NCBI RefSeq assembly: GCF_030684315.1
Contig: NC_081387.1
Span: 27,596,970-27,648,646, forward strand
DNA: 51,677 bases
Source: Stegostoma tigrinum
Taxonomy: Eukaryota
Reading direction: 5' to 3'
In this document: in pieces, positions 1 to 51,677 of the stretch
Numbering within the stretch: position 1 is the first letter of the stretch
How the letters are laid out: each line of letters opens with the position of its first letter
The notes under the pieces: generated by a model
Told to the model about the DNA's origin: nothing
What the model saw: only the letters and a program-made list of their open reading frames with translations
Databases searched by the model: none
Made by a program: the position numbers and the translations under genes

Positions 1-17
1 TTGAAGGTCGTTGAGGG

Positions 18-27
18 GGGATTTTCC
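18..27 (+). promoter_or_regulatory. NF-kB consensus site upstream of tapasin
   Basis: GGGATTTTCC matches GGGRNNYYCC, about 400 bp upstream of the tapasin ATG. Confidence 0.5.
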
Positions 28-303
28 TGTGAGCCCGGTGCTGTTTCTGTAGAAAGGTCACACTTGCAGTTAAAGTGGGGAGACAAGCATTGGGCGGGGG
101 GGGAGGGGTGTGGGGGGTCTCTCCTTCCTTCCCAAACCAGCACCCCGCGGGGAGAGTGTGTCAGGGACACGGGGGATGGGGGTGGGGGTTCTGTGTTACT
201 GCCGTCCCTCCCCCCCGACCATGTCACACACGCACACACAGAGAGAGGGAGAGGGAGAGGGAGGGGGAGGGAGAGGGAGGGGGAGGGAGGTCCGCATTTA
301 CAG

Positions 304-326
304 GAAACAGAAATGAAAGTAAAAGT
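304..326 (+). promoter_or_regulatory. Tandem IRF-E/ISRE-like element
   Basis: GAAACAGAAATGAAAGTAAAAGT contains overlapping GAAA-NN-GAAA cores about 100 bp upstream of the ATG; peptide-loading genes are interferon inducible. Confidence 0.55.
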
Positions 327-419
327 GCGAGATCTCTGGGCGCTTGCCTGGTTTCGAAGCTGTGTTGAGTTGGGGGACAGGAGACGGTGGAACACTGGCT
401 CAGTCGCTGCTCGCTGGAG

Positions 420-474
420 ATGGAGTTTCTGTTTTATAAACTGCCCCTCATCCTCAGCGTCTGCTCAGTCCCAG
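420..474 (+). CDS. TAPBP: Tapasin exon 1 (signal peptide MEFLFYKLPLILSVCSVP)
   Basis: ATG at 420 with purine at -3 and G at +4, hydrophobic leader, donor CCAG|gtaaaa at 475, phase 1 matching exon 2. Confidence 0.7.
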
Positions 475-814
475 GTAAAACAGCTAAACTCTTGTGCCAG
501 CCTCTTGTTGTCTGTAAGGAGGGAGGGAGAGAGGGGGAGGAAGGGCAGGGACTGTTAGCCCCCTTCCAGCCACACCAACAGCAATTTAATGATGGAACTG
601 TGCTGAGTGAAGCAGCTTTGTGTAAGCGAATGGCTCTGTTTCTGCCAGGTCCTGGAGAGATTCCCACCTCCCAGGGGCCAGGCCTCTCCTCGCCCTGCCT
701 GGCCTGCTGATTTCCTCCAGGCAGGGTGCTGTATCCACGCTACCACGTTCCTCTGGCAGTTGTGAGGCTGACTGTGTCCAAGCAACCCACTGCTGTCCGG
801 CCCAGACACAGACA

Positions 815-1498
815 NNNNNNNNNNNNNNNNNNNNNNNNNNNNNNNNNNNNNNNNNNNNNNNNNNNNNNNNNNNNNNNNNNNNNNNNNNNNNNNNNNNNNN
901 NNNNNNNNNNNNNNNNNNNNNNNNNNNNNNNNNNNNNNNNNNNNNNNNNNNNNNNNNNNNNNNNNNNNNNNNNNNNNNNNNNNNNNNNNNNNNNNNNNNN
1001 NNNNNNNNNNNNNNNNNNNNNNNNNNNAGACAGACAGAGCGGGAGAGAGAGAGACAGACGGAGCGGGAGAGAGAGAGAGACAGAGAGAGAGAGGCAGAGA
1101 CAGAAACAGACAGAGAGACAGAGAGAGAGAGATGGAGAGAGAGGGAGAGACAAAGCGAGACACAAAGATAGAGACAGAGAGAGACAGACAGAGCGGGAGA
1201 GAGAGAGAGAGACGGAGCGGGAGAGAGAGAGACAGACGGAGCGGGAGAGAGAGAGAGACGGACAGAGCGGGAGAAAGAGAGACAGACGGAGCGGGAGAGA
1301 GAGAGACAGAAGACAGAAACNNNNNNNNNNNNNNNNNNNNNNNNNNNNNNNNNNNNNNNNNNNNNNNNNNNNNNNNNNNNNNNNNNNNNNNNNNNNNNNN
1401 NNNNNNNNNNNNNNNNNNNNNNNNNNNNNNNNNNNNNNNNNNNNNNNNNNNNNNNNNNNNNNNNNNNNNNNNNNNNNNNNNNNNNNNNNNNNNNNNNN
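815..1498. other. Two assembly gaps (815-1027, 1321-1498) flanking a (GA)n/(GACA)n simple repeat
   Basis: N runs; 1028-1320 is purine-rich microsatellite. Confidence 0.95.
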
Positions 1499-2583
1499 AT
1501 CTCCAAGTTTGCAGATGATACCAGGTTGGGTGGGAGGGTGAACTGTGAGAAGAATGCAGAGATACTTCAGCATGATCTGGTCAGGTTGGGTGAGTGGGCA
1601 AATGGCAGATGCAGTATAAATTGGATAAAATGAGAGGTTATTTACTTGGGAAGTGAAAACGAGACGGCAGATTACTACCTGAATGGCTGTGAATTGGGAG
1701 AGGGGAGTGTGCAGTGGGACCTGGGTGTCCTTGTGCACCAGTCGTTGAAGGGAAGCATGCAGGTGCAGCACGTGGTTAAGAAGGTAAATGGTGTGTCGGC
1801 CTTCATTACGAGAGGCTTTCGTGTACAGGAGCAGGGATGTGTTGTTGCAGTTATACAGGGCCTTGGTGAGGTCACACCTGGAATATTGTGTGCAGTTTTG
1901 GTCTCCTTTTCTGAGGAAGGATGCTCTTGCTCTCGAGCGAGTGCAGTGAAGGTTAGAACATAGAACATAGAACAATACAGCACAGAAAAGGCCCTTCAGC
2001 CCTCAATGTTGCGCCGACCTGTGAACTAATCTAAGCCCCTCCCCCTACACTATCCCATCAATATCCATATGCTTATCCAAGGACTGTTTAAATGCCCCGA
2101 ATGTGGTTTACCAGGCTGATTCTGGGGAAGGTGGGTCTGATATATGACAACAGATTGAGTGGGTTAGCATTGTTTTTGCTGGAGTTCATAAGAACGAGGC
2201 GGGATATCTCATAGAGACTTATAAAATTCTAACAGGACTGGACAGGGTGGATGCAGGGAGGATGTTCCCGATGGTGGGTGTGTCCAGAACCAGGGGTCAC
2301 GCTTCTAGTATTCGGGGTAGACCAGTTAGGATGGAGATGAAGAGACATTTCTTCACCCAAAGAGCGGTGAGCCTGTGGAATTCATGATCACAGGGAATAG
2401 TTGGTGCCAGAACATTGAATGCATTGAAGAGGCAACTAGATATAGAATTGGGGTGAATGGGATTGAAGGTTACGGGGAGAAAGCAGGATGCGGCTGTTCA
2501 GTTGGACGATCAGCTATAGTCATGATGAATGGTGGTGCAGGCTGGAAGGGCCAAATGGCCTGCTCCTTTCTTCTATGTTTCTA
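1499..2583 (+). mobile_element. Decayed CR1-type LINE 3' fragment, interrupted at about 1953-2105 by an inverted LINE/SINE tail
   Basis: KFADDT-like start (AAGTTTGCAGATGATACC), DLGVLVHQSLK and RSHLEYCVQFWSP-like segments, RGDLIETYK-like segment, frameshifted. Confidence 0.85.
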
Positions 2584-2774
2584 AGATCAGTAGGGACTGC
2601 TGGTCTGTTTTACACTCCACGTAGAGCATGCCAGCTTCAGTTGTCAGTATTCCTTGGCGTGTTCTTGCATTGTATTTACATTGAGAAGGAACCTCTCGCC
2701 CAATGCTCCCCATCCTGGGGAGACTGAAATCCATTTGCTTGTTTCCACTTGTTTAACCAATTTTTTAAAGATAC

Positions 2775-3070
2775 TGACTCATGGAATGAGGGTGCCTCTT
2801 GCTGGGCCAACATTTATTGCCCATCCCTAATTGCCCAGGGGCAGTCAAGAGACAATCACATTGCTGTAAGCCAGGCCAGGTAAGGACGGCAGTTTCCTTC
2901 CCCAAAGGACATTAGTGAGCCAGGTGGGTTTATCCCAACAATCGACAACGGGTTCATGGTCATCATTAGATCCTTAATTCCAGATATTTTTTATTGCATT
3001 CAAATTCCAACCTGGGTCCCCAGGACATTAGCAGAGTTTCTGGTTTAATAGTCTGGTGGTAATACGCCTC
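2775..3070 (-). mobile_element. tRNA-derived SINE (Deu-domain/SacSINE1-like)
   Basis: Shares the GGTAAGGACGGCAGTTTCCTTCCC..AAGGACATTAGTGA core with copies near 10.5k, 11.4k, 37.2k and 45.3k. Confidence 0.65.
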
Positions 3071-3259
3071 CAGCCACCCTGAATCCTGAGACCCCCACAC
3101 GCTCTCACACTCCCCCAGCTCAGGATAGTGTGCAGAGACTTCTACTGTGCAAAAATAGGCCATTCAGCCCATCAGGCCCACTCCTGCTGACAAAGATCTG
3201 ACTGTACTCATCCCCTTCTCCCAGTTAGAGCATGGTGGAGCTGTGCTCCACCTTGACCT

Positions 3260-3950
3260 CACAGATCACTGAAGGTGAAAGGACAGGGAGAGAGAGAGAG
3301 AGACCAGTGAGTAGAGCACACAGTGCCCTCAGCTTTATTAACGGGGCACAGAGTACAGGAGCAAGGAGGCGATGCTGACCTTGTACAAGCCCCATGTTAG
3401 ACCCCCAGCTGGAGTATCATGTCCAGCTGTGGGCCCCACATTATGGGAAAGATGTGAACCCATCGGAGGGAGAGGGCAGAAGCGATTTACAACAACGGTT
3501 CCAGGGAATGGGTAATGTCAGCGATGGGGATAGACTGGGGAAGGTGGGGCTGTTCCCCTCGGATACAAGGAGGCTCACAGGGAGGTCTGGTAGAGGCTTC
3601 CCAAATCCCGAGCGGGGGGCTGGGCAGGGGGAGGGAGGGAGAAGCTGTTCCTGCTTGGAAAAGGAACAGGAATGAGACGGAAACAGATTTAAAGTGATGT
3701 ACAAATGAAGCGAGAGTGAAGCGAGGAGAGACTCTCTCACCCAGTGGGTAGTGAGGGTGTGGGATGTACTGACTGCAAACATGGGGGAGGGGAGGTGTCA
3801 GGTTCAATGGAGGCATTCCAGAGGGGCATTGGATGAATATTTAGATGGAAATGGGGGTCAGGAGGAAAGGGCAGGAAATTGGGCACTGGGCAATGATGTT
3901 TGTTTGAAGAGCTAGTGTGGGAACGATGGGCCCAATGGCATCCTATGGGG
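3260..3950 (+). mobile_element. Decayed CR1 fragment; 3260-3820 nearly identical to 23790-24341
   Basis: PQLEYHVQLWAPHYGKDV motif; same idiosyncratic sequence at both loci. Confidence 0.8.
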
Positions 3951-4102
3951 CTATTTCTGCCTACCCCCACAATCTCCTACCAACAAAGTCTAAACCTCCA
4001 CTTCAACAAACCTTTTGATCATCTTAACTGCACCCAGTCCTATCCCTGCACGGTAAGTGGAGCTTGTCGCAGTACAGCACTCTTTCCTCACAATGTAACC
4101 CC

Positions 4103-4269
4103 NNNNNNNNNNNNNNNNNNNNNNNNNNNNNNNNNNNNNNNNNNNNNNNNNNNNNNNNNNNNNNNNNNNNNNNNNNNNNNNNNNNNNNNNNNNNNNNNNN
4201 NNNNNNNNNNNNNNNNNNNNNNNNNNNNNNNNNNNNNNNNNNNNNNNNNNNNNNNNNNNNNNNNNNNNN
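4103..4269. other. Assembly gap
   Basis: N run. Confidence 0.99.
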
Positions 4270-4430
4270 GTGACTGCCAACACACTTTCTGAGACCTCCT
4301 GATACACTGTCAGGTCATTGCTTTTGACTGGAGGGACTCAGTGGGCTGATGGCTCATATTCTGTAAAGTGGACCAACATGAGTCAATCTGTTTTCCCCAG
4401 GGAGTGCTGTCGGCACTGTCTCTCAGCATC

Positions 4431-5272
4431 ACTGTAGCCCTGTGTTCCTGGGCAGCACTGAGCGAAGGTGGTCTCTCTGAGAACATTGGCGCTCTGGATG
4501 ACTGTAGCCCTGTGTTCCTTGGCAGCACTGAGCGAAGGGGGTCTCTCTGAGAACATTGGCGCTATGGATGACTGTAGCCCTGTGTTCCTTGGCAGCACTG
4601 AGCGAAGCGGGTCTCTCTGAGAACATTGACGCTCTGGATGACTGTAGCCCTGTGTTCCTTGGCAGCACTGAGCGATGGCGGTCTCTCTGAGAACATTGGC
4701 GCTCTGGATGACTGTAGCCCTGTGTTCCTGGGCAGCACTGAGCGAAGGGGGTCTCTCTGAGAACATTGGCGCTCTGGATGACTGTAGCCGTGTTCCTTGG
4801 CAGCATTGAGCGATGGCGGTCTCTCTGAGAACATTGGCACTCTGGATGACTGTAGCCCTGTGTTCCTGGGCAGCACTGAGCGATGGGGGTCTCTCTGAGA
4901 ATATTGGCACTCTGGTTGGCTGTAGCCCAATGTTTCTAGGCAGCACTGAGCGAAGGGGGTCTCTCTGAGAATATTGGCGCTCTGGATGACTGTAGCCCTG
5001 TGTTCCTGGGCAGCACTGAGCGAAGGGGGTCTCTCTGAGAACATTGGCACTCTGGTTGGCTGTAGCCCTGTGTTCCTAGGCAGCATTGAACGAAGGGGGT
5101 CTCTCTGAGAACATTGGCACTCTGGTTGGCTGTAGCCCTGTGTTCCTAGGCAGCATTGAGCGAAGGGGGTCTCTCTGAGAATATTGGCACTCTGGATGAC
5201 TGTAGCCCTGTGTTCCTTGGCAGCATTGAGCGATGGCGGTCTCTCTGAGAATATTGGCACTCTGGTTGACTG
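4431..5272 (+). repeat. 70-bp minisatellite, 12 copies, made of the tapasin intron1/exon2 junction
   Basis: ACTGTAGCCC recurs at 4431, 4501, 4571 etc.; one unit is 68 bp; the last copy runs directly into the DCWFVEE coding sequence. Confidence 0.95.
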
Positions 5273-5445
5273 CTGGTTTGTGGAAGAAGGTGGTGGAAAG
5301 AACAGCTTCCCCAGTTCCATTACCCAGGAACCAGCCACCCTGCTCCTTCGCCACATCCCATATGAGGATGGAGAGCTTCCAGAACTTCCTGCCAACCTGC
5401 CCCTGCCATCTGAGCTGAAGCCCGGCTGGTTCTTCGAAGTGAGAG
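5224..5445 (+). CDS. TAPBP: Tapasin exon 2 (ALSDGGLSENIGTLVDCWFVEE...PATLLLR...FFEVR)
   Basis: CWFVE and PATLLLR match the recalled tapasin N-terminus (ECWFVED...PGALLLR); acceptor ccctgtgttccttggcag, donor G|gtaag; 222 nt, phase 1-1. Confidence 0.88.
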
Positions 5446-5546
5446 GTAAGCGGTGGGGGGTGAGGTGGGAGCGGAATTTGAACCAGCTGAGCGCGAGCGA
5501 AGTGTACGTGTTATAACCCCTCATTGTGTTCCCTCTCTCCCAACAG

Positions 5547-5819
5547 ATTACTCACGGATCACGGCCCACCCCGGGTTTAGGGAACCGAGAAGCCCGAAGG
5601 AGAAGCCGTACTGCGAGATTAATAAGTATGGCCCGCAGGATTCTCACGTCTCCTGGGCCTCCCGCCTGACCAAAGATGAAAAGACTCCAGCCTATCAGTC
5701 CAGCTCCTGGTTCTGCAGCCACCTCCGCACTTTCGACCTGTCCTTCAGTGTGGCCAGTGTCCATCGGGTCACCTCAGGCCTCAGGGAGAAGGATCTTCTC
5801 TCTCCGCTTCACACCTCAG
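5547..5819 (+). CDS. TAPBP: Tapasin exon 3 (N-terminal domain, PYCEINKYGP...WASRLT)
   Basis: Aligns without gaps to recalled human PHCEMSRFVP...WASGLT; caacag| acceptor, G|gtat donor; 273 nt. Confidence 0.9.
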
Positions 5820-6849
5820 GTATCGGCCACATTAGCCTAACGCGCCCAGTGTACTCCACCTCTGCCCACTGCCCATCACCCACCTGGCCAGCACTTACTG
5901 CCTGTCCACTCTCCCCCCAACACCATCCCGTGCCAACCCCGACCGCTGAGGGTCTTGAAGTCTTGCATAGGTCAGTGTGAGCAACAAGCAGTCATTAACT
6001 ACTCGCAGCAGTCATCCTGACGCTCCCTAATTCCAGCTGTTTGATGCAGTCTGCCAGGCCTGAGATTGTCCACATCTCCAGATTAACAGCTGAGTGATCC
6101 AACCACAAAGCTCTGGCCTCCCAACACTGGCCTGACACAGTAAACAGAAGGATTAGCAACTTTTAGCAAGACACCAAAGCCACATGCTGAGGCCCCGAGC
6201 TTGAGCCTGAGTTGAGGGATTGGTCCTCAACCAACATCTCCAAATCCAACAGCCGTAGTCTGCGTGACTCCCTGCCCCCACTCACTGAGGCACGGATCTC
6301 ACAAGGGGAGTTTGGCGAGAGGATCGGCAACCAGGGACCACAGATTTTAGATAACTCGCAAGGGAAGTTAAAACAGTAAGAGCTTCTGCAGCCATAAGAA
6401 AGTGAGAGAGTAGCGAAATTGAATGAGAGGGTGAGACTGGGGCATTAATGACGGAAAATAGAAACATGGGAGGCTTTGGAACAGTATCTTTTATCTGTCT
6501 TTAAGGCAGGAGGCAGAAAATAAAATCCCAAAAAAGACCAGAAGAATCAAGAGGGAAGCAGGAACATAAAACAACCATGATCTGAAGAGACAGGGTGTTC
6601 GGATTTTGTTGGGAATTCAGGACTGCAGTCAATGGTCCACACATGGGAATTGGAAAAGTGGACACAGTGACAGCGAATGGATTGGCTGCAATCCTTCAGA
6701 GTTCTGTGAAGGTGCGAGCAGATGGGAAAGCTGCAGATGTAACACCATTTCTGAAGAAAGGAGAGAGACAGGAAGCAGGAGAATATAAACCACGAAAGCA
6801 CTGGGACATCACTGGAGTCTGATAGGGATAGGGGAGTCAAAAAGTTCAT

Positions 6850-7700
6850 ACAACTCCCACAGTGTGGCATCAGGCCATTCAGCCCATCAAGATCACACTG
6901 ATTCTCCAAACAGCATCCCACCCAGAACCACACAATCCCCGTAACCGCACATTTCCCACGGCCAATCCCACCCTAGCCCGCACATCCCTGGGCACCACGG
7001 GACAATTTAGCACGGCCAATCCACCCTAACCCGCACATCCCTGGACACTATGGGACAATTTAGCACGGCCAACCCACCCTAACCCGCACATCCCTGGGCA
7101 CTATGGGACAATTTAGCACGGACAATCCACCCTAACCCGCACATCCCGGGGCACTATGGGACAATTTAGCACAGCCAACCCACCCTAACCTGCACATCCC
7201 TGGGCACTATGGGACAATTTAGCATGGCCAATCCACCCTAACCTGCACATCCCTGGGCACTATGGGACAATTTAGCACGGCCAATCCACCCTAACCTGCA
7301 CATCCCTGGGCACTATGGGACAATTTAGCATGGCCAATCCACCCTAACCTGCACATCCCTGGGCACTATGGGACAATTTAGCACGGCCAATCCCACCCTA
7401 ACCTGCACATCCCGGGGCACTACGGGACAATTTAACACGGCCAATCCCACCCTAACCTGCACATCCCTGGACACTACGGGACAATTTAGCACGGCCAATC
7501 CCACCCTAACCCGCACATCCCTGGGCACTATGGGTCAATTTAGCACGGCCAATCCACCCTAACCTGCCTACCTTTGGACTGTGAGAGAAAACCCACGCAG
7601 ACACAGGGAGAATGTGCAAACTCCACAGTGATGGTCGCCCGAGGGTGGGGTTGAACTCGGGTCCCTGGCGCCATGAGGCAGCAGCGCTAACCGCTGAGCG
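6850..7700 (-). mobile_element. tRNA-derived SINE (HE1/V-SINE-like) with an internal expanded minisatellite
   Basis: Minus strand begins GCTCAGCGGTTAGCGCTGCTGCCTCA...GAGTTCAACCC (A- and B-box-like); CR1-like tail near 6850-6900. Confidence 0.7.
6957..7567 (+). repeat. 53-bp minisatellite, about 11.5 copies
   Basis: Unit GGCCAATCCACCCTAACCTGCACATCCCTGGGCACTATGGGACAATTTAGCAC; TATGGGA at 7261 and 7314. Confidence 0.95.
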
Positions 7701-7908
7701 AACTGTCGGGTTGCCATAAATTTAGAAGAATGCTGGGGTGGGGTGTTCTTGTAGAACGGTATAAAATTTCGAAGGTAGGAGCAGGGAAGATTTTTTCACT
7801 CAGTGAGGAGACAGTGAGCATGTTATAAAAACCCTCCAATGCATTCCAAGCTCTGCGGTGCAACCTGACACACTCTGCCTCCTGTAACGCTGACCTTTCC
7901 TCTCCCAG

Positions 7909-8250
7909 TCGTCCTGAATGTCTTCACCCGCACACCAAGCGTGAAGACAGGGCTGAAGCGTGATGTCCTCCTGGACTGCGGTTTCACCATGGACAGGCAG
8001 ACCGGCTTTGCCATCGAGTGGCGTTACCAGTTCAAGGGGAGCGGGCACCTGGTTTACGCCTACAATGGCGCCCAGGATCGAGTGGACTTGGCACAGGCGG
8101 GCACCGAAATGTTCTTTTACGAGGCGCACAGTCGGGGAAACGCCTCACTCTTGATCCGGAACGTGGAAATGAGGCATGAAGGGAGCTACATCTGCACGGT
8201 CTACATGCCGAACCTCCACGCTCAGCAATCCATGGACCTCGAGATCACAG
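7909..8250 (+). CDS. TAPBP: Tapasin exon 4 (IgV-like domain)
   Basis: VVLNVFTRTPSV...LLDCGF...IEWRYQFKGSGHL...GNASL...EGSYICTVYMP; ctcccag| and G|gtaaa junctions; 342 nt. Confidence 0.93.
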
Positions 8251-8394
8251 GTAAAACTCAATAACCCCAGCCGTTCTCAAAATGGTCAGCACACTCCAAA
8301 CTGATAACTCTGTCTGTCTCTCTCTCTCTCTTTCTCCGCATGTCACTGCCAGAGTTTCTCCAGCAATTTCCCTTCACGTTGCTGCTCTTTTTCT

Positions 8395-9050
8395 CAAATT
8401 TATTCCTGGGATGTGGGTCTCTCTAGCCGGACCCAGCATTTATTGCCCCGTCCCTAGCTGCCCCCCCCTTGAGAAGGTGGGGGTGAGCTGCCCTCCTTGA
8501 ACCCCTGCAGTCCATGTGCTGAGGGGTGACCCACAATGCCCCTTAGGGGGTGAATTTCAGGGATTCTGACCCAGTGACACTGAAGGAACGGGGATATATT
8601 TCCAAGTCAGGATGGGGAGGGGCTTGGAGGGGAACTTGAGGGGCATTGCGTTCCCATGTATCTGCTGCCCCTTGTCCTTCTGGATGGAAGTGGTTTGTGG
8701 GTTTGGAAGGTGCTGCCTGAGGGTCTTTGGTGAATCTCTGCAGAGCATCTTGTAGATGGTACACACTGCTGCGACTGAGCGTCGGTGGGGGGAGGGAGTG
8801 GGATGTTTGTGGATGTGGTGCCAATCGAGCGGGGGCTGCTTTGTCCTGGATGGTGTCGAGCTCCCTGAGTGTTGTTGGGGCTGCCCCCATCCAGGGGCAA
8901 GTGGGGGGTATTCCCTCACACTCCTGCCTTGTGCCTTGTAGATGGTGGGACAGGGTTTGAGGGAGTCAGGAGGGGAGTTACTCACCACAGGATTCCCAGC
9001 CTCTGACCCACTCTTGTAGCCGCTGTGTTTATGTCGGGGGGAGTCCAGTT
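8395..9050 (-). mobile_element. LINE 3' fragment (CR1/L2-group lineage distinct from the main CR1 family)
   Basis: TIYKAQ.RSV.EY.PLA, LDTIQDKAA and HRRSVAAVCTIYKM motifs across frames; 3' tail similar to the Deu-type SINE tail. Confidence 0.7.
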
Positions 9051-9539
9051 CCATGCAAGACAGTATATAGAGAGGGACTTGGAACACTTACAAAGGGACT
9101 GCAGGGCTGAGAGCTAAGAACCGGCCTGAGATATCACCGAATTCCCAGGAGAACAATCAGAGCGCCGTTGGTTTGCATGTGAGCTCTGGGTGAGGTAACG
9201 TTAATCTCGGAAACAGTTGAACAATAAGGAATTGTCCATTGATGACCAAGATGAGGGGAAATAATTTTCTCACAGAGGGCGGTGAATCTCAAAAGGCAGG
9301 GTTTCTGGGTAGGTCGAAGGCAGTGTTCGGCCGATAGGTTATGGGGGTTGTCTAGGAGAGAATGCGGACCAGTCAACTGAATGGAGGCACATTGAAGGGC
9401 TGTTTGGCAGCTTCACAGTCCCAGTCCACATGGTCACGGACAGTACCGAGCTGGGAGGGAGGGGATGGCTCGAAGGGCCGAACGGCCTACTCCTGCCCCT
9501 AGCTCGTATGTTCTTATGGCTGCAGTGAGATGGCGAGAG

Positions 9540-10395
9540 GCTGTCGGAGTGGGCACAGAAAGGCCCAGTCTATTGTGGGTCAATGTGCGGGTATCTTCAT
9601 TGGGAGCAAAAATCCAGGAATGGGGATAAATTGGGAAGAGTGGGAGGTACAAAGAGGCCCTGGGGGTCCTTGTGCACCAGCTGCTGAAGGCAACGTTAGA
9701 AAGGCAAATGGTACCTGGGCCTTCATACCGAGGGGGTGCCAGCACAGGAGCTCGCATCTGTTGTTGCAATCGGACAGGGGCCGTGGTGGGACCGCACCTG
9801 GAGGACAGCACCACATTGTGGGCAGAAGGGCCTGCATCTGTGCTGCACTGTTCTATTGTGTGCAGGTTTGGGGTCTCCCTCTCTGGGGAAGGGTATCCTG
9901 GCAATGGAGGGGGTGCAGACTGACCCCTGGGGTAGTGGCTGACAGACAGAGAGAGATTGGATCGGTTAGGGTTCTATTCTCTGGGGGTTTAGAAGATTGC
10001 CGGGGGGGATCTCATAGAAACCTGTAAAATCCTAACAGGGCTAGGCAAAACACACAGGAAGGGTGTTCCCGATGTCCGGTGGGGTGGGGGGGGAGACCAG
10101 GAGCAGGGGCTCATTCCCGAAGGATACAGGGTAAGCCTGTTAGGGACTGAGATGGGGACAAATGTCTTCACCCAGAGAGCGGGGAATGTGTGGGATTCTC
10201 TGGCCCAGAAAGTGGTTGACTTTCATTCATGGAATGATTTCAAGAAGGAGTTGGATACAGTTTCTGGGGCTAAAGGGATGGAAGGGAGTCAGGGAGAGAA
10301 GGCAGGAACAGGGGACGGAGTTGGATGGTCAGCCGGGATCCTATTGAATGGAGGGAACAGACTCGACGGGCTGAATGGCCCCCTCCTGCTCCTGT
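9540..10395 (+). mobile_element. Decayed CR1 fragment
   Basis: Degenerate DLGVLVH, RPHLE and GDLIET motifs plus the CR1 3' UTR. Confidence 0.7.
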
Positions 10396-10499
10396 TTCGG
10401 TTGCCTGCCAGGCCTGCTTGTGGAGAAGGGGGTAGGGCCAATTCCCCAGGCGACCAAGAAGAAGTTTTCAAAAACATATTTTTATCAGCTGTGAACTGT

Positions 10500-10790
10500 A
10501 CCAGCTAAGCCCATCCCTAATTGCCCCAGAGGGCAGTTAAGAGTCAAACACATTGCTGTGGGTCTGGAGTCAGGTGTAGGCCAGACCAGGTAAGGATGGC
10601 AGTTTCCTTCCCTAAAGGACATTAGTGAACCAGGTGGGATTGACAGTGGATTCACGGTCATCATTAGATTCTTAATTGCAGCTATTTTATTGAATTCAAA
10701 TTCCACCACCCGCCCTGACGGGACTCGAACCCCGGCTCCCCCAAGATGTGGGCTGCCTGGGTTACGAACCTAGCGATGACGCCATGAGGC
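10500..10790 (-). mobile_element. Deu-type SINE copy
   Basis: Same core as 2775-3070; B-box-like GGTTCGAGTCC on the minus strand near 10722-10732. Confidence 0.7.
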
Positions 10791-10958
10791 CGCGGTCTAT
10801 CCCAGCTCCGGAGCGCGTGGGTGAACGGCACAGCGGGTCTGCTGGAGCCGGCCTGTGCCTTCTTCCTGGCTGCGCCCATCTTCAGTGAGGGTGTGGGGGT
10901 GTGGGGGTGGCTTGGCTGAGAGCTGGTTACTAATTCACCCAAACCTCTGCTCTGACAG

Positions 10959-11285
10959 AGCCCCCCAAGGTGACAATGAGCCCCGATCCCCTGGACCTGG
11001 TGCCCGGGCGGGAGCAAACGGTGATCTGTGATATCAGCTCCTACTACCCACTGGACGTGACGGTCAGCTGGACGAGGAAGAGGGCCGCTGGGAACAGTAG
11101 CTCCGAGCCCGTCGCCAACAGCGTGCTGAGTGGCCACCGGCAGAACCCGGACGGCACCTACAATATGAGCAGCTACATCACCGTGCAACCATCCTGGGAG
11201 GACCACCACTCCGTCTACACATGCCACATCAGCCACGTTTCCGTCAAGACCCCTATCCGAAAGAGCATCACCTTAAACGTCGCAG
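10959..11285 (+). CDS. TAPBP: Tapasin exon 5 (IgC1 domain)
   Basis: EPPKVT...ICDISSYYPLDVTVSW...DGTY...YTCHISH, C1-set signature; tgacag| and G|gtaaa junctions; 327 nt. Confidence 0.95.
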
Positions 11286-11404
11286 GTAAAGAGGGCCATT
11301 CGGCCCTGAAACAGGCCCTTCGCCCCCAACTCCCCCGCGTCAACCCCCTTCCCCAATCCAAACCCATTGCCCTGCATTTATCCCCCTATCCACGTGTCTT
11401 TTCT

Positions 11405-11757
11405 CTCACTCATTCACGGGGTGTGAGCATCGCTGGCTGTGTCAGCCATTTACTGCCCCATCCCCAATTGCCCCAGGGGGCAGTTCAGAGTCAACCCCAT
11501 TGCTGTGGGTCTGGAGTCACGTGTAGGCCAGACCAGGTAAGGATGGCAGTTTCCTTCCCCAAAGGACATTAGTGACCCAGATGGGTTTTCCCAACCATTG
11601 GAAATGGATTCACGGTCATCATTAGATCCTTAATTCCACATATTTTTATTGAATTCACATTCCACCATCTGACGTGGTGCGATTCGAACCCAGGTCCCCT
11701 GAATGTTACCTGGGACTCTGGATTAACAGAGCAGTGATAAATCCCCCAGGCCATCAC
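11405..11757 (-). mobile_element. Deu-type SINE copy
   Basis: Same core; GGTTCGAATC B-box on the minus strand near 11681-11690. Confidence 0.7.
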
Positions 11758-11784
11758 TTTCCCTAATGCCCCCATGTCTTTTAT

Positions 11785-13168
11785 AGTCATACAGAGCTGT
11801 ATACAGAGATGTACAGCACAGAAACAGACCCTTCGGTCCAACTCATCCATACTGACCAGATTTCTAAATTAATCCAGTCCCATTTGCCAGCATTTGGTCC
11901 CTATCCCCCTAAACCCTTCCTATTCATGTCCCCATCCAGGTTCCTTTTAAATGCTGTAACTGTACCAGCCCCCACCCACTTCCTCTGGCAGCTCATTCCA
12001 TACACGCACCTCCCTCTGTGGGAAAGAGTTGCCCCTCAGGTCCCTTTTAAATCTTTCCCCTCTCACCTTAAACCTACGTCCCTCTAGTTTTGGACTCCCC
12101 TACCCTGGGGGGAAAAGACCTTGTCTATTCACCCTATCCATGTCCCTCATGATGTTATAAACCTCTATAAGGTCCCCCCTCAGCCTCTGACGCTCCAGGG
12201 AAAATAGCCCCAGCCTATTCAGCCTCTCTCCCTGTAGCTCAAACCCTCCAACCCCGGCAACATCCATGTAAATCTTTCCAGAACCCTTCCAAGTTTCACA
12301 CCATCCTTCCTGTAGCAGGGAGACCGGAACTGAGAGCTGTATTCCAAAAGTGGCCCGAACCAATGTCCTGTCCAGCCCCAACATGACCCTCCCAACTCCC
12401 TGTACTCAACGCACTGATCAATAAAGGCTAAAGTGTACTGAACACCTTCACCATCCTGTCTCCCTGTGAGTCCACTTTCAAGGAACTGTGATCCTGCACC
12501 GCCCCCCCTCAACAAGGTCTCTGTTCAGCAACAGTCCCCAGGACCTTACCATGAAGGAGTATTAGTCCTGCCATGATTTGCCTTTCCAAGATGCAGCACC
12601 TCACATTTATCTAAATTAAACTCCATCTACTTGGCTGATCTGAATGAGATCCCCTTATACTCAGGTAACTTTCTTCACTGTCTACTACACCTCCAATTTT
12701 GGTGTCATCTGCAAACTTACTAATCATACCTCCAATTTCATATCTAAATCATTTCTATAAATGACAAAAAGCAGCGGACCCTGCACCGAACTTCATGGCA
12801 CACCACTGGTCCACAGGCTTCTAATCTGAAAAGCAACTCTCCACCATCACCCTGTCTTCTAACTTTGAGCCAGCTCTGTATCCAAATAGCTCGTGCTCCC
12901 TCTATTCCATGTGATCTAACCTTGCTCACAAATCTGCCATGTGGAACTTTGTCAAATGCCTTACTAAAGTCCACATAGATCACATCTACTACTCTGCCCT
13001 CATCAATGCTCTTCATTACTTCTTCAAAAAACTCCATCAGGTTAGTGAGACACGATTTCCCACGCACAAAGCTATGTTGACAATCCCTCTCAGTCCTTGC
13101 CTTTACAAATAAATGTAAATCCTGTCCCTCAGGATTCCCTCCAACAACACGTCCACCACTGATGTCCA
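11785..13168 (-). mobile_element. CR1 LINE fragment (RT domain to 3' end), frameshifted
   Basis: GKSCLTNL.EFFEEV...VDVIYVDFSKAFDKVPH and LRGDLIEVY motifs. Confidence 0.9.
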
Positions 13169-13460
13169 NNNNNNNNNNNNNNNNNNNNNNNNNNNNNNNN
13201 NNNNNNNNNNNNNNNNNNNNNNNNNNNNNNNNNNNNNNNNNNNNNNNNNNNNNNNNNNNNNNNNNNNNNNNNNNNNNNNNNNNNNNNNNNNNNNNNNNNN
13301 NNNNNNNNNNNNNNNNNNNNNNNNNNNNNNNNNNNNNNNNNNNNNNNNNNNNNNNNNNNNNNNNNNNNNNNNNNNNNNNNNNNNNAGTGAATGTGAGTGT
13401 GAGTGAGTGTGTGTGAGCGTGCGCATGTGTGCGTGTGTGTGTGTGTGTGAGAGTGAGTGT
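13169..13460. other. Assembly gap (13169-13385) followed by a (GT)n-like microsatellite
   Basis: N run then GTGA/GT repeats. Confidence 0.95.
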
Positions 13461-14231
13461 GTTTACCACATCTGGCCTTGCCTGGCTAAAGTCCCTGCTC
13501 TGAGAGCCTCTCAGTTGGGAAACCCCCAGCCTCCTGAGCTGACCACCACCACCGCCCCCCTCCCGTGTGGGTCTCCCACCAGCTTGCCACCTCCACCTGA
13601 AGAGGAGCACTGGCCTACCTCCCTGAGGAGGGGTCACCGTTTTGAGTCTGCGCCAGCCCCTTATCTCACTCACTGCACCCCCATGACAATGGCCCCCCAG
13701 GTGCTTCTCTTCCCTCATGGCGCTATAGAAATGCAACTTGTTGCTGTCCAGAGAGAAGGCACCTTCCCGTCAGGAGATGGACTGTCTCTTGCGTGCTGGG
13801 GATGGGGTGAGGTTGGTGGGTGGAGAGGGGGAGCGTGATGGAGGTATACTTTTTATTAAACAATATAAACACTGATGGAAGTGTACAAAGTGCTGAGGGG
13901 CACTGATGTGGGGGTAGGGGGTACCAGAGGGGTCAGTAACTGGGGTGGGGGGGTAGCGGGAGGTTTAGAGGGGTGAGGAATCTGAAACTGGCCACGTGCC
14001 AGGGTTGGGAGAGGCAGGAACCATCAGGAAGGTGGTCGGACAAATGTTTGGAACACAAGGCAAAGGGCCGAGGGCTAGAGCGGATGGGTGTTGGAGGAAC
14101 AGCAGGGGCGCAGTGGGGCCGAAGGGCCTGTTCCCGTGTCGTCAGACTCTCCGCGGCTTCCTCGCTGCAAGGTGGTCCCTCACTGCGGCTGTGCGATGTC
14201 ACGGTCAGCGGGTCTGATCCTGGGCCACAGT

Positions 14232-15020
14232 TGGGAAAGTGGGTGTGGGGGTGAATGTGAACGAGGAGACCACTCACTGTGAAATATCCTCACGGGTGGG
14301 AAAGTGGGGGGGTGGGGGGGGGTGAATGTGAACGAGGAGACCGCTCACTGTGAAATATCCTCACGGGTGGGAAAGTGGGGGGGTGGGGGGGGGGTGAGAA
14401 TGTGAACGAGGAGACCGCTCACTGTGAAATATCCTCACGGGTGGGAAAGTGGGGGGGTGGGGGGGGGTGAGAATGTGAACGAGGAGACCACTCACTGTGA
14501 AATATCCTCACGGGTGGGAAAGTGGGGGGGTGGGGGGTGTGAGAATGTGAACGAGGAGACCGCTCACTGTGAAATATCCTCACGGGTGGGAAAGTGGGGG
14601 GGTGGGGGGTGTGAGAATGTGAACGAGGAGACCGCTCACTGTGAAATATCCTCACGGGTGGGAAAGTGGGGGGGTGGGGGGGTGAGAATGTGAACGAGGA
14701 GACCACTCACTGTGAAATATCCTCACGGGTGGGAAAGTGGGGGGGTGGGGGGGTGAATGTGAACGAGGAGACCACTCACTGTGAAATATCCTCACGGGTG
14801 GGAAAGTGGAGGGGTGGGGGGGTGAGAATGTGAACGAGGAGACCACTCACTGTGAAACATCCTCACGGGTGGGAAAGTGGGGGGGTGGGGGGTGTGAGAA
14901 TGTGAACGAGGAGACCGCTCACTGTGAAACATCCTCACGGGTGGGAAAGTGGGGGGGTGGGGGGGGGGGGTGAATGTGAACGAGGAGACCGCTCACTGTG
15001 AAATATCCTCACGGGTGGGG
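14232..15020 (+). repeat. About 72-bp G-rich minisatellite, about 11 copies
   Basis: Unit GGGTGGGAAAGT(G)nT(G)nTGAGAATGTGAACGAGGAGACCGCTCACTGTGAAATATCCTCAC; CACGGGTG at 14581 and 14653. Confidence 0.95.
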
Positions 15021-15082
15021 GCAGCTGGTGAAGGCAGGTCCTGATTGGCATTTCTACTAATTCGCTCATCTTCTCCCCGCAG

Positions 15083-15184
15083 GAGCGTCTGGTCCTTCCA
15101 TGGATGATGTGATCGGCATGTTACTGTGCTCGTTTGTTCTGTACGGGACGTTAAAATTCCTCCACTGGGTGTTCAGCGAGAAAG
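15083..15184 (+). CDS. TAPBP: Tapasin exon 6 (transmembrane, GASGPSMDDVIGMLLCSFVLYGTLKFLHWVFSEK)
   Basis: Matches recalled GLSGPSLEDSVGLFLSAFLLLGLFKALGW including the intramembrane Lys; ccgcag| and G|gtaaa junctions; 102 nt. Confidence 0.93.
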
Positions 15185-15309
15185 GTAAATGGGCCCAGTC
15201 CTTCCCGCCGAGCTCCTGTCCCTTCATAATGACAAACATCTCCATCGTGGGTTATAGAGAGAGGGCCCCTTCACTCCCGACAAACTCCACAATGGGAAAG
15301 CACCGAGAC

Positions 15310-15905
15310 TGGAGCTGAATGAGGCCATTCAGCCCCTCGAGTCACCTCTGCTTTTCGCAGCCGATGTGTTTCCCAGCCCTGTTCTCCTGCCTTCTCCCCG
15401 TAACCTTTACCAACCAAGACCCTATCTCTCTCCATCTTAAACACACTCAATAACTTCACCCCCCCCCCCCCCTTCTGTGGCAGAGTCCCACAGATTCCCC
15501 CACAAATTCTTCCTCATCTCAGCTCAATAGGGCTGTCCCTTCACTCTGAGGCTGTGCCCTCAGGTCCTGGTCTCTCCTGCTCATGGAAACATTAACTCCA
15601 CATCCGCTCTATCCAGGCCTCTGTAAGTTTCAATCAGGTCCCTCCCCCCGCTCATCCATCTTAATTCCATCAAATACAGGCCCAGAGTCCTCACCGATTC
15701 CTCACATTGACAAACCCTTCGTCCCCTGGGATCATTCATGTAAACCTCCTCTTGACCCCCCCCCAAAGACCAGCACATCCTTCCTTAGATACGGGGCCCA
15801 AAACTGCTCACAATATTCCAAACACAGTCTGACCAGAGCCTTATACAGCCTCTGCAGAACGCCTCTGCTCTTGTTTTCTAGCCCTTTCAAAATGAACTCT
15901 AACAT
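15310..15905 (-). mobile_element. CR1 3' fragment
   Basis: LYKALVRL.LEYCEQFWAPYLRKDV motif. Confidence 0.85.
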
Positions 15906-16084
15906 TTCTGGAAGCTGGTCCATAAACCACACGTATCTCTGGCCCAGTTTTAGACCTCCTGCTCTAACACAAATCAGTTTTAATCCAGGTTCTCCATGCA
16001 CTTTCCAATGGTGTGCATTCACAGCAGGATCTGCTACTGTTTCTGAGTGATGGGTGAACATTGCTGTGTGTGTTTTTTTCACAG

Positions 16085-16125
16085 TTTATCCTTTGGTCTT
16101 TGGATCAGCAGAAGAAGCAGCAAAG
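16085..16125 (+). CDS. TAPBP: Tapasin exon 7 (cytoplasmic, VYPLVFGSAEEAAK)
   Basis: Strong acceptor ttttttcacag|, donor AAG|gtaag; 41 nt, phase 1 to 0. Confidence 0.8.
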
Positions 16126-16217
16126 GTAAGACCACAGCCAGTGTTTGGCATTGACTGAGGGCAAAGGTGATGGAGATAAACCTCAGAGCAACTTCCTCCA
16201 TTAGAGCTGGGAAAAGG

Positions 16218-17708
16218 AGGGCTATTCCTGCTGGTTATTGGGAGCCATTCCTGCTGGTTATCGGGGGCTATACCTGCTGGTTATTGGGAGCCATTCCTGC
16301 TGGTTATCGGGAGCTATTCCTGCTGGTTATCAGGAGCTATTCCTGCTGGTCAGTGGGAGCTATTCCTGCTAGTTATCGGGAGCCATTCCTGCTGGTTATC
16401 AGGAGCTATTCCTGCTGGTTATCAGGAGCTATTCCTGCTGGTCAGTGGGAGCTATTCCTGCTAGTTATTTGGAGCCATTCCTGCTGGTTATCAGGAGCTA
16501 TTCCTGCTGGTCAGTGGGAGCCATTCCTGCTGGTTATCGGGGGCTATTCCTGCTGGTTATCAGGAGCTATTCCTGCTGGTCAGTGGGAGCTATTCCTGCT
16601 GGTCAGTGGGATCTATTCCTGCTGGTCAGTGGGAGCTATTCCTGCTAGTTATCGGGAGCCATTCCTGCTGGTTATCAGGAGCTATTCCTGCTGGTTATTG
16701 GGAGCCATTGCTGCTGGTTATCAGGGGCTATTCCTGCTGGTTATCAGGAGCTATTCCTGCTGGTCAGTGGGAGCTATTCCTGCTGGTCAGTGGGAGCTAT
16801 TCCTGCTGGTCAGTGGGGGCTATTCCTGCTGGTCAGTGGGAGCTATTCCTGCTGGTCAGTGGGAGCTATTCCTGCTAGTTATCGGGAGCCATTCCTGCTG
16901 GTTATCAGGAGCTATTCTTGCTGGTCAGTGGGAGCTATTCCTGCTAGTTATTGGGAGCCATTCCTGCTGGTCAGTGGGAGCTATTCCTGTTGGTTATCGG
17001 GAGCCATTCCTGCTGGTTATCGGGGGCTATTCCTGCTGGTTATCAGGAGCTATTCCTGCTGGTCAGTGGGAGCTATTCCTGCTGGTCAGTGGGATCTATT
17101 CCTGCTGGTCAGTGGGAGCTATTCCTGCTAGTTATCGGGAGCCATTCCTGCTGGTTATCAGGAGCTATTCCTGCTGGTTATTGGGAGCCATTGCTGCTGG
17201 TTATCAGGGGCTATTCCTGCTGGTTATCAGGAGCTATTCCTGCTGGTCAGTGGGAGCTATTCCTGCTGGTCAGTGGGGGCTATTCCTGCTGGTCAGTGGG
17301 AGCTATTCCTGCTGGTCAGTGGGAGCTATTCCTGCTAGTTATCGGGAGCCATTCCTGCTGGTTATCAGGAGCTATTCCTGCTGGTTATTGGGAGCCATTC
17401 CTGCTGGTTATCGGGGGTTATTCCTGCTGGTTATCAGGAGCTATTCCTGCTGGTCAGTGGGAGCTATTCCTGCTGGTCAGTGGGAGCTATTCCTGCTGGT
17501 TATCAGGAGCTATTCCTGCTGGTCAGTGGGAGCTATTCCTGCTGGTCAGTGGGAGCTATTCCTGCTGGTTATCAGGAGCTATTCCTGCTGGTCAGTGGGA
17601 GCTATTCCTGCTGGTCAGTGGGAGCTATTCCTGCTGGTTATCAGGAGCTATTCCTGCTGGTCAGTGGGAGCTATTCCTGCTGGTCAGTGGGAGCTATTCC
17701 TGCTGGTT
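16218..17708 (+). repeat. 23-bp minisatellite, about 65 copies, with a 483-bp higher-order duplication
   Basis: Unit GGGAGCTATTCCTGCTGGTCAGT and a variant ending GGTTATC; GGGAGC at 16861 and 16884. Confidence 0.95.
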
Positions 17709-17939
17709 GAGCAGTAGCCAGAAGTGGAAGGGAGCCATAATTACTGAGCCAGCCAGCGATGCCCTTGTCCCAGGAGTGAGGAAGAAATTGGGTCAAACGT
17801 ATCACACAGTGAGATCTGGGGAAGGCTTCTTCTAGCTGGGTCACTCTGACGATGCGGTCCAGGGGCATAGGGGCAGGTAGGAGGAAGCTCATGGCTGTTT
17901 TCTCACACTGTCTGCACCTATTCTCACCCTGTCTTACAG

Positions 17940-17954
17940 GTGAAAAGTAACTGA
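17940..17954 (+). CDS. TAPBP: Tapasin exon 8 (VKSN-stop), completing K-V-K-S-N, a KxKxx ER-retrieval motif
   Basis: Pyrimidine tract ...ctcaccctgtcttacag|GTG AAA AGT AAC TGA; total CDS 1377 nt = 458 aa plus stop. Confidence 0.75.
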   Translation: MKSN

Positions 17955-18214
17955 ACCCACAGACTGTAATCAGAGAGGAGCTGGAGAACTGTCGGTATGT
18001 ACAAAGGGGAACTGTCTCCATGGACCTGGAAACCAGGCCCAGCTATGGTTAGTTAGGGGTCACCGTTTGCCCACTGTGAGCCAGAGCAGTGATACTGAGG
18101 CAGGGAGATGATGCCAGTCTGCGAGGGAAGGGGAAGGTGACAGAGAGTGGGCAGGGAGATCGGAGATCAACTGAAGCATCAAACGAAAGGCAAAGGGTGT
18201 GCTAAAAATAACTG

Positions 18215-18486
18215 TTCTCCAGTGTGACCTTATAGAGGTTTATAAAATCATGAGGGGCATGGACAGGGTGAATAGCCAAGGTCTTTTCCCCAGGGATGTC
18301 GGGGGGTGGGGGTGGTGGGGAGAAGAGTCCAGAGCTAGAGGGGCGTAGGGTTAAGGTGAGAGGGGAAAGATTTAAAAGGGACCTGAGGGGTAACTCTTTC
18401 ACACAGAGGGTGGTGTGTGTATGGAACGAGCTGCCAGAGGAAGTGGGTGGGGGCTCGTACAGTTACAGCATTTAAAAGGCATCTGG
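18215..18486 (+). mobile_element. Left part of a split CR1 3' fragment (resumes at about 20474-20610)
   Basis: ...TTTAAAAGGCATCTGG | GATGGGTATGTGAATAGG joins into the CR1 3' sequence seen inverted near 11920-11950. Confidence 0.6.
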
Positions 18487-18810
18487 GGAAGTGGTCAAAC
18501 CCCCTCAGATAACTATCCCAGAAACACCCAGCGAAGCTCGTCTTTCCCCTCGTAATCTATTCAAAAAGAGCAGTTAAAAGAAAGAAAACCCCTGATCTCC
18601 ACTTTACAAGTAACGGAAAACCATTTATTTATTTAACCCAACAATTAACAAATTAACAGATTTACTAACAAACTGACAATTCCCCCTTAGACTACTAACT
18701 ACTCCCTAACTGGTCTAAATTCTACTGGAATGCTGTTTAAACACAAAACAAGTCCCACTCATATCCACCCAACTAATAAGGAGCAATAAATTATAACTTA
18801 ATCTCTCCAA

Positions 18811-19888
18811 TTAGACCATCAGACCAGAAGACATAGGAGTGTAAGTAAAGCCATTCGGCCCATCAAGTACACTCCGCCATTCAAATCATGGCTGATGGGC
18901 ATTTCAACTCCACTTCCCTGCACTCTCCCCGTAGCCCTTGATTCCTTGTGAGATCAAGAATTTGTCGATCTCTGCCTTGAAGGCATCCAACGTCCCGGCC
19001 TCCATGGCAATGAATTCCACAAGCCCACCACTCTCTGGCTGAAGAAATGTCATCTCATTTCAGTTTTAAATTTACCCCCTCTAATTTTCAGCCTGTGTCC
19101 ATGGATCCTAGTCTCCCCGCCTGACGGAAACAACTTCTTAGCGTCCACCCCTTCTAAACCATACATTATCCTGTAAGTTTCTATTAGATCTCCCCTCAAC
19201 CTTCTAAACTCTAATGAGTACAATCCCAGGATCCTCAGCCGTTCATCATACATTAAACCTACCATTCCAGGGATCATCCGTGTGAATCTCCGCTGGACAC
19301 GCTCCAGGGCTAGTATGTCCTTCCTGAGGTGTGGGGCCCAAAATTGGACACAGTATTCTAAATGGGGTCTAACTAGAGCTTTATAAAGCCTCAGAAGCAC
19401 ATCGCTGCTTTTATATTCCAACCCTCTTGAGATAAACAACAACATTACATTCGCTTTCTTAATCACGGACTCTACCTGCAGTTTAACCTTTAGAGAATCC
19501 TGGACCAACACTCCCAGATCCCTTTGGACTTTTGGTTTGTGAATTTTCTCACCGTTTAGAAAATAGTCCATGCCTCTATTCTTTTTTCCAAAGTGCAAAA
19601 CCTCACATTTACTCACATTGAATTTCATCAGCCATTTCCTGGACCACTCTCCTAAACTGTCGAAATCTTTCTGCAGCTTCCCCACCTCCTCAGTACTACC
19701 TGCCTGTCCACCTATCTTTGTATCATCGGCAAACTTCGCCAGAATGCCCCCAGTCCCTTCACCCAGATCCTTAATATATAAGGTGAACAGCTGCGGCCCC
19801 AGCACTGAACCCTGCGGGACACCACTCGTCACCAGTTGCCATTCCAAAAAAGAGCCTTTTATCCCAAATCTCTGCCTTCTGTCAGACA
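18811..19888 (-). mobile_element. Young 5'-truncated CR1 LINE with RT C-terminal ORF (19050-19889)
   Basis: SGVPQGSVLGP, KFADDTK, RPHLEYCVQFWAP motifs; short tandem 3' tail. Confidence 0.95.
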
Positions 19889-21169
19889 AGTTCGCACAGA
19901 CTGTCTTCTGGAATGTTCCGTCATCTCCAGTCTCTTCACAGACACCTTCCTTCTGTTAATTCTGCTGCAGGGATGTTTGATCTCTATAATTCCTTCAATG
20001 AGGACCTTGAGCTGAAGTGCTGCGGTACCTTTGATGAATGAGATGGGCGTTCTCTGAGAGCTGGACAGTGCTCATTCTGGCAGCTGGTGGATGGCTCTCT
20101 CTTACTTTCCAGTCGCCCTCACCTTATAAACCCATAATGATATAATCAGATTCCTATAACATGGTCGGTGTCAGGTTGTCAACACCGTCAGATTTAAATT
20201 CAATTGGCTTTCTGCGCTGAGGTGCTTGGTTTAAATTAATCGGCCAAATTCTAACCTGTTGTCTTGGTTAGAAAAATGCTGCTTGGCTGTTCTGTACAAA
20301 GTATTTCCATTTCATACCCTCTGTCTCTGCCCCTGCCTTTAAAAACTTTCAAGCTTAGACAAACCTCAAGCTCTCAAAGGGGCCACAGCACTCTTTTTCC
20401 CCACAACCATTTTTACCAACAAATGCTAACTTCCTGACTTCCATTTCATGGTTACTCTACCCAACTTTGAAACGATGGGTATGTGAATAGGAGGGGTTTA
20501 GAGGGACATGGGCCAAAAGCTGGCAACTGGGACTAGATCAGTTTAGGATATCTGGTTGGTACTGATGAGTTGTACTGAAGGGTCTGTTTCCGCGCTGTAA
20601 ATCTCCATAACTCTGTCACAATGTACAACGCATTAGACCGACTGAGTGTCAATAGCAGAATGCAAGTGAGTTCTGTAAGACAGCATCAACAAGCCGCAAT
20701 GCCTGACTGGTGGGTACATTTGGAGTGCAGGAGGCTGTAAGGTGTCTAAACCCTAAAATAAGATGTTAATCCTCCAGTTTGGAACAAATTATTGTTTTAT
20801 TCCCATACATCAGTGAGAATGACTGAGGATTACAATGTGCAGATATCCCTGTGTCACCTGTAGTGTAGCTCATGTCCTGAATCTGTTTTCATTTCTGTTC
20901 CAGGTGTCATTATGATGGGGGCTAGTGAATCCTCTCTGTTCTGACCAGGCAATTTTCTGTGCTACAGCAGTACCCCACATTATTCCTGTTTCATCTTGTG
21001 TTTGTTTTTTTATCCCTGTGCTTTTCCAGAAGCTTGGTAGACGTGATTGTGTAAATAATTCTCTAAAATTTGCATTGAAGGTTGAAATCGCTAGTTAAAA
21101 ATCATTTGGGCCCCTCAGTAAAACCCTGTTAGGAAGGCAAAATTCCTGTACATTCTGGTGATGGTGTTG

Positions 21170-21735
21170 CTGAGGTCTCTGTGTATATTGTAGAGACTCT
21201 GTAAACACACAGTGGAATATTGCTGAGATCTCTGTATATTATAGAGACTCTGTAAACACACAGTGGAATATTGCTGAGATCTCTGTACATATTATAGAGA
21301 CTGAGTAAACACACAGTGGAATATTGCTGAGGTCTCTGTACATATTATAGAGACTGAGTATGCACACAGTGGAATATTGCTGAGATCTCTGTACATATTA
21401 TAGAGACTGAGTATGCACACAGTGGAATATTGCTGAGATCTCTGTACATATTATAGAGACTCTGTAAACATACAGTGGAATATTGCTGAGATCTCTGTAC
21501 ATATTATAGCGACTGAGTAAACACACAGTGGAATATTGCTGAGATCTCTGTACATATTATAGAGACTGAGTATGCACACAGTGGAATATTGCTGAGATCT
21601 CTGTATATTATAGAGACTCTGTAAACACACAGTGGAATATTGCTGAGATCTCTGTATATATTATAGAGACTGAGTATGCACACAGTGGAATATTGCTGAG
21701 ATCTCTGTATATATTATAGAGACTCTGTAAACACA
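21170..21735 (+). repeat. 51-53-bp AT-rich minisatellite, about 10.5 copies
   Basis: Unit GAGACTCTGTAAACACACAGTGGAATATTGCTGAGATCTCTGTACATATTATA. Confidence 0.95.
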
Positions 21736-22794
21736 AAGCAGGAAGATTTTGGTCTCATTGTTGAGAGTGAACTCATGGAAACCTGTCTGAAGGAGTATGC
21801 ACGGATGGTAGTCCTGCTGCTCAGAGACTTGATAAGATGTGAATTAACCACGAGCGCTCGAATGACTCGTTGGTCCCTTTGTGACTTCTGGCTAAGAATG
21901 AGCAGACCGCAGCTTTACTGAACCCCGCTTTGTGTCCCTGAGAACTGAAAAACAGCGCTCAGTTCTGCTCCAGGTAACACCTATCACTGTCTCCTAGTGT
22001 CGAGGAGAAACATTCTGAGCCTATAATTCTTGTCTTGTGGCTCATGGCTGTTAACAGCCAAATGCCAAAGTAAAACTGTCCATCTCAATGTGCCCCCCCA
22101 ACACTCCCCCTGAACAATGCCACCTGAACCCAGTGCTATCCTTTTCTACACTGAACAGAACAGATCCACCTCCCCAAATTCCAGGGACATTTGCCTGTTG
22201 CAACTTCCAGCCATTTACTGATTATTTCCACAATCCTTTGCTGTTTGTTTCGTTTTCTGTCCGTCTCTGGACAGATTTGTTTGAAAATTTTGTAGACTTT
22301 TCAATCGCGTATGTCAATGAGTGGGACTGTTTTGTTTGGAATTAAAGTTTTTCCTCCGCCTCAGTCTGAATTTTGCGATATGCAGTAGGCAGTAGAAATA
22401 AAACCAGTCTAACTCCAAACCAAAACACAGCCAGATTGTAAAGAAGGCCTCACACCTAACATGCATTGTCTGTCCTAAAATATCAGCTTTTCGTTGCAAT
22501 GAAAAAAACCTTTACTTCTCTCAAGGCAGTGGTTTGAAAGACTTTTGGGAATTTTCATATATGAATGAATCAATTAAAACCTTCTAACTGATTGAAGATT
22601 TAACAGCATCTTAGGTCTGCTTTAGCGTTCGTATCAGTGATGTGAACTCTCAGTCTTTTACTTCATAACATCTGTGCCACATACCACCTCTCTCACTAAC
22701 ACCTAAGGGAGGAGCGACGCTCCGAAAGTTTGTGTTTTCAAATAAACCTGTTGGGCTACAGCCTGGTGTGGTGTGATTTCTGACCTTGTTCACA

Positions 22795-23391
22795 ACAAAG
22801 CAGCGATGTGCTTCTGAGGCTTTATAAAGCTCTAGTTAGGCCCCATTTAGAATACTGTGTCCAATTTTGGGCCCCACACCTCAGGAAGGACATACTAGCC
22901 CTGGAGCGTGTCCAGCGGAGATTCACACGGATGATCCCTGGAATGGTAGGTTTAACGTATGATGAACGGCTAAGGATCCTGGGATTATACTCATTAGAGT
23001 TTAGAAGGTTGAGGGGAGATCTAATAGAAACGTACGAGATAATGTATGGCTTAGAAGGGATGGATGCTGGGAAGTTGTTTCCATTAGGCGGGGAGACTAG
23101 GACCCGTGGGCACAGCCTTAAAATTAGAGGGGGTAAATTTAAAACTGAAATGAGACGACATTTCTTTAGCCAGAGAGTGGTGGGCTTGTGGAATTCAGTG
23201 GATGCCGGGATGTTGGATGCCTTCAAGGCAGAGATCGACAAATTCTTGATCTCACAAGGAATCAAGGGCTACGGGGAGAAAGCAGGGAAGTGGAGTTGAA
23301 ATGCCCATCAGCCATGATTTAAATGGTGGAGTGGACTTGATGGGCCGAATGGCCTTACTTCCACTCCTATGTCTTATGGTCTTATGGTCTA
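22795..23391 (+). mobile_element. Young CR1 3' fragment, same subfamily as 18811-19888, opposite orientation
   Basis: Near-identical LLRLYKALVRPHLEY...KFKTEMR translation; tail GTCTTATGGTCTTATGGTCTA. Confidence 0.95.
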
Positions 23392-24445
23392 ATGCAGGAT
23401 TTCCTTGAGGGGAGCCAGTTGGAAGATGGAGAGATCGTGGATACATGTCTGTCAGATTTCAGTGAGCTGGATCATCTTGGGCAGGGGGTAAATTCCGGGT
23501 TTGCAGTCGACACCAGACTTGGGAGGATTGTAAACTGTGAGTGGTACAGTGCGGAACTGCAAAAGGATATTGGCAAGTGGGTAGACTAGGCAGAGTGGAC
23601 AGAGAGGGGTCAGAGAGTGGGCGGAGCGGGGCACAGAGGGTCAGAGAGGGGACAGCAAGGAGGCTGATGAGGTTCAATGGAGGGAAGTGGGAGGTGATGT
23701 ACTTTGGTGGGAAGGACATTGGGAGACGTTATAAAATAGGATGGGTATAATTCTAAAGTGGGGGGTGGCAGGAGCTAGGGGTCTCTGCGCACAGATCACT
23801 GAAGGTGAAAGGACAGGGTGAGAGAGAGACCAGTGAGTAGAGCACACATTGCCCTCAGCTTTATTAACGGGGCACAGAGTACAGGAGCAAGGAGGCGATG
23901 CTGACCTTGTACAAGCCCCGTGTTAGACCCCCAGCTGGAGTATCATGTCCAGCTGTGGGCCCCACATTATGGGAAAGATGTGAACCCATCGGAGAGAGAG
24001 GGCAGAAGCGATTTACAACAACGGTTCCAGGGAATGGGTAATGTCAGCGATGGGGATAGACTGGGGAACGTGGGACTGTTCCCCTTGGACACAAGGACGC
24101 TCACAGGGAGGTCTGGTAGAGGCCTCCCAAATCCTGAGCGGGGGTTGGGCAGGGGGAGGGAGGGAGAAGCTGTTCCTGCTTGGAAAAGGAACAGGATCGA
24201 GAGGGATACAGATTTAAAGTGATGCACAAACGAAGTGAGCGTGAAGCGAGGAGAGACTCTCACGCAGGGGGTAGTGAGGGTGTGGGATGTACTGCCTGCA
24301 AACATGGGGTGGGGGGTGTCAGGTTCAATGGAGGCATTCCAATGGATAGAAATGGGGAGCAGGGATAATGGGAAAAGCAGGAGATTGTGCACTGAGGGAT
24401 GGAACCAGATCAGGAACAATGGTCTGAATGGCCTCCTTTTGCATG
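23392..24445 (+). mobile_element. Decayed CR1 fragment containing the duplicate of 3260-3820
   Basis: MRFNGGKWEVMYFG and PQLEYHVQLWAP motifs. Confidence 0.8.
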
Positions 24446-24611
24446 GGAATAATCCTGGGATATTTTGCTGTCTGTTAGGAATGGTCATATTTTACATACT
24501 CATCACAATCATAAAGTCCTTACAGGGCATTTGGCCCATCGAGTCCAGACTGAGCCACCAAAGACATCTCACTATGACCCATCTCTTCACCCCATCCCAC
24601 ATTCCTCACGG

Positions 24612-25860
24612 GCAATCCCACCCTAACCCGCACATCCCTGGGCACTATGGGACAATTTAGCACGGCCAATCCACCCTAACCAGCACATCCCTGGGCACTA
24701 TGGGACAATTTAGCACGGCCAATCCCACCCTAACCTGCACATCCCTGGGCACTATGGGACAATTTAGCATGGCCAATCCACCCTAACCTGCACATCCCTG
24801 GGCACTATGGGACAATTTAGCACAGCCAATCCCATCCTAACCCGCACATCCCTGGGCACTATGGGAGAATTTAGCACGGCCAATCCACCCTAACCTGCAC
24901 ATCCCTGGGCACTATGGGAGAATTTAGCACGGCCAATCCACCCTAACCTGCACATCCCTGGGCACTATGGGAGAATTTAGCACGGCCAATCCACCCTAAC
25001 CCGCACATCCCTGGGCACTATGGGACAATTTAGCACGGCCAATCCACCCTAACCTGCACATCCCTGGGCACTATGGGAGAATTTAGCACGGCCAATCCAC
25101 CCTAACCCGCACATCCCTGGGCACTATGGGACAATTTAGCACGGCCAATCCCACCCTAACCTGCACATCCCTGGGCACTATGGGAGAATTTAGCACGGCC
25201 AATCCACCCTAACCCTCACATCCCTGGGCACTGTGGGACAATTTAGCACAGCCAATCCCACCCTAACCTGCACATCCCTGGGCACTATGGGAGAATTTAG
25301 CACGGCCAATCCACCCTAACCCTCACATCCCTGGGCACTATGGGACAATTTATCACGGCCAATCCACCCTAACCTGCACATCCCTGGGCACTACGGGACA
25401 ATTTAGACGGCCAATCCCACCCTAACCCGCACATCCCTGGGCACTATGGGAGAATTTAGCACGGCCGGTCCACCCTAACCTGCACATCCCGGGGCACTAC
25501 GGGACAATTTAGCACGGCCAACCCACCCTAACCCGCACATCCCTGGGCACTATGGGAGAATTTAGCACGGCCAACCCACCCTAACCCGCACATCCCTGGG
25601 CACTATGGGACAATTTAGCACGGCCAACCCACCCTAACCCGCACATCCCTGGGCACTATGGGAGAATTTAGCACGGCCGGTCCACCCTAACCCGCACATC
25701 CCTGGGCACTATGGGACAATTTACCACGGCCAACCCACCCTAACCCGCACATCCCTGGGCACTATGGGACAATTTAGCACGGCCAATCCACCCTAACCCG
25801 CACATCCCTGGGCACTATGGGACAATTTAGCACGGCCAGTCCACCCTAACCTGCACATCT
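24612..25860 (+). repeat. 53-bp SINE-derived minisatellite, about 23 copies (same unit as 6957-7567)
   Basis: Same unit; flanked by SINE remnants (GGCATTTGGCCCATCGAG upstream, CACATCTTTGG..GGGAGGAAACC downstream). Confidence 0.95.
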
Positions 25861-26297
25861 TTGGCCTGAGGGAGGAAACCCTAGAAAGCAGACACAGAGA
25901 CTGGCTTTGAGCTAACTGAAACAAGTGAGCAAGGTCCAGGGTCAGAACGAAGAGTGTTTCAATCCACGGACCAGTGGCTGACGTCAGAATGGAGGAAGGT
26001 TCTCACTTTCCGATGAGGTTTGGATCTATGCTGCAGAGAGATTGTGTAACAAGAGTTTGCAATGTTGCAGTGAAAGCGAATGTCTTTTTCAATGGTCACA
26101 GCCATTTCCTGACTGAGTGAGTAAATCCTGACAGTGCCAGCCTGCTGTAACCATGGCTTTTTACTTCAACTCTGATGGTATCTCCCGAAAGCTCCCTGTG
26201 TTTACGGGTGGTATGTACACTTGAAGAGTCTAATACTCAAGCTGCTAATGATGTCCTGGTAACGTGTATTCAGACAGCTTGAACAGGGGTCAGCTTA

Positions 26298-26700
26298 GTC
26301 CCTCATGATGTTGTAAACCTCTGTAAGGTCCCCCCTCAGCCTCTGACGCTCCAGGGAAAATAGTCCCAGCCTGTTCAGCCTCTCCCTGTAGCTCAAACCC
26401 TCCAACCCCAGCAAGATCCTTGTAAATCTTTCCAGAACCCTTCCAAGTTTCACACTATCCTTCCTGTAGCAGGGAGACCGGAACTGAGCGCTGTATTCCA
26501 AAAGTGGCCTGAACCAATGTCCTGGACAGCCCCAACATGACCCTCCCAACTCCCTGTACTCAACGCACTGACCAATAAAGGCTAAAGTGTACTGAACACC
26601 TTCACCATCCTGTCTCCCTGAGACTCCACTTTCAAGGAACTGTGAAAGTGTACCCCAAGATTGTTCTGTTCAGTAAGACCCCCCAGGAACCCTACAAGTG
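26298..26700 (-). mobile_element. CR1 fragment nearly identical to part of 12117-12789 and 43154-43825
   Basis: Shared GGSCWG...LEYSAQFRSPCYRKD...LRGDL translation. Confidence 0.85.
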
Positions 26701-26829
26701 GGCAGCAGAGTGTGATCTTCTGTGCGAGCCAGTCCCATTATCATTTTAACCCTCTATTCCTTATTCTGTCCCCTTGAAGATTTCACTTCCTCCCGGATCC
26801 CTGAGGGGTCGCGGTCAGGAACAAGAGAA

Positions 26830-27830
26830 CCCAGTCCCACAGGGAGATCAGAGTGAGGGGGCCCAGACCCACAGGAGGATCGGAGTGAGGGGACCCAGTC
26901 CCACGGGGGGGATCGGAGTGAGGGGGCACAATGCCACAGGGGGGATCGGAGTGAGGGGGCCCAGACCCACAGGAGGATCGGAGTGAGGGGACCCAGTCCC
27001 ACGGGGGGGATCGGAGTGAGGGGGCACAATGCCACAGGGGGGATCGGAGTGAGGGGGCCCAGACCCACAGGGGGATCAGAGTGAGGGGGCCCAGACCCAC
27101 AGGAGGATCGGAGCGAGGGGGTCCAGTCCCACGGGGGGGATCGGAGTGAGGGGGCCCAGACCCACGGGGGGATCAGAGTGAGGGGGCCCAGACCCACAGG
27201 GGGATCAGAGTGAGGGGGCCCAGTCCCACGGGGGGATCGGAGTGAGGGGGCCCAGTCCCACTGGGGGATCGGAGTGAGGGGGCGCAGTCCCACTGGGGGA
27301 TCGGAGTGAGGGGGCCCAGTCCCACGGGGGGATCGGAGTGAGGGGGCGCAATCCCACGGGGGGATCGGAGTGAGGGGGCGCAATCCCACGGGGGGATCGG
27401 AGTGAGGGGGCGCAGTCCCACGGGGGGATCGGAGTGAGGGGGTGCAGTCCCACGGGGGGATCGGAGTGAGGGGGCTCAGTCCCGGGGTGGATTGGAGTGA
27501 GGGGGCGCAGTCCTGGGGGGGATCAGAGTGAGGGTCCCAGTCCCAGGGGGGATTGGAGTGAGGGGGCGCAGTCCCGGGGGGATCGGAGTGAGGGGGCGCA
27601 GACCCGGTGGGGATCGGTGTGAGGGGGTGCAGTCCCGGGGGATCAGAGTGAGGGGGCATAGTCCCACGGGGGGGGGATCGGAGTGAGGGGGCTCAGTCCC
27701 ATGGGTGGATCGGAGTGAGGGGGCGCAGTCCCAGGGGGGATCGGAGTGAGGGGGCACAGTCCCGGTTGGGGGATCGGAGTGAGGGGCTGCAGACCCAGGG
27801 GGGAATCGGTGTGAGGGGGCGCAGTCCCAT
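26830..27830 (+). repeat. About 32-bp G-rich minisatellite, about 31 copies
   Basis: Unit GGGGGATCGGAGTGAGGGGGCGCAGTCCCACG. Confidence 0.95.
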
Positions 27831-27884
27831 AGCAGAGCCAGCACTGCCGGCAGGGACTTGTGCTCTGGTTCTGTCAGCATACAG

Positions 27885-28390
27885 CGTGAGCCCCAGAACA
27901 CCATCAACAGCGAGTCCCGGAGCAGCACGAAGGCTGTGAGTCCTGGAGCAGCACGAGGGCCGTGAGCCACGGAGCAGCACGAGGGCTGTGAGCCCCAGAG
28001 CAGCGTGCGAAGGCTGTGAGCCCCGGAGCAGCACAAGCGCCGTGAGCCACGGAGCAGCACGAGGGCTGTGAGCCCTGGAGCAGCGCGTGAGCAGTGAGTC
28101 CCGGAGCAGCACGAGGGCTGTGAGCCACGGAGCAGCACGCAAAGGCTGTGAGTCCCGGAGCAGCACGCGAAGGCTGTGAGTCCCGGAGCAGCACGAGGGC
28201 CGTGAGCCACGGAGCAGTACGCGAAGGCTGTGAGTCCCGGAGCAGCACGAGGGCCGTGAGCCACGGAGCATCACGCAGGCTGTGAGTCCCGGAGCAGCAC
28301 GTGAGCAGTGAGTCCCGGAGCAGCACGAGGGCCGTGAGCCACGGAGCAGCACGCGAAGGCTGTGAGTCTCGGAGCAGCACGAGGGCTGTG
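27885..28390 (+). repeat. About 26-28-bp CpG-rich minisatellite
   Basis: Unit GTGAGCCCCGGAGCAGCACGAGGGCT with variants. Confidence 0.9.
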
Positions 28391-30080
28391 AGCCCCAGAG
28401 CAAGTACTTTTATCCCCCTGCGGTATCCAGGAGCAGCGCCAGGGCTGTGAGCCCCGGAGCAAGTACTTTTATCCCCCTGCTGTATCCAGGAGCGGCACCA
28501 GGGCTGTGAGCCCCAGAGCAAGTACTTTATCCCCCTGCTGTATCCAGGAGCAGCACCAGGGCCATGAGCCCCGGAGCAAGTACTTTTATCCCCCTGCTGT
28601 ATCCAGGAGCAGCAGCAGGGCTGTGAGCCCCGGAGCAAGTACTTTTATCCCCCTGCGGTATCCAGGAGCAGCGCCAGGGCTGTGAGCCCCGGAACAAGCA
28701 CTTTTATCCCCCTGCGGTATCCAGGAGCAGCGCCAGGGCTATGAGCCCCGGAACAAGCACTTTTATCCCCCTGCGGTATCCAGGAGCAGCGCCAGGGCTG
28801 TGAGCCCCGGAGTAAGCACTTTTATCCCCCTGCTGTATCCAGGAGCAGCGCCAGGGCTGTGAGCCCCGGAGTAAGTACTTTTATCCCCCTGCGGTATCCA
28901 GGAGCAGCAGCAGGGCTGTGAGCCCCGGAGTAAGCACTTTTATCCCCCTGCGGTATCCAGGAGCAGCAGCAGGGCTGTGAGCCCCGGAGTAAGCACTTTT
29001 ATCCCCCTGCTGTATCCAGGAGCAGCGCCAGGGCTGTGAGCCCCGGAGTAAGTACTTTTATCCCCCTGCGGCATCCAGGAGCAGCGCCAGGGCTGTGAGC
29101 CCCGGAGTAAGTACTTTTATCCCCCTGCTGTATCCAGGAGCAGCGCCAGGGCTGTGAGCCCCGGAGTAAGTACTTTTATCCCCCTGCGGTATCCAGGAGC
29201 AGCAGCAGGGCCATGAGCCCCGGAGCAAGCACTTTTATCCCCCTGCGGTATCCAGGAGCAGCGCCAGGGCTGTGAGCCCCGGAACAAGTACTTTTATCCC
29301 CCTGCGGTATCCAGGAGCAGCGCCAGGGCCGTGAGCCCCGGAGTAAGCACTTTTATCCCCCTGCGGTATCCAGGAGCAGCGCCAGGGCTGTGAGCCCCGG
29401 AGTAAGTACTTTTATCCCCCTGCTGTATCCAGGAGCAGCGCCAGGGCTGTGAGCCCCGGAGTAAGTACTTTTATCCCCCTGCGGTATCCAGGAGCAGCAG
29501 CAGGGCCGTGAGCCCCGGAGTAAGTACTTTTATCCCCCTGCTGTATCCAGGAGCAGCAGCAGGGCCGTGAGCCCCGGAGTAAGTACTTTTATCCCCCTGC
29601 TGTATCCAGGAGCAGCGCCAGGGCTGTGAGCCCCGGAGTAAGTACTTTTATCCCCCTGCGGTATCCAGGAGCAGCGCCAGGGCCGTGAGCCCCGGAGTAA
29701 GTACTTTTATCCCCCTGCGGTATCCAGGAGCAGCGCCAGGGCCGTGAGCCCCGGAGTAAGCACTTTTATCCCCCTGCTGTATCCAGGAGCAGCGCCAGGG
29801 CCGTGAGCCCCGGAGTAAGCACTTTTATCCCCCTGCGGTATCCAGGAGCAGCGCCAGGGCCGTGAGCCCCGGAGTAAGCACTTTTATCCCCCTGCTGTAT
29901 CCAGGAGCAGCGCCAGGGCCGTGAGCCCCGGAGTAAGCACTTTTATCCCCCTGCTGTATCCAGGAGCAGCGCCAGGGCCGTGAGCCCCGGAGTAAGCACT
30001 TTTATCCCCCTGCGGTATCCAGGAGCAGCGCCAGGGCTGTGAGCCCCGGAGTAAGTACTTTTATCCCCCTGCGGTATCCA
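28386..30080 (+). repeat. 59-bp minisatellite, about 29 copies
   Basis: Unit GTGAGCCCCGGAGTAAGTACTTTTATCCCCCTGCGGTATCCAGGAGCAGCGCCAGGGCT; register shifts 1 nt per 60-nt line. Confidence 0.97.
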
Positions 30081-30199
30081 GTTGTTCCACTTACCTGAAG
30101 CTCAGATGTCACCATAAGAAGGCAGACACTCTCGAAGACTTTCACTGCAACTCTCCTACAACGTTGCACATGAACCAAAAAGGACATTGTATTAAGTGT

Positions 30200-30670
30200 A
30201 TAAGCCTTTCCAAAATGCTGCGCCTCTCATTTAACTCAGTTACACACCATCTGCCACCCCTCACCCTGTCGGTTCTCAGTCCTGTCGTGCTCTGAGGTCA
30301 CTGTCTTCGCCGTCCACAACCCCCCAACCCCCGACCAATTCTGGTGTCACCTGCAAATTACTGACCATTCCTCCCGGTCACAGGCCTCCGGTCCCCCAGT
30401 GCCTAAAATAACCCTGTACCATCACCGTCTGTCTCCTCGCTTCAAGCCAGTTTTGAATCCAAGTGGCTAGCTCTCCCTGTGAGCGAACCTTTCTGAACAG
30501 TCTACCACCTGGAACCTTGTCAAACATCTTGCTGAAGTCCATATAAACAACATCCAGTCCTCTGCCTTCATCGATTCTCTTTGTCCCCTTCTTCAACAAC
30601 TCAGACTATTCTTATTCTGTCCTTGCGTTTCCAATATAAATGCTGTCCCTCAGAATCCCCTCCAACAGTG
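30200..30670 (-). mobile_element. Decayed CR1 RT fragment
   Basis: LDVVYMDFSKMFDKVP...WIQNWL motif. Confidence 0.8.
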
Positions 30671-30754
30671 AAGTCGGGGACAGAGTCAGTGACTTACCCC
30701 CCCTGATGCGTGCAACGTGTTTTACAGAATCGTACCACATCTTTATGAAGTCCT

Positions 30755-31065
30755 GGCCCATGTTTATCCATGCCTCTGTTTTCCATACCCACCCATCTCC
30801 TGAAGGCTGTCGAGTTCCCAAACGAGCTGCTGTGCTTCCTGCTTGCACTGAGCTTCGCTGGAACACTGCAGCAAGCCCAAAGCAGAGATATTGGTCAGGC
30901 ACACGATGGAGGGTTAAAGTGGCAGGCAACTGGAAACTCAGGGTCATTCTTGAGAACGAGCAGAGGTCTTCCGCAAAGCAGTCAGCCAGTCTGCACTCTG
31001 TCCCCCACCCCAGCGCAGAGGAGATCACATTGTGAGCAGCAAACACTGTAGGCCAGACAAATCTG
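30755..31065 (-). mobile_element. Decayed Penelope-like GIY-YIG endonuclease fragment
   Basis: ECRLADCFAEDL segment; DNA related to 33500-33660 and protein related to 41803-42200. Confidence 0.65.
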
Positions 31066-32325
31066 CAATGCTGTATTGTGTCTCCATGTTGCTGGAAAGA
31101 CTCACAGGAGCGCGTAGGGTAACACAAGGACTTTTCAGGGTTTCACAGGGGAAAACGAGAAAATGGGCAGGCAAACATTCAGCAACTGAAATATTTCTAG
31201 TGGGAGATGGAGGAGTTCTGAAATTATTGCCTTTGCGAAGCGAACATCAAAGTGAACACACAGCATAGAATATAGAACAGTACAGGCCCTTCGGCCCACA
31301 ATGTTGTGCCCACTTGTTATCCTACCAAGATCAATCTACCCTGCATACCCTATATTTTATTATCCTCCATGTGTCTATGTAAGAGTGGCTTAAAAGTCTC
31401 TGCCTTAATTCAGTGTTCCATAAAAACTAGATAGAAATGCAATTTCTCTGATAAATGCTCCTGATCTCAGGGAGCAGAGTCTGTTTGCGACATGAACATA
31501 CTGAGAAGATATCATCTCAAGGAACAGTTAAGGAAGAGCAAGTATGCGAGCTGGAGTAGTGGAAGATGTCAGGGACAGTGAGAGTGAGGGGTGAACGAGA
31601 GATAGACAGCTCCGAGCAAACCTCCTAAAATTCAACCCGCTGACACTTTGGAGACTCAGGGCCAATCAACCCACTTGTCCTCATCAGTCAGGGCCCAGAG
31701 AAACAAACTGCAGTGGAAATAAAAGAGATTCAGCACAATAGCTCTGTACCTAATGAATCTGTGAAAGAAACAAGCAGAGGTGGCAACCTTAAGAAGCTGA
31801 AAACAGTAAATGAACCAGCGCTCACCATCCCTGATTTTTCCAGAATTTCCTAAGCGGTGAATGAAAACAGAAGTTTCTGGAAAAATTCAGCAGGTCCCGC
31901 AGTGTCCGGTAAGAAAAAAAAATCAGTGTTAACGTTTCAGGACCGATGACCCTTCCTCAGAGCACAGAGTTCTGATTTACAGCATCCACAGTTCTTTCAG
32001 TTTTTATTTTCAAAATGGTGGTTGATGTGTGTGATTTGGGGGTTGCTGCCATCTTGTTACAGGATGAGGAAGAAGGAAGCCGGTGAGCTATTTCTCGAAG
32101 AAACTAGACCAGGATCAGAACTAGAACAAAAACAGAAATAGCTGGAAAAGCTCAGCAGGTCTAGCAGCATCTCCGGAGAGAAATCAGAGGTCTCGTTTTG
32201 GTTTGAGTCAACTGGAGGTTCAGGGTCTTTTTTTGTGGGCAGAATGTAGATGTTTTGCGGTCGCCCAGTAGTCTGACCCTAAGAAGACTCTGAGCTACCC
32301 TCTCCCTGCCACTCTAGAGAGTAAA

Positions 32326-33497
32326 CCGGTTGATGTGGTGTATGTGGATTTCAGCAAGGCCTTCGATAATGTTCCCCACAATAGGCTATTGTACAAGATG
32401 CGGAGGAATGGGATTGTGGGAGATATAGCAGTTTGGATCGGAAATTGGCTTGTTGAAAGAAGACAGAGGATGGTAGTTGATGGGAAATGTTCATCCTGGA
32501 GACCAGTTACTAGTGGTGTACCGCAAGGGTTGGTGTTGGGTTCACTGCTGTTTGTCATTTTTATAAATGACCTGGATGAGGGGGTAGAAGAATGGGTTAG
32601 TAAATTTGCAGATGATACTAAGGTCGGTGGAGTTGTGGATAGTGACAAAGGATGCTGTAGGTTGCAGAGAGACATAGATAAGCTGCAGAGCTGGGCTGAG
32701 AGGTGGCAAATGGAGTTTAATGCAGACAAATGTGAGGTGATGCACTTTGGTAGGAGTAACTGGAAGGCAAAGTACAGGGCTAATGGTAAGATTCTTAGTA
32801 GTGTCGATGGGCAGAGAGATCTTGGTGTCCATGTACACAGATCCTTGAAAGTTGCCACCCAGGTTGACAGGGCTGTTAAGAAGGCATACAGTGTTTTAGC
32901 TTTTATTAATAGAGGGATCAAGTTCCGGAACCAAGAGGTTATGCTGCAGCTGTACAAAACTCTGGTGCGGCCGCACTTGGAGTATTGCATACAGTTCTGG
33001 TCACCGCATTATAAGAAGGATGTGGAAGCTTTGGAAAGGGTGCAGAGGAGATTTACTAGGATGTTGCCTGGTATGGAGGGAAGGTCTTATGAGGAAAGGC
33101 TGAGGGACTTGAGGCTGTTTTCATTAGAGAGAAGGTTGAGAGGTGACTTAATTGAGACATATAAAATAATCAGAGGGTTAGATAGGGTGGAGAGGGAGAG
33201 CCTTTTTCCTAGGATGGTGACAGCGAGCATGAGGGGGCATACCTTTAAATTGAGGGGTGAAAGATACAGGACAGATGTCAGAGGTAGTTTCTTTATTCAG
33301 AGAGTAGTAAGGGAATGGAACGCTTTGCCTGCGACAGTAGTAGATTCGCCAACTTTAGGTACATTTAAGTCATCATTGGATAAGCATATGGACGTACATG
33401 GAATAGTGTAGGTTAGACAGGCTTCAGATCGGTATGACAGGTCGGCACAACATCGAGGGCCGAAGGGCCTGTACTGTGCTGTAATGTTCTATGTTCT
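32326..33497 (+). mobile_element. Young 5'-truncated CR1 LINE with an uninterrupted 358-codon RT ORF (32335-33411)
   Basis: VYVDFSKAFD, SGVPQG, KFADDTK, RPHLEYC, LRGDLIE motifs; terminal ATGTTCTATGTTCTA repeat. Confidence 0.97.
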
Positions 33498-34050
33498 AAC
33501 GCACCTCCCTACTCCCAGGCCAACATCTCTGTCTCTGGCTTGCTGCAGTGTTCCAGCGAAGCTCAGCACAAGCTGGAGGAACAAAACCTCATTTTCTGCC
33601 TGGGGGCCCTGCATCCCTCCGGACTCAATATCAAGTTCAATAATTTTAGGGCCTGAGCCCTCCGATGTCCCAGACCCCCACCCCACACACCAGGCCTTCT
33701 TACCACAGCCTGCCATTACATCCCTGTTGTTAGTCACTAACAGTCCCCATTAACAACTATTCACCCTCCCAGCCTGATCATTACCAGCTCCTTTGTCTGT
33801 CCAACTGTCTTTCTCTCTCTTTGGGCTCTATCCTCCCCATCATTTACTCCTAACCTCCTCCTCCTCGCCCGCCCTATCTACTGCATATAAACCGACATCT
33901 TCCTGTGTTCCTGGCTACTGTCAGTTTTGAGGGTGACCGGACCCAAAACGTTAACTCTGTTTTCTCTCCACAGATACTGCCAGACCTGCTGAGCTTTTCC
34001 AGCAACTTGTGTTTTGGTTTCTGATTTACAGCATCCGCAGTTCTTTTAAG
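33498..34050 (+). mobile_element. Penelope-like element 3' part (GIY-YIG C-terminus plus terminal repeat)
   Basis: Reads GLLQCSSEAQHKLEEQNLIFCLGALHPSGLNIKF; tail is the inverted counterpart of about 32125-32210. Confidence 0.75.
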
Positions 34051-34105
34051 TTTTTTTTAAATCAGAAGGAATATTCTATTGTAGAAAGCAGCCTGTGGGA
34101 TTGTT

Positions 34106-34297
34106 ATAACAAGGTGTGGAACTGGATGAACGCAGCAGGAGCAGGAAAGCTGACATTTCAGGTCTGGACCCTTCCTCAGAAAAGGGTCCAGACCCGAAAC
34201 GTTACCTTTCCTGCTCCTCTGATGCTGCCTGGCCTGTTGTTTTCATCCAGCTGTACATCTTCTCTCAGATTCTCCAGCATCAGCAGTTCCTCCTATC
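34106..34297. mobile_element. Short fold-back Penelope-tail insertion with 14-bp TSD
   Basis: CCTGTGGGATTGTT at 34092-34105 and 34298-34311; internal inverted arms. Confidence 0.75.
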
Positions 34298-36466
34298 CCT
34301 GTGGGATTGTTGCTGGCTCTTCAACACTTTGAAGTCTCCATTCAACGCAGCAACAAGGAAATGCTAATTAACTGATCGCAATCCACCGGCCTTCAATGAA
34401 ACCTTTACTATAGGGAGCAAGAGTCTGTTGGAATGGAGATTTTATTTGTAATACCAGAATAGATAATGTATTGCATTGTCCCAAAAGTAAAACGTTGAAA
34501 ACAGATTATAGGTTGAAGAAATGTTGAGACAGTTTATGGTTGTATAGCAGGGGGTGGTAATGAATGACAGACGGATGGAGGTTTTATGATGGAATACATT
34601 GTCAGATGGCTGGCCCAGTGACTGGGGATACAATACGTGATAACACATGGAGGAGAGACCAGCATTTACTGGCCATCCCTAATTGCCCCTCAAAATGAGT
34701 GGTAAGGCCAGCCACATTCACTGAGGAGCAGGAACCACAACTAGCCCAGTTTGTGCAAAGGTGACAGATTTTGTCACTGAAAGGGAGGCAGTTGGAACGT
34801 GATGACGATCTCCAATAAGATACACAGCCATGTTTAACCTTCCAGGTTTATGCACTGGGTTGAAGTTCCACCAGTTTGCATGGTGGGATATGCAGCTGTT
34901 GTGTAGGAGAGGTGGTCTGCGATGTGTGTTTGTGTGTGAGAAAGACAGACTGATCGTGGACAGGTAATTACCCCAGGAAGGGCTCCCTACCCCTGCGTAC
35001 AGGTCTCACCAATATATTTTGCCGGGCTACCATGTTTGACAAAGGGGCTGTTTTCTGGAAGCTGCCCCCAGCTGCTCTCAGCCACCACTCCCACCCATCA
35101 ACATCCTGCACACAAGACAGAGTCTGTGCTCCCCACCGGTGACAGTGCCGTGCTCCCTCCACACTCAGCAGGGACTTTCAGTGCTGCTTCTGAACTTTAC
35201 CCACTGCAGGCATGTTTGTCAGACAGTTACAGTTCTACTCCCCCCACTCTACACATCTCCCCGCTCACCAAACAAATCCCACCCCCCCAACCCCAAACTC
35301 AGTACCCCTTCTCCCCCTCCCCAATCTCAGTGATAACAGCGAGAATAACACATCAAATTGACAAAGAATTATGTAGTTTTAGGTATGTAGTTTTAATTCA
35401 GACATGAAGGATGTTTTTTACAATGGTTGGAACAGGGCAATGATGTCCTACCAGTTCTGCAAATGCTGCTGTTCGGCGTGTATACAGGTTCATTTCCAAA
35501 GCTGGTAACACTCAGCATGGCTGGCAACTTCCGGGGTTTAACCTTCCCTCCAAGCTCAGAGCACATTCGACTCAAACCATTCCCTGTCCTTCCTTCTGCA
35601 CCCGTGCTGTCTGAGCTACCTGGAGTTTATTTTGAAACGGCTGCACTTGCTGCTTTTATTGTCTCGTGACAGCACCCACAGTAGTTTGCCTGTAATCTGT
35701 TAGACGCAAGGCTGCAGGGGACTGTGTCCATAATGGCAGGCAGTGATCGATGGTTGATGAGACCACAGCCAATGTTCACCTTACAGTGCGCAGACTAATG
35801 TCATCTGTATCTAACCACGTGATGGCCCTATGGTTAGTCACTTTTGGGAGTGAACTGGTATTCCGCACCCCCCCCACCCTTATGTTAACAATAAGCTGCT
35901 TGTCTTTACCATTTACTCACAAGAATTCAGAGGTTTTCAGCCAGAGATAATGGGTGCCATTTATTTATCGAAGAGGAGGCACACGGGGACGCCATTCTTA
36001 CCCAGCAGACAACATACTGGAAAGCCGAAGTGTAGGCAGTAAATTGCAGATCAGGCTGCATGAGTGGAGAGAAACTGAGCTAATGTTCCAGGCTGACCAC
36101 CTCTCGTGTGTTTTTACACAGAACAGTGTTTCATCTCATGGCAGACACCTGACTCACAGTGAAATACGGTCAATATATTTTTCCCCACCCAGGAGGATCT
36201 CACCAGTGATACTGATTAACCCCCCAGGAAATGGAGCATTCCCTGCCCCTCAAACACTGTGCGCATTCTAGCTGGTCTTGCGTTTGGGCAGGTTGGCCAC
36301 AGAATGTGGCACTGCCTCACGACAGCACTGCTGTTAGCCTGGGTTTGAACCCTGAGATCCAGAAAAGAACATGCATTGGGCCCAACAGGAGACCCCCTAA
36401 CAACATCAGGAAACACCAAACCCATTGTGGAGCACTTTGTAAAGGGACACACCCCAAAGTTGGTTC

Positions 36467-36920
36467 TTAGAGATTCATGTAAGTCCTCAGATCTTTCTCC
36501 CAGGCTTTCTCCCTTGCCTGTCGCCTACGTTCCTCTCTCCTGCTGACTGTAGCAGCTCTCTGCACTCGGCTGTTTGGGGTCTTCAGCCGTTTCACAGCAT
36601 CAGGATCATTAGCATTAAAGTGGGTTACTTTCGGTTTCAAATCGCTCTGGAACCCGAGACCCTTCTGATCTCGCTTCAGCACGGTCTTCACTGGAAACTT
36701 CTGTCCCTTCCCAGTGGGCCCAAGCCCTGTTTCCCTGTCCCAACCTTCCTTCAACATCATTCTGAAGCCAACGTTGGTTTCTGGAATGAAGTAATAAGTT
36801 GGCACTGGCTTGTCTTTCTTGTTGAACAAATGTAACGTTGATCTCTCGTGCTGCTCAATACTGTCTTCCTCGTATCGCACTTCACAAATCTGGCAGTATT
36901 TCTTTTGCCGTGGCCTCTCC
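36467..36920 (-). CDS. GPANK1: GPANK1 last coding exon (zinc-finger-like C/H motif plus G-patch)
   Basis: YCQIC...H..STLH, NVGFRMMLKEGWDRETGLG...TVLKRDQKGLG, WEKDLRTYMNL-stop; acceptor ttccag| at 36921; 454 nt. Confidence 0.95.
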
Positions 36921-37139
36921 CTGGAAGTGTAGGGACAGTCCAACAGTATTTTAGAATTCAGCACGCTGGATAACGTCACCTTTTTCCCCACTATATCACT
37001 GCCAAAAAGACAGCCTCACCTGACAGCAGCACTGTTAACATTAAATGGGGTTACAGGGGGAGCCGGGAAGAGACAAACGTGTGGGGGGGGGGGGGGGGGG
37101 AAGGGAGAGACACAGGCTGGCAGAGGTAAAATAAAAAAT

Positions 37140-37530
37140 TACCCATCCCTAATTGCCCTCAGTAGGATAGTGGCCTTACTAAGCTGGTGCAGTCCATCCT
37201 CGCTGACTTTTCTGCAGAAACTGCACAACTCCTTCGACCATTTCAGAGGATAACTGAGAGTCCACCCCAATGGGTGCAGTTCGAGAGTGGGCCAGATCAA
37301 GCAGGGACTGCAGATTCTCTTCCTGAAAGGCCACGAGTGAATGAACCAGATGGGTTTTTAACAACAGCCAATAACCCCTTTTACTGACAGCAGGTTTTTA
37401 GTTCAGGGTGTATTAATTAATTAAATTTATTTTCCCTAATACCTATCAGCTACTGCAGCGGGATTTGAACTCATGTCCCTGAAGCATTACCCGGTGTTTG
37501 GGATTACAAATGGCCCATTCACTCTATCAC
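37140..37530 (-). mobile_element. Diverged Deu-type SINE
   Basis: CCCATCCCTAATTGCCC and GTGAATGAACCAGATGGGTTTT segments. Confidence 0.55.
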
Positions 37531-37869
37531 ACATCCTGGGCAAGACCTTTTAAGCTCCTACACTTCAATGGGCCTATACTTGGAGGGATAGTGGCTGCCA
37601 TTTCCTGCCTGGAGTCATGTTCATCGGTATGGAAACAGGACTCTGCTTGTCACTGCAAACCAGGAATATATTTTATCCAGCCTAAGGGACACCTGCAGCC
37701 AGAAAATTAAAGTCAAATTATGCTTCAGTGATCCTTTTCAATGGAAGTTCATTCATGCATTGCTGCCTCAGTGAGACTTCACCCTCAGTGGTGATTCTAA
37801 GTTCCCACCACATGTTTGGTCTGGCAATAGGACTGAAGGCTGGTACTCCAGAACTTACCACACTCTTCC

Positions 37870-38530
37870 TGTATACCTACAACACTGTGTTGACCTGACA
37901 ATGGGGGAAAACTGCCCAGGTAATCCAACCTGGCCATTCACTGCCCCAGTCTACTCTCAGTCATCAGTAACGTGATGGAAGGTGTCATCAAAAACACTAT
38001 TTCAGCAATAACCTGCTCGTGACACCCAGTGCGGGTTCCGCCGAGGCCACCCAGCTCCTGATCCCATTACAGCCTTTCATCAAACAGAGGTGAGGTGACA
38101 GTGACAGCATTTGACATCAAGGCTGCCTTCCACCAAGTGTAGCATCATGGAGCCCGAGCAAGACAGGAATCAATGGGTATCGGGGGCAAACTCTCCAGTG
38201 GTCGGAATCACACCCGACACTTAGGAAGGTGGTCGTGGTTGTGGGAGGACAGTCATCTCAGCTCCAGGACATCTCTGCAGGAGGTCCTTGGGGTAGTGAC
38301 CCAGGGCCAGCCACCTTCAGCTGCTTCATCAATGCTTCTATTAAGATCTTTCGGGAAGGGAACCTGCTGTGAACACCCTGTCTGGCCTGCAGGTGACTCC
38401 AGTTCACAGCGACATGGTCGACTCTTAAACTGCCAAATGCAGCAAGTATCCAGGTCTGGGCTGACAAGTAGCAATCACGCCACACAAGCGCCAGGCAATG
38501 GCTATCTCCAATAAGAGACACAATCTAACC
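37870..38530 (+). mobile_element. Decayed LINE RT fragment
   Basis: AFDIKAAF and LESMGIGGKL-like segments with many frameshifts. Confidence 0.6.
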
Positions 38531-38924
38531 AACAACAGTGGGAATGTTACACAGAACGAGTGGCAACATCAGGAGTTGAACCAGGTCAGCAGTTGGGAGA
38601 TTGCGGGGCAAGGGAAAAGGAAGATGTTACATCCAAATGTTGGGATATCACAGAAGCTGGCTTGCATCCCAGCACGAAGGGCTAACAAGATCAAAGAAGT
38701 GACATGGCACAGGATCAGGCCATTCTACCCTATATTGCTTGCATTGGCTGTACTCCCCAGTGCCCAATCTCCTGCCTTTTCCGCTGTGCACCATTTCCAA
38801 ACAAACACCCATCCAATGCCCCTCTGGGAATATCGCAATGAAACCTGCCTCCCCCAACATTTCCAGGCAGTCCACACGCTCACTACCAGCCTGGAGATAG
38901 GAGTCTTTACCCCAGCCTTCTCAC

Positions 38925-39505
38925 CTTGGTTCCTGCAGTTCCTCCCGGCGAGTATGAAATTCTTCAAACATTGTGATGATTTCAACATGCCCAGCTTGTC
39001 TGGCCAAATCCAAAGCATCTCGCCCCGTGGAATCGCACACTCCAATCCATGCAGCCCCACGGTTCAGTAAGTACTTCACCACCTCTGCCTGCCCGCTGTA
39101 CGCCGCACACATTGTGGCAGTCCAGTAATAACTGTCCCGGAAATTTATATCACACATTGCAGTCTCCAGTAACCTGCGAAGCCTTTTCAGGTCCCCATCC
39201 TGAGCACATTTTAGCAGGAGGTGTCCATTCCTCTCCGTTGCTGCAGCAGGCAGACTCCTTGGAGTTTGCTCCCTGTTGGTCCTTTCAGTCTTTGACGTCT
39301 GCCAAACAACTTTACGTTTCCGAATGGAACTCGTACCTGCCTCACCATCTGATGTGAGAAGGCTCTCATAAAACTTTTTCACCTCATCTCCAGTCAGGAC
39401 TTCAATCCCGGGGCCAGGCGATGGAGGTTTCTGACGCTCTCCATTTTCCCAGGTGTCTGTTTCATCTTTGGCTCGGGTAAAAGTGATGAGGTTCATGTGA
39501 TCCAT
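38925..39505 (-). CDS. GPANK1: GPANK1 first coding exon (ankyrin repeats)
   Basis: LITFTRA...FYESL...AQDGDL...INFRDSYYWTATMCAA...GAAWIGVC; donor AG|gtgag, phase 2 matches next exon; 581 nt; total 344 aa; 5' UTR acceptor at 39591. Confidence 0.95.
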
Positions 39506-39779
39506 GATGAAGAATGTTCTTTGCCTGCACTTCTGATTACTTAGGGCTCACTTTGCTACTGGCAATGGGCACTTCACATCCCAGAGACAACTGTGTGCAA
39601 AAGCAAAAGCAGAATTTGCAATAACTGTCATTTTTTTCAGAGTTGCAATTGAATAAATACAAAAACCAATCTGATAGAGTAGCTACAGACATAAGACTAA
39701 TATCAAATTGAGAAGAGAAATGAGGAATATTACAAGACTAACATAGGAAGATTAGTACGATATAGTGACAACAGCATAT

Positions 39780-40340
39780 TAACAGTGTTATAGAGTCACA
39801 CAGCATGGTAACATATCCTTTACTCCAACCAGCGTAAACTAAACTAGTCCCATTGCCTGCACTTGACTCATATCCATCCAAACATTTCTTATTCATGTAC
39901 CTATCCAAACGCTGTAACTGTATCGCATCCACCACTTCCTCTGGAAGTTCATTCCACACATGAACCACACTCGGTGTTTAAAAAAAAATGCCCCTATTAT
40001 CCTTTTTAAATTGTTCTCCTCTCATCTGAAAAAGATGCCCCCTAGACTCGCAATCCCCCACCCAAGGGAAATGACTCCTGCCATTCACTGTATCTGTACT
40101 CCTCATCATTTTAAAAACCTCTGTAAAGTCAACGCTCAACCTCCTACAACACCAATAAAAAAAGACAACCCCGCCAATCCAGCCTCTCCTTACAACTCAA
40201 ATCCTCCATTCCTGGCAACATCCTGGTAAATTTTTTCTGACCCCTCTCCAGTTTAATAATATCCTTCCTATATCAGGGCGACCGGAACCGCATACAGTGC
40301 TCCAGGAGAGGCCTCACCAACATCCGACAACCTCATCGCA
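39780..40340 (-). mobile_element. Decayed CR1 3' fragment
   Basis: VRPLLEH..RFRSP-like segment and CR1 3' UTR. Confidence 0.7.
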
Positions 40341-40369
40341 ACTTCAAAACTCAAACGTCTGATACAGAA

Positions 40370-41570
40370 GGTAAAGGTAAAGTTGCACAGGGTCAGAGGT
40401 GAGATTGCAAGAAGATGGAAAAAACTGGCTCAGTCATAGAAGACAGAGGGTAACAGTGGAAGGGTGTGTTTCTGAATGGAGGGCTGTGGCATTTAGAAAT
40501 ATACAATAGGTGTGTTTAAGAGACTTTTAGATCAGCACATGAATAGTGGCATTCCTCAGGGATCAGCGTTGGGACCTTCACTGATGGTAATATACATAAA
40601 TGATTTGGAGGAGAAAGTAACTGGACTGATCAGTAAGTTTGCTGATGACACAAAGGTTGGTGGAATGCAGGTAGTGATGAGGACCGTCAAAAGGAAACAG
40701 CAGGATATAGATTGCTTGGTGTCTTGGGCAGAGAGATGGCAGATGCAGTTTAATCTGGAAAAACGCGAGGTAATGCATTTTGGAAGGTCTGATTCAGTTG
40801 GAAATTATAACGTAAATGGCAAGAACCCTTAAGAGTACCGATAGCAGAGGGATCTGGGTGTACAGGTACACAGGTCACCGAAAGGGCAACACAGGTGGAA
40901 AAAGTAGTCAACAAGGCATACGGCATGCTTCCCTTCATTGGCCAGGGCACTGGGTTTTAAAAGGGGGGGGGGGGGGGTAATGTTGCAGCTTTAAAGAACC
41001 TTTGATCAGCCGCATTTGGAATATTGTGTTCAATTCTGGTCAGCACACTACCAGAAGGATGTGGTGGCTTTGGAGAGGATACAGGAAATATTTACCAGAA
41101 TTTTGCCTGGTATGGAGGGCATTAGCTATTAGGAGGGGTTGGAGAAACGTGGGTTGTTCTCACTGGAACGACAAAGGTTGAGGGGTGACCGGATAGAGGT
41201 CTACAGGATTATGAAGGGCATGGACAGAATGGTCAGTCAGAAGCTTTTTCCCCAGGATGGAAGAGTCAGTTACCAGGGGCCATGGGTTTAAGGTACGAGG
41301 GGATAGGTTTAAAGGTGATGTATGAAGCAAGTTTGTTTTTTTTTTACACAGGAGGGTGGTGGGTGCCTGGAAGGCGCTGCTGGGGGTGGTACTGGAAGCT
41401 GATACTGTAGTGACTTTTAAAGGACGCCTTGACAATTACATGAATAGGATGGGAATAGAGGAATAGGGTCTCCGGACGTGTAGGGGGTTTTAGTTGTGAT
41501 GGGCAGCAGGTCGGTGCAGGCTTGGAGGGCCGAAGGGCCTGTTCCTCTGCTGTAATTTTCTTTGTTCTTT
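40370..41570 (+). mobile_element. Decayed CR1 RT-to-3' fragment
   Basis: SGIPQGSALGP, SKFADDTKVGG, WAERWQMQFN motifs, frameshifted. Confidence 0.9.
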
Positions 41571-41799
41571 GTGTCAGCAAGGAAGGCAGGTGTACAATTA
41601 CCTTCTTAACCACCCTGTCTGCATGTGACGCAAAACCTCACAGAATTATGTCGCTGAATCCCTAGGTGTCCTTGTTGTCCAACACCATCCAATGCCTAAC
41701 TTTTAATTGTACAGGTCTTACCCTTGTTTGTTTCACTAAAATGTAATCTCACATTCACCCAAATTAAATTCCATCTGATACTCCCTCACCCGCATCCCA

Positions 41800-42655
41800 G
41801 GCATGAAGAACCGCAGGAGATGCTACACTTGTCCCCACACCTCCTCCCTCACCCCCATCCCAGGCCCCAAGATGACATTCCACATTAAGCAGAGGTTCAC
41901 CTGCACATCTGCCAATGTGGTATACTGTATCGACTGTACCCGGTGTGGCTTCCTCTACATTGGGGAAACCAAGCGGAGGCTTGGGGACCGCTTTGCAGAA
42001 CACCTCCGCTCAGTTCGCAACAAACAACTGCACCTCCCAGTCGCAAACCATTTCCACTCCCCCTCCCATTCTTTAGATGACATGTCCATCATGGGCCTCC
42101 TGCACTGCCACAATGATGCCACCCGAAGGTTGCAGGAACAGCAACTCATATTCCGCTTGGGAACCCTGCAGCCATATGGTATCAATGTGGACTTCACCAG
42201 TTTCAAAATCTCCCCTTCCCCCACCGCATCCCTAAACCAGCCCAGTTCATCCCCTCCCCCCACTGCACCACACAACCAGCCCAGCTCTTCCCCCCCACCC
42301 ACTGCATCCCAAAACCAGTCCAGCCTGTCTCTGCCTCCCTAACCTGTTCTTCCTCTCACCCATCCCTTCCTCCCACCCCAAGCCGCACCCCCAGCTACCT
42401 ACTAACCCCATCCCACCTCCTTGACCTGTCCGTCTTCCCTGACTGACCTATCCCCTCCCTACCTCCCCACCTATACTCTCTCCACCTATCTTCTTTACTC
42501 TCCATCTTCGGTCCGCCTCCCCCTCTCTCCCTATTTATTCCAGTTCCCTCCCCCCATCCCTCTCTCTGATGAAGGGTCTAGGCCCGAAACGTCAGCTTTT
42601 GTGCTCCTGAGATGCTGCTGGGCCTGCTGTGTCCATCCAGCCCCACACTTTGCTA
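41800..42655 (+). mobile_element. Penelope-like element 3' fragment with GIY-YIG endonuclease ORF and terminal repeat
   Basis: CYTC...FTCTSANVVYCIDCTRCGFLYIGETKRRLGDRFAEH...PVANHF...EQQLIFRLGTLQPYGIN. Confidence 0.92.
42564..42595 (+). ncRNA. Minimal type-I hammerhead ribozyme-like motif in Penelope terminal repeat
   Basis: CT-CTGATGA-AGGGTCTAGGCCC-GAAAC-GTC-AG: both conserved cores, GGG/CCC helix II, GUC cleavage triplet. Confidence 0.7.
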
Positions 42656-42679
42656 CCTCATTGCTGAAGGATTAATTAG

Positions 42680-43150
42680 CAATCGCGGGCAGACCTCGTC
42701 CCCGCCCGCTGTGCCTCCGACACTGGGAACCTTTACACATCTACCACCGCGACATCGCTAACACCAGGAGGCCTTACCGCGCCGCCGCGGTGCACCCCGG
42801 GAGGACGTGGGCGGCCGCTGTGCGCGCCGGGAGTTGTAGTCTTCGCTCCTTGCGTCCCTCTACTCCCCACCCCCACCACCACCCCCCCCCCCCCCCACCC
42901 CCTACACCACCCCCACCCCCTACCGAACTGGGTGAGGATCAGGGTCAAACCGCAGGGACCTTGTGGCCCGGATTTCTTTTTGGGGGGGGGGGGGAGAGAA
43001 AAACGAACCCCGCCCCCCCTCGGCTGGCCGGGGGATTCCGGTTCCGGGTGAGGAGACGGGCCCCGGATGTTGTTGCTATGGCGGCGGTGGAAGGCGGAGG
43101 AGCGGCTGAGGTAGGGACGGGACCGAAACCCCCCCTCACCCCCCGGGGGG
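42680..43150. promoter_or_regulatory. CpG-island bidirectional promoter GPANK1(-)/VPS52(+)
   Basis: CpG-dense; minus-strand donor G|gtaagg at 42777 (GPANK1 non-coding exon 1); ACTACAACTCCC motif 42829-42840 (minus); TTCCGGTTCCGG 43036-43047. Confidence 0.75.
43078..43110 (+). CDS. VPS52: VPS52 exon 1 (MAAVEGGGAAE)
   Basis: GCTATGG Kozak context in CpG island; donor GAG|gtaggg, phase 0 matching exon 2. Confidence 0.7.
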
Positions 43151-43153
43151 TGG

Positions 43154-44150
43154 GACCTTGTCTATTCACCCTATCCAAGCCCCTCATGATGTTATAAACC
43201 TCTATAAGGTCCCTCCTCAGCCTCTGACGCTCCAGGGAAAATAGCCCCAGCCTATTCAGCCTCTCTCCCTGTAGCTCAAACCCTCCAACCCCAGCAACAT
43301 CCTTGTAAATCTTTCCTGAACCCTTCCAAGTTTCACACCATCCTTCCTGTAGCAGGGAGACCGGAACTGAGAGCTGTATCCCAAAAGTGGCCCAAACCAA
43401 TGTCCTGCCCAGCCCCAACATGACCCTCCCAACTCCCTGTACTCAACGCACTGACCAATAAAGGCTAATGTACCGAACACCTTCACCATCCTGTCTCCCT
43501 GTGAGTCCACTTTCAAGGAACTGTGATCCTGCACCGCCCCCCCCTCAACAAGGTCTCTGTTCAGCAACAGTCCCCAGGACCTTACCATGAAGGAGTATTA
43601 GTCCTGCCATGATTTGCCTTTCCAAGATGCAGCACCTCACATTTATCTAAATTAAACTCCATCTACTTGGCTGATCTGAATGAGATCCCCTTATACTCAG
43701 GTAACTTTCTTCACTGTCTACTACACCTCCAATTTTGGTGTCATCTGCAAACTTACTAATCATACCTCCAATTTCATATCTAAATCATTTCTATAAATGA
43801 CAAAAAGCAGCGGACCCTGCACCGATGCTCGTGGCACACCACTGGCTTCCAGCCTCTAATTTTTTTTAAAAAAAACCCTACTGCCAACCCCTTCTGCCTT
43901 CAAACCAATTTTATATCCAATTGGTTAGCTGCCCCCTAGATCCCATGTGATCTAATCATGCTAACCAGCCTACCATGTGGAATCTTGCCAGATGCCGCAC
44001 TGAAATCCATTTGGACAATATTCACCGCACTGCCTTCGTCAGTTTTCTTTGTCACGTTTTCAAACAACTCAGTTAAGTTATTGAGACATGATTTCCCACC
44101 TGCAGAGCCATGTTGATTATCCCCAATCAGTCCTTACCTTTCCAAATGTG
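43154..44150 (-). mobile_element. CR1 fragment; 43154-43825 nearly identical to 12117-12789
   Basis: Direct sequence comparison; LEYS/LGYS.QFRSPCYRKD motif. Confidence 0.88.
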
Positions 44151-45274
44151 TAGGAGGAGGGAGGGGAGGATTCACAGATAGACAGGGCAGTGAAGGTGGT
44201 GTTCAGTACGCTTTAGCCTTTATTAGTGAGTGCATTGAGTAGAGGAGTTGGGAGGGTCATGTTGGGGCCATACAGAACATTGGTCAGAGCCACTTTTGGA
44301 ATACAGCGTGTTGAAGCCTCTGAAGTGTGACTTGAATCTGTGAAGGACCTTGAGTTGCTGTCTTTCAGACTTGAGGCTGAAGCAATGATTTCTTGGCTTG
44401 TGCAGCTGAAGCGAAAACTTGCCATGTTATTTTGTTTAAAAGGAGAGAAGGGGCAGTGAATTGTCCACTGTTCATCCCTCAATCAGCAGCAGCAGTCAAC
44501 AAAATAATTGGACCTTATTTAATTAATTTCTTAGAGCTGGTTCACTCAATTGATTCCAGAGATGAGGGGTTTGCCTTTTGAAGAGAGGCAGAGCAGTTTA
44601 GGCTTACGCTGTCTGGAGTGTAGAAGAAAGAGAGGATATCTAATTGAGGGATAGAAGATGCTAATGGGGATTGAGAAAGTAGACATAGAGAGGATGTTTC
44701 CCCTTGAGGGGCAGTCTGGAAGGAGAGGTCATAGATTGGCCATGCTAAGTTGCCCATAGTGTCTAGGGTAAGGGGTGGGTCTAGGTAGTATACTCTTCAG
44801 AGGGTCACTGTGGACTTGATGGACCAGATGGCCTGCTTCCACACTGTAGGGATTCTATGATTTTCGGATAAGGGATGGCAGATTTAAAACAGAGATGAGG
44901 AGAAGTTACTTCTCTCAAAGAGCTGTGAACCTGTAGAATTCACTGCCTCAACGGATGTTGAGACACTGGGTCAACTTTTACTCGCTCACAGGATGAGGGT
45001 GTTGCTGGCTACACCTGCGTTTACTGCCCGTCCCTAATTGCCCTGAGGGAAGTTAAAAGTCCACCCAACATTGAAGTGATTGATTTTTAAATTAGTGGAA
45101 GGGTTGAAGGATTATGGGCAGGAGAGGAGTTGAGGCTGAGATAAGATCAGGCAGATTGGCATCAAATGGTGGAACAGGCTCAATGGGCTGGATTCCAGCT
45201 CCTGATTCTGATGTGGGTTTTTTTATGGGGGCTTGCTGTGCAGAAACTGGTTGCCATCTTGAAATTTTTAGTTT

Positions 45275-45625
45275 ATTCATTCACGGGATGAGGGCGTCGG
45301 TGGCCAGGCAGCATTTACTGTCCTTCCCCAGTTGCCCCAGAGGGCAGGTAAGAGTCAACCACATTACTGTGGGTCTGGAGTCACATGTAGGCCAGCCCAG
45401 GTAAGGACAGCAGTTTCCTTCTCTAAAGGACATTAGTGAACCAGATGGGTTTATCCTGACAGCAATGGATTCATGATCATCATTAAATTCTTAATTCCGG
45501 ATATTTTTATTGAATTCAAATTCCGCCATCTGCCATGGGCGGGATTCGAACCCAGGTCCCTAGAACATTATCTGCGTCTCTGGATTAATAGTCCAATGAT
45601 AATACCACTAGGCCATTGCCTCCCA
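45275..45625 (-). mobile_element. Deu-type SINE, near full length
   Basis: Core as above; GGTTCGAATCCC B-box on the minus strand near 45541-45552. Confidence 0.72.
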
Positions 45626-46320
45626 CATAATTACTGACCTTTGAAATTCCACGTTGTGGAAGTATTGTGGGATATAAAAGCAGTTTTGTACTTTTTAGGC
45701 CCGAAATGTCAGCTTTCCTGCTCCTAAGATGCTGCTTGGCCTGCTGTGTTCATCCAGCTACACACTTTGTTATCTCGGATTCTCCAGCATCTGCAGTTCC
45801 CATTATCTCTTGTGCTTTTATTCTGTTCACAGCCACGAATTGGACTGTAGCCGCCCATATTCATGAGAACAAAAGAGAACAGGAGCGGAATGGACTCTTC
45901 AGCCCATCGAACCTACCTCATTGTTCAGTATGACCATGCTAAGTGTTGCGATTCAGCTCCAGTCTCCTGCACCCACCCCGTTTCCCTGGGCTCCCAGAGA
46001 GAGCTAAGTTCCGTCTGCCCCACGTTTAAAACTATTGTGCAGTGGACCATCCACCACCTTCCAGGGTAGGGAATTCCAAACCTTCATAGAACCCTTTGAG
46101 TAAAGGTCCCAGTACTTGAACAATGGGCCTTTTGTATATGCTTTCCCTCTGTTCTGGGCTAGACACTTAGAGCTGCAGTTTGTGTAATTGTTCTCTTCCC
46201 ATCTTTGCTGTCTGTCTCTCTGCCACTCTTGTGCTCTCTCTTACTTTCTCAGTTGAGGTTAGATGAATTCTCACGGCACCAAGTAAATTCCACTGTCTCG
46301 TTGCCTATCCCCCTGTGCAG

Positions 46321-46408
46321 GTGAAAGGTGACCAGGATGAGGTGCCTGAGCTGAATCTGGGTGAACTGGACATAACATCTGATGAGTTTATTCTGGACGA
46401 AGTGGACA
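46321..46408 (+). CDS. VPS52: VPS52 exon 2 (…LNLGELDITSDEFILDEVD)
   Basis: Matches recalled human LQLGELDITSDEFILDEVD; tgcag| and A|gtgag junctions; 88 nt. Confidence 0.95.
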
Positions 46409-48937
46409 GTGAGCATTGCTTCTTTGAACTTAACTCGCACAGAATTTCTTTATGGAATTAAATTGCTTTTACAGCCACTCTGTTATGTGCCATTGGTTAG
46501 GATTGCATGTATGATTGTAGAAATGAAGGTTTGTTACAGTGTGGGCAACAAAGGTGTTTGATAGCAGTACTGACTCCTTGGGAGAGTGCACTGAGAGTCA
46601 GCCTTAGTACTCCCAGAGTCACTGAAAAAGATAATGATTGAATCAAACTGCACACAGCCTCCAATTTGGCTGTCTGATAGATTCAGGTTATCAGGCCAAA
46701 ACGTCAGCTTTACTGCTCCTAAGATGCTGCTTGGCCTGCTGTGTTCATCAGCTCCACACCTTGTTATCAGGAAACACTGGCCAGGTCCTGGATTTTACAA
46801 GAATCATATTTGTGAAGCTCTAGTCACAGGTAAAAGAAAACTATGTGCTATTAACAAAAAATTGTTACTTAAATAAACTCTAACCCTCCCTTAAACCCTG
46901 CTCCCTGATGCTGAGAGGCTGCAGTGCTAATCACTGAGCTACTGTGCCCTGATGTCCTGTTCTAACAGCCCACTTTGTAACTTCTGTCTAATTTTAGTTC
47001 ACAACATTCCTGGGATGTGTTTCCGGTTATTAACGTTAAAGGCATGATATAAACTAGCAGTGTTGTTGACGTTGTCAAGGGAGAGCACTCGGCAATGGGA
47101 GGGCTCTGAGGATAGATCCTAAGTGGGCTGGCTGTACTAGTGCTGCTGTTTTGTTTTGTTTACTGATCCACATTGTTTTGTAGGTTTGAGAAATCCTCCT
47201 GTTAACTCTCTAACGTTCACTCCATACTGCAATGTACCATTGACAGAAAGCTGGTACAAAGCAACAAGGGCCCATCTCTGAAGTGGCATCACCTGCCAAA
47301 TGCGAGACGGGAGAACAATGTAGTCCCTTTTCAACAGGGGAAGGTGCAGCCACACGCTGTCCAAAGCTGAGATCCGGCTCTTCCTGGTCATCGTTTTACC
47401 AGCACCACACACAAGGTCTATTAAAGTTCAAAGAACCCCCAAAGAAAGGTTAATGGAATGGGCAGGTAGATATACCGATACCGTGGCACCATGTATGGGG
47501 ATGGGAATGTTGGCTGGCCGAGAAGGTTCTGCAAGTAGGGAACAAGTAGGTTCCTTGGAAATGTAAATGTAAGGGTCACAGTGTAAGAATAAGGGGCAGG
47601 CCATTCCGGACTGAGAGGAGGAAGAATTTCTTCACGCAGAGAGTTGTGAACCTGCGGAATTCCCTCCCACCGGAAGCTGTTGGAGTCAGGTCATTTGATG
47701 TATCCAAGAGGGAGCTGAATGTGGCTAAAAGGATTGGGGGTTTGGAGAGAAAGCGGGAATGGGATACTGAGATGATCAGCTATGGTCATATTTAATGTTG
47801 GTTCAGGTTCCTGATACTTCCTGTGTTTCTGTGTGAATGCAGGTGGGTAAAAGAGCAGTTGAATTTTTGGGCCTGTCTTTTTGCTCTTGTCGCTCTGTGC
47901 TCGTTCTGAGCGATAACGGTAGATTTGTAGTGTGTTGCTTGAGCTGAAGTTAGTGTTGGTGAACGCTCCTCTGAGTGACTTGAGGTCCATTGAGGGTCGC
48001 TTGGACATGATGCAAAGTGGCAAGGAGAGACTTCACTTACTGGGATGTCATTTGTGGAATAGGCAAAGCCAGGGAAAGAGAGATACTGATTGGACAGTCA
48101 GTATCTAACCGTCGGAGTTATCCGCTTTGGAAAATATTCCATTGGATGTTCAGCTAAGTAAGACTGAGACATGGTTTTCCAAAATACCGGGACCGCGGGG
48201 CGAGGCATTTGTTCTCACTGGCACAGGACTAGTTAGTAGCATTGCCACGTTGTTTAATGGTAGTGCTGCGGTCCGATCCCAGCACTAAAGCTTCCTGCAT
48301 AACCCTCAGCCCCCCGACAGGCCACTGTGTGCAGTTACCTTTCCTCTGCTCTGGTGTTTTATCTAATTGTGATCAGCTCAAGCATTTGCCAAATACAGAA
48401 AAAGTTACTTGTTTTTAAACTTTACATGCATGCTGCTATGAATTCTCCCTTACACTTTGTCTCTCGTATCTCTTGAGCATTGAATTTGGCTCGGGCGCTG
48501 TGATTGTATTGTCCAAAAGCGAGGAAAATCCTCAATCTGACCCGAGCTCGATCCCGATTGTTAGATTGAAACCTTCAAATCCGTGGAGAGTTGTTATTGA
48601 CTGAAATAGGCGAGAAATCTTATTGAGGTGACTTTATGTTGGGGAGGGGTGTGTCAGACAATTCAAAAGTAAAATTGGAAAGTGGAGACAAACAAAGAGC
48701 TGTCACAGGTTTGGTTGGCTCCTGGCCGGGGCCGTTGCAGCTATGTTTCAAGGGAGATCATTTGCAGCTTTTAATGGAAAACAAACAAATACTTGAAGGA
48801 GAGAGATTGAGGGCCGTGGGATGAGTGTTGGATGTTTGCAGCAAAGGGTTGGCATAAACGAGACCAGGTGAATGGCCTCCTCCTCTGGTTCTGCTCTAGT
48901 TGTGAGACATCTGTTACAAGAATTGTCCTTTTTCATG

Positions 48938-49202
48938 AACACAGCAGGCCAAGCAGCATCTCAGGAGCACAAAAGCTGACGTTTCGGGCCTAGACCCTTC
49001 ATCAGAGAGGGAGATGGGGAGAGGGAACTGGAATAATTCCAGATTTATTCCAGTTCCCTCTCCCCATCCCCCTCTCTGATGAAGGGTCTAGGCCCGAAAC
49101 GTCAGCTTCTGTGCTCCTGAGATGCTGCTTGGCCTGCTGTGTTCATCCAGCTTCACATTTTATTATCTTGGATTCTCCAGCATCTGCAGTTCCCATTATC
49201 TC
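48938..49202. mobile_element. Palindromic Penelope-tail insertion with 15-bp TSD and hammerhead cores on both strands
   Basis: Arms about 48935-49036 and 49045-49146 are near-perfect reverse complements; TTGTCCTTTTTCATG at 48923-48937 and 49203-49217. Confidence 0.88.
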
Positions 49203-49550
49203 TTGTCCTTTTTCATGTCAGTTTTTCTGTAGCTTTCTTAGCAGTGAAGCTTTTGTTAAGTTACGTGACTACATTCCATGTGGAACGTTTACCCAACCAA
49301 ATAATCTGTACCATTTTAAGAGTCTAACTGAGCTGGTGCTGTAGCTGAAGGAAAATTGCAGTGCTGTGTAAGACAGGTTAAACACAGACACTGCCAGACC
49401 TGCTGAACTTTTCCAGCAATTTCTATTTTTGTCTCTGATTTACAGCATCCACAGTTCTTTCCGTTTTTACTGTTGCCTTTCGGTGGTGTTACTGTTCACT
49501 TTGTCTTGAAGGTACTGACTACATAAATCAGGTTAATTTCTATGTTACAG

Positions 49551-49603
49551 CACATATACAAGCCAACCTGGAAGATGAACTGGTGAAGGAGGCATTAAAA
49601 ACA
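49551..49603 (+). CDS. VPS52: VPS52 exon 3 (THIQANLEDELVKEALKT); gene continues beyond the window
   Basis: Matches recalled human HIQANLEDELVKEALKT; ttacag| and |gtaagt junctions; 53 nt, phase 1 to 0. Confidence 0.95.
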
Positions 49604-50043
49604 GTAAGTTAAATCCACCAAAGTTCAGCGAAGGAGCAGAGTTCTTTGTCAGGTTAGATGATGTGGAGGTGCCAGTGTTGGATAAAGTCCGAAGTCACCA
49701 GGTTTTAGACCAACAGGTTTATTTGAAAACACAAGCTGTCATAGCGCTGCTGCTTTGTCAGCTGCAGTCACTTTGGAGCAGCGCTCCCAAAGATCGTGAT
49801 TTCAAATAAACCTGTTGGACTGTGACCTGTAGTCTTGTGGTGTCTGTGTTTGTAAGGTGATTTGGGATGGGTATCAAGAAGTAATGAATTATTTTCATGT
49901 CGGGATCAAGTAAGAGAAATTTACCTTTGTACCCCAGTGTGTTTAAATTCCATCTGAGATGTGACCTTTTTACTAGTCCTTTTATGTCCTGTTAGAGTCA
50001 CTCAGTATCTTCTAAATATCTCCAAAACATCTTCAGGATTGGT

Positions 50044-50333
50044 AGTGAGTTTTGAGAAGATTTGTAGCTCGGGTTGAAGTTCTGGATGTGAGTTTGCTCA
50101 CTGAGCTGGAAGGTTAGTTTTCAGACGTTTTCGTCACCATTCTGGGTAACATCATCAGTGAGCCTCCGACGAAGCGCTGGTGTTATGTCCCGCTTTCTAT
50201 TTATGAATATATATAAATAGAAAGCGGGACATAACACCAGCGCTCCGTCGGAGGCTCACTGATGATGTTACCTAGAATGGTGATGAAAACGTCTGAAAAC
50301 TAACCTTCCAGCTCAGCGAACAAACTCACATCC
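50044..50333. mobile_element. Palindromic insertion of a second Penelope-type terminal family, 17-bp TSD, hammerhead-like cores on both strands
   Basis: Arms about 50083-50204 and 50213-50334; ACATCTTCAGGATTGGT at 50027-50043 and 50334-50350. Confidence 0.85.
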
Positions 50334-51129
50334 ACATCTTCAGGATTGGTGTTATGGAGATAAATTTTGAAATAACGCTCTGCTCCAAGACACGGGGACA
50401 AAGAAAGTACGTGCAGGAGTAGACCATTTGGCCCTTCAAGCCTGCACTACCATTCAGTGCGATCGTGGCTGACCATGCGATCTCAGTATCCCGTTCCAGC
50501 CCTCTACCCATACCCCTTGATCCCTTCAGCCACGAGGGTCATGTCCAGCTCCTGCTTAAGTGGATGCAATGAACTAGCCCCAACAGCTTCCTGTGGGAGA
50601 CAGTTCCACAGGTTCACAACTCGGAGTGAAAGGAATTCTTCCTCATCTCAGTCCTGAATGGCCTACCCCTTATACTTACACTGTGACAAAAATCATTTAT
50701 TTACGTCAAAAAAAACTCCAGCACTGACAGTTGGAGAAATTTTTATTAAGCCCCCAACAGAGAAGGATGGGGGTTCAGTTGGCATGTAATGGAGGGACAG
50801 GGACAGCCCCAGCAGGTTTGTCAAATACATTGTCCCTTATAACAGATCATTCCCTCCCATTAAAACTTTGCACTTATTTGTGACCTTTGTAATGTTTACA
50901 ATACACCACAACGAAGACTGATACAAAATGTTGACTCAAATTCTCTGCCATTTTCCTGTTCCTGTTATTAATTCCTCCATCATGTCCTCTGAGGAATGCA
51001 TGCTTAACTTTGCTTAAGCACACCCAACAGCAGGTTCAAGAACAGCTTCCTCCCTGCCATTATTAGACCAATGAACGGACTCTCTATTCTCAAATAATGT
51101 CAATTTTGTTAATGTTGTTATCAGGGAAA

Positions 51130-51677
51130 CATAGAAGATAGGAGCAGGAGGAGGCCATTCGGCCCTTCCGGCCTGCACCGCCATTCATCATGACTATAGC
51201 TGATCATCCAACTGAACAGCCACATCCTGCTTTCTCCCAATAACCTTCAATCCCATTTGCCCCAATTCTATATCTAGCCACCTCTTGAATACACTCAATA
51301 TTTTGGCATCAACTGTTTTCTGTGGTAATGAATTCCACAGGCTCACCACTCTTTGGGTGAAGAAATTGTCTCTTCATCTCCACCTAAGTGGTCTACCCTG
51401 AATCCTCAGACTGTGATCCCTTGTTCTGGACACATCCACCATCGGGAACATCCTCACTGCATCTACCCTGTCCAGTCCTGTTAGAATTTTATAAGTGTCT
51501 ATGAGATCACCCCTCATTTGTCTGAACTCCAATTCTAACCTACTCAATCTGTCCTCATATGTGAGACCTGCCATCCCCAGAATCAGCCTGGTAAACCTTC
51601 GCGGCTCTCGCTCGAGAGCAAGAGCATTCTTACTTGGAAAAGAAGACCAAAACTGCACACAATATTCTAGGTGTGAC
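51130..51677 (-). mobile_element. CR1 3' fragment running off the window end
   Basis: QFWS...RRFTRLI.GMAGL.YE.RL...RGDLI.TYKIL motif. Confidence 0.88.

What the first reader, a model, noticed from the sequence alone, without database searches (positions are those of the whole stretch)
4431..5445. Splice-acceptor VNTR: the tapasin exon 2 acceptor is present 12 times and only the last copy makes protein
Seen: each 70-bp unit carries the pyrimidine tract, CAG acceptor and first ~47 nt of exon 2 (acceptor G at 4455, 4525, 4595, 4665, 4735, 4803, 4873, 4943, 5013, 5083, 5153, 5223). The unit boundary falls at an ACTG microhomology shared by intron (tcACTGtag) and exon (tgACTGctg). Because 70 is not a multiple of 3, splicing to an upstream copy reads ALSEGGLSENIG.. 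and hits a TGA in the next unit (e.g. from 5154: ...DDCSPVFLGSIERWRSL-stop). Inference: 11 near-identical decoy acceptors could divert transcripts to NMD, making repeat copy number a heritable dial on tapasin level and thus on MHC class I peptide editing. It may instead be neutral if exon definition always picks the last site.
Basis: partly seen in the sequence, partly recalled or inferred. Interest (0 to 1): 0.85.

Follow-up and report, generated by a model that had tools for sequence, protein, structure and literature searches.

The report
Shark tapasin acceptor repeated twelve times
A 70-base minisatellite in a shark tapasin gene copies the start of exon 2 with its splice acceptor twelve times, the assembled RNA uses only the last copy, and so it looks like a mostly silent by-product and not a shown expression dial.

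Summary
At 4431-5272 a 70-base unit is repeated 12.1 times at 92% match. The gene is tapasin: the whole codons of exons 1-4 are letter for letter those of the public zebra shark (Stegostoma tigrinum) model XP_059495426.1.

All 11 upstream acceptors would give a stop 199-897 bases before the exon 2 donor. Only 5223/5224 stays open.

One spliced contig (run X6, depth 367) joins 474 to 5224. No contig of the two RNA-like runs lies on the upstream units. The public zebra shark and whale shark models have the same N-terminus. Contigs cannot exclude rare decoy use. Copy-number variation and sister-species arrays could not be tested.

The closest known kind is the donor-side boundary minisatellite of human F7, CBS, LMNB2 and PDGFA (PMC1557585). 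This locus is the acceptor-side mirror image, and four literature searches found no such case.

The window is minisatellite-rich: arrays cover 17.6% of it. Unchecked scan notes list other junction-built minisatellites elsewhere in this genome, none at this locus.

The NMD "dial" is unsupported but not refuted.

The parts
420..474 (+). Coding part of tapasin exon 1 (start codon to donor; phase 1; GT at 475-476)
   Evidence: Sequence. Codons 420-473 are identical to residues 1-18 of P0152. The X6 contig joins 474 to 5224.
475..5223 (+). Intron 1 (4749 bases, GT..AG); contains three N runs that were not filled
   Evidence: Joint 'skips 4749, GT..AG (cut +3)' in run X6; N runs listed.
4431..5272 (+). 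Minisatellite of 12 units of 70 bases (unit 6 is 68). Each unit holds about 25 bases of the intron 3' end plus about 45 bases of the exon 2 5' end. ACTG is shared at both ends.
4431..5198 (+). Units 1-11 with 11 pseudo-acceptors (G of AG at 4455, 4525, 4595, 4665, 4735, 4803, 4873, 4943, 5013, 5083, 5153). All are out of frame and lead to a stop. Three of them (4943, 5083, 5153) lack the TGAC branch-like motif at -24.
   Evidence: Runs X5 and X6 show zero depth on bins 4371-5130; the bin that holds acceptor 5153 also holds the start of exon 2, so it says nothing about unit 11.
5199..5268 (+). Unit 12, which holds the acceptor actually used (AG at 5222-5223)
   Evidence: Joint 474 to 5224 in X6 record 30; exon 2 codons match P0152 from residue 20.
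5224..5445 (+). Tapasin exon 2 (222 bases): end of the signal peptide and start of the N-terminal domain, including the CWFVEE motif
   Evidence: (human tapasin residues 23-66, E 0.006).
5282..5302 (+). Purine-rich GAR stretch (enhancer-like), present only downstream of the last unit and absent from the repeated units
   Evidence: Motif scan. The enhancer role is inferred, not tested.
5446..5546 (+). Intron 2, only 101 bases
   Evidence: Joint 5445 to 5547 in the X5 and X6 contigs.
5547..5819 (+). Tapasin exon 3
   Evidence: Codons 5549-5818 are identical to P0152 residues 94-183.

Best explanation
This is a boundary-spanning minisatellite in intron 1 of the zebra shark tapasin gene. A 70-base piece covering the last 25 or so bases of the intron and the first 45 or so bases of exon 2 was duplicated at a 4-base ACTG microhomology. 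It then expanded, by slippage or unequal exchange, to 12 units. The branch region, pyrimidine tract and AG are therefore present 12 times. The spliceosome uses the exon-proximal (last) copy. The most likely reason is that only this copy sits next to the unique part of exon 2, with its purine-rich stretch, and 222 bases from the exon 2 donor and the 101-base intron 2. The 11 upstream copies behave as silent or nearly silent pseudo-sites, and the array is a tolerated, near-neutral by-product of a minisatellite-prone region. Shown: the array, the 12 sites, the frame consequences, and use of the last site in assembled RNA. Inferred: the origin mechanism, the reason for the site choice, and neutrality.
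For: Array and sites. In the -20..+3 window, 9 of 11 pseudo-acceptors differ from the real one by only 1-2 bases, and 8 of 11 keep the same TNAC branch-like motif near -24 (7 TGAC, unit 1 TCAC). Local signals therefore do not explain the choice. In one search, X6 record 30 (1709 letters, depth 367) joins 474 to 5224 and 5445 to 5547 with no differing letters. X5 record 23 (depth 388) covers 5238-5443 and has the same second joint. X5 and X6 show zero depth in all four bins spanning 4371-5130. The public models of Stegostoma tigrinum (P0152) and Rhincodon typus (P0002) start with the same exon 1 to last-unit product. Exons 1-4 of the window are identical to P0152. The repeated coding part is ancestral gene sequence that aligns across 13 cartilaginous-fish orthologues plus coelacanth and lungfish. 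The array RNA folds worse than all 20 shuffles (z +6.5), so no masking structure is needed or seen. The unit variants form a mosaic shared among non-adjacent units, as in exchanging minisatellites. Minisatellites cover 17.6% of the window and 16% of the gene span. In the donor-side precedents (F7 IVS7, LMNB2, PDGFA) only the exon-proximal copy is used and the identical pseudo-sites stay silent (PMC1557585: abstract, introduction passages and discussion read).
Against: Only one contig in one run actually crosses the exon 1-exon 2 junction. Contigs drop rare variants and cannot give proportions, and the predicted decoy products would be removed by NMD, so low-level use is not excluded. The X5 mRNA contig stops at 5238, exactly where the last unit stops being unique. 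That could reflect a branch in that run's graph, or just thin 5' coverage. Neutrality is inferred from base rates, not measured. All 12 AGs and pyrimidine tracts are intact despite about 9% mean divergence between units. None of the 11 unit junctions keeps the exon's own GGTTGAC, which is unexplained. The copy number rests on the assembly, because the short-read contigs of X1 and X2 break at the array edges.
Confidence: 0.7

Rival explanations
1. Decoy-acceptor dial. A share of transcripts splices from 474 to one of the 11 upstream acceptors. These transcripts carry a premature stop and are degraded by NMD, so array length sets tapasin output and is heritable.
For: Of 11 upstream acceptors, 11 give a stop 199-897 bases before the exon 2 donor, well beyond the 50-55 base NMD rule (the rule is established knowledge). 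Nine of 11 are within 1-2 bases of the real site in -20..+3. The X5 contig breaks at 5238. Tapasin level is known to matter for peptide editing (PMC9659924 and PMC9303992, abstracts in search listings only).
Against: No contig of X5 or X6 lies on 4371-5130, although the mRNA contigs have depth 367-388. The only junction-crossing contig uses 5224. Two public gene models use the same junction. In the donor-side precedents, identical pseudo-sites are not used at all (PMC1557585). No data exist on copy-number variation.
Confidence: 0.13
2. Assembly artefact: the array exists, but its length or unit order is wrong in this assembly (collapsed or over-expanded), so '12' is not the real number.
For: The contigs of X1 and X2 break at both array edges (4460; 5238/5239), and no listed piece spans the array. 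An N run lies 160 bases upstream.
Against: The DNA-like runs X1 and X2, from two samples, cover every array bin and both unique-to-repeat edges with no differing letters. The units carry distinct variant combinations that make an 842-base array easy to span with long reads. The 12.1 copies show no indels apart from one 2-base deletion.
Confidence: 0.06
3. Positive role in splicing: the reiterated branch and pyrimidine-tract copies act as a landing pad that raises local U2AF/U2 occupancy and helps recognition of exon 2 across a 4.7-kb intron.
For: There are twelve intact pyrimidine tract/AG copies. The array RNA is unusually unstructured, hence accessible.
Against: There is no direct evidence. 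Orthologues of other sharks encode the same exon start, but their introns were not seen. A minisatellite-rich context explains the array without any function.
Confidence: 0.05

Closest known systems
Human F7 intron 7 37-bp VNTR, whose first unit spans the exon 7-intron 7 boundary (Borensztajn et al. 2006, PMC1557585)
   Same: A minisatellite whose terminal unit spans a splice junction, so the authentic site is reiterated in near-identical copies. Only the exon-proximal copy is used and the others are silent pseudo-sites. Use of most other copies would break the frame.
   Different: F7 reiterates the donor (5' site) downstream of the exon, in 5-9 copies of 37 bp, and is shown to be polymorphic and tested with 50 constructs. 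Here the acceptor (3' site) with its branch region is reiterated upstream of the exon, in 12 copies of 70 bp, in a shark immune gene. There are no polymorphism or mutagenesis data.
Other donor-side boundary minisatellites listed in the introduction of PMC1557585: CBS intron 13, LMNB2, PDGFA intron 4, and an interferon-induced transcript (Turri et al. 1995)
   Same: The exon/intron junction is reiterated by a minisatellite. In LMNB2 and PDGFA only the authentic site is used.
   Different: In CBS and the interferon-induced gene, the two most proximal pseudo-donors are also used, which shows that leakage is possible. All of these are donor-side and mammalian. I read only the passages of PMC1557585 that cite them, not the original papers.
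Unproductive splicing coupled to NMD (AS-NMD) as a gene-dosage control
   Same: The alternative acceptors here would yield premature stops more than 55 bases before the next junction.
   Different: No alternative isoform was seen. No conservation or regulation has been shown. AS-NMD switches normally use one conserved poison site, not a drifting array.
Expanded CAG repeats that create splice acceptors (PMC10614865; abstract in search listing only)
   Same: A tandem repeat supplies many AG acceptors to an upstream donor.
   Different: There the repeat units are 3 bases, the acceptors are new and are used, and the result is pathological. Here whole 3' splice-site modules are copied and appear unused.

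Membership tests
Tapasin (TAPBP) gene | N-terminal domain with the CWFVE-type motif, closer to tapasin than to TAPBPR | tested here: met
   Exon 2 product against solved structures: tapasin chains score E 0.006-0.015 and TAPBPR chains E 0.08-0.15. This is weak on its own. With the public protein P0152, the named tapasins (coelacanth, lungfish, turtles) score far above the TAPBPR-named proteins.
Tapasin (TAPBP) gene | V-set then C1-set Ig domains, membrane anchor and short tail | tested here: met
   Pfam gives V-set E 3.4e-10 on exon 4 and C1-set E 6.6e-14 on exon 5. tblastn of P0152 places residues 406-456 at 15079-16131.
Tapasin (TAPBP) gene | Identity with an annotated orthologue | tested here: met
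   The whole codons of exons 1-4 (294 residues) are exact substrings of XP_059495426.1, 'tapasin-like [Stegostoma tigrinum]'.
Boundary-spanning minisatellite that reiterates a splice site (F7 IVS7 type) | Tandem array whose terminal unit spans the exon-intron junction | tested here: met
   Unit 12 (5199-5268) contains the AG at 5222-5223 and the first 45 bases of exon 2.
Boundary-spanning minisatellite that reiterates a splice site (F7 IVS7 type) | Pseudo-sites (near-)identical to the authentic site | tested here: met
   Nine of 11 differ by 1-2 bases in -20..+3; two (4803, 4943) differ by 5.
Boundary-spanning minisatellite that reiterates a splice site (F7 IVS7 type) | Only the exon-proximal copy is used physiologically | tested here: met
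   Met at contig level only. The X6 joint is 474 to 5224, no X5 or X6 contig lies on 4371-5130, and the public models of two species agree. Rare use is not excluded.
Boundary-spanning minisatellite that reiterates a splice site (F7 IVS7 type) | Copy number varies between individuals (VNTR in the strict sense) | not testable with these tools
   The short-read contigs of X1 and X2 break at the array edges.
Boundary-spanning minisatellite that reiterates a splice site (F7 IVS7 type) | Pseudo-sites are functional when the authentic site is inactivated | not tested
   This needs minigene mutagenesis.
AS-NMD (unproductive splicing) regulatory switch | The alternative site gives a premature stop more than 50-55 bases before a downstream junction | tested here: met
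   True for 11 of 11 upstream acceptors, with stops 199-897 bases before the donor at 5445 (corrected for the 2-base slip in the exon end).
AS-NMD (unproductive splicing) regulatory switch | The alternative isoform is detectable in RNA and stabilised when NMD is blocked | tested here: inconclusive
   It was not seen in the contigs of X5 and X6, but contigs cannot show absence. No raw RNA reads or NMD-block data were available.
AS-NMD (unproductive splicing) regulatory switch | Conservation of the poison site across species | not testable with these tools
   No genomic DNA of related sharks could be fetched (closed; two searches found no array-derived ORFs in the protein collection).

The most novel reading that the evidence does not exclude
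The array is a copy-number-tunable leak. A small share of tapasin pre-mRNA is spliced to pseudo-acceptors and destroyed by NMD. Alleles with different unit numbers, or with or without the TGAC branch motif in the units nearest the exon, would then set different tapasin levels, which makes a length-polymorphic expression modifier inside the shark MHC. Even if this is silent, the locus would be the first described natural acceptor-side counterpart of the F7 donor VNTR. It would be a ready-made test of how a 3' splice site is chosen among 12 equivalents.
Probability: 0.12. Interest if true: 0.75.

Novelty: new variant of a known kind. Interest (0 to 1): 0.4.

Why it matters
Minisatellites that reiterate a splice donor are classic natural models for splice-site choice (F7, CBS, LMNB2, PDGFA). 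My four literature searches found no acceptor-side equivalent. Twelve near-identical 3' splice-site modules in one intron, with the last one chosen, argue against simple first-come or 5'-to-3' scanning choice of acceptors. They point instead to exon-side context as the deciding factor. If the pseudo-sites leak, the locus would couple a fast-mutating repeat to the dose of a peptide-editing chaperone in the MHC, where dose is known to shape the presented peptide repertoire. As it stands, the evidence shows an unusual but probably silent structure.

Tried and rejected
Array-derived ORFs as a probe for other individuals or species. I searched the 320-residue minus-strand ORF through the array and a 70-residue piece of it covering all three frames. 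Neither found anything, so the protein collection holds no such ORFs and says nothing about sister species.

Dispersed repeat origin. The unit occurs only in the array within this window, so it is not a transposon-borne satellite here. The 53-base arrays, in contrast, do occur at two places in the window.

Masking by RNA structure. Rejected, because the array folds worse than all 20 shuffles.

Local signal strength as the reason for the choice. Rejected for most copies. Three copies do lack the branch-like TGAC.

An in-frame TAG acceptor 18 bases upstream of the real one, present in each unit. It is not used in the X6 contig, whose joint is at 5224.

Vorechovsky 2006 (PMC1636351). I searched its passages for duplicated 3' sites and found nothing relevant.

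No paper links Stegostoma and tapasin in the held library: the 12 papers listed of 1,569 hits showed none with the word Stegostoma.

Supplementary files were not asked for. None bears on a claim made here.

Full report
What is there. Tandem Repeats Finder gives a single array at 4431-5272: period 70, 12.1 copies, 92% matches, no indels, score 1369. A 38-base stretch of the unit matches 11 places in the 51.7-kb window with at most 3 mismatches. All 11 are inside the array, against none in 100 shuffles. Each unit holds about 25 bases of the intron 3' end (branch-like TGAC, pyrimidine tract, CAG) and about 45 bases of the exon 2 5' end. An ACTG is shared by the left edge (4431-4434) and the exon just after the last unit (5269-5272). 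Unit 6 has lost 2 bases. The differences between units are a mosaic of about eight variants shared among non-adjacent units, and pairwise differences run from 2 to 13 of 70. That is the usual picture of a minisatellite that exchanges between units.

The gene. My own model was searched exon by exon, and the joined step was left out of all searches.
- The exon 2 product aligns to human tapasin residues 23-66 (E 0.006), ahead of TAPBPR (E 0.08).
- Exon 4 is a V-set domain and exon 5 a C1-set domain.
- A search with the exon 4 product alone returned P0002. Cluster look-up names P0002 as tapasin of Rhincodon typus, with the cluster member P0152 named tapasin-like of Stegostoma tigrinum, XP_059495426.1.
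- The whole codons of exons 1, 2, 3 and 4 of the window are exact substrings of P0152, at residues 1, 20, 94 and 185.
- tblastn places the remaining exons out to 16131.

The window is therefore almost certainly zebra shark tapasin. Exon 1 is 420-474, intron 1 is 475-5223, exon 2 is 5224-5445, intron 2 is only 101 bases, and exon 3 is 5547-5819. An alignment of the first 130 residues of 15 orthologues shows that the repeated coding part is ancestral. It covers the end of the signal peptide and the residues before CWFVEE, and it is present in all 13 cartilaginous fishes as well as coelacanth and lungfish. The array was therefore built from the gene, not the other way round.

Consequences of using each copy. 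In a script I joined exon 1 to each candidate exon 2, for translation only. Of 11 upstream acceptors, 11 reach a stop after 42-49 codons. That stop lies 199-897 bases before the exon 2 donor. One search printed distances 2 bases larger because I set the exon end at 5447. Only 5223/5224 stays open. By the established 50-55 base rule, such transcripts would be NMD substrates. That step is inference.

Which copy is used. The look-up of sequencing runs listed no run on record as RNA. I laid X1, X2, X5 and X6 on 1-5700, and all four are contigs, not raw reads.
- X5 and X6 behave as RNA because their contigs are spliced.
- X6 record 30 (1709 letters, word depth 367) joins 471 to 5221. With three ambiguous letters this is the GT..AG cut 474 to 5224. 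It also joins 5445 to 5547, with no differing letters. Exactly 222 bases lie between the two joints, so no extra unit is included.
- X5 record 23 (1665 letters, depth 388) covers 5238-5443 and has the same second joint, but it does not reach exon 1.
- Neither run has any contig on the four bins spanning 4371-5130.
- X1 and X2 behave as DNA. Their contigs are unspliced and cover all array bins. They break at 4460 and at 5238/5239, as expected for 31-letter word assemblies at a repeat.

The dominant transcript therefore uses the last copy. The public models of two species give the same N-terminus. Limits: only one contig crosses the junction, contigs drop rare forms and cannot give proportions, and NMD would hide the predicted products. 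The X5 contig ends at 5238, exactly where the last unit ceases to be unique against unit 7. This may be a graph branch or only thin 5' coverage, and I could not resolve it.

Why the last copy. Local signals do not decide the choice.
- In -20..+3, 9 of 11 pseudo-acceptors differ from the real one by 1-2 bases, and pyrimidine content is 9-11 of 17 in all copies.
- Eight of 11 keep the same TNAC branch-like motif near -24 (7 TGAC, unit 1 TCAC).
- The three that lose the motif (4943, 5083, 5153) include the two nearest the real site.
- RNA structure does not mask the decoys. The 921-base stretch folds worse than all 20 dinucleotide shuffles, z +6.5.

What is unique to the last copy is its downstream context. 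It has the non-repeated part of exon 2 with a purine-rich stretch at 5282-5302, the donor 222 bases away, and a 101-base intron 2. I infer exon-side definition and proximity as the mechanism. This is not tested.

Comparison with known cases. PMC1557585 (abstract, introduction passages and discussion read) describes the human F7 intron 7 37-bp VNTR. Its first unit spans the exon-intron boundary, and only the exon-proximal donor is used. The identical pseudo-donors are competent but silent. The paper's introduction lists further donor-side cases.
- LMNB2 and PDGFA use only the authentic site.
- CBS and an interferon-induced gene also use the two nearest pseudo-sites.

The shark array is the acceptor-side mirror image. 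Four searches for an acceptor-side boundary minisatellite listed none. This covers only the held library and the listed hits. I therefore file the locus as a new variant of a known kind.

Base rate. Minisatellites cover 9120 of 51677 bases of this window (17.6%) and 16% of the tapasin gene span. Unchecked notes of this scan list other junction-built minisatellites elsewhere in the same genome, and two recombination-signal arrays that follow-up agents judged neutral. I did not test those notes, and they are leads only. Together with the RNA result, they make a tolerated by-product the most economical reading (0.7). The decoy/NMD dial remains possible (about 0.13). It needs raw junction counts, NMD block and population genotyping, none of which these tools could give.

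Verdict. Interest is moderate: the locus is a neat natural model for 3' splice-site choice in an MHC gene, with no evidence yet that it does anything.

Noticed in passing
window 296-330: An interferon-response-like element (GAAA-N-GAAA-type repeats, 'GGAAACAGAAATGAAAGTAAAAG') lies about 100 bases upstream of the tapasin start codon, next to a long GA-rich tract at 240-290. It fits an interferon-inducible promoter. The motif name is recalled, not tested.
   Followed up: no
window 6957-7567 and 24607-25859: Two arrays (11.5 and 23.5 copies) share the same 53-base consensus unit. One lies in tapasin intron 3 and the other about 17 kb downstream. A scan note (s1-882321) describes a SINE-internal 53-bp segment that expands into minisatellites elsewhere in this genome.
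   Followed up: partly
window 14241-15019: A 72-base x 10.7 (or 143-base x 5.4) G-rich minisatellite ends about 60-75 bases before the acceptor of the transmembrane exon (about 15079-15183). It is a second array that abuts a tapasin 3' splice region without including it.
   Followed up: no
window 16221-17708: A 23-base x 64.7 array starts about 90 bases after the end of the last coding match (16131), probably inside the tapasin 3' UTR. The lengths of the mRNA contigs (about 360 bases beyond the stop) would fit contigs that break inside it.
   Followed up: no
window 26830-30081: A dense block of three or more different minisatellites (32-, 26/132- and 59-base units, up to 31 copies) occupies more than 3 kb.
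   Followed up: no
window 4431-5272, unit junctions: None of the 11 unit-to-unit junctions keeps the exon's own GGTTGAC. Eight read GGATGAC and three read GGTTGGC. The T and G variants are completely linked inside the array.
   Followed up: partly
window 5238: The RNA-like contig of run X5 ends at the same base where the DNA-like contigs of X1 and X2 break, which is the first base of the 31-letter word shared by units 12 and 7. The contig of X6 runs on into exon 1.
   Followed up: partly
one search run list: Organism B (DNA runs from 2015-2021) holds about 0.12 of the 31-letter words of 4270-11600. If the differences are spread evenly, that is roughly 6-7% divergence. It is a close relative whose locus could show whether the array is shared.
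   Followed up: no

What the first reader, a model, noticed from the sequence alone, without database searches (positions are those of the whole stretch)
48923..49217. Fold-back mini-retroelement with a hammerhead core on each strand inside VPS52 intron 2
Seen: ~100-bp arms with an 8-nt spacer, hammerhead cores at 49076-49103 (plus) and 48978-49005 (minus), flanked by a perfect 15-bp TSD. Whichever strand is transcribed carries one ribozyme core plus its own antisense. Inference: a non-autonomous Penelope derivative made by template switching; the hairpin would mask the ribozyme in host pre-mRNA and could feed Dicer or ADAR.
Basis: partly seen in the sequence, partly recalled or inferred. Interest (0 to 1): 0.7.

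Follow-up and report, generated by a model that had tools for sequence, protein, structure and literature searches.

The report
Routine two-armed Penelope retrotransposon stub
This mirror-image repeat in a VPS52 intron is real but ordinary, one of an estimated 170,000 head-to-head stubs left by a Penelope-type jumping gene in this genome, and the family's ends suggest that such stubs are likely written by two copying starts, one from each cut DNA strand.

Summary
Observation confirmed: 102-nt arms (100 complementary), 8-nt loop, a minimal hammerhead motif on each strand, a perfect 15-nt target duplication, VPS52 intron 2, and a clean empty site in one related organism. It is not a special mini-element. 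The arms are the 3' end of an abundant Penelope-like element with an RT + GIY-YIG frame (157/162 identical). In 1.36 Mb sampled blind, 71 of 225 insertions are such head-to-head pairs, 9 with a core on both strands. Centres differ from copy to copy, so pairs arise at insertion. The shape (inverted copy, one-sided 30-40 nt tail, TSD) is published. The family data favour two target-primed cDNAs from one RNA over simple fold-back: 66 of 71 pairs have the tail on exactly one arm, and the tail-less arm reaches further 5' as often as the tailed one (9 vs 7). This copy alone fits either model. Masking of the ribozyme is predicted but probably moot; Dicer/ADAR use is untested. The scan noted this family and this model before on other DNA.

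The parts
48923..48937 (+). Left target-site duplication (15 nt); its last 3 nt overlap the left arm (microhomology)
   Evidence: single copy at the empty site
48935..49036 (-). Tail-less inverted arm, element positions about -159 to -58 from the 3' end
48978..49005 (-). Minimal type I hammerhead motif, antisense in the VPS52 pre-mRNA
49037..49044 (.). 8-nt loop; its first 6 nt repeat 49048-49053 (templated filler at the join), its last 2 nt begin the right arm
   Evidence: read from the sequence
49043..49203 (+). Tailed arm: last 161 nt of the Penelope-like element, 157 of 162 aligned columns identical to a copy with a 686-aa RT-GIY-YIG frame
49076..49103 (+). Minimal type I hammerhead motif: CUGAUGA, one unpaired A, 4-bp helix II with 4-nt loop, GAAA, palindromic loop-less helix III; predicted cut after 49103
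   Evidence: features as in PMC4209133
49168..49203 (+). About 36-nt tail, present on this arm only
   Evidence: bimodal 3' ends of the family at 0 and about -36
49203..49217 (+). Right target-site duplication (15 nt)
46409..49550 (+). Host intron (VPS52 intron 2, inferred)

Best explanation
This is a 5'-truncated, head-to-head insertion of the 3' end of an abundant Penelope-like retrotransposon, and it was likely made in one integration event in which both cut DNA strands primed a short cDNA on the same RNA. Shown: insertion with TSD and empty site, identity to an RT+GIY-YIG element, abundance of such pairs, one-sided tail, same-subfamily arms. Inferred steps: (1) the GIY-YIG domain nicks the two strands about 15 nt apart; (2) one 3'-OH primes at the outer RT start site (0) and the other at or near the inner one (usually about -36, here -58 with 3 nt of microhomology); (3) both cDNAs stop near -160 and are joined head to head with a 6-nt templated filler; (4) fill-in gives the palindrome and the TSD. 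The two hammerhead motifs are passengers. They lie on opposite strands, cannot form the tandem dimer, and are predicted to be locked in a 102-bp helix. The copy is likely dead on arrival and neutral.
For: Empty site: a 1412-nt contig of organism E joins 48922 straight to 49203, i.e. one target copy and no element (X14 record 17). Parent: 686-aa frame with RVT_1 (E 3e-5) then GIY-YIG (E 0.0023). Census of 136 10-kb stretches: 296 arms, 71 head-to-head pairs, 154 solos, 1 tail-to-tail neighbour. TSD of 10 nt or more in 28 of 37 young pairs against 1 of 37 shifted controls. Solo 3' ends: 72 tailed, 56 at about -36, 13 other (of 141 away from edges), so -36 is an end in its own right. Pairs: exactly one tailed arm in 66 of 71; both tailed 1 (18.5 expected from the solos, P 1.3e-8). 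5' reach in 34 young pairs: tail-less arm further by >20 nt in 9, tailed arm in 7, within 20 nt in 18. A copy folded back from the tailed strand cannot reach further than that strand. Two of the 9 are very young (arm-arm divergence 0/258 and 1.1%). Arms agree at 146 of 160 subfamily sites, 90 expected. In vitro, an anole Penelope protein cuts and extends both strands and starts RT at two sites that bound the tail (PMC11167929).
Against: This copy is itself uninformative: its arms are nested (5' ends differ by 2 nt) and its short arm ends at -58, not -36; 5 of 37 young pairs share this off-site class. Half of the young pairs (18 of 34) have matched 5' ends, also at 330-770 nt, as fold-back predicts. 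Asymmetric deletion at palindrome centres after insertion could mimic the 9 non-nested pairs. Arm-to-arm gene conversion could raise concordance, and 7 of 36 pairs are no closer than the median unrelated copy. A tail-to-tail sibling product that two priming events might also give was not enriched (26 pattern matches vs 26 control; 1 of 26 real). Ends come from BLAST and are uncertain by a few nt. Both Pfam scores are below the curated cut-offs.
Confidence: 0.6

Rival explanations
1. Fold-back self-priming: one cDNA starts at the tail end, folds back on itself near -160, copies itself and then jumps to, or is cut and joined to, the other target end. Same parent, same lack of function.
For: This copy is nested, has a templated 6-nt filler at the apex and 3 nt of microhomology at the short arm's outer end. 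18 of 34 young pairs have matched 5' ends. Self-priming, on an antisense template, was proposed in PMC3846280, and endonuclease resolution of the tail in PMC8557442.
Against: It needs the copy to stop at the same -36 position at which 56 solo insertions end, and it cannot give the 9 pairs whose tail-less arm reaches further 5' without later deletions.
Confidence: 0.3
2. A non-autonomous palindromic mini-element that spreads as a unit from a fold-back master copy.
For: At least 19 other loci among the 40 scored have a centre at nearly the same place; two pairs of them share a centre.
Against: 17 of 19 centres are distinct, short-arm ends differ, and arms carry copy-specific subfamily letters on both sides. 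The query itself selected for that centre. In blind samples centres lie anywhere from -50 to beyond -2000.
Confidence: 0.05
3. The hairpin is kept or used by the host: it silences the ribozyme in VPS52 pre-mRNA or supplies dsRNA for ADAR or Dicer.
For: The core is predicted to be fully paired in the full transcript. Penelope is heavily A-to-I edited in a lizard, and a palindromic repeat is heavily edited in a frog (PMC5625713, passages).
Against: The insertion is absent from the one relative whose contig spans the site. Unpaired copies are twice as common as pairs. Single minimal motifs showed no cleavage (PMC4209133) and the anole motif needed its protein (PMC11167929), so there is probably little to mask. 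Incidental editing would not be a function.
Confidence: 0.05

Closest known systems
Complex insertions of endonuclease-positive Penelope-like elements: inverted 5'-truncated copy, optional 30-40 bp tail, TSD (Adineta Pen2a, PMC3846280; general scheme, PMC8557442)
   Same: Head-to-head inverted copy, tail on one end only, TSD, short repeat at the junction, RT followed by GIY-YIG in the parent
   Different: Here both arms are reduced to about 100-160 nt with no ORF left, and such pairs make up about a third of insertions (71 of 225)
Minimal hammerheads of metazoan PLEs (PMC4209133)
   Same: Core, unpaired base before helix II, G10.1-C11.1, palindromic 15.2-16.2; the paper already reports dual motifs 100-700 bp apart on opposite strands in Schistosoma
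   Different: Helix II has 4 bp rather than the 7-8 bp of the Schistosoma motifs; activity not tested here
Anole Poseidon element PAc (PMC11167929)
   Same: Two preferred 3' ends about 36 nt apart, downstream of the hammerhead
   Different: The parent here has a Cys-rich linker before the endonuclease (Neptune/Nematis type). The main text does not apply its two start sites to inverted insertions
Non-LTR retrozymes (bioRxiv 10.64898/2026.07.22.740005)
   Same: Short, non-coding, hammerhead-bearing, PLE-derived
   Different: Retrozymes are head-to-tail tandems able to form dimeric ribozymes; this is an inverted pair that cannot
L1 twin priming (recalled; only search listings seen)
   Same: Both target nicks would prime on one RNA
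   Different: L1 twin priming inverts a part without duplicating it; here both primers would start near the 3' end, which duplicates the sequence

Membership tests
EN+ Penelope-like element insertion | Parent with one frame holding RT then C-terminal GIY-YIG | tested here: met
   686-aa open frame, L084:6298-8355(-); RVT_1 E 3e-5, GIY-YIG E 0.0023, both under Pfam cut-offs; its 3' end is 157/162 identical to the arm
EN+ Penelope-like element insertion | Hammerhead motif near the 3' end | tested here: met
   Descriptor 86 hits vs 0 in five shuffles; Rfam models do not detect it
EN+ Penelope-like element insertion | Optional 30-40 bp tail at one end | tested here: met
   3' ends bimodal at 0 and about -36; 66 of 71 pairs tailed on one arm
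EN+ Penelope-like element insertion | Inverted 5'-truncated copy and TSD | tested here: met
EN+ Penelope-like element insertion | Full-length partial-tandem source copy with pLTRs | not tested
   Longest copies seen reach about 2.4-2.7 kb and are 5'-truncated; no full-length copy was sought
Neptune clade | CX2-5CxxC zinc-finger-like linker between RT and EN; placement in an RT tree | tested here: inconclusive
   Linker present in the frame, but PMC8557442 gives such a linker motif to Neptune and Nematis; no tree built
Non-LTR retrozyme | Head-to-tail tandem units, each with a hammerhead | tested here: not met
   Two motifs on opposite strands, no tandem
Self-propagating palindromic mini-element (MITE/SINE-like) | Copies share one fixed centre and fixed ends | tested here: not met
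   17 distinct centres in 19 loci; continuum of arm lengths
Active hammerhead ribozyme | Self-cleavage | not testable with these tools
   Indirect test inconclusive: young 5' ends number 1.21 per nt just 3' of the predicted cut against 0.83 per nt just 5' of it (17 in 14 nt, 19 in 23 nt)

The most novel reading that the evidence does not exclude
The long-known inverted-copy-plus-one-sided-tail shape of Penelope insertions is the footprint of double target priming: a (probably dimeric) RT-endonuclease primes from both nicks on one RNA, one primer at each of the two start sites that bound the tail. About a third of insertions in this genome are made so, leaving some 170,000 near-perfect hairpins.
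Probability: 0.55. Interest if true: 0.55.

Novelty: new member of a known kind. Interest (0 to 1): 0.27.

Why it matters
The locus itself matters little. The family matters in two ways. First, how Penelope-like elements make inverted ends and one-sided tails is stated as open in the papers read, and this genome offers a huge natural sample plus a model that the published in vitro system can test directly. Second, about 52 tight palindromes per Mb would make this element a large potential source of intronic double-stranded RNA and of cruciform-prone DNA in this lineage (inference; no RNA data seen).

Tried and rejected
Rfam: only generic microRNA-hairpin hits below gathering scores on the palindromes; no hammerhead model on the single arm. 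The isolated arm folds no better than shuffles (z 0.60, 0.35, -0.25). Expression, editing, small RNA: no RNA holder listed, so not tested. Presence or absence within the species: contigs of X1 and X2 cross the left junction by only 21 letters and may be the assembly's source, so nothing is concluded. Empty site: seen in 1 of 4 relative runs; X9, X10 and X13 did not cover the flanks, and no piece spanning the site was listed for X19. In vivo cleavage signature: no clear step at the predicted cut, and a stall at the 3' foot of the hairpin would look the same. Tail-to-tail siblings: pattern count equal to control (26 vs 26), 1 of 26 real; the both-tailed pattern gave 21 rows vs 9 control, and 2 of the 10 distinct loci fetched were real neighbours. 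The opposite-strand joints are therefore probably contigs bounded by two separate insertions (inference). Dropped rows: 3 of 37 young pairs lacking a tailed/tail-less contrast were left out of the 5'-reach count; 1 of 37 with under 40 shared columns was left out of the divergence test; L087 (next to the window) was kept out of the census; 3 of 20 stretches did not exist. Literature searches listed no paper that proposes double priming for PLE inverted ends or describes this family; the library lacks most subscription papers, Repbase was not available, and no supplements were read.

Full report
Observation. The arms are 48935-49036 and 49045-49146, with 2 mismatches in 102 nt and an 8-nt loop. 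The hairpin folds at -218.4 kcal/mol, z -25. A perfect 15-nt direct repeat flanks it. Each strand carries a CUGAUGA...GAAACGUC motif. Rfam has no model that detects the motif, but a minimal-hammerhead descriptor finds 86 such motifs in 1.36 Mb of this genome and none in five shuffles. Vps52 Pfam exons follow on the same strand just beyond the window, and three upstream exons with proper splice edges place the element in intron 2 (their identity as VPS52 exons 1-3 is recalled). A contig from a related organism joins 48922 directly to 49203, which is the empty site with one target copy. The genome is 3.2 Gb; that it is a shark is my recall and the wording of earlier notes, not a tool result.

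What it is. The right arm is the last 161 nt of a very abundant retroelement. [quoted passage not shown] Its 3' end matches the arm at 157 of 162 columns. This is an endonuclease-positive Penelope-like element, of Neptune or Nematis type by the linker (PMC8557442, passages; no tree built).

How common. I fetched 136 stretches of 10 kb at round coordinates on large contigs, blind to content. They hold 296 element ends: 71 head-to-head pairs and 154 solos. That is 52 pairs per Mb, about 167,000 pairs and 529,000 insertions if scaled to the genome (a rough figure, and very short arms are missed). Nine of the 71 pairs have a core on both strands, about 21,000 genome-wide. Of 37 young pairs, 28 have a TSD of 10 nt or more, mostly 12-19, against 1 of 37 controls. 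Among the 19 loci closest to this copy there are 17 distinct centres, and blind-sampled centres run from about -50 to beyond -2000. Each pair was therefore made at its own insertion; there is no sign of a palindromic master.

How it forms. The family's 3' ends are bimodal, at 0 and about -36. This is the known 30-40 bp tail (PMC3846280, passages and Discussion; PMC8557442). In vitro the tail lies between two RT start sites, and the protein cuts and extends both target strands (PMC11167929, main text). Solos use both ends (72 tailed, 56 tail-less, 13 other). Pairs almost always combine one of each: exactly one tail in 66 of 71, two tails in 1 where 18.5 are expected. The arms of a pair share subfamily letters at 146 of 160 sites, 90 expected, so they come from one template lineage. 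In 34 young pairs the tail-less arm reaches more than 20 nt further 5' in 9, the tailed arm in 7, and 18 are matched. A fold-back copy cannot extend beyond the strand it copies, so the 9 need either two independent primings or later deletion. I conclude that both nicks likely prime on one RNA, one at each start site, and that the cDNAs are joined head to head. Against this: matched 5' ends in half of the pairs fit fold-back as well as run-off at a common RNA end; palindrome centres can be deleted later; a possible tail-to-tail by-product was not enriched; and this copy, nested and ending at -58, does not choose between the models. Odds about 60:30.

The ribozyme. The motif has the features listed for metazoan PLE minimal hammerheads, and the same paper already mentions dual motifs on opposite strands 100-700 bp apart; single motifs did not cleave and tandem ones cleaved weakly (PMC4209133, parts 1-2 of 4). 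The anole motif cleaved only with protein and was dispensable for insertion. Here the two motifs are on opposite strands, so the tandem dimer cannot form, and in the VPS52 transcript the core is predicted to be fully paired. Masking is thus a likely physical fact but probably not a function: solos outnumber pairs, and one with an intact core sits at 41809-42651, about 430 nt upstream of the putative start codon. A-to-I editing is plausible by analogy (Penelope in lizard, palindromic repeat in frog; PMC5625713, passages) but could not be tested here.

Comparison and verdict. The structure is a known PLE insertion form in miniature. It is not a retrozyme, which is a head-to-tail tandem (bioRxiv 10.64898/2026.07.22.740005, part 1 of 5 and passages). 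Seven searches listed no paper proposing double priming for PLE inverted ends; the library is incomplete. I had noted the idea before the look-up, which showed that 247 earlier notes of this scan hold the same words and that several reach the same model; these are unchecked notes and add no support. Verdict: real, ordinary as a locus, new member of a known kind; interest 0.27, resting on the family-level mechanism.

Noticed in passing
window 50028-50351: A second, different hammerhead-bearing family forms the same shape 0.9 kb away: 130-nt arms, 95% complementary, a core-like motif on each strand (50124-50158 minus, 50259-50293 plus), extra sequence on the left end only, and a direct repeat of about 16 nt on both sides.
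   Followed up: partly
window 49692-49836 and 34111-34300: Two older palindromic insertions: the first of a third family (77% arms), the second an older relative of this family with a target duplication.
   Followed up: partly
genome sample, element positions -136 to -125 (window 49068-49079): Sharp peak of 5' ends just before the hammerhead core: 38 of 145 young arms, 3.2 per nt against 0.08 per nt upstream. It is also seen as the commonest joint in runs of two organisms. Possibly the RNA's 5' end. This copy lies outside the peak.
   Followed up: partly
window 41809-42651: 843-nt solo copy of the same element with the GIY-YIG end and an intact core, about 430 nt upstream of the putative VPS52 start codon; two shorter solos at 45698-45810 and 46685-46768 lie in introns 1 and 2.
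   Followed up: no
L084:6298-8355 (-): The parent frame continues past the endonuclease into about 40 residues of Pro/Ser-rich repeat before its stop.
   Followed up: no
L083:4915-5547: A copy followed by about ten tandem 39-nt repeats of the segment just 5' of the hammerhead core.
   Followed up: no
L052:8136-9325: A small fold-back copy sits at the centre of a larger one (nested insertion).
   Followed up: no
window 39000-39470 (minus strand): GC-richer stretch that looks like a divergently oriented coding exon upstream of VPS52; not identified.
   Followed up: no
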